Both the position numbers and the translations under genes were made by a program. From Collodictyon triciliatum (lineage: Eukaryota), in NCBI GenBank assembly GCA_043381765.1, contig JBHJMP010000899.1, positions 1 through 34,329 of the forward strand: a stretch of 34,329 bases of DNA. Reading direction: 5' to 3'. Below, in pieces: positions 1 to 34,329 of the stretch; the first letter of the stretch is position 1, and every line of letters starts with the position of its first letter. The notes beneath the pieces are model-generated. The model saw only the letters and a program-made list of their open reading frames with translations, was not told where the DNA came from and did no database searches.

Positions 1-128
1 AACCAAAAAAACCAAAAAAACCAAAAAAACCAAAAAAACCAAAAAAAACCAAAAAAAACCAAAAAAAACCAAAAAAACCAAAAAAACCAAAAAACCAAAA
101 AACCAAAAAACCAAAAAACCAAAAAAAA
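1..128. repeat. (CCAAAAAA)n-type simple repeat with variable A-run length; probably intronic in the - strand gene
   Basis: Directly visible tandem CCA(6-8) units; lies just after a CAG|GTATTG donor on the - strand at 140/139. Confidence 0.9.
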
Positions 129-139
129 ATGAGCAATAC

Positions 140-299
140 CTGCGCTTTCCTGACGGTCAAGTTGCAACACATTATCAATCCCGTGGTGAAAGACATGATC
201 AACATAGACTTTCCCGTTATCGTAGCCTTCTTCGTTGGTTGCCTTTTTTCACAACTAATTTGTATTGCGATTACCGCCCGCAATAACTTACGCACTCAT
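140..299 (-). CDS. Putative first two exons (299-292, 242-140) of a divergent gene running off the left edge; product unknown
   Basis: - strand ATG AGT GC|GTAAGT...AAAG|G CAA CCA...GCG CAG|GTATTG gives an open frame MSAQPTKKATITGKSMLIMSFTTGLIMCCNLTVRKAQ with consistent phases; no family recognised. Confidence 0.4.
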
Positions 300-412
300 T
301 GTGTAGACTCGATCAGTTTTAGCTCGAGCGCCCTTCCCACGAGGTATTCAAATGTCCACTCTGCGGGGACACGCTAAGGCTTTGCTTTTAGGAGGACAAT
401 AAATATCCAGTG

Positions 413-560
413 AAAAAGAAAAGAAACAAAGAAACAAAGAAAAGAAACAAAGAAAAGAAACAAAGAAAAGAAAAAGAAAAGAAAAAGAAAAAGAAATAGA
501 AAAGAAAAAGAAAAAGAAAAATAAAAGAAAAAGAAAAATAAAAGAAAAAGAAAAAGAGAA
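413..560. repeat. A-rich (AAAAG/AAAAAG/AAAC) simple repeat upstream of the kelch gene start
   Basis: Visible low-complexity tract; explains the spurious poly-F ORFs at 348-619. Confidence 0.9.
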
Positions 561-569
561 ACAGACACT

Positions 570-2945
570 ATGCAAGAAAAAATGAAACAAGATGACCTAC
601 CAAACCAAACTGTCGACAAAAAACAAAAAACAAAAATGCAAAGGCGAAAGTCCTTCGTCGAGTCACTGAAGGATTTATCACCTTTCTCGGGACCGTCGAG
701 TTCTTCATCGGGAGATGCATCCTCATCTCTCTTATCGGACTACAACATAAACTGGTGCATAACATTCTTTGAACCCTATTCTTTTTAAACACATGGTGGC
801 TTGTGTCTGCATTATTATGATTTTTTTTTTCGTCGAGCAGAGATTAAAGTTATATATATATATATATATTGTAATGAACATCGTGAAATCCACTTAGCAC
901 CGCAGTGCAAACATCGAAGCACTCCCCTATCGAAAGGTGTAATCACAGCGCTACAATTGTTGGTGTAAGGATTCCCTAATTTTCTTTATCTAAATCAAGC
1001 CTTACAGTATGCAGCTGTATTAGATTAATAATTTTATTTCCCATGGACATAAGCTCAGGCATTGTGGTACATGCTTATTTTTAATCATGAATTGTCATTA
1101 TGAATTTAGGATAATATGGTCATTTATGGAGGCCGTGATTTGGAAACAAAGTCATATTTTGACGACGTGTTCGTGCTTAACTTGTGTATAGTCTTAATGT
1201 CATACATATTCATAGTTTCCAATATCTTCTTGAAATTTGGGCTGTCTAGCAGGATATCTCTTTCATTTTATACATATACGACGCATCACCGGATACTATA
1301 TTTACCCATTCCACACCGTAAGTAACCTATGAATGGACGAAGCCCGATTTGAATGGCAAGATACCATCCCCAAGAGCACTACACACATCTTCGCTAGCTG
1401 GTGATGGAAAAACCATCATTATCACAGGAGGCTCTAATGATAAAGTAGAATTTGACGAAGTCTTTTCGTTGGACTGCGGTTTGTACCAATTTGAAATTGA
1501 TAGTGGCCATGGTACTAAAATTCTGCCATCTTACATTTTTTTTTTGTCTGCAAGCAATTTTAATTTTTTTTCCATTATTTGCTCACCTAAACTAGAGACA
1601 TGGACATTCGAAATGATCTTTGCTGGGCCTGATTTCCCGGGAGGCGGTCTTACAGGCCACTCAGCGACTCTTCATGACCGAAAACTCTATGTATTTGGCG
1701 GGCGTCTATCTTTAACAGAAAGAGCATCTTCGTATTTGCACACATTTGACCTAGGTAGATTACACTGGCCAAAATGGAATATATATACACCAATGTCAGT
1801 TTGAAATATATTTATTCGTAATTGCGCGTTTGTGGTTCTTACTCATAGACACAAAGAGATGGGATAAAATTGAGGCATCTGGACATATTATTCCAAGGTT
1901 TGCCTGCTTAGTTAATTTATCTAATATATGAATATTCTACTCTGCTACATACGGCTGATGAGGGGGAACTCTGAAAGGCGCCAATCAAATGTACCAATTT
2001 GATAATTAGGGCAGGGCATACATCAACATTGATTCAGAGCAGACTTCGTGGGGACTATATTCTCATTTTCGGAGGGAAAAATGGAGATTCAACTGTTGAT
2101 GCAAAAGTTGTTCTGTTCGACATCGGTATGCTTGCCAAATTCATGCTCCCATGGGAATTAACAACACAACAAAATCAAACATACTATGTGATTTAATTGT
2201 ATTAATAAATAACTCACGTTTCACCTGTATTCAAATATGCTTGAATCAGCCAATCAATCTTGGAATCTGTTGGAAGCAACTGGAAAGGTATTTCCTTGTA
2301 CTATATATATTTGAGAACGAAGGTGTGGTTTCCAGCACGATGCTCTGCCATCCCAGACAAATTCGGCCGCATGAATGTTTAAAAATACTACAACCTTGAA
2401 GAAGAGTTCCATTCAATTTTTTTTTTTTGTTTATTTATTCTCTTTGTTGTACATAAATCATGGTAATTTTTTTGATACAAATACTGAAATACACACTAAA
2501 GTCCCCAGGAGCATCTAGATTGTTCCATAGCAGTGTCTACGCAGCGCCCTTCTTGGTCATACTCGGAGGAAAGAGGGAGTACTCTGATGAAGGATTAGAC
2601 TCGATCTACGTCTTGGACACTCGTAAGACTAATTGGAGCTGGAAACGCTACATATTTTGAACGTAGCGCACACATCGCCCCCCTTTATCAGCAAAGAGAC
2701 TATAGACATATTATTTGATAATCACCCCTCGTTTCATCGGCACACCGCCCTCTAAAGAAGTGTAACACGGCTACTACTATCCAGAGTACTCCAGATGGGC
2801 AAAGATTAAACTCCAGTCAAGCTTTTCTGTGAATGGCCGATTCGGACACACGATGGTTCAGCACGGAGACACGCTGATTATATTCGGAGGCTGCCACAAC
2901 AAAGTGTGCTACAACGACGTCCACGAACTCACCATAGCTCGCTAA
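570..2945 (+). CDS. Kelch-repeat beta-propeller protein (Rab9 effector p40/KLHDC3/Tea1-like class), ~375 aa, 10 exons: 570-754, 898-964, 1110-1185, 1323-1478, 1596-1754, 1849-1897, 2010-2125, 2250-2287, 2502-2622, 2785-2945
   Basis: Spliced GT-AG model is in frame (1128 nt). About five kelch repeats: ERCNHSATIVGDNMVIYGG..W, PRALHTSSLAGDGKTIIITGG..W, GHSATLHDRKLYVFGG..W, PRAGHTSTLI..LIFGG..W, SRLFHSSVYAAPFLVILGG..W, plus a final GRFGHTMVQHGDTLIIFGG. Confidence 0.9.
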
Positions 2946-3147
2946 TATCTGAACGGGACTAGGAAATCCTCTCTGGTTATCGGCCTGCGCTGTGGATGCG
3001 GGTATCTTCACCAACCACACCCAAAGCCACAAAATAAACAGACCTGTTCGCTCTACCCTCGGCCCACACAAACTGTATCGAACTGAACTAAACTGAACTA
3101 AACTGAAAAGGCTGCTGTCAGTGAGACCAGGTCTTTGCATTTATTGA

Positions 3148-3148
<1 letters not shown>

Positions 3149-3201
<53 letters not shown>
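3149..3201. repeat. (TTA)n microsatellite, intergenic
   Basis: Visible tandem repeat. Confidence 0.95.
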
Positions 3202-3202
<1 letters not shown>

Positions 3203-3388
3203 GTTTTCATTTCAGTTTATTCGGTATGATCTATTATTAACATTTTTATTTCTATTTTTTATTTTATTATTATTGCAAATTATTATTGCAATTATTGTCA
3301 TCTCACCCATCGCACACATTCCTTTGCTTCGCCCTGGGTGCTGTGATTGTTGTCTGTTTGACAGGAAGCAAAGGCAGGTTTGCAATAG

Positions 3389-6300
3389 ATGTCGTCGCCT
3401 CTTTTCGTAGCCGTCGATGTTGGGACCGGAAGTGTTCGGGCTGCCATATTCGATCTGTGTGGAAGTCGCCTTGCTCTTCAAACCGAGGCCCTTAAGACAT
3501 GGAACGACACTCCGCTTCACTATGAGCAGTCGTCCGAGGATGTTTGGAGCAAGTGTGCTTTGGTTGTCCGAAAGGTGACTCTTCTTTCTCGGCAGAGGGC
3601 GTTCCATGATGTTTTCATTGCCCAGCCACTCATCAAAGGCTCGTGCTTCGTTTAAGGGCACATTATTCTCCTGTTTTGTTTAAACAAGAAGGTTAAAAAG
3701 AAGGTGATGCATGCTGAGATTCACCCATATAATCATCATATGATAAGTGTGTAGAATCAGTCCCAGAAGCTCGAGATCTCGTGGTCGGTGTAGGTTTTAC
3801 TGGTACATGCTCACTCGTTCTACTTGGTGATGACAATAAGCCTGTTTCTGCATCTCTAGATGGTTCCAGCGACAAAAATATTATTTTGTGGTATGTTTAA
3901 ATTAATTGTTCATTTTCGCGTTTGCTCTCTCCCATGCGCTCCCATCCCGCCCCTTTGTATGGCATAACCTCGCTACACTTTGAATCGAATAAAGGAAAAA
4001 AAATTAATTGTTCATTTTAATTCACTATCACAGAAGACATATTTGCGCAAGGCTAATTGATTATCATCATTTTCTTGTTCTTTTTCATTTTCTTCTTGTT
4101 CTTGTTGTTCTTGTTGTTCTTGTTGTTCTTGTTGTTCTTGTTGTTCTTGTTGTTCTTGTTGTTCTTCTTTTTTCTTTTTCTTCTTTTTCTTCTTGTTCTT
4201 GTTCTTGTTCTTGTTGTTCTTGTTCTTGTTGTTCTTGTTGTTCTTCTTTTTCTTCTTTTTCTTCTTCCTCTTCATCACCATCATCACCATCACCATCATT
4301 ATTGTAATGGAGTTGGATGCTAAGAATGCAATCCTAGGATATATGCCCTTGTTTCATCTGTCTCAAATCTATGATTAACAGGATGGACCACCGAGCAATT
4401 AACGAGGCCGACGAAATCAACGATTCTGGTCACGAACGACTACGCTTCCTCGGTGGCAAAATATCACCTGAGATGCAAGTGCCAAAGATACTATGGCTTA
4501 AGAGAAACATGCCCCACTCTTTTGCGTCTACGAGGCACTTTTTTGACCTCCCAGACTTTTTGTCATTCAAGGCCACTGGGTGCCATAGCCGCTCTATGTG
4601 CACAACCACATGTAAATGGACTTATCAACCAGTAGACACGAGCACACGTGAAGACAAAACACTGTTTGGTACCGAAGGCTGGAGTGACTCATTTTTTCAA
4701 ACGACAGATCTTTCAAACTTTGTTGACGATAATTACGTCCGAATCGGCTCCCAGGTTTTGCCCCTAGGGTCTAAAATGGCATTACCTCTGCATCCGACTG
4801 TTTCCGACATGTGGGGTCTTGGAAGACAACCTGTATGTGTGGCAGTTTCGTCTATAGATGCACACTCGGGAGGTATTGGCGTCCTCGGAGTTCATCCTGC
4901 AGCCACGCCCAATGAAAGGGTGGATGAGTTGCTCCTTTCTCAAAAATTGGCTCTGATATGCGGGACGTCAAACTGCCACATGGTAGCATCCAAAGAGCCC
5001 AAATTTGTGCCGTAAGTATACAAAATAAGAATTATAATATCAATAAAATAAATATTAACATCTAAATACATAAATGCTTTTGTATCTTGCTTTATTTTTT
5101 TTTTATTGTGATAAAGACGAATTTAATCAATTTATGATAACGACTATAATAATTAAAATAAAAAGACGCTATAATAGCTAAAATTTAACTTCTTCAATAT
5201 GTAATATATTTAATAGTGAATTCTTAATGAGCCATCCTTCATATACCCAATCCAAATTGTAAGATTTATTGAAACCCATTCATTTGAGGATAGAGGTGTA
5301 TGGGGACCTTACTTTGGCGCTATGATTCCAGACATGTGGCTCTCTGAGGGTGGCCAGTCTTCATCGGGTTCCCTCATTCAACACATCATAGATGTTCATT
5401 CTGCCAACACCATCTTGTCGTTCGAGGCAGCAAAGCTTGGAATTCACCCGTACCAAGTGCTTAATGACAAAATCAAGCAAATAGCTGAAAATAAGCCTGT
5501 AACCTGTCCAGCCTTTCTCACTAAGGAAATTCACGTTTGTAATATTAGCTTCTGCCCCTGAGAATCGAATTTACCCTCTCACTTCTCTAGCAACACTTAA
5601 TTTTCTCTCTGTATTATTGTATTTGCCATTCTCTCTAATCATACATTTACACAAATTTCCATAGTGTTTGCCTTACTTCCATGGAAATCGTTCGCCGATA
5701 GCTGACCCGTCTCTGACTGGAATGGTATTTTAGAATGACTATTTAACAGACCAGAAAATGGATCTGTTCCTCTTTTTTTTCCCCTCCTTCAAATTGATTA
5801 ATATAATCAAACTGGTCAATTAATAAAAACTAAACAAAAAAATGACAGTTTTGCGGTTTGACCTTAAATGAAGGTATTGATGATTTAGCAATTAAGTATT
5901 ACTGTGTGGTACAGGTTTTTTTTTTGGATTTATCAATTATTTGATTATTTACTACAACTATGATTATTATGGTTAATTTAATTATTGTCCTTATTATTAT
6001 TTTTATTTATCTTACTGATTGTCTGGCGGTTAAATAAAGTCTAACTTGTTCTAGTATACTGTTTTCATTTAATAATATCAATTTTTATATTACCTAGGCT
6101 TTGGCATATGGCACGCGCCACATAATTGAGGCCATGAATGATTCTGGGCATGATATCAAAGTAAGAATATTTCCGAAAAAAACAAAACAGGAAAAAGGTC
6201 CATCGTTTAATAACCTACACTCCAACTAAATAATGTTTTCTACATTTTTTTCGAAATCATTCGGTATTGCCATTCGGTTTTCTTAACAGGTTATCGTCGC

Positions 6301-6862
6301 TACGGGAGGCCTTGCCAACAATATGCTGTTTCTGCAAGAGCATGCTGATATTACTGGACTTCCCGTCGTTGTAAGATTTTTCCACTGATATCTGCTACAT
6401 TTTATTCTACACAGTCCTATTAAACAATCTCAAACATAATATGTCATTTAATTTCAACCCGCCTATAGTGCATCAGTTCACACGCGTGTGAAAGACAAAA
6501 CTTGATATATATATTTATGATATCTAAGCAAATCAAATAAATGGCCGAACTATGTATGCCATTCAGATTCCGAAGGAATCAGAATCTGTGCTACTTGGGT
6601 CAGCAATCCTTGCAGCAAAAGCGAGCGAGCACTTCAGCGATTTGGAGATTGCCATGAAAAGTATGACTGGGATCAACCGGGTAAGCATTACTAGTATATA
6701 AATTCCAATTTATTCTGCTAAACAGTACTCAATCCGATGCATATATAGATTGTGCAGCCAACCCCCCATACCAATAGTTATCACGCGACCAAGTATCGTG
6801 TCTTCAGGAAGCTTTACCAGGACCAGCTAACCTACAAAGAGATTATGTCACAAGCCGAATAA
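3389..6862 (+). CDS. FGGY: FGGY-family carbohydrate kinase (D-ribulokinase, human FGGY/yeast YDR109C-like), ~565 aa, 10 exons: 3389-3574, 3748-3890, 4382-5011, 5294-5534, 5665-5724, 5849-5914, 6098-6160, 6290-6370, 6567-6680, 6749-6862
   Basis: Signature motifs VDVGTGSVRA, NIILWMDHRA, GGKISPEMQVPKILWLK, FFDLPDFL, IDAHSGG, ICGTSNCHM, VPGVWGPY, EGGQSSSG, PYFHGNRSPIADP, QALAYGTRHII, ESVLLGSA; all introns GT-AG and in frame (1698 nt). Confidence 0.95.
3899..4018 (+). mobile_element. Putative short retroposed insertion: 84 nt (3917-4000) between perfect 18-bp direct repeats in FGGY intron 2
   Basis: AAATTAATTGTTCATTTT at 3899-3916 and 4001-4018; the insert is GC-richer than the intron and ends GAATCGAATAAAGGAAAAA. 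Confidence 0.45.
4075..4298. repeat. (TTGTTCTTG)n / (TTC)n / (CAT,CAC)n compound microsatellite in FGGY intron 2
   Basis: Visible; source of the spurious ORFs at 4008-4378. Confidence 0.95.
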
Positions 6863-7438
6863 ATTGGAGTACAAATTCAAAACAATATCCTTTATATCTT
6901 GAACCAAAGTGCTCGCGCAATTAGAATGAGTCTTCCTCCTTATTATCGAAGAGTCAGAAGAATTAAAAAAAACAAGAAAAACACAGTGAGATTGCAACAA
7001 AAAACGTCAACTAGTGAGCAAAGTAGGTAAAAGAAAAAGAACAGAGAAAGGAGGCAAGTAACATATGAAGCTTTTTTTTTCGAACCGCGATGGAAGATAC
7101 ACTGTATTTTGTTAATCTCGCTAAAGACTCGTGATATTCAGCGATTTGATAAACCGTTTCCTGTCTGCCCATATACCCATATAATTTTTCCACTCGATTT
7201 TTAATTTCAATATCTTATTTTATCATATTCAGATTGTTTCCCTTACTAGCATTTCTTCCTCTTTTCAATTTTTCGTTTTCTTTTCTATTTTTATTTTATT
7301 TTATTTCTTTTTTTTTTTCTCCTGGTATCTTCTTTTTCGGGGGAGGAGGAGCGTCTTTTTCTTCTTTCTTTTAAACAATAATCATTTGCCTTATTTTGCC
7401 AACACTTCTTTCTTGTCTGGCCAGAAGCCGCCTCGCAC

Positions 7439-9332
7439 ATGTCCTTCGACGTTCAGCAGCTATTCAAGACGCACGCAAAGGCCGATCAGCATACGATTGA
7501 CCCAGCCAAAGGCCGCTCCTCCACTAGAGACCCAGCAGAGACGCCACGTCACAAGCCTTTGTTTCACTCACACGACTCGCGTTTGCCGCGCTCACCGTTT
7601 GGACATATCGCCTCAACACAAAACAAGCACCCAAACTCATTTCTTAAAGCTTCTCTGGTTCACGAACGCGAAGGTGAAAAAGTTTCTCTTACTGCCGATG
7701 TGATAACTCGCACTTGCCCAGACAACAGCGTAGACCCTGCTCGGCGGTCTCCGTTCTTGGCCAAGATACAGAGAAAGAGCTTAACACAGGCCCATCAAAT
7801 AACCCAACGAGCCAGCCCGCCTTTCTCATCACCTGCGTCAGATCGGCCTCTCAATCCCGATAGCTCCATGTCACTTTTCAGAACAACTCCAGAGACTTCA
7901 TTCGGGTCTAGTTTTCAGAAAAGGTCTCCCTTTGGAAGAATGTGTCCATTAACCAAACCCCTCGTGGGAGTTACCAGAGAGATATCACATAGGAAAGCAC
8001 TTTTCCCTCCAAAACTGAAACTGCATGGTATTACCTCGCATGAGTATCATAAGGATTCCAGAATAGATGCCGAATCTGAGTCCGACATGAGTATCATAGA
8101 CACTGCTGGGGAGTTTAATCAGGCACAGACACAAAGTCACCAGTGTTTGCATATACCGTACAAAGCAAATACCCCAATTCGCTCGGTTAGCTCAATAAAT
8201 TTACAAATCGCTGAGGAATCCGCAAATGACCTGCTGGACATGCGCTCTGAAGAAACGGAAAAGGGAATGGTGACCCAGAGAGCCCCATCAATACTCCCGT
8301 ANNNNNNNNNNNNNNNNNNNNNNNNNNNNNNNNNNNNNNNNNNNNNNNNNNNNNNNNNNNNNNNNNNNNNNNNNNNNNNNNNNNNNNNNNNNNNNNNNNN
8401 NNNNNNNNNNNNNNNNNNNNNNNNNNNNNNNNNNNNNNNNNNNNNNNNNNNNNNNNNNNNNNNNNNNNNNNNNNNNNNNNNNNNNNNNNNNNNNNNNNNN
8501 NNNNNNNNNNNNNNNNNNNNNNNNNNNNNNNNNNNNNNNNNNNNNNNNNNNNNNNNNNNNNNNNNNNNNNNNNNNNNNNNNNNNNNNNNNNNNNNNNNNN
8601 NNNNNNNNNNTTTTGTTTCAAGCTGACGTGAATAATATGATAGCAGGAATAAGGACGGTGAAAATATTAGCATGACCACGTCAGCTGCGCTATCAGCGGG
8701 CCCAAATACCCACAACCAGTCAATCCGCTCAGAGAATAACGATAGGCCGATAGGAGACGAGGAGGAACACTGGAGTAAGCAGAAATCAGTCCATGCGACT
8801 TCTTGCACAGACCAAATAAAAATTGGTCAAGATTGCCGCATTATATCTCAAGAGACACGGTCGCGTTTCAGTAAGTCTAAGATTGGTGCTTGAGGAAAAG
8901 GAACATATCAAATATTTTTCTTCAGTTTTCCTGAAATACTTGTGTTCCTTCGCAGGTAAGGGCGAATTTCGCCAACCTATTGTCACTGATGCGATGGTGA
9001 GAATTTCTCTGTACTCGTACCAAATATTTGTATGTGATCTTTATTTTACTTCATTTCCTTTTCTCCAGGTCGACTTATACTATGCAGATATATTCCAAGT
9101 TATTCGTACAAAATTAGCAAAAAGCATAAAAAAATACTCTTTGAAGAAATCAAACCCCAAGAAAATACTGAAACGCCTTATTCTGAAACATGTAAGGCTT
9201 TCCACGACTATATGATTGATTTAAAAAATGCCGTTATTAATAAGTTTTTTGTTTTTAAATTAAATTAAATTAAATTAAATTAAATCGATACTCAATTTCA
9301 CTCATCACCCGCAGGATTCTAAAGGTATGTGG

Positions 9333-9387
<55 letters not shown>

Positions 9388-11314
9388 TCAATCAACAATC
9401 AATCCATCGATTAAATAGAGTTAATTGAGTTCATTTGCTTATTCTTTGATTTGTGGTTTATGATAAAAGGACAACTTAAACTTACAGGAATCCAGTCTTT
9501 TTCAAAAAAAGCAGGACAAAGTAGTCAAAGTCTTTTTTCTAAATAAAAACCCAAAAATATTATTGTATTGATATCAATAAATTTACAATCCTAGTAAAAA
9601 TTTTAAAAGGAAATCTCACTTTCTTACAATATCATGTAAATTCATTAAATACACATGGCATAGACTCGAAATACACATCTAGCATTTCGGACTGTCGGTC
9701 ATTCAAAAAGTCGATTATACCCTCATTTAGCTGTGAGAATTTGATTGATCGATCTGATGAAATATCAAATAAAGACTCTAATTTTACGGAGACTTCTCCA
9801 CCGAAATTATCAAGCATACACGGTAGAAGAAATCATCAAGAAGATAACGCAAAATCATCGATGAAAATGGTAGTTTGAGAAGTTATTACTTCTATCATCA
9901 CTTTCTCAGAAAATTTATTTATCATTACCTTTATAAATATTTTATTGAAGGATCCGTTTTTTAAATAAATACTTGTCTTTATTCTTTTCCATTTGTTTAA
10001 TATAAATCTATCAGTCCAGTTCTGTCCTATTTTTTCTATTTTTTTTAACCTTTGATAACAACATTATATCGATATTTCTTTCTTCCTTACGGCATAACAC
10101 ACATTCTTTAATGTCCTTATTATTATTATCACTGCAGGCTGTTCCAAAAGAAACACTCATAGAAGATACAGCAACGTTCAGACAAAACACCAGTATATTT
10201 AAAGCTTTATATAACATAAAACGTGATGTTTTTGCGATAGGGTTTAGGATAGATATGTTATTTTGTAGTTATATTATTTATTTCCTCAAATTTATTTAGT
10301 TAACATTCATTTATAATTAAGTTGCAGAAATAGTTCAGTCTTTCACTGAAGAAATGTTACCACCAAGAATAGATGCTATCAAGAAATGCACCGAACCAGG
10401 TCTCATAATTTACAGACTAGGCATTTAACTATAAACATTTCGGCATCATTCATGTGACTGAATTGTTAACTGCGCTAGATATGCATCAGACCACTATTTT
10501 TGAAGAGAAAGTTGTTGATAGCTCACATGGAGCAGTGGAAAATGGATGCCATGCAAATTCGCTGGCAGACATATTTGATCAAGAACTAGAGAACGTACTT
10601 GAATTAGGTATATTTCACTACTATGAATATTAAATATTTGCTACAAAGTTATCCTCATTACTTTAAATTCTCATTTTCAACATATGTGGTTGTTTGTGTA
10701 TCAAATCAGGACCACTGAGACAACTTCGTCCTCAATTTCAACAAATTTTGTATCACACAAATTCTCATGAATCAGATTTTTTATGTAATTTCGATGCACC
10801 ATACCAATCTCATGGCTATGGCCAAAACGAATTCAGCCAGGGTATTAGTTATATGAATATTCATCAATCAGCTACGATGAACAGAAGTGCAGGTAATCAC
10901 CTCGATTTTCCACCCTCAAACGTGGAAGTCTTCAGCAATCATATAGCACCGCCAACTTGGCCTTCATGGGATCATTACTATATGGAAAACAAGGGCATAC
11001 CTCAAGTAATTATGATTTCACCAACCTATGTCTTTTTCTTGTTCCTGAATGACACGAATGAATTAAATAAAAGAAACATGATCTCATCGCAGCCAAGTCC
11101 AATATTACGAGAGCCCCCAGGTAGTAGTCAGCATAATTTCTTTCCCAGTACTGCTGGGGGTTACTCTGCTGTAAATATTTGGGAGGATGGTAGATACTTA
11201 CATGGATCCTGTGATTCTAATCACAATACCCTTCTATACAAAACACTACCGAAAGATAATGGTCACAATAAAAAATCAAATCGTGGTAGAAAGCGAGGTG
11301 GTCACAATCGGTGA
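7439..11314 (+). CDS. Hypothetical multi-exon protein, Ser/Pro/Arg-rich and largely disordered; 3' end uncertain (about 11123 if the last intron is spliced, 11314 if not)
   Basis: 287-codon first exon, then phase-compatible GT-AG exons near 8644-8871, 8956-8996, 9069-9191, 9315-9324, 9488-9520, 9595-9869, 10138-10192, 10322-10398, 10479-10607 and 10710 onward; no domain recognised; N-gap 8302-8610 lies in intron 1. Confidence 0.65.
8302..8610. other. Assembly gap (others at 16278-16347, 19267-19651 and 19891-20392)
   Basis: Runs of N. Confidence 1.
9333..9400. repeat. (TCAA)n intronic microsatellite
   Basis: Visible tandem repeat directly after the microexon donor. Confidence 0.95.
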
Positions 11315-11582
11315 ACATTTTACTTTAAAAATTCTTATACATCAGTTTTATTTGCATTCACTTGCTAACAGATACCATAATATTGACACGCTGATTCAAG
11401 GGCTAATGTTGTGTCATACGTAATTACTCTACTTTCATACGGCCTGTTCTTTAATTCACAGATAACTCTATTCACAGCATTAACGCCTTTTTTCTTTCAA
11501 TATTTCCATTTTTTTTATTTCTAACATCTAATAGCAATATTTTTTTTCTGTTTTAAAAAAGCCACCTAGCGAACCTAATTCG

Positions 11583-14500
11583 ATGGAAACGGAGAAAATT
11601 GAGCGGCGGCATACGCGTAACATTTGAAAAAGACATAATTAAATGATGATATCTCATTCTCTCATTCTTTCCTATTTTCAATTCAAATTTATATTCATGT
11701 ATACGCGGTATGATGTATTTTCCTTTTGAAATACATGTACTTTATTAGGCTCTTCGATTCAAAACTTAAATTCCACGTTTAGGTGCTGTTATAATAACAT
11801 CTTGGTTGAATATTCGAATTAATATATGCAGTAGTTTTTTTCGTTTTTTTTTTCCGTTTTTGTTTTGTGTTTAAGAAAGAAAAACATATTTTTATGTTGT
11901 GACATTTTCCTTTTCATGTTTTTGTCCATAGGAATACGATACTATGCTCTTCATCACCCTTGCTGGGACTGAATCTTGAAGTTAGACACCCAATTAAATT
12001 TCCTTATGTTTACTGATTCAATTGGTTAATCACTGCTCTAGTATAAAATTCATGGAAAAAAAAAAAGAAAAGAACCCAAAACCAACTATTTATTCGTCTA
12101 GGACGTGTTAAATCCCTATATTATTAGCACACTTCGAAATGAGGAGATCAAAAAGTTGAATGATATCTCTTTTGGGGTATGATCAAATTAATTTCATTTT
12201 ATCGCCTCATTGCACTCATTCAGATTATTTTTTTTTTTATTCTCTCTTCTCATAAAACGAGGCAAAATTTTCAACACAACATAGATTCAATCCCTTGTTG
12301 AAGAAATGTTCACTTGTCCTATCATTTATAAGTCCTTAGTAGAGGATTGGGAGTCATTGATGTGGGCCTTAAAAAAAGGTATATATCTATTATCACTAAA
12401 ACAAACAATAAATCGGGCTTCCTTTAGGTCTCACCCTTTCTTAATATTTTATTTATTCTCATACTTTATACTCAAAGGCATGTATATATTTTTGAACTTC
12501 ATTCACCGTAGGGTACTTTGATAGAACCTTAAACTGGACTAAAATTTTCGAGAGACGTCGACATACCCATCTAAAAGAAAAGCATCGCCAGGATAATATA
12601 CAGAAGGTTTTATATAAAAGATCCTATAATTAGCAGAGCTTTAAAATTAAACAAATCATTCTTCATACTATTTGCACAAAATTGAAAGGAAGAATAAAAA
12701 TTCGTCATACTGTTTGAATTGTTAATTATTTTTTTTTAATAAAATGACTATCCTTAATACTAGACCTCTTTTTATGAAGCTTTTCGAGAATGGCAGAAAA
12801 CTACACCCAGTTTCAGGAACGTCTATTATGGTACATAAATTGGACGTGTCCTTTTCTTCCTTTTCTTCCTTTTCTTCATTTTCTTCATTTTCTTCATTTT
12901 CTTCCTTTTCTTCCTTTTCTTCATTTTCTTCATTTTCTTCATTTTCTTCATTTTCTTCATTTTAATTATTAACTTTTCGTATTTGATAAAACTGATTATC
13001 CTCTCATATATTGACAAGATCATTTTTTGAAAGCAAAGTTTAAACCTGACACTTTTATATAAAAACTCATTGGTGCTTTTTTTTTTTAACTGAATAGACG
13101 GTTCCAAGATCTGGGTAGATGTGTCGAAAATTCCTCGGGCTTGTGTACTGATAGAGAATTCCAACTCATCCGAGAATGAATCCAGTTCCAGTGAAGCGCC
13201 CCCAAATCATAGTGAATTAGGACTGAGTTTGATGCCAGTAGAACCTGTTCAATCTCATGAGAAAAGCATAGTATTTACCGATGGGTTATTTACACAGCTC
13301 GAAGGTTCCCCTTCTTCAAGTAGACCTCTGCGCTCACTTACATATTTTAATTGATTAATGAAAGTTTTTGAATTGGTCTCTTTCCTATCGAGCAACAATC
13401 CATTAATTAATCTAGATTTCAAAATATGCTCAGGATATGGAGAAACTCATTTAATGCCTCACGACAAAATTATGCAGTGCGTTCGTGAAGATATCATCTC
13501 TGCCAGTAATCTCATATAGATACAACCACATATTTTTTCTTATCTTTTTGCCTCTAAGATGGTTTAATTCCCATTTATTATTACTAAGATTTTTTTTTGA
13601 AACCCCCCTCTAGGTTATCAGCAAAATTTGAGTCAGCTGCCTCTCTTAACCGCACATGAACATCTATCAGGAATATACGACCTTGATGATATTCTCTATA
13701 ATCAACACCAGACTATCGATATTGGTCCGCCAATAACTGATGAAAATCATGAAAGAATGAATTTAGATACTATTGCGTATAAGCCGATTATATCTCCGCC
13801 ATTAGTTCCATTTGATGAATTTCTTTTGGGGCTCAATATAGTTACAGAAGAGGCGTTATTTCCACCCGGCTTAGGTACTACTCAATCCAATGCTGCTGAA
13901 TGCATGAGACATCGGCATGAAAAAAATACTCATACAAATGTATCTGCATCAACTCATCATGATTTGGATCCAGATATCGACTTGTCAACATCCCTGATTG
14001 AAAATTCCTGCTTTGTTGTTCCAGGTGATATCACGAAAAATATTGTTTGTCTAAACATAAACTCTGACATATCAGATCGAATTGGCCACGGTGAATCAAA
14101 GTCCAAAATATGCACTGGAGAAGCACCAAATCATGAGAATATAAGTGTGACATATCCTGAACAAATTTTGATAAATCCCTCAAGTGAGTTGTCTGCAAGG
14201 ACACCTTCAAATATAATAAGGCATAAACATTCATCCCATGCAGATGGAGACATGGCTGATTCAAACACTGCGCAAATATTATTACCTTCTGTGCCCAAAC
14301 CGATTGTAAGTATTCTTATGCCTGAAAAAATGGGCTGTCCCCTAGAGTATGAAAGTGATATAAATATTCTAGATAATCATGTCGTAGTGGCAAACAACAC
14401 AGCTCAGCCTAGCGCAATACTAGCTTTGGAACCTTCCAACGAAAAGATTATAGAGATTACGAATTTACTTCCATCTATGCATGATGTCACCAGAGATGCG

Positions 14501-17037
14501 ACTATGAACGGTGTCAGTCACCCTGCGCTCATCGAATCGCATGATATGCACCTTTCTCATAGGGGTGTAGAAAGAGAAAACCAGGATATTCTCCCAACCA
14601 CAGCCCCTTCATTTCGTTTGGAAATATGTGCCGGTCAAGATGATTTTGAAAAGCAAAGCACATTCGACTCGAACTCATTTTCATTCGAGCATATGTATCC
14701 ATCATCAGCTCCTGCTAGTCCGGTGTCAACGGTTGCAAGGGAGACGACCTCCGGAAGTCCAGTCAAGAGGATTATACTCTCAGAACCACAGCCCAGAAGG
14801 ATATTGCTACGGAAGTCCAAACTTACTCAAGTTAAAAGAAATGCCTCAAACTATTTCCAGACACATTTAGAGAACTCGAAATGCCACACTGAAAACATAC
14901 ATCAAGTTAGACAAATAGTAGAAAAAACCCATGATGAAAAGGTTTTTGACTGTGATAGAGAAGGGTGTTTATCACCGCTAGCGACAGTAAATACTTCGGG
15001 ACAATTAAGCCCACTGATGGAGCGATCTATACCATCACATGGATATAACAGAGAAGTATTTTCGGCATTTTCACTGAAAGAGGAGCAAAGCAAATACGAA
15101 ACGAAATCTAAATGTGACAAACCATGTGCTGCAGAAATTAATCAAAAACGTTTAGGTCATAAACGAAAATCCTTTCATTCAAACTCAAAAGCAGTCAAGA
15201 TATTGGAAAATTATTCACAAAAGAGCTCGGAGAAAGTATTTGTGCCAAGCCAACCTGAGAATTCTGACTATCCCCCTACAAAAATGACCAGGCAAGGCAG
15301 GGTTGTGAAGATACAAGAGATTCACGAGTTGAGATATGATGGTTTGGTAAAAGATGCAGGATGCGAGATTGATAGATCGACAGTTGAAAATGCTGGTGAC
15401 GTGGTTGGTGACTACAGAAAAGTATATGAGTCCAATCATACGAATTCGTGTAACCACTTTATTTCGTTCAAATCGAGGGCTATATTTTCTGCTGATGACG
15501 CATCTGAAAATACTGAGGTATCAACCATGCTTAACCCGCTTCGCATTTCATCGCCCAGGAATAGTTCAGAGGTAAATAGGGATGCAACAGAAGGCTTGGT
15601 TGTATTGGCGTCAGATATTCCCTCCCCAATTTCCCTGGCGCCTTCTATAGAAGAGGCAGTAGAAAATCCAAAATCAAATATAGAATGTCCAAATGCACAC
15701 AACTTGTCAGACTGGACAATTAATCATATAATCAGTTCTGGAGAAGATACAGAAACGCAAGTAAATGTTAGATATCCAGCACTTTTTGAAAAAGCCCATA
15801 CATCACCCATTTGTGAGATATTGAATCAAAAGTTAATATCCGCTGGATACCCAACCCACGCTAGTTTAGATGAAAAGGGGGCTAATATTGATGACCAGAC
15901 AAATAGATGTGATTTTACAACACCAGCGGAAGCAAACGAGGAAATCGAGAGTGCTACGTCGTTATATTCAGATCCTCTAGACTTTCTCTCGAGGCCCTAT
16001 AATCAAAACCCAGACAAAAGTGATCTAGATAATGCAAAGAATCTGCATAACAGTACATTTTGTGAGACCAAAGGTACAGAAATAATGATAATGACCATCA
16101 TATTAACGAATTATTCATATAATTTATTTTTTCAGTCTTCCATCTGACACATTCTTTTAAAATAATGTTAATATTCGGTATGTTATTTATTTTTTATTTC
16201 CCTGTTTTCTCTGTTTTTCCCTTTTCTTGTTTTGTTTTGTTTTGTTTTGTTTTGTTTTGTTTTGTTTTGTTTTGTTTNNNNNNNNNNNNNNNNNNNNNNN
16301 NNNNNNNNNNNNNNNNNNNNNNNNNNNNNNNNNNNNNNNNNNNNNNNGAAATAACTAACCCATCTGATGAAGGCCAGGGACAAATCGAGAACATTTTAGA
16401 GATAGATCAAACCAAGGAATGTAGATCCTTCAAAATATTTTTTTCCCGACTTTTTCGGCCAATCCAGCAAGCCTTGGAATCAAATAGCGAATCGAAATAT
16501 ACAGTTGGTTCAGTAGCAAAGGAGCAAGATTTAGTTCCTTCTGACGCAGGATACCAATCAGCCGTCGATGGAGAGAATTTGGTAGTCGCACGTCAGCATG
16601 AGGAAAGAAATGCTAATATAGGTACTAAAGGTCATGATATCACGGGTGATTCTTTAACACTTGTGAATGCATCCCAAGAGACAACCGACGCAATAGGCCA
16701 TCCCAACACGTCTGCACACGTTGAATTAAATGGAGCTTTGCCATATGTCGAAATGCAGGAAAGACACGTGAGCCGCTCCATAATAACATCAGGAGATGCC
16801 CATCAGAATGAGGAGAAAAATACGCGCATTTTGGAGGAAACGCAAATGAATCAAGCAGCCCCTGGATCACTTGAGAAGATCTCTCCACGTGCCGATGAAC
16901 GAACGGGGATGAGTGCAGAGCCAGCACCATCGCCCGTCCGTCCACAAATCTTGGTGTTCGAGGAAGAGATTCGCACCCCGGTATCCTCTCAGGAGAAGGA
17001 TAGTATGGAGATATACAGCACATCGTGTTCTAAATAG
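11583..17037 (+). CDS. DEUBAD/ASXH-domain-like protein (ASXL/NFRKB-type deubiquitinase adaptor) with a long disordered C-terminus, ~1,297 aa; exons 11583-11616, 11749-11782, 11932-11980, 12102-12176, 12285-12378, 12512-12606, 12764-12830, 13098-13304, 13416-13505, 13614-16073, 16349-17037
   Basis: Spliced model is in frame (3894 nt, assuming no exon inside the gap at 16278-16347). N-terminus ILCSSSPLLGLNLEDVLNPYIISTLRNEEIKKL...DWESLMWALKKGYFD...SFYEAF resembles the recalled ASXH pattern SPLxxxNLxxLLN..L..EE..L / FxxxLxxGxFD / FFExYY. The CDS is well supported; the domain call is moderate. Confidence 0.65.
12851..12961. repeat. (TTTTCTTCC/A)n 9-mer intronic repeat
   Basis: Visible tandem repeat. 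Confidence 0.95.
16227..16277. repeat. (TTTTG)n intronic microsatellite abutting an N-gap
   Basis: Visible. Confidence 0.95.
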
Positions 17038-17475
17038 AAAAGATCGTGTGTACGTGTTCTTAACCTATCACTGCTACTCGCGCAGAATAAACTTGCTTTT
17101 TATAACACGGAAACTGCACGAAAGACGCCGCAGGCAACATAACATGCCATAGCGCAGAGCACCCGGCCATAACGAATATATACTTAGATGGAATATATAA
17201 CTATGTATCCATATTTACTTTATTTTCAGCCGTCATGACGGAGCATATATATCAAATCATACTCAATATACTCAATCCATCGAAACATATAAGGTCGCTT
17301 GGAGCAATCTGACCAAAAAAAAAAATGGAGCGTGAGATCAAGTTTAAGGAAAACAAACAAAAAAAAAATTAGTGAAAAAGAATAAACAGAAAATAATAAT
17401 AATAATAAAAAAAAAAAAAAAGGAAAAGAAAAGGAAGCAGTAAAGCGACTAAGCGCAGGCATTCGACAGACAGAA

Positions 17476-20400
17476 ATGAACCCGCCCAACACCACATCAG
17501 CGCCCACAACAACAGCACCAACAACAATAGCAGCAGCAGCACCACCACCAACAACAACAACAAACACAACAACCGCGGCTCCTTCTGCAAACACAACAAC
17601 AAACGCGGCAACAGCCGTAGCAGCATCGACAACAACCACAGCCACAGTCCCGGGAGTCACATTCCTGCGCCAAAGCGGCGGAGGGAGTGGAGCCACCAGT
17701 GGCGCAAACGGACTGACCAGCACGCAGCGGCCGGCAAACACAGCAGGCCGCGGAGGCGCCGGGGCGTATAGCCTTGCGCAGATTCAGCCATTTGCAGCCA
17801 ACAGTGCGCTTCAGGGCATTAGTCCGTCTCTCAACCTGGGCAATGGAGCTCATATGTCCGCCTCTACATCTGCATCTGCACCTATATCGACATCTGCTTC
17901 GGTCTCGGCATCTTCATCTACATCAGCCTCTGCCTCGGTCTCTGCTGTCCAAGCATTTCCGGCCGGACCGCGTTCCTCTTCCGCAACCATGGCCCAGTCT
18001 CGACCCACTGTGCTGCCCACGCAGCCGGGACAGAGTCTCGCATCGCATGTGTCTGGGCCAAATCGCCCGTTGCAATCCCAACTGCCTGCTAATCCAATTC
18101 ATGAGCTCTCACGCTTGCAGGCCACTGGCCCTTCACCCCGGCAGCTGCCTCACGGCTCTTCGGGCGCGACACACATGGGAAACACAGGGCCGATGCAAAT
18201 GCCGGTTCCCATGTCGATGTCGATGCCGATGTCGATGTCGATGTCGATGCCAATGTCAATGCCAATACCGCGTTCTGACGATTCGAAACTATTTGGCGTT
18301 GCTTCGGGGGTCGCTGGTTTGAAGCCCTCCGTACAGTTGCTGGGTGTCCAAATGTCTGCAAACTTTGTGGGTACGGTGATTTGATGATATACGCTGTTTT
18401 TCGTTTTTTTTTTTTTGTTGTCTTTTGTTGTTTTTTATTTGTTTTTATTTGTTTTTATTTGTTTTTATTTGTTTTTATTTGTTTTTATTTGTTTTTATTT
18501 GTTTTTATTTGTTTTTATTTGTTTTTTATTTGTTTTTTATTTGTTTTTTATTTGTTTTTTATTTGTTTTTTATTTGTTTTTTATTTGTTTTTTATTTGTT
18601 TTTTATTTGTTTTTTATTTGTTTTTTATTTGTTTTTATATTGTACGTGTACCAATTTTATGCGCCTGTCATGTCATTATGTACATTCAATTTGATTCGCA
18701 TCGTTTTTAAACTGCCACCTTTGAATCAAGGGAAGTGTTCGTACCTGCTCTTTTGAACCTTTGTTCATATATGGAAATAGATCCTGAAGCTTTACAAGTC
18801 AATAACCAAGGCAGGTCGCGCTGTGTGGTCATCATCATGGATACATCTTATAACATGAGTCAAATGAGCAAATACTGGGAGAACGTTATAAACGCCTTAA
18901 TTGAGTTAGTTAAATTATTGTTATTATTTTACAAATCAAATCAAATCAAATCAAATCAAAACAAAACAAAACAAAACAAAACAAAAAAATACGAGACAAA
19001 TTTAAACAGGAAGACATTAACGGAAAAAAAAGCGAATATACATTCTCTTTCCTTTACCCGCAAAATCCTTCTGTGTCACATTTCATCAATAAGAATGATT
19101 GATTGTTTTATTGAATGCTTATGGCACAATTTTTAGCGTTGTACCATTTTCAAATTCGCCCTCTCATCTCTTCCGGCTTTATAATTCTTATACTAATTTT
19201 TATGACCCACTTCCTTTTCTCTTTTCTCTTTTCTCTTTTCTCTTTTCTCTTTTCTCTTTTCTCTTTNNNNNNNNNNNNNNNNNNNNNNNNNNNNNNNNNN
19301 NNNNNNNNNNNNNNNNNNNNNNNNNNNNNNNNNNNNNNNNNNNNNNNNNNNNNNNNNNNNNNNNNNNNNNNNNNNNNNNNNNNNNNNNNNNNNNNNNNNN
19401 NNNNNNNNNNNNNNNNNNNNNNNNNNNNNNNNNNNNNNNNNNNNNNNNNNNNNNNNNNNNNNNNNNNNNNNNNNNNNNNNNNNNNNNNNNNNNNNNNNNN
19501 NNNNNNNNNNNNNNNNNNNNNNNNNNNNNNNNNNNNNNNNNNNNNNNNNNNNNNNNNNNNNNNNNNNNNNNNNNNNNNNNNNNNNNNNNNNNNNNNNNNN
19601 NNNNNNNNNNNNNNNNNNNNNNNNNNNNNNNNNNNNNNNNNNNNNNNNNNNTTTTTTTGTCGTTAATACATTAACTCAACCGAAGTAATTACTTTGTTTC
19701 CAATTGATAAGAGTTAGTTTATTCATTCAGAAATTTGTGAATAATTTGAAATTTTCTGGATCAAATCGCGGTGGTATACTACTGGCTGATGCCTTAGGGG
19801 ATGCACTACAAGTACCTCTAATAATAACTCTTTGAATATATTTGTCATGGATTTATGCACTTACCACCACCACCACCACCACCACCACCANNNNNNNNNN
19901 NNNNNNNNNNNNNNNNNNNNNNNNNNNNNNNNNNNNNNNNNNNNNNNNNNNNNNNNNNNNNNNNNNNNNNNNNNNNNNNNNNNNNNNNNNNNNNNNNNNN
20001 NNNNNNNNNNNNNNNNNNNNNNNNNNNNNNNNNNNNNNNNNNNNNNNNNNNNNNNNNNNNNNNNNNNNNNNNNNNNNNNNNNNNNNNNNNNNNNNNNNNN
20101 NNNNNNNNNNNNNNNNNNNNNNNNNNNNNNNNNNNNNNNNNNNNNNNNNNNNNNNNNNNNNNNNNNNNNNNNNNNNNNNNNNNNNNNNNNNNNNNNNNNN
20201 NNNNNNNNNNNNNNNNNNNNNNNNNNNNNNNNNNNNNNNNNNNNNNNNNNNNNNNNNNNNNNNNNNNNNNNNNNNNNNNNNNNNNNNNNNNNNNNNNNNN
20301 NNNNNNNNNNNNNNNNNNNNNNNNNNNNNNNNNNNNNNNNNNNNNNNNNNNNNNNNNNNNNNNNNNNNNNNNNNNNNNNNNNNNNNNNNNNNTTACCCTT

Positions 20401-23400
20401 CGTAATAATGTTTTCTACTTTTTATCGATGATACTACTAACTGAAGAAACAAGTGCGGTTCCTTTCGATTTCATCACGAAAGTTTATGGAATTATCCAGC
20501 CCGGTATGATGATACTTTCTCCTCCCTTTGAATCACTCCATAATCACTATAAAATCTATCATGTGAAATCTCTGTTTTAAATCAACTAGAATCGATCTAG
20601 ATTGCCGCGCTTTTTTTTTTTTTTAATAAAAACAAACAAACAAACTTTTACTACATAATAATAAGCATATTATATGTACTGTTAAAATATAATTAAAATT
20701 ACTTAATCTCAAATAGCATGATTTGAAAGAAGTGAACTTATCAGTCGAACCTCTTTATATTACTCACAATCACCAAGGAGCTTATGAAAAAACTATTGGT
20801 AATTTCTTTCTTTTTTTTTTTTTTAAAAAAAAACAATAAAACAAGAAAGGCGGAAGTAAATGATAATTATGTTCAATAACATCGAACTTCGAATCGAATG
20901 GAGGGGAAAAAATGTTCAATAACACCAAAACCAATTCGTTATTTATATTAAAAGAAAATCGAAATATCGTAGCCTTTGTAAATCAGCACCAACTGCAGAC
21001 TAATCCTGTTGGTTCAGTCAACATGGCTCAAAGTTCTGGAGGACCAAGAACTGCAAATGTCTTACCCAGTCAGCAAAACTCTATGCGTATAATTTGATAT
21101 GTTTCGTTGAATATTCCACCACTTTTGCAGATAGCCAAGGCTACTGATAAAAATATGTCACCATGAAATGTAAAAGAAAATGCCAACTAATGAAGTTTTT
21201 TTTTAAGGCTTATATGATTTTTTACACACCGATTTGAAACGTAATATAACCAGAATGTATGATCCCTTCAACAAAATTCAACTTTTTTTAACGCGCCAGG
21301 CCTTCCAAATCAAGCCCAAGGCTCCCTAGCATCGAGCGGTCAAACATCACAAGCATCTGTATTGTCAAATATGCAATTATCTCTACAATCTAGCTCACAA
21401 ACATCTGCACAAGTCAGCGGTCAACAAAATATTCAATCCAATGCTCAATCGCCCGCCCAAATGTCTGTGCAAGCAAATGCACCACCATCTACTCAACATA
21501 GATCACAACCACAAATGTCCAGGTAAATCTATTTAATACATATGAATTCAGTCACTTCGTTAGAAAGTATCCCATTCTTATTCTCATTTTCGTCTTCTTT
21601 TTCTTTTTCGTCTTCTTTTTCTTTCTTTTTCTTTCTTTTTCTTTCTTTTTCTTTCTTTTTCTTTCTTTTTCTTTCTTTTTCTTTCTTTTTCTTTCTTTTT
21701 CTTTCTTTTTCTTTTCTTTTTCTTTTCTTTTTCTTTTTTATTATATATAACTGGGTATCATTTTGTCTATTTTTCTCGTCCACACCCGAATAATAATTAT
21801 TGCTCCTTTAATCACTAATTAATCATTTGATTTGTTACCTCATACGACGTATTTATTATTATTATTGTTATTGTTATTATTGTCATTATTATTGTCATTA
21901 TTATTATTGTTATTATTATTGTTATTATTATTGTTATTATTATTGTTATTATTATTGTTATTATTATTGTTATTATTATTGTTATTATTACTATTATTTA
22001 TTATTATTTTATTTTATTTTATTTTATTTTATTTTATTTTATTTTATTTTATTTTATTTTATTTTATTTTATTTTATTTTATTTTATTGTTAATGTTATT
22101 GCTATTGCTATTGCTATTCAATTTCACCGAAAACATCCTCCTGCAACACTCTGAAAGCCAAGGTGAATACATTAAAACTTAGATTACTCTGTAACAAAAA
22201 ATTTTTAAAAAATATGGTTGATTCTTACGTGATATAGTCTTCCAGCTGTATACTAAGTGCATAATTCTAGAAAAGGAGGTTATTGCTGTTTTCCCAACCT
22301 CTCCACAAAAGAGAGTGAGGTTTAGATTCTCCAACTGGATTCCCACTCTTCAGTAAGCATAGAATACTATAAAGCAATACTTGAAATTTTGTTTCCGACA
22401 AAACATTCTCCTACACATCTTCAAAAGAAAACCTTTAAAATATCATTTCTCTCACAAATGATTATCCTCTTTGATTCATTCTGCAGCTGCCCTGAAGTAT
22501 TACAGTTTACAACTTCCGGTAATAATAATGCATTTGATTCGAGGGCCATTGTTATAGCGGAGGTTTTTTTTCCTTTTTATCATTTTACATATACTACATG
22601 AAGTGTAGATAGTTTATCATATTATTATCCGAGTAATAATCAATAAGAAATTATTGAGCATCACAATCCTTTAATATGTATATTATATTCGAGAAACTGT
22701 GCGGTTATCATCTTTTGTGACATCTATCGTGTCTGTATTCTTGTTCAGAATTTATGTTAATGAATATATTCATCCAAATAAAACTCTTTTAAGATTATCG
22801 ACCAATCCGAAGCTATTGGCCTCATTGATGCCCTAAAACACCAAGAAATTAAAGTATATATAATTATCTTATATCAGCTTCTGCTTTATCGATGTTTTTT
22901 TCTTATTCTTCTAGCTCTGATTCCTTTTTCTTTTCTTTTCTTTTCTTTTCTTTTCTTTTCTTTTCTTTTCTTTTCTTTTCTTTTCTTTTCTTTTCTTTTC
23001 TTTTCTTTTCTTTTCTTTTCTTTTCTTATTTTTTATTTCTTATTTCTTATTTCTTATTTCTTATTTCTTATTTCTTATTTCTTTTTTATTTAAAAAGAGA
23101 CGAGTAAATCAAATAATTATCTCAGGAGCTACGATGTTTCCTGGTTCAGAATATTTGGCTAAGGCTGACATATCAAAACTCTCACTTTGAGTTTCAAGTT
23201 GGAGTTATGGCAACTTCGTAACTATTTTCATAAATTAGAAAAAAAAAATACAAATATGTTGACATTAAACAGTTCGGTGTTTATTTGCAGTCTTTTTTAA
23301 CATCAAACTTTTACTTCATTATTTCGTCTCTCCATTTATTTGTAAATCTATTGAATTCAACCCAACTGCGCTCTAGGGCGGCCAATCGCGCTCAAATCCC

Positions 23401-23574
23401 TTCAAATCTCACCAAGCTGCCTTCAAGTTCAGGTAAGTATTTTTTTAGCAAAAAAAAAAAAAAAAGCATCTTTATTCCTTGTGGTAGTCTGATGACATCT
23501 ATTGAAGAAGTCCGCATTAAGATAAAAAATAAAAATGATAAAAAAAAAATAGGCTAACAGGAGCTGCTCCCTGA
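17476..23574 (+). CDS. MED25: Mediator subunit MED25-like protein: ~300-aa low-complexity N-terminus, vWA domain, Q/S-rich linker and a possible ACID/PTOV-like C-terminal domain; the model is incomplete across two N-gaps
   Basis: CVVIIMDTSYNMSQMSKYWENVINALIE and KFVNNLKFSGSNRGGILLADALGDALQ match the recalled MED25 vWA motifs (VVFVIEGTANLGPYF..; [27 protein letters not shown]). CPEVLQF weakly resembles the ACID WPxxLxM motif. The last exons splice GT-AG to a TGA at 23572-23574. Exon structure at 18905-19710 and 21523-22486 is unresolved. Confidence 0.65.
18430..18637. repeat. (TTTTTATTTG)n / (TTTTTTATTTG)n intronic repeat
   Basis: Visible 10-mer array switching to 11-mer units. Confidence 0.95.
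19215..19266. repeat. (TTTTCTC)n intronic repeat abutting an N-gap
   Basis: Visible. Confidence 0.9.
19863..19890. repeat. (ACC)n intronic repeat abutting an N-gap
   Basis: Visible; follows the CAA|GTACC donor. Confidence 0.9.
21590..22118. repeat. Compound intronic repeats (TTTC/TTTTTC)n, (TTATTATTATTG)n, (TTTTA)n and (TTGCTA)n
   Basis: Visible. Confidence 0.95.
22925..23083. repeat. (TTTTC)n followed by (TTATTTC)n intronic repeat
   Basis: Visible. Confidence 0.95.
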
Positions 23575-24567
23575 TGCCGAAATCAAAACTCTGTCACTAC
23601 GAGAAGCGTTTCAGCAAGACTATGCCGATTCAGATGCCGAGAAATAGGATTCTTTCTTTTATTCCATAAAGCTTCAAGAAATGAATGTTTGCTTATACTC
23701 GAACGGTTATGAGATTGTAACTGCGGTTTACGGATTTTCCTTAAAATGGGTTCAGATTGTTTGAAAGAAATAGTATCTATCCTCGCTTACATCTAATCTA
23801 ACCGATTAAAATCAGCGTTGCCGTCCATCTTTCCTACTCGGTGTAGTTTTTTTTTTTTATTCCTCGTCCTTTCTTCCAAATAATCCCTATTGACGATTTG
23901 TGAAGCATCCTCTGCTCGGACTCTGAATGCTCATTTTGCAAACTCTTTTATACCCCGGAGTTTCGATTGCGAAGATGGTCGGTTCGCACGCTCGATATTT
24001 TGCCAATCTCGGTTATCTCACGCGGCTAGGGAATGCCTCTTCTCATGTTTGGCACCCGTGTACCCACGCATGAGAACCAACAGAGAATACAAGCTGCATA
24101 TATTATGCGTATAACGTAGGATCTAAGCCGTGCATTATTTGGTGAATACTCTGCCATACAGCCATACAGCCATACAACCAGCGTCCGCCAAAGGCTGGTT
24201 CAAAAATGTGACGTCAGCATTCACAAGATACCGGTTCAAGCTGCGAACAGAATCAGAATGCGGGGCGAATCATTTCCTCCGGAGGTTTTCCACAATAGTA
24301 TAAAGGAACTTTCAGTAAGATTTTAAATATTTGGAAATTTGTTTGGAATTGTCGGGGTGTTGGAGATAAGCCAAAACGTCAAAAGCCATATGCACTAAAG
24401 CCAGTTCTTGGACACAAGTCTGCGCCAGATGGAACAGATCGATTCTTAGCAGGCCGCAGGCGTAAGAGAACCCCACGAGCCTAGGGTTGTTGTATCGTTT
24501 TGCGATGAGCTTTGCGCGGCTTATTGGTCTCCTTTCGACAACATACAGATCCAATTCTCTCATATAC

Positions 24568-24682
24568 TTTTCTTTTTTTCCTTTTTCTTTTTTTCCTTTT
24601 TCTTTTTTTCCTTTTTCGTTTTTCGTTTTTCGTTTTTCGTTTTTCGTTTTTCGTTTTTTTTCTTTTTTTGTCCTTTCTTTTT
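24568..24682. repeat. (TTTTTCC)/(TTTTTCG)n pyrimidine repeat ending near a CAG (possible acceptor of an upstream or 5'UTR intron of the IP3R gene)
   Basis: Visible; TTTTATCCAG at 24679-24688. Confidence 0.85.
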
Positions 24683-24886
24683 ATCCAGGTCCAAGGCCTC
24701 TCTTAATTGTATATGTCCTGATACTCAACTATTGGACTTGAACTTGCAAAGGCACTGTGTATAACAAGCCATTCATAAATAAATCAGGCTTACAATACAT
24801 GCTTATATATCATAGTCACGCCCACAAGAATAAGACCAAAGAAAAGTCTCGAAGGACAAGAAGCCAGATCGAAGTACCCTGCCAAG

Positions 24887-27800
24887 ATGCAAGACCGCAG
24901 CCTTGCGCAAAGTTCGTTCCAGTTTTCCCAACGGGACGGGTCTCAGCGGCCCTTGTTGTTTGGTGATTTGATCTCTTTGATCCCAGAGGCCGAGGCCAGT
25001 GATAAACGAAGCCTCCTCCCAAGAGACCTCCCTTCTTACCTGAGCATTGAGTATCCAGTGACTAACCCGAACGTTTCGCCGATAAGCATTTCCTTTCGCC
25101 GCGGTGTGCAGCCCAATCGCCCGGTCTCTGTTTCCTCTTTTAGGTCCTTCTCGAGCCTTTCACAAGAGAACGAAATCCGCCCCACCATCGACACTCTGCC
25201 GGAGTTCTTTCAGCAGCGCTGCGTCGTTCAGATTCTGAACGGAAACCCTCGAGGCCTCGGCCAACAAGTGCGATATGGCCAGTTGGTTCAGTTCTTCCAT
25301 CCAACAAGTCGCTCATACCTGGCCGTCTCTGCTACACAACACGACACACTTATGATTCAGGCACACGAGACCCTGTATACCTACTTCCGCCTTTTGCCTC
25401 GCTTCAAGTTGAGAGAGGAAGGCGAACCAGTTCTTGCTGATGACGTCCTGATGATTTGCCCACACCAATCTAAATTGACTCTCGGGTATTCTGTCTCTAG
25501 CACAATGGAAAAGTCTATCCCTGGAGGTCGCAAGAGCAAACAGCTATCGGAAATGATCGAAGATGGCCTTCTCCCTTCAAATGTTATCCATGTTGGCCCC
25601 ACATCGCTCAAGTACGGCTGGAAAATCCATCGATTTGCATCTTATCGTGAAGACTCGGCTTCATTTGCCAAGGTTTTTTTTAAAAATAAATAATGTTATA
25701 TAATGGTGTAATCTATTACAGGAATAGTCTGATTCGGCTTTTATTTAAAAGGATTTGTCTACATTAGTCCATTCAAGTTTAACATACGATATACCATAGG
25801 GTGGAGATGTAATCAGAGTCATGCATGTTGAATCTGAGGGGCATGTGTGTTCCAAGGAGAGAAATGCATTCCTCTTCCAGTTAGAAAGCGACAGAACTAA
25901 TGACAGACCAGATTATGAGCTGCTGGATAATATCTCGAGTGCAAGGCGTGAATATTTTGACCGGCTCGTTGCTTCCATAAAAGGTGAAAAGAATGTCCAG
26001 CAGAAGATACGGTCGTGGAGGAGCGAAATAGATGCCGTTGCATATGTGAAGAAACAGAATAGCGACGCTGGACCGAAAAGTGTTCATTCAATGTGGCAAA
26101 TAGAGTTGGAGAACCCAGATACCGGTTCCCTGTTAACGCCATCAACTCCATTTCGGTTGAGACATTACCTCTGTAATAATTCCGCCACAATTGCTCGTCT
26201 TTTTGTTTTTGAACTATGCATTTTTTTTTGTTTGTTTGTTTGTGGATCCCGGTCTCAATCGAAACATGAAACAAATATCATGAGATAATTTGCGCACATT
26301 TTGAAGAATAGAGATCTAAAGCTCCGTTTATTTTCTCTTTTTTTTTCTTTTTACGAATCACTTGTTATTTGTGGATCACAATACAGAGGCTCATTTTACA
26401 TGATACTGTAGTGGTTCATACATTTCCAATCGTCTTCATTGTCATACTTGCTTTCTGCTTTTCTTTTTTTATCTGTCGGTCTTCACTTTTCCTTTTTTTT
26501 TAAAAAAAAAAAAGTAATCGATTTATACGAGAATCATGAAGGTCCAATGTAACTGAATTTTATCTTTCCTTCTTTTTCTCACAGCTGGTAACTACTTGAG
26601 TTACGATGTCTTGTCTGTACCCTCTGACCAAGAAGGGGAGGCTCAAAATGGGGCGATGAGTGGGCTGCATCATCATTCTCATGAGAAAACATTCGTCATA
26701 CACAACGGAATCAGATGCAGCGGTTGTGATAAGTCCCCTATTGTCGGACCAAGGTATAACTGCCCCATATGCCCTGATGTCAATTTTTGTCAGACTTGTA
26801 TAGAGGAAGAATTATATAGTCCCGCGCATCCCCTTCTGAAATTTACATTCGCTGTGAAGCAAATTCCAAAAATTCGTGTTCACATTCGTGACACAGAGAG
26901 CGGCAACATTCACAATCGTAATTGCACTGGGTGTGGCATTGCAATCGTCGGCACCTTATTTCGCTGCCTGGCATACAAATGTACTGACGTGTTCTGCGAA
27001 TCTTGTGAGCCCAAGTTTCCTCCAGCGCCAGGACATGTTTACCTCTTAGACAAATTCTCAAGACCGTCACATTCTCTACCTAATCATGAGAGCCCGCTGA
27101 ATCTTGTCCAGCCACTTTCAAATTTTCACGATAACACTCGGTGCGATGGGTGCTACCGCAAGTGCTTTGAAGGTGTTCGGTATCGTTGTGCATATTGCAT
27201 TGACTTTGACTTTTGTCAAGAATGCGAAGCCACCAAAACGCACATCGAGGGGCATACATTCGTAAAGCTCCCCTACGCGGTGGATAAGAACCTTTCACCT
27301 CTGAATTTCCCCATATCCGGTTTGCCTGTCCTATCTAAGAGGCTTCCAGGTGAACCACGCTGCAGCTGTACGGTGTCTGGATGCTCTGTTTGTGGTAAGG
27401 AAATTACTGGAACTTTCTTCAAATGTCTGACTCACAATTGTGACTTTGCTATTTGCGATACATGCGAGCTACATTATCATCCTCCAGGTGATGGGCAACA
27501 AGGTCATAATGTAACACATCTGATGCTCAAAGTCCGAGATGACATTAAAGTAGCTCCTGCTGATGACCATTTCCCAGAGGGTTCATTCAGAGCTGACTTC
27601 GAAAAAGAATCCCCGTGGAATGAAGGCGACTTTACCATCCGGATGACTGAGAAGGCATCTCCTGACACCCTTTTCACATTCGTATCAGAAACGGACTGTG
27701 ATGGGCTTCTCCCATTGAATGGAAATATTCGTCTTCGTCACCACATGTCAGATAAATGGGTCACAATTCAAGACCTCGTCGGTAAAGTTCCAGCCGACCG

Positions 27801-30800
27801 AGCGGATCGCACAAAGGGTAAAGGTGACCGTAAAAGGAGCAAATACAGGATGGCATACTTGAACGTGAACCCAGAGTACAGAGAACAAGATTTGTTCACA
27901 TTCGAACTGGCAGCCCCTGATGAATTACATACGACAAACTTGGTATTGAGTCAGCTGCATCTTTTTGAAAAGTTTATATTCAAGGATGTTCCCAACCTGG
28001 AAAAGGTTTTAGCTATCGCTCCTGAGAAAATACAAACGTGGAAGAAGCAAGAAATGGACCTCGTTTTCCTTCCTTCTGAACTCATATTTAAGTATTTGAT
28101 CAACATGTGTACAGGTAACTAGGCTGACAAAACATATATTTGAATAATTATTGTATTTACTGGTATTTTATTCGTAAATTACTCAACTGTTCAGAGACAT
28201 AGTGATTTATATTATATTCATTTATATTTCTCATACAATGGCTAGCGAACCAAAGCCAACATCTCTACCATCCTGCACAAAATTGAAAGGAAGAATAAAA
28301 AAAAAAATTATATCTCTCATATTCTCCGGTGTAGATGACAAGGAAGAGGATTCTCTAAAACGAGAGGGAACTCCTTTGAAATGCCATCAGAAGTTGCTAC
28401 ATCACTGCTGGATTGTCGATGCATTGATGTATGTTTACCAAAAGGTAGAGCCCATGAAACCTAAAATCAAGGATAATCCCTATCTGAAGAAAAAAGTCCA
28501 TGAAAGTATGATTTATCTTTCTCGTTTGCTAAAGCAACTTTGCAAAGGGAATCCATCCATATCTACTTATGCAGGATTTTGGATTGGAGATATATTTTCA
28601 TACTTAGGAGATAGCAAAGGCGATGATGCTTACGGATTTGCAAAAGTTTTGAAAGAAATGTGCCTTGAAAACTCAAAATTGGCGCAATATATTGACACTT
28701 TTGAAGTATCTTCTACCTTAAAACTCCTCCACGAAAAACCATCTCACCTGTATTTGGATTTCCTGTCTAATATATGCATTGTGAACAGAAGAGTGAATGA
28801 AAAAAACCAGAGAATTGTTCGGGATGTCATGTTATCCCCTGATTCTGAATTCTCGCAATTTAGCTATTTCTTTGATTTAAAGATAATTAATGGAGTTCCG
28901 CATATATTTCCTTGTCCGGGCACCCAAATATCCTGGAATCAAACAAATTTGGTAGAGTGGGGTAGAGACCCATCCAACATCGAAAACATCCAATATTTCA
29001 CTTCGAGCCTGAGACTTCTCTCGTCAATTTGTCAGGTAGAAACCACTTTTACGATTTTTTTTTAAAAAAAAAAAGTAGAGAAAAATCAGTTAACCTTAGA
29101 CTCTACAAGTTGCAACGTCTAAAATTAAGGCGTCATTTAATTTTTGTTCTTTTATTTCTAATAGGGAGAAAACAAGGCATCCCAGAAACTCGTTCGTAAA
29201 ATTCTTAATTTGGAAACTCTTTTATGCTGTTTGGAGACAGTCGTTGACTTAGGGCTGGGGACATATCCAATTAGTATTACATACGCTTTACTTGACTGCG
29301 TTTTGCATATCCATTATATTTCACAAAACAGAAGAACACTTCCTGTAATTCGTTACATACGCCAGTATGGAAAGCAGACAATTAAGAGCAACTTACTAAA
29401 CTATTCGACAATAAAGCGAAAGAAGGATGCTGTTCAACTATTAGACTCATCCACGCATAGAATGCGCACAATTGTTGAGAAAATTCTTCGTCAGTTTCCC
29501 TCAAGATATGATAGCGCTTGCTTTGAAACAAAAGGAACACTTCCGTGCATTCTTATTGTTTCGTTAAAAATGATTATTCAGATGATTGATTATGGTGAAA
29601 TATGCGATTCTGGTAATTTGTCTTCTGAAAGAAACATCAAACTACAAGAATACCTATATGATATTTTCCAAAGTACTACGTGGGCTCGCTACATAGAGGA
29701 AGGAAAAAAACATAAGCAGAGCCCTCATCACAAGATTATTTACATGTTTGACGGTTATAATGGAATTCCCATGGTCAGTTTTCATACCTCCAACATAATA
29801 ACATACCCTATTAATTTCTTTAAAAAAAACTCGAATAATTTTACATTTAAGAATTAATTCAATCCAATTAACCTTTTTTTTTCTTTAAAAATATTCTTTT
29901 ATATTTTTATCTCTATACTGGCCGTCTACCCTTAAAATAGTGTGGAGCAAAGATGCATATTTTCCAGCTTCTTAACAAGCTCGTAGATGTTCATATGGAC
30001 TGGCAAATATCAAGGGTGATTGAAAGCAACGGAGATATGAATTTCATATGGGACAATCCATTTCCGTACTATAAATTTGACAAGTTTTTGGGCTTTATGA
30101 TGGAGCTTAGCTACTCGCCATTTCCATTACTCCGAAACGAACTCGTTCGGACGATGAATCGATTAGACCAACATCCCAAAGAACTACTCGATCACTTGAA
30201 GCAAGTGCAGATTATACCACCCGAAGAAGAAAATGCATTTATCGAGCTCAACAATTTAGTTGCTCAGCTCAAGGAAATTTTAGAAAAGAAAGACTGGGTT
30301 AGCCATGAAGATGAACTTACTTCACTACAGAACAGAATGACTGAAGTAGAAAAGCATTTGATAACATCCCAAACGTGCCTATGCTACAAACAGTACATGG
30401 TATCTCATCTGAGAATTCATGATGAGGTCATTTACCCCGTTCTCAAAACTGTCTTGAAGCTTATTGAAGACATTGATGACGATGCCACTAGCGATATGCG
30501 CTCATTGCTGTTTGAATCTAACATGGGCTCAGACGGAGACTTATCAGACTTTAGTGATATTGGTGCCGAGGTTTATGAGAGTGAAGAAGACTTCGAAGAC
30601 GAGGAAAACGATGTTGATGAAAACGAACTTGACCATCAGGAAGGCAGACTGCAAAGCCAATCCAGCATTCAAGACCCTGTTGTACTAGTTTTTGAAAAGC
30701 CTCAGCTTCTATCACACGTCAGCTCGCTATTTATCTCAGATGACCTTATTCCAGAATCCGCACTATCACCAGCCTCTATTAACGACCACGGCTCTGGAGT

Positions 30801-33800
30801 GTTTAATGACCCTTTGGCGGAATCCACAGGTGGTTTTATAATATTGAACGAAGATAAAAGTGAGTCAACCTCTCCCAACGTATTGCAAATCGAGACACCT
30901 GAAGTCGGAGATGATACTGCTTTTCAGAGCTTTAATCGGAGAATATCTCTTAAAAAAGACAACCAATCGAATCAAAACGAACAAAAACTGCGCGAGTCAC
31001 TTCTTGATAATTCATCAGATCTTTTTCAAGATGAAGTCTCAGAACTTGAGCTAAATTATTCAAATACCTTAATCAGAAAAGATTCTATGTCATTACCACA
31101 TGTTCGCTTGGCAGAAAATTCAAGAAAGAGTTTTCGTTTTAATGATTCTATCAATATTCAGAAGAGAAACAGCACATCACCAGGAGTATCATACAGAAGA
31201 AGCGAGTCTAGCTACACTAGTTCATCCATTAATGACAGCAAGAGAAGAATGTTACAAAGCATTTATGAAACATGCTTTAGAATACTTGCTCTTCAAGTGC
31301 AGAAAAATGAAAAAATCTCTCGTGTCATATTCAACCAGTATGACGTCTATGAAAGCTTCATTCGTCCTTATTCTGCTGGAGTCGTAGATTTTCTTGAAAG
31401 CTTATTGGCTGAATATTCTATGGTGCGAAATATGGATTCAAAGATCCTCTCGCATATAACAATACTAATGATAAAATCAATTACGGATGATATAAAAAAG
31501 CCACCAAGTGAACAAACCTCTGTTGGACTGCGTTATATCAAATTCCTGATGCGTGTTGCCATAGTCGACATGAAACCGTGCGATGAAAACCAAACGGTCA
31601 TTACCTCTATCGTATTCAGTTCCAATATAGAGAGCCAATTCTTCCTTCAAAATTTACTCGAGCTTCAAGTTTATGACTATAATGCAGATGAGATAACCGC
31701 GCCTGACCAAGAGAAGCTTTTCATAAGCCGCCTGGAAAATGTTGATGAGAAGATTGGATTATATCACTCTCATCTTGTCGAACTCTTATCTTCCTGTTGT
31801 TTTGGTGTTTGTGCTTCCAGTAAGAATGCTTGTATATCTAGAATACCTAAAGAAACCATAGTAAAAATTGTTTCCAACCAATCCATCTACATAAACATCA
31901 GGAAAGTATATCTGAAATTTCTCTGTAGCTTGCTGTTTGCATATGAAGCTGTTCTTGATTTTGGAGAGGATGGCGAAAGTGATGACACCAGCGATCAAAA
32001 TTTAGCCAGTGAACCCAGCTCATTCAATAACACGCTGAATGGGCAAGGGGAGTCAACCAAGATTATAGAATTTCTCAAGGCTAATCAGAGTGACTTTATG
32101 CAAATGATTCACTCTTTTAATCATTTCTTGACACAAAAATCCGACTTTGAAAACCCAACAAATGTTTCCAATGCACAAACTTCGGTATTCATATTTCACT
32201 CGATTCCATTCGCTATGAGACCTATCCACACTACGATAGATGATGCCTGGATGAGTCAATTTCCCAGAAACCCTGTATCATCGTGGTCTGAAGAAGACGT
32301 TCGTTTTTTCATCGAGGTGGCTATATTCATACGTGTTTTGGGATTCTATTTGGATGATTCTGGTCTATCAGGAATGCGACAAGCGGCAATAGAGACTAGT
32401 AAACTCCTTACTGTGACATTTTTATCTGCACCAGATGCTGAATCCTTAAGGGTTGTTCCTTTCTTTTTAAATAAGATTTTTCAGACCCTTTGGAGGGGAA
32501 AAAGGCCCGAAATTTGGCAAGATTTTGCAGATAGGCAAACTGGATTTCTGGGAAAGATTTCATTGCTTCTTAATTCAGGAAATCATAATTCTATAGAAAT
32601 GACTCCTCGAAAAACTTCCACTACTTCAACAACCGATACTATCCCTAAAGAGCTAATTGAATGGGATTCCAAAATTAAACAGGTGCAATCTTTTATCTTT
32701 GAGAGAATACTCTCTATGAATTCTGAGTCAACAGGACTATTTAATATTCTTTCAGGCCAAAATAACGTCCCAAAAAAAAGAGGCATCACTTGTGAAGATA
32801 GACTCCTTCTTGAAGAAGAAACCCCAGGCTATAATGAAGTCGAAAATCAGATCGAATTTAAAAGTATTTACTTTGGAGATGTAACCATGGAGCTGAAATC
32901 ACGCTTGTTTGCTATCATATCTAGCGTGAAAGATTTGAATGAGCCTGGTATTCTAGAATCGAACCAAGATTTCGCTTTTATCTTCAACATATGCCAGCAT
33001 CTCCAAACGACACGAGATATTGGTATCACCTGGAGTCCCTGGCTATTCCAAGTATTAACATATGTCCTTTACTGCTGCCCAACGGACGTGGAATCTGACT
33101 CTCTTATGGGGGAAAAGACTAAAAGTCCACATCAGCTTGACGGATTCTGCTTGACAGGACTTTCGACCTTAACGCAGATGCAACTATTGTATGTCAAACT
33201 TCAAATACCTGAAACGATCCTCAGTCGCTTGAAGTTTTGTCAGGGAGGATGTCCTCAGCGCTCATCAATATTCAGACTCGGCATTTATCTTCTCAAAGGA
33301 GGAAATAAAATGGTTCAGAGTAGTATCTCAGATAACATCAAACAAGACCCAAAGAATGCAGTCATAAGAAAAATTCGCAGTGGCTTTTTAGAGGCCATAG
33401 AACATCTTGGGGGTTATAGGGCAATACAAAACAAGAACGGAAAAGGAGCGGTAACTACAAGAACCCTTGTGGGAACTAGAAGAGATGAAAAACAACAAGA
33501 GATTGTCCAATTCATTACAATATCCCTACGCTTTATTCAACTTCTATGTGAAGGCCACAATCATGACATGCAAAACCTCCTACGCAACCAGCCAAAGAAA
33601 TCTGTTGACCTTATATCTGAAGTGGTTGGGTTCATATTGTTCTTTCAAGAAGACATGTGGGGTAAATTACCCAGAGGCGCGCAGGGATTAGATATTTACA
33701 CATATACTACCTTTGAAATGCTCTCCACTATTATTGATATGGAATTACTAACCCAAGGATATAGAACGATGACAGAGTTTATGCAAGGGCCTTGCCTAGA

Positions 33801-34329
33801 TAACCAGAAGGCCATATTGGATGCCAAGGCATGTGATTTTCTCGAGAAATTCCTCCGATATTTCGACCTAAGTAAAACATTCGGTTGTGGGCAAATATTG
33901 ACTCCTGTCGAATTTTCATCTAAACTGCATCTCCCCCTTTTAATGGATGAGTGGAACCTTCAATTAAATCAGCTTCAAATGAGCGTGTTGGAATTTTTGG
34001 TTGGATTGATGGAAGGTAATCACGAAAACGGAACACGCATTATTGATGAGATATGTCATATCGTCTTGATTGATAACATGACCTTTCATTTTGAACGTCA
34101 TCACGCTTTTGATAAGGAACAACACGACGTTTTCAACAAACCAAAGCTCAGTTTTACAAAGACTCAGTTAGAATCCCTCAGAATTCCTTCTATTAGGGAA
34201 AGAATGTCCCCATCGGTTCTAGTACACGTAAAGCATATTGACCTCAGTAAGCTCGAAAGTGTCGTCGAGGTCGATTTCCGATATCGCAAATTTGTATACG
34301 GTTTGTGGTCTCGAGTCCATATCATGATT
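24887..34329 (+). CDS. ITPR: Inositol 1,4,5-trisphosphate receptor-family Ca2+-release channel (ITPR/iplA-like), 3'-partial; exons 24887-25672, 25800-26172, 26585-28114, 28335-29035, 29165-29773, 29941->34329 (~2,796 aa in the window)
   Basis: Suppressor/MIR motifs VRYGQLVQFFHPTSRSYL, YFRLLPRFKLREEGEPV, WKIHRF..KGGDVIRVMHVESE, SMWQIE..FRLRHYLSGNYL, NIRLRHHMSDKWV. RIH motifs HQKLL and YLDFLSNICIVNRRVNEKNQRIV. RIH-associated motifs ILRFIQLLCEGHNHDMQNLLRNQ and TMTEFMQGPCLDNQKAI. The final exon appears open to the window edge (hence absent from the ORF track) and the transmembrane region is not reached. Confidence 0.92.
26701..27535 (+). other. Four tandem ZZ-type zinc fingers encoded within IP3R exon 3
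   Basis: HNGIRCSGC..IVGPRYNCPICPDVNFCQTC..HPL; HNRNCTGC..IVGTLFRCLAYKCTDVFCESC..GHV; HDNTRCDGC..EGVRYRCAYCIDFDFCQEC..HIEGHTF; CSVC..ITGTFFKCLTHNCDFAICDTC..HNVTHLM. Confidence 0.92.

Follow-up and report, generated by a model that had tools for sequence, protein, structure and literature searches.

A ZZ-type zinc-finger array within the second beta-trefoil of a divergent IP3R/RyR-family protein from Collodictyon triciliatum

Why does a protein with the domain order of an IP3 receptor carry a string of zinc fingers inside one of its N-terminal beta-trefoils? The gene that raises this question occupies positions 24887..34329 (+ strand) of a 34,329-nucleotide stretch of Collodictyon triciliatum DNA (GCA_043381765.1, JBHJMP010000899.1:1-34329), here called the window. 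Its 5' part, comprising six exons, begins with an ATG at 24887 and is open at the window end, the pore region lying beyond. A preliminary description, made from the sequence, had proposed an IP3 receptor-family channel with four ZZ zinc fingers inserted into its ligand-binding beta-trefoil. The observation itself is confirmed and its interpretation borne out in part; an IP3 receptor in the strict sense and the uniformity of the fingers are not supported.

A divergent gene of the IP3R/RyR superfamily

Its Pfam domains place the gene, although very divergent, in the IP3R/RyR superfamily of calcium-release channels. The six spliced exons give a coding sequence of 8388 nt, or 2796 codons, with zero stops. 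Exon 1 (24887..25672, +) encodes the N-terminus, which aligns with the N-termini of P0165-P0167 (MAFFT), and beta-trefoil 1, with an Ins145_P3_rec match at 25262-25498 (PF08709; 31.7 bits, cut-off 23, E 1.1e-7). Exon 2 (25800..26172, +) supplies the opening strands of beta-trefoil 2 (GGDVIRVMHVE ... FRLRHYL), with an additional insert of ~50 aa, and exon 3 (26585..28114, +) completes the interrupted strand before encoding a linker, the four fingers, a second linker, the rest of beta-trefoil 2 and the start of the helical region. A first RIH domain is found in exon 4 (28335..29035, +) at 28337-28837 (PF01365; 56.3 bits against 22.3, E 4.1e-15). Exon 5 (29165..29773, +) was placed from its reading frame and GT..AG borders, and exon 6 (29941..34329, continuing beyond the window end, +) holds a second RIH domain at 31210-31647 (25.6 bits against the same cut-off, E 1e-5) and RIH_assoc at 33505-33852 (PF08454; 74.4 bits against 28.5, E 7e-21). 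No Pfam match to SPRY or to the RyR repeat was found in the part of the gene inside the window. Local phmmer matches of the non-ZZ parts of the protein are exclusively to 8 IP3R/RyR proteins. Assignment to the IP3R family is thus borne out by Ins145_P3_rec, the two RIH domains and RIH_assoc; the wider set of Pfam domains that had been expected was recovered in part, with two ZZ domains found, the MIR match remaining sub-threshold and the other two fingers giving no ZZ match.

The finger block is in frame, transcribed and retained in spliced RNA. An X1 RNA contig crosses a GT..AG joint (26172->26585) with 0 mismatches, running from exon 2 into the first half of ZZ1, and contigs from both X1 and X2 cross a second GT..AG joint, listed as 28112->28333 'cut +2', equivalent to 28114->28335, in which the acceptor of exon 4 is seen. 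X2 contributes a further joint (29773->29941), confirming the exon 5 donor, and a contig that reaches past the window end. The donor at 25673 and the acceptor at 29165 are predicted, introns 1 and 4 being supported by GT..AG, frame and homology only. In the DNA, the edges of exon 3 read AG|CT at 26583-26586 and G|GT at 28114-28116, so that splice letters and RNA joints together confirm the exact limits first given for this exon, and the codon split as T+CT yields the Ser that had been read at the exon 2/exon 3 joint, (RHYL)SGNYLS. Contigs of four runs from two studies cover 26585-27425 and 27538-28112 at 99-100% identity, those of X3 and X4 lying wholly within exon 3, where DNA carry-over is possible for these two; 27426-27537 is without an RNA contig among those listed. 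Across 26585-28114, for which RNA had been named as a check, there are joints at both ends of the exon, and none of the four joints listed skips the block.

Is the protein, then, a receptor for IP3? The ligand is contacted in IP3R1 by R265, T266, T267, G268 and R269, by R504, K508 and R511, and by Y567, R568 and K569. Part of this list also appears in PMC13319452. In a MAFFT alignment that is uncertain here, the region being very divergent, RTTGR of the Drosophila IP3R lies opposite V/K-K-K-Q-N (or F-Q-L-E-S, in an alternative placement by eye), R-x-R-x-K-x-x-R opposite K-x-H-x-K-x-x-H, and Y-R-K opposite N-P-S. With neither RTTGR nor Y-R-K conserved, and the Lys aligned to K508 as the sole contact residue retained, IP3 binding is doubtful, and because most of the contact positions differ, the protein probably does not act as a classical IP3-gated receptor. 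An IP3 receptor in the strict sense is not what the comparison with the Drosophila protein suggests.

The finger block and its setting

The block itself (26683-27546, +) comprises about 290 residues and four Cys/His fingers. It occupies the variable loop in beta-trefoil 2, with the strand FRLRHYLSGNYLS before it and the strand NIRLRHHMSDKWV after it, a loop that we equate tentatively with SI, the splice loop at residues 318-332 of IP3R1. Beta-trefoil 2 resumes at 27664..27906 (+; DTLFTF ... NIRLRHHMSDKWV ... DLFTFE), opposite SYVRLQHICSNTWV of the Drosophila IP3R in the MAFFT alignment, in which the relatives show nothing but a short, variable loop in place of the block. A custom profile of beta-trefoil 2, made from four relatives and searched against the spliced protein, matches it in three colinear pieces, with profile positions 1-20, 38-85 and 158-207 corresponding to aa 263-282, 348-393 and 767-827, respectively; together they score 22.0 bits (E 3.7e-6), and the highest of 500 shuffles scores 3.4 bits. 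With colinear profile matches on both sides of the block, the view that the fingers share an exon and a reading frame, in exon 3, with beta-trefoil sequence of the IP3R type is upheld. The Pfam MIR model (PF02815) gives a sub-threshold 13.4 bits on exon 2 (cut-off 25.6) and no match on 27547-28113, in a scan of single exons of a domain that both an intron and the insert interrupt.

Exon 3 as a whole matches Pfam ZZ at 5.1e-19, with two stretches above threshold. These are ZZ1 (26683..26862, +; CSGC ... CPDVNFC), at 38.9 bits against the cut-off of 21.4 for PF00569 (7.7e-10), and ZZ3 (27109..27288, +; CDGC, C-x-D-x-D-x-C and R), at 38.6 bits (9.6e-10), both of them canonical. ZZ2 (26893..27069, +; C-x2-C ... 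C-x4-C ... C-x2-C ... H) and ZZ4 (27349..27546, +; the same pattern followed by several His) are variant, ZZ-like fingers in which the second knuckle is C-x4-C. Neither matches Pfam ZZ when scanned individually, so that the count of four ZZ domains proposed earlier holds for ZZ1 and ZZ3 and needs qualifying for the other two. In phmmer searches, ZZ2 aligns to a canonical CxxC...CxxC...CxxC finger of P0033 and ZZ4 to one of P0016, and a simple pattern count finds the C-x4-C variant in 17 of 152 ZZ-rich proteins. Six Cys and one Gly are invariant across ZZ1-ZZ4. Judged by these alignments, the canonical and the variant fingers are all homologous. The half ZZ1+2 aligns colinearly with the half ZZ3+4 (29% identity over 125 aa, E 9e-19), and on the same footing the finger order is that of a duplicated (ZZ, variant ZZ) pair. 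Because ZZ1 and ZZ2 each have a single His beyond the last CxxC, their second zinc site is perhaps incomplete.

In structure prediction, the block forms four independent zinc-finger beads strung on flexible linkers. An AF2 model made with a 40-row alignment (mean pLDDT 78.3, pTM 0.35) has four folded modules and three linkers below 50 pLDDT (residues 60-72, 134-144 and 203-227). In comparisons that use protein models without zinc, the ZZ fold is clear for ZZ1 and ZZ3 and weak for ZZ2 and ZZ4. Residues 4-58 of the model (ZZ1) superpose on the p62 ZZ domain (7r1o) with Z 8.1 and an rmsd of 1.3 over 53 residues, and modelled ZZ3 on the ZZ domains of HERC2 (6ww3; Z 8.7 over 59) and KCMF1 (Z 7.7), with an rmsd of 1.3. 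ZZ2 (model residues 71-130) and ZZ4 (231-288) are modelled with confidence, at block-mean pLDDT values of 68-94 and 75-92, and their best matches (a B-box and p300 residues 1171-1240 for ZZ2, at only Z 4.0-4.1; the Ada2 ZZ for ZZ4, at only Z 5.3 with an rmsd of 3.3-4.5) fall inside the stated noise range of the structure-search tool.

Known relatives of the channel and of the array

No ZZ domain is listed in any of the 8 IP3R/RyR relatives found, in keeping with the earlier statement that animal ITPRs and ryanodine receptors have none, and IP3R-like sequence occurs in 0 of the 152 ZZ-rich proteins. Database matches include no relative or orthologue with the same insert, and the literature search found no published description that combines a ZZ array with an IP3R/RyR-type protein. 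A ZZ array within an IP3R/RyR-type ligand-binding region appears, among the relatives and literature searched, to be new; the preliminary description, too, knew of no earlier account.

Animal IP3Rs (the Drosophila IP3R, P0165; ITPR2 structures, e.g. 12ad) share the order beta-trefoil 1, beta-trefoil 2, RIH, RIH, RIH_assoc, and the strands that flank the block are recognisably alike in the MAFFT alignment: FRLRHYLSGNYLS here compared with YRFKHLATGHYLA, and NIRLRHHMSDKWV with YVRLQHICSNTWV. They differ in having no listed ZZ domain and a much shorter loop, the ~50-aa insert of exon 2 being a further extra of the present gene. Single exons gave no significant match to PDB sequences, identity being too low. 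The nearest relative found, the protist IP3R-like protein P0164 (3122 aa; MIR, two RIH, RIH_assoc and Ion_trans), shares RLLKQL-KGNP and other local motifs, with 40% identity over 26% of the query region, but lacks ZZ and has a short loop at the position of the block. Ryanodine receptors (P0160-P0163), which belong to the same superfamily and share RIH, RIH_assoc, MIR and Ins145_P3_rec, offer a precedent, since they carry protein-binding domains, SPRY (PF00622) and the RyR repeat (PF02026), inserted in the cytosolic shell; these domains are, however, of another kind and at other sites.

For the fingers, close counterparts are the ZZ domains that read protein N-termini, in p62/SQSTM1, HERC2, KCMF1 and PRT1. 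ZZ1 and ZZ3 are alike to them in predicted fold (Z 7.7-8.7), and the HERC2 and p62 ZZ sequences match ZZ1 and ZZ3 with E values of 2e-10 to 4e-9. These are soluble proteins of ubiquitin ligation or autophagy, with a single ZZ per solved chain listed, whereas the present gene places four fingers inside a presumed membrane-channel subunit. In p62, Asp129, Asp147 and Asp149, together with Arg139, hold the free N-terminus, according to PMC6098011. ZZ3 retains equivalents of all four, its CDGC, C-I-D-F-D-F-C and GVRYRC aligning to CDGC, C-P-D-Y-D-L-C and GTRYKC of p62. The full pocket is present in this finger only (1/4); in ZZ1 the three Asp positions are occupied by S, D and N, and the pattern is absent from ZZ2 and ZZ4 in the finger alignment.

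Tandem arrays are found in multi-ZZ proteins (P0010-P0017 and P0033, and the NBR1-like P0026), which have 4-8 ZZ domains with similar spacing and 33-44% identity to the block, and which align colinearly over two or three fingers (P0033, 81 bits over ZZ1-ZZ3; P0016, 56 bits over ZZ3-ZZ4). Their partner domains differ, being RING, PB1, NBR1 Ig or UBA. A multi-ZZ array of this type is, from these alignments, the likely source of the block.

Possible roles of the array

What might such an array do? We suggest, with a probability of about 0.5, that this divergent IP3R/RyR-superfamily protein uses its ~290-residue ZZ array as a multivalent docking platform that biases the channel. The second N-terminal beta-trefoil would have gained a (canonical ZZ, variant ZZ) pair, twice over, in a long surface loop, making the array a flexible protein-docking platform on the N-terminal gating region, with 16 fingers per tetramer if assembly is as in relatives. 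As in p62, the three Asp and the Arg of ZZ3 could grip a free N-terminus, whether of a binding partner or of some processed protein, with ZZ1, ZZ2 and ZZ4 adding avidity or further contacts, and docking would then bias the gating, placement or turnover of the channel. We infer the docking function from homology, and channel function is assumed from family membership, the pore-coding region being outside the window; a sensor role or an apical position for the array, as in the preliminary description, is likewise conjecture. A bolder version, in which the ligand class itself has changed, most IP3 contacts being gone, and free protein N-termini (N-degron-like, from proteolysis or arginylation) gate the channel through the array, seems improbable; it would link protein processing or damage directly to Ca2+ release from the store and make this a peptide-N-terminus-gated member of the IP3R/RyR superfamily.

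Docking need not affect gating. The array could be an anchor or scaffold that tethers the channel to a fixed structure (the cytoskeleton, another membrane, or an autophagy- or ubiquitin-related factor) or clusters tetramers, a tentative alternative to which we give perhaps one chance in four. The dystrophin ZZ holds beta-dystroglycan and the Nbr1 ZZ fingers hold cargo enzymes, and in our models ZZ3 superposes on the former with Z 7.8 (9c3c) and ZZ1 on the latter as found in the Ams1 and Ape4 complexes (7dd9, Z 6.4; 7dde, Z 5.3). The low-confidence linkers and the pTM of 0.35 likewise suggest beads on a string in place of a rigid part of the trefoil, and in sequence the block is closest to multi-ZZ arrays, including P0014 and P0016, which bear a RING, and P0026 (PB1, four ZZ, NBR1 Ig, UBA). 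In animal IP3Rs, however, the domain that bears the insert couples ligand binding to gating, so that a bulky partner held there is unlikely to be neutral.

Two further explanations were weighed. In one, which we consider unlikely, the block senses zinc or redox state, with some 30 Cys/His zinc-ligand positions per subunit when the four fingers are pooled; oxidation would release zinc, a rise in free zinc would load the fingers, and their folding or unfolding would tune Ca2+ release. The six Cys invariant in all four fingers fit this proposal, the apparently incomplete second zinc site could make ZZ1 and ZZ2 labile, and thiol reagents regulate animal IP3Rs through cysteines of the IP3-binding core and suppressor domain, according to PMC3610541. 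Against it, the solved ZZ structures listed bind peptides or proteins, none being titled a redox switch, and a pure metal sensor would not need the complete peptide pocket of ZZ3. The other, that the architecture is non-functional (a pseudogene, a chimera of the assembly, or a segment that the mature mRNA normally lacks), is very improbable. The assembly is a draft with four N runs in the window, the stretch at 27426-27537 is uncovered, no block-bearing orthologue was found, and in one RNA contig another part of the gene (25375-25500) is skipped in frame, which the gene model does not predict, implying that splicing here is incompletely understood. Yet the frame is open over 2796 codons, zero N runs fall inside the gene, the 0-mismatch X1 contig links exon 2 to ZZ1 over an intron, two independent studies cover the block at near identity, and none of the joints listed removes it. 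Since exon 3 contains no DNA repeat that we could find, GC3 is 0.43 in the block and 0.46 in both flanking coding stretches, and the two halves are only 29% identical, the block does not appear to be a recent artefact.

Gene model and expression of the zinc-finger exon

The plus-strand stop-to-stop frames from 24.8 kb to the end of the window carry Pfam matches to Ins145_P3_rec (1.1e-7), RIH (twice, 4.1e-15 and 1e-5) and RIH_assoc (7e-21), a combination characteristic of the IP3R/RyR calcium-release channels. On its sequence, the gene is a member of this superfamily. The preliminary description had expected MIR beside these three, but on the separate exons MIR stays under the Pfam threshold. 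A ZZ zinc-finger match (5.1e-19) falls in the 521-codon frame 26557-28122. Exons were placed by reading GT..AG sites by eye, giving six on the plus strand (24887-25672, 25800-26172, 26585-28114, 28335-29035, 29165-29773, and 29941 to beyond 34329), which joined by script make 8388 nt, or 2796 codons with zero stops; the window ends before the part that would encode the pore domain. The single exon proposed to hold both fingers and channel sequence, 26585-28114, is exactly exon 3 of this model.

Contigs from four public runs (X1-X4, two studies) were compared with 24700-34329. Joints are found as predicted, with GT..AG ends, from 26172 to 26585 (X1, a spliced contig with 0 mismatches), from 28114 to 28335 (both X1 and X2) and from 29773 to 29941 (a spliced contig of X2). 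RNA contigs thus support the 3' end of exon 2, both ends of exon 3, the 5' end of exon 4, the 3' end of exon 5 and the 5' end of exon 6; introns 1 and 4, with no joint among the contigs listed, are predicted from GT..AG. The X1 contig across intron 2 extends to 26768, within the first finger, implying that beta-trefoil and ZZ sequence lie on one RNA-derived molecule. Other contigs cover 26712-27425 and 27538-28112 at 0-2 mismatches apiece, and two of them come from freshwater metatranscriptomes (X3, X4); such exon-internal contigs are compatible with DNA carry-over, and the stretch without cover among the contigs listed, 27426-27537, carries no weight either way. Transcripts that splice out the fingers had been named as the contrary case, and none of the four joints listed from these contigs over 24700-34329 removes the block. 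We conclude that the block is expressed as part of a spliced message. An artefactual architecture is now unlikely: the window is draft DNA with four runs of N, but none of the four lies inside the gene, no DNA repeat was found within exon 3, and GC3 is 0.43 in the block compared with 0.46 in its flanks.

Other features of the contigs are recorded here as separate observations. One X1 contig skips 126 nt within exon 1 (25375-25500), in frame and with GT..AG ends; at GC 0.48 this segment resembles an exon, and its 42 residues hold most of the Ins145_P3_rec match (25262-25498). The skip appears in a single contig and could reflect an alternative isoform or exitron in which beta-trefoil 1 is broken, or else noise in splicing. 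The same contig carries, 5' of 24837, 66 letters that match nowhere in 24700-34329 and may derive from a leader sequence or a further 5' exon upstream; even so, the ATG at 24887 aligns with the N-termini of relatives. Within intron 3, a stretch of ~70 nt (28238-28306) reaches a summed contig depth of 323 in X1 and 464 in X2, with loose ends on both sides; 18 and 21 contigs, respectively, carry a T>C difference at 28266. This stretch occurs once in the window, matches no Rfam family or tRNA, and has the look of a short element that transcripts contain in abundance or as a repeat. Over 33409-34329 an X2 contig differs at 39 of 921 positions (~96% identity), compared with 1-2 for X2 contigs over the ZZ block, and X2 may represent two strains or species, or a paralogue. 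No weight is placed on the shares of 0.05-0.13 for freshwater, lake-water and aquaculture metatranscriptomes (X5-X11).

The four fingers and their place in beta-trefoil 2

The fingers, all on the plus strand, are ZZ1 (26683-26862), ZZ2 (26893-27069), ZZ3 (27109-27288) and ZZ4 (27349-27546). Six invariant Cys and one Gly are common to all four. Taken alone, ZZ1 and ZZ3 match Pfam ZZ (7.7e-10 and 9.6e-10), whereas ZZ2 and ZZ4 give no Pfam ZZ match and have C-x4-C in place of C-x2-C at the second knuckle, a variant present in 17 of 152 ZZ-rich proteins by a simple pattern count. In phmmer, ZZ2 pairs with a canonical finger of P0033 and ZZ4 with one of P0016, both multi-ZZ proteins. ZZ1 and ZZ2 are colinear with ZZ3 and ZZ4 (29% identity over 125 aa, E 9e-19), implying that the block is an old duplication of a two-finger unit.

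AlphaFold2 on the whole exon-3 product as a single sequence gave a mean pLDDT of 29.5, and nothing was drawn from that model. For the 288-residue block with a 40-row alignment of multi-ZZ proteins, mean pLDDT was 78.3 and pTM 0.35, with four folded modules and three linkers below pLDDT 50 (residues 60-72, 134-144 and 203-227); as modelled, the block is a string of beads. The ZZ1 model matches the p62 ZZ (Z 8.1, rmsd 1.3 over 53), and ZZ3 matches the ZZ domains of HERC2 (Z 8.7) and KCMF1 (Z 7.7). For ZZ4 against the Ada2 ZZ (Z 5.3), and for ZZ2 against a B-box and p300 residues 1171-1240 (Z 4.0-4.1), the scores fall inside the structural tool's stated noise range. Given the homology of ZZ2 and ZZ4 to canonical fingers and their weak fold matches, the description of the block as four ZZ fingers is right by homology, with two canonical members and two variants.

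The block was said to interrupt a beta-trefoil, and colinear profile matches on both sides of it, together with a MAFFT alignment, place it inside beta-trefoil 2. In that alignment, which sets the spliced N-terminus beside four IP3R-like relatives, FRLRHYLSGNYLS stands opposite YRFKHLATGHYLA of the Drosophila IP3R and NIRLRHHMSDKWV opposite YVRLQHICSNTWV of the same protein; between the strands that flank the block, the relatives hold just a short variable loop, which we take to be the SI splice loop of IP3R1. A beta-trefoil-2 profile from the four relatives gives three colinear matches in the spliced protein (22.0 bits, E 3.7e-6); the scores of 500 shuffles all stayed at or below 3.4 bits. 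Single non-ZZ exons had no significant match among PDB sequences (Lys-gingipain 0.07, cytidylate kinase 0.22, ITPR2 0.4). In the ESM Atlas the whole of exon 3 had no usable match; its C-terminal part gave weak leads of beta-trefoil type (MIR, fascin, ricin B and FRG1, scores 0.89-0.92). An S1 splice site is present in the IP3R N-terminal fragment, according to the accessible text of PMC3610541.

Relatives and probable origin of the array

Against 1.84 billion representative proteins, the exon-3 product gave 3371 matches at E up to 0.001; the best 150 are all ZZ-rich, with identities of 27-48%. Nothing near-identical turned up among these representatives, so this organism's protein is absent from that collection. 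Queried by local phmmer with the non-ZZ parts, the 152 ZZ-rich proteins showed no IP3R-like sequence, and a search with the exon-3 product among proteins of 892-2545 aa, a range that excludes full-length channels, gave two matches, both ZZ and neither IP3R. Conversely, a search with the RIH_assoc region among longer proteins recovered only eight distant IP3R/RyR proteins, none of them listed with PF00569. The nearest, the protist protein P0164, has MIR, RIH, RIH_assoc and Ion_trans like the family, and its loop is short, unlike that of the gene here. A metagenome contig scan gave one unrelated locus, a short contig matching ZZ alone (L001). No paper in a full-text literature search joins a ZZ domain with the IP3R architecture; the papers listed with both terms are reviews, on autophagy signalling, protein acylation and Duchenne cardiomyopathy. 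Within these protein, metagenome and literature searches, the preliminary claim of novelty holds, and a ZZ array in an IP3R/RyR channel appears to be undescribed.

Closest to the block are arrays of 4-8 ZZ fingers; a RING domain occurs in some (P0014 and P0016), and one is NBR1-like (P0026, with PB1, four ZZ, an NBR1 Ig domain and UBA). Colinear alignments with such arrays cover two or three fingers, and a piece of a multi-ZZ array was probably copied into the trefoil loop.

Ligand binding and possible roles of the array

In eukaryotes, Ca2+ release inside the cell runs mainly through the IP3R and RyR channels, whose N-terminal trefoils convert ligand binding into gating. Does this channel still respond to IP3? 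The alignment with IP3R-like relatives was scored on residues that we take to be the IP3 contacts (RTTGR, R504, R506, K508, R511 and YRK). The RTTGR loop is not kept under either plausible placement, and at its position exon 2 (~25880-26040) has an extra insert of ~50 residues (TNDRPDYELL...SEIDAV) compared with four IP3R-like proteins. Lys alone is kept of R504, R506, K508 and R511, and the YRK triad stands opposite N-P-S. The available part of PMC13319452 names R265, R504, K508, R511, Y567, R568 and K569 as pocket residues and reports that K508Q abolishes IP3 binding. The name IP3 receptor thus stands for the superfamily, by Pfam, but probably not for the ligand, most contact residues not being kept; this channel would then lie outside the IP3-gated kind.

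The best-matching solved ZZ structures are, by their entry titles, bound to peptide N-termini or protein partners; those matching the fingers include p62, HERC2, KCMF1 and PRT1, and also Nbr1, Mind bomb 1 and dystrophin. In the p62-type pocket, every single mutation lowered affinity ~30-fold, according to the accessible text of PMC6098011. In our alignment ZZ3 keeps all four p62 pocket positions, and ZZ1 keeps two (the Asp147 and Arg139 equivalents), with Ser and Asn at the others. Since the solved relatives are ligand-bound and the ZZ3 pocket is complete, we interpret the array as a docking platform, flexible and multivalent, that sits on the N-terminal gating region, and ZZ3 as a candidate N-terminus reader. 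Docking could gate the channel, place it, or mark it for turnover. Rival readings are pure anchoring and zinc or redox sensing. The architecture first noted is confirmed and its interpretation partly supported; this unusual, expressed arrangement is seen in one organism.

The variable loop of beta-trefoil 2 can evidently take ~290 extra residues, in four folded domains, with the gene still expressed; it is a permissive site, useful for engineering sensors into IP3R/RyR channels. The gene also points to a regulatory input that is not known for the family, namely zinc fingers whose relatives of solved structure read protein N-termini. Should the array affect gating, N-degron-type recognition, or zinc or redox state, would be tied to Ca2+ signalling in protists of a lineage with an otherwise uncharacterised Ca2+-release channel; should it not, it would still be a clear case of domain shuffling in a conserved channel.

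Across the window, Rfam and tRNA scans found nothing. The runs of N, which are scaffold gaps, lie at 8302-8610, 16278-16347, 19267-19651 and 19891-20392; intergenic frames round them translate as many short simple repeats, and an apparent 17% GC in intergenic DNA at 19-21 kb was rejected, the value being caused by these runs. Neighbouring frames (1322-1804, 4338-5561 and 13601-16147) include a Kelch-repeat frame and two FGGY pentulose kinase exons, and an 848-codon neighbour has no Pfam match. The best match of the FGGY kinase is a transcriptome protein at 49% identity, and most of the matches listed are bacterial or metagenomic.

What the first reader, a model, noticed from the sequence alone, without database searches (positions are those of the whole stretch)
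26030..28560. Canonical IP3-coordinating residues appear lost, so the channel is probably not IP3-gated
By-eye alignment to mammalian IP3R1: VFLRTTGR (R265/T267/R269) aligns to AYVKKQNS; NRERQKLMRE (R504/K508/R511) aligns to LKCHQKLLHH, keeping K508 but no arginines; QDYRKN (Y567/R568/K569) aligns to KGNPSI. A ~55-aa helical-looking insertion (about 25860-26035) also sits just before the first motif. Inference: the IP3 pocket is degenerate, which makes the ZZ array a candidate replacement ligand sensor.
Basis: partly seen in the sequence, partly recalled or inferred. Interest (0 to 1): 0.7.

Follow-up and report, generated by a model that had tools for sequence, protein, structure and literature searches.

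The report
Protist calcium channel, degenerate IP3 pocket
This is a protist relative of the IP3 and ryanodine receptor calcium channels in which most IP3-gripping residues are replaced, which is common outside animals and does not prove it ignores IP3; its unusual part is four inserted zinc fingers, one shaped like a reader of protein N-termini.

Summary
The gene is a spliced, intact IP3R/RyR-family channel. Its closest relative is a 3402-aa Diphylleia rotans protein with the same 60-aa insertion and four ZZ fingers; RNA contigs confirm four introns. The ARM1 half of the pocket is degenerate in 5 of 5 alignments: R504>K, R506>H, K508 kept, R511>H, Y567>N, R568>P, K569>S. The beta-trefoil half is less clear: its register is unresolved, R241 is kept, two lysines remain, and Diphylleia keeps R269. 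Mammalian-type high-affinity binding is unlikely. 'Not IP3-gated' is only partly supported: reviews report IP3-stimulated release by trypanosome channels, a group reported to lack many of these residues, and the genome has PI-PLC genes. 0 of 6 unnamed homologs and 0 of 3 RyRs have Y567, and 4 of 4 long homologs scanned lack ZZ, so degeneracy does not depend on ZZ gain. The activating Ca2+ site is intact. Best reading: a Ca2+-activated release channel with an accessory ZZ module; ZZ3 keeps the p62-type N-terminus pocket. The scan had noted the ZZ insertion at this locus only.

The parts
24887..25672 (+). Exon 1: suppressor-like beta-trefoil (start ATG inferred)
   Evidence: PF08709 E 1e-7; 61% identical to Diphylleia in the core; intron 1 GT-AG by ortholog comparison only, no RNA joint seen
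25800..26172 (+). Exon 2: first part of beta-trefoil 2 (IBC-beta); R241 kept at 25815-25817, K249>G at 25839-25841
   Evidence: RNA joint 26172>26585
25857..26036 (+). 60-aa lineage-specific segment replacing an 8-residue hairpin turn; probably helical
   Evidence: 32 of 60 identical in Diphylleia; low-confidence helices in two AlphaFold runs
26037..26096 (+). Site 1: strand and loop equivalent to the R265-R269 loop; register unresolved; two Lys here, four basic residues in Diphylleia
   Evidence: 15 of 20 identical in Diphylleia; registers
26585..28114 (+). Exon 3: ZZ array, second part of beta-trefoil 2, first ARM1 helices
   Evidence: PF00569 E 5e-19; RNA joints on both sides
26695..26844 (+). 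ZZ1; acidic N-terminus pocket incomplete (S/D/N here, S/S/D in Diphylleia)
26911..27045 (+). ZZ2 (ZZ-like; lacks the D129 equivalent)
   Evidence: cysteine pattern, 27 of 45 identical in Diphylleia
27124..27270 (+). ZZ3; keeps equivalents of p62 D129, R139, D147, D149 in both species
   Evidence: alignment to p62, HERC2, KCMF1 ZZ; residue roles PMC6197226 passages
27361..27534 (+). ZZ4 (ZZ-like; lacks the D129 equivalent)
   Evidence: cysteine pattern, 23 of 58 identical in Diphylleia
28335..29035 (+). Exon 4: ARM1 / first RIH domain
   Evidence: PF01365 E 4e-15; RNA joints
28373..28405 (+). Site 2 helix: R504>K, R506>H, K508=K, R511>H
   Evidence: 5 of 5 alignments
28541..28561 (+). Site 3 loop: Y567>N, R568>P, K569>S
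   Evidence: 5 of 5 alignments
29165..29773 (+). Exon 5: helical domain
   Evidence: RNA joints
29941..34329 (+). Exon 6, runs off the contig: second RIH and RIH-associated domain; the two glutamates of the activating Ca2+ site lie at about 33550 and 33775
   Evidence: PF01365, PF08454; alignment; pore domain read from G000:C190 and G000:C12704

Best explanation
A single-locus, expressed intracellular cation-release channel of the IP3R/RyR family in a relative of Diphylleia. It keeps the fold of the IP3-binding core but not the mammalian phosphate cage, so IP3 is probably not its high-affinity trigger. Most likely it opens like a ryanodine receptor: cytosolic Ca2+ binds the conserved ARM3/juxtamembrane site, with nucleotide at the C2H2 zinc-finger region as co-regulator. 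The four ZZ fingers sit in a surface loop of beta-trefoil 2 and act as an accessory docking or tuning module, ZZ3 probably holding the free N-terminus of a partner protein; they do not stand in for the IP3 pocket. Shown: gene structure, splicing, residue states at sites 2 and 3, fold, Ca2+-site residues, ZZ3 pocket residues. Inferred: everything about gating, ion selectivity and the ZZ partner.
For: Sites 2 and 3 degenerate in both species; single changes at R241, T267, R269 abolish mammalian activity and Y567C, R568G are disease variants (passages). K/R at 2 of 6 basic ARM1 positions, against 3, 3 and 4 of 6 in three fish RyRs (that RyRs are not IP3-gated is established knowledge). Both Ca2+-site glutamates, the threonine and the C2H2 finger are kept (site described in PMC9522344 passages; mapping of motifs to residue numbers recalled). 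Model of the ortholog matches IP3R3 at Z 26.6, 373 residues, 3.4 A, and RyR N-termini at Z up to 18.9. In a quick tree the two collodictyonid rows fall outside both animal IP3Rs and RyRs, unresolved. Degenerate homologs without ZZ exist.
Against: Trypanosome channels are reported IP3-responsive although parasite homologues lack many basic residues. The site-1 loop is basic and 75% conserved between the two species, and Diphylleia keeps R269. At least three PI-PLC X-box loci exist and no other IP3R-type locus was found. Capsaspora IP3R keeps the Ca2+ residues yet is not regulated as in mammals (passage), so residue conservation does not prove Ca2+ gating. The filter lacks GGxGD, so Ca2+ selectivity is itself untested. 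The structure model used IP3R rows in its alignment and is unreliable at site 1 (pLDDT under 50).
Confidence: 0.52

Rival explanations
1. It is still an inositol-phosphate-gated channel: IP3 (at micromolar levels) or another inositol polyphosphate binds a remodelled cleft made of R241, the basic site-1 loop, K504 and K508, possibly helped by the 60-aa insertion.
For: R241, K508 and basic 504 kept in both species; loop KKQNS / KRRNR; trypanosome precedent; PI-PLC genes with both catalytic His motifs seen in 2 loci; only one such channel locus found.
Against: 3 of 4 phosphate-5 ligands changed and Pro at 568 in both species; the loop arginines of Diphylleia are Gln/Ser here, so they are not invariant; PLC also serves organisms without IP3 receptors (established knowledge).
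Confidence: 0.3
2. The ZZ array is the primary sensor: a peptide or protein with a free N-terminus (an N-degron or protease product) binds ZZ3 and opens the channel through beta-trefoil 2.
For: ZZ3 keeps D129/R139/D147/D149 equivalents in both species; the array is 54% identical between species, above the 35% of the trefoil half that follows it; it is spliced into the mRNA and inserted in the ligand-binding domain.
Against: Only 1 of 4 fingers has the full pocket; degenerate pockets occur without ZZ; the array follows the second trefoil repeat, a variable loop that is also expanded by about 130 residues in P0064, not the pocket loops; no coupling path is shown (linkers pLDDT under 50).
Confidence: 0.12
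3. The altered pore makes it a poorly Ca2+-selective or mainly scaffolding channel, and the N-terminal cleft has no ligand at all.
For: Filter reads GLRGPP / GMRGAP instead of RSGGGVGD, and the F2586 gate position is Ser.
Against: Pore region about 70% identical between species; many Paramecium channels keep only part of the filter motif (PMC3213138 passage); Ca2+ site intact.
Confidence: 0.06

Closest known systems
Diphylleia rotans EukProt protein P0050 (3402 aa, unannotated transcript)
   Same: Ortholog: same domain order, insertion, four ZZ fingers, degenerate sites 2 and 3, non-canonical filter; 59% identical in the C-terminal region
   Different: Keeps Arg at 269 and a more basic site-1 loop; Tyr at 511, Ser-Pro-Thr at 567-569
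Mammalian and insect IP3 receptors (ITPR1-3)
   Same: Size class, suppressor + MIR + two RIH + RIH-associated + pore order, IBC fold (Z 26.6), Ca2+ site, C2H2 finger
   Different: 1 of 9 pocket residues identical; 26 of 29 animal-type IP3Rs in hand keep all three motifs; no ZZ, no 60-aa insertion; GGGxGD filter
Ryanodine receptors
   Same: No IP3 cage, Asn at the 567 position (GNR against GNP), shared Ca2+ site
   Different: About 4900 aa with SPRY and RyR repeats, which P0050 lacks; canonical filter
Trypanosome IP3Rs and Paramecium CRCs
   Same: Non-animal family members with partly or wholly degenerate IP3-binding regions and varied filters
   Different: Some are reported IP3-responsive; I did not align them; no ZZ array mentioned in the passages read
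p62/SQSTM1, HERC2 and KCMF1 ZZ domains
   Same: ZZ3 aligns at E 3e-10 to 5e-9 and keeps the acidic residues that bind an N-terminal amine
   Different: Here inside an ion channel as one of four fingers; N132 position is Tyr/Lys; ligand unknown

Membership tests
IP3R/RyR superfamily | Suppressor, MIR, RIH, RIH-associated and pore domains in order | tested here: met
   Pfam on exons and on P0050; pore on C190/C12704
IP3R/RyR superfamily | Beta-trefoil plus armadillo fold of the N-terminal core | tested here: met
   Z 26.6, 373 aligned, 3.4 A to IP3R3; model built with IP3R rows in an 8-row alignment, mean pLDDT 54
IP3R/RyR superfamily | Activating Ca2+ site (E, E, T) and C2H2 finger | tested here: met
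   site from PMC9522344; number mapping recalled
IP3R/RyR superfamily | GGGxGD selectivity filter | tested here: not met
   GLRGPP / GMRGAP; the motif is also only partly kept in many Paramecium members
Canonical IP3 receptor | ARM1 phosphate ligands K508, R511, Y567, R568, K569 | tested here: not met
   1 of 5 identical in 5 of 5 alignments
Canonical IP3 receptor | Beta-trefoil ligands R265, T267, R269 | tested here: inconclusive
   Register differs between methods; none identical in the window in either main register; Lys at 265 in one; Diphylleia keeps R269
Canonical IP3 receptor | IP3 binding and IP3-evoked Ca2+ release | not testable with these tools
   needs binding and release assays
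Ryanodine receptor (animal type) | About 5000 aa with SPRY and RyR repeats | tested here: not met
   3402 aa, no PF00622 or PF02026 in P0050
Animal IP3R or RyR clade | Branches within either clade | tested here: inconclusive
   Quick tree, 16 rows, long branches: outside both, deep order unresolved
N-terminus-reading ZZ domain (p62 type) | D129, D147, D149 acidic pocket with R139 | tested here: met
   ZZ3 only, in both species; 3 of 4 fingers incomplete
N-terminus-reading ZZ domain (p62 type) | Binding of an N-terminal peptide | not testable with these tools
   no partner known

The most novel reading that the evidence does not exclude
A Ca2+-release channel gated by protein N-termini: the IP3 cage is absent and ZZ3, an N-degron-type reader built into the ligand-binding trefoil, couples proteolysis or N-terminal arginylation directly to Ca2+ release in a lineage close to the base of Amorphea (placement recalled).
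Probability: 0.12. Interest if true: 0.85.

Novelty: new variant of a known kind. Interest (0 to 1): 0.33.

Why it matters
A degenerate IP3 pocket in a protist IP3R/RyR homolog is already known and by itself ordinary. Two things give this case value. First, collodictyonids branch near the base of animals, fungi and amoebae (recalled), so their single channel is a direct test of whether the mammalian IP3 cage was lost here or was never completed; the shared Asn at 567 in RyRs and other homologs hints at the latter. Second, the conserved ZZ3 pocket gives a cheap, specific assay for a ligand class (free protein N-termini) never tied to this channel family in the searches made.

Tried and rejected
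Direct searches of single exons against solved structures were too weak to place residues. A homolog search with exon 4 among longer proteins gave 0 of 1078 candidates. A search with the ortholog's N-terminal region gave 4 of 3037 candidates: its own cluster and three unrelated ZZ proteins, so no other ZZ-bearing IP3R was seen, in a word-based search of limited reach. The Atlas gave no usable hit for exon 3 and only generic RIH clusters for exon 4. A first alignment with full-length IP3Rs paired trefoil 2 with the suppressor trefoil and was discarded. AlphaFold could not fix the site-1 register or the fold of the insertion (the second model, mean pLDDT 43, was not searched). The idea that YELLD/YVLLD is the site-1 strand (it gave Asp at 265 in 3 of 5 runs) was judged less likely because both models make the following stretch helical, but it is not excluded. 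Pseudogene or assembly artefact was rejected: no stops, GT-AG introns, RNA joints, ortholog. The first DNA search for a second copy was swamped by a repeat (40 of 1279 candidates scored); narrower searches found the pocket exons once only. C9918 and C190 (89% and 95% identical) start downstream of the pocket and look like a divergent second haplotype or recent copy. P0048 aligned with gaps and P0044 and P0019 gave no first RIH match, so they were left out of the 6-homolog count. The primary papers on trypanosome IP3Rs were not seen; one look-up failed. The careful tree did not finish. No complex prediction was run, as no partner is known.
Full report
Gene and origin. The finding lies in a + strand gene with exons 24887-25672, 25800-26172, 26585-28114, 28335-29035, 29165-29773 and 29941 to the contig end. 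All 5 introns are GT-AG and the joined frame has 2796 codons and no stop. Pfam finds suppressor, ZZ, two RIH and RIH-associated domains on the exons. The closest protein found is from Diphylleia rotans (59% identity over the C-terminal 660 residues). Its full-length cluster member P0050 (3402 aa, transcript-derived) reads across every junction and carries the ZZ array. Contigs from 4 of the 10 listed runs were laid: joints confirm introns 2, 3, 4 and 5, each in one or two contigs; intron 1 was not bridged. Two of these runs are only guessed to be RNA. The pore and C-terminus are read from G000:C190 and G000:C12704. The window is thus from a relative of Diphylleia (inference).

Observation. Rat IP3R1 numbers were carried to Drosophila IP3R by a PDB alignment and on to the window by MAFFT under five settings, with the ZZ array removed for the purpose. 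The ARM1 sites were identical in 5 of 5 runs: R504>K, R506>H, K508=K, R511>H, Y567>N, R568>P, K569>S (Diphylleia K, N, K, Y, S, P, T). R241 is kept and K249 is Gly in both. Of the residues holding phosphate 5 (K508, R511, Y567, K569; PMC9663519, passages) 1 of 4 remains. In both registers Diphylleia has Arg at 269. So 'no arginine' is right for the window, but the loop is not devoid of basic residues. Of nine pocket residues named in bioRxiv 10.64898/2026.05.22.727127 (passages) 1 is identical. Of the ten basic residues (number from PMC3194816, passages; their identities recalled) 2 are identical and 3 to 4 are K/R. The insertion spans 60 residues, 32 identical in Diphylleia; AlphaFold calls it helical at low confidence.

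Fold. An 830-residue model of the ortholog (8-row alignment, mean pLDDT 53.8) matches IP3R3 best (Foldseek E 8e-13; Z 26.6, 373 aligned, 3.4 A), then IP3R1 cores (Z 19-21) and RyR N-termini (Z up to 18.9). The scaffold is kept. The model is unreliable at site 1 and the tool gives no residue pairs, so it does not settle the register.

Is degeneracy special, and is it tied to ZZ? An exhaustive search with exon 4 returned 7 proteins: the ortholog and six mostly unnamed homologs, one clustering with the cryptophyte Teleaulax. At 567, 0 of these 6 and 0 of 3 fish RyRs have Tyr (Asn in 5 of 6 and 3 of 3). K/R at the six basic ARM1 positions: window 2, Diphylleia 2, the six homologs 0, 3, 4, 4, 4, 3, the RyRs 3, 4, 3; 26 of 29 animal-type IP3Rs in hand keep all three motifs. 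The window is therefore at the degenerate end, below RyR level, but degeneracy is usual in these homologs, as PMC3194816 says of parasite channels. None of 4 long homologs scanned (P0060, P0075, P0090, P0064, from three clusters) has a ZZ hit; three fragments are uninformative. Other lineages put other modules into trefoil 2: TIR and EF-hands in the Teleaulax protein, in a later loop, and about 130 residues in P0064 in the same loop as the ZZ array. This undercuts a loss-and-replacement story and suggests the full cage may be an animal-side refinement; the quick tree places the two collodictyonid rows outside both animal groups but cannot give polarity.

Does degeneracy mean no IP3 gating? Against: a review states that T. 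brucei and T. cruzi IP3Rs release Ca2+ on IP3 in IP3R-null cells (PMC6027440, passage; PMC7040492 and PMC9799330 passages agree); I saw neither the primary papers nor those sequences. The genome has 8 PI-PLC X-box matches on 4 contigs, at least three loci, and only one IP3R-type locus was found by three Pfam models and protein or DNA searches; the assembly is fragmented, so this is a lower bound. Sites 1 and 3 are each 15 of 20 identical between the species, which shows constraint but not on the canonical side chains.

Other gating inputs. The two glutamates, the threonine and the C2H2 finger of the activating Ca2+ site shared by IP3R and RyR are kept (PMC9522344 passages, which also note that Capsaspora IP3R keeps them without mammalian-type Ca2+ regulation). 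The filter reads GLRGPP (Diphylleia GMRGAP) against RSGGGVGD, and the F2586 position is Ser; Paramecium channels also vary here (PMC3213138 passages).

ZZ array. Four fingers (26695-27534) are 54% identical between the species, against 35% for the trefoil half after them. ZZ3 aligns to HERC2, KCMF1 and p62 ZZ domains and keeps equivalents of D129, R139, D147 and D149, which in p62 bind an N-terminal arginine (PMC6197226 passages), in both species. ZZ1, ZZ2 and ZZ4 lack the D129 equivalent. ZZ3 thus probably binds a free N-terminus; whether that gates the channel is unknown. Two literature searches (15 and 11 listings read as titles and abstract starts) showed no ZZ-bearing IP3R; the library lacks most subscription papers.

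Verdict. The channel is not a canonical IP3 receptor by residue test, but works like an IP3R/RyR-family release channel. Odds: Ca2+-activated with accessory ZZ 0.52; low-affinity inositol-phosphate gating 0.30; ZZ3 peptide gating 0.12; non-selective or scaffold 0.06. The degenerate pocket is known for protists; the conserved architecture is a new variant. Interest 0.33. PMC8301844 and PMC6274648 were read as passages; the first added nothing, the second confirms the three pocket segments. No supplements were read.

Noticed in passing
window 28236-28308 (intron 3): A dispersed repeat of about 70 nt ending in an A-run, with at least 39 further copies on other contigs (40 of 1279 candidates scored) and very deep contig cover in X1 and X2; flanks unrelated; no Rfam family. 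Looks like the 3' end of a retroposon.
   Followed up: partly
window 25375-25500: One contig of run X1 (depth 5) skips an in-frame GT..AG stretch of 126 nt inside exon 1, removing 42 conserved residues of the suppressor domain; possible alternative splice form.
   Followed up: no
L003 about 3590-3620 (G000:C190): Pore filter lacks GGxGD (GLRGPP; Diphylleia GMRGAP) and the F2586 gate position is Ser.
   Followed up: partly
P0090 (Teleaulax cluster), residues about 470-880: IP3R-like protein with a TIR domain and EF-hands inserted within beta-trefoil 2; related P0060/P0075 carry EF-hands and a C2 domain. Trefoil 2 seems a recurring site for added modules.
   Followed up: partly
G000:C9918 and G000:C190 against window 28671-34329: A second copy of the 3' part of the gene, 89% and 95% identical, while the 5' exons are single-copy; divergent haplotype or recent duplicate.
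   Followed up: partly
window 4338-5561 and 1322-1804: Exons that by eye resemble an FGGY-family carbohydrate kinase and a kelch-repeat protein (labels recalled, not scanned).
   Followed up: no
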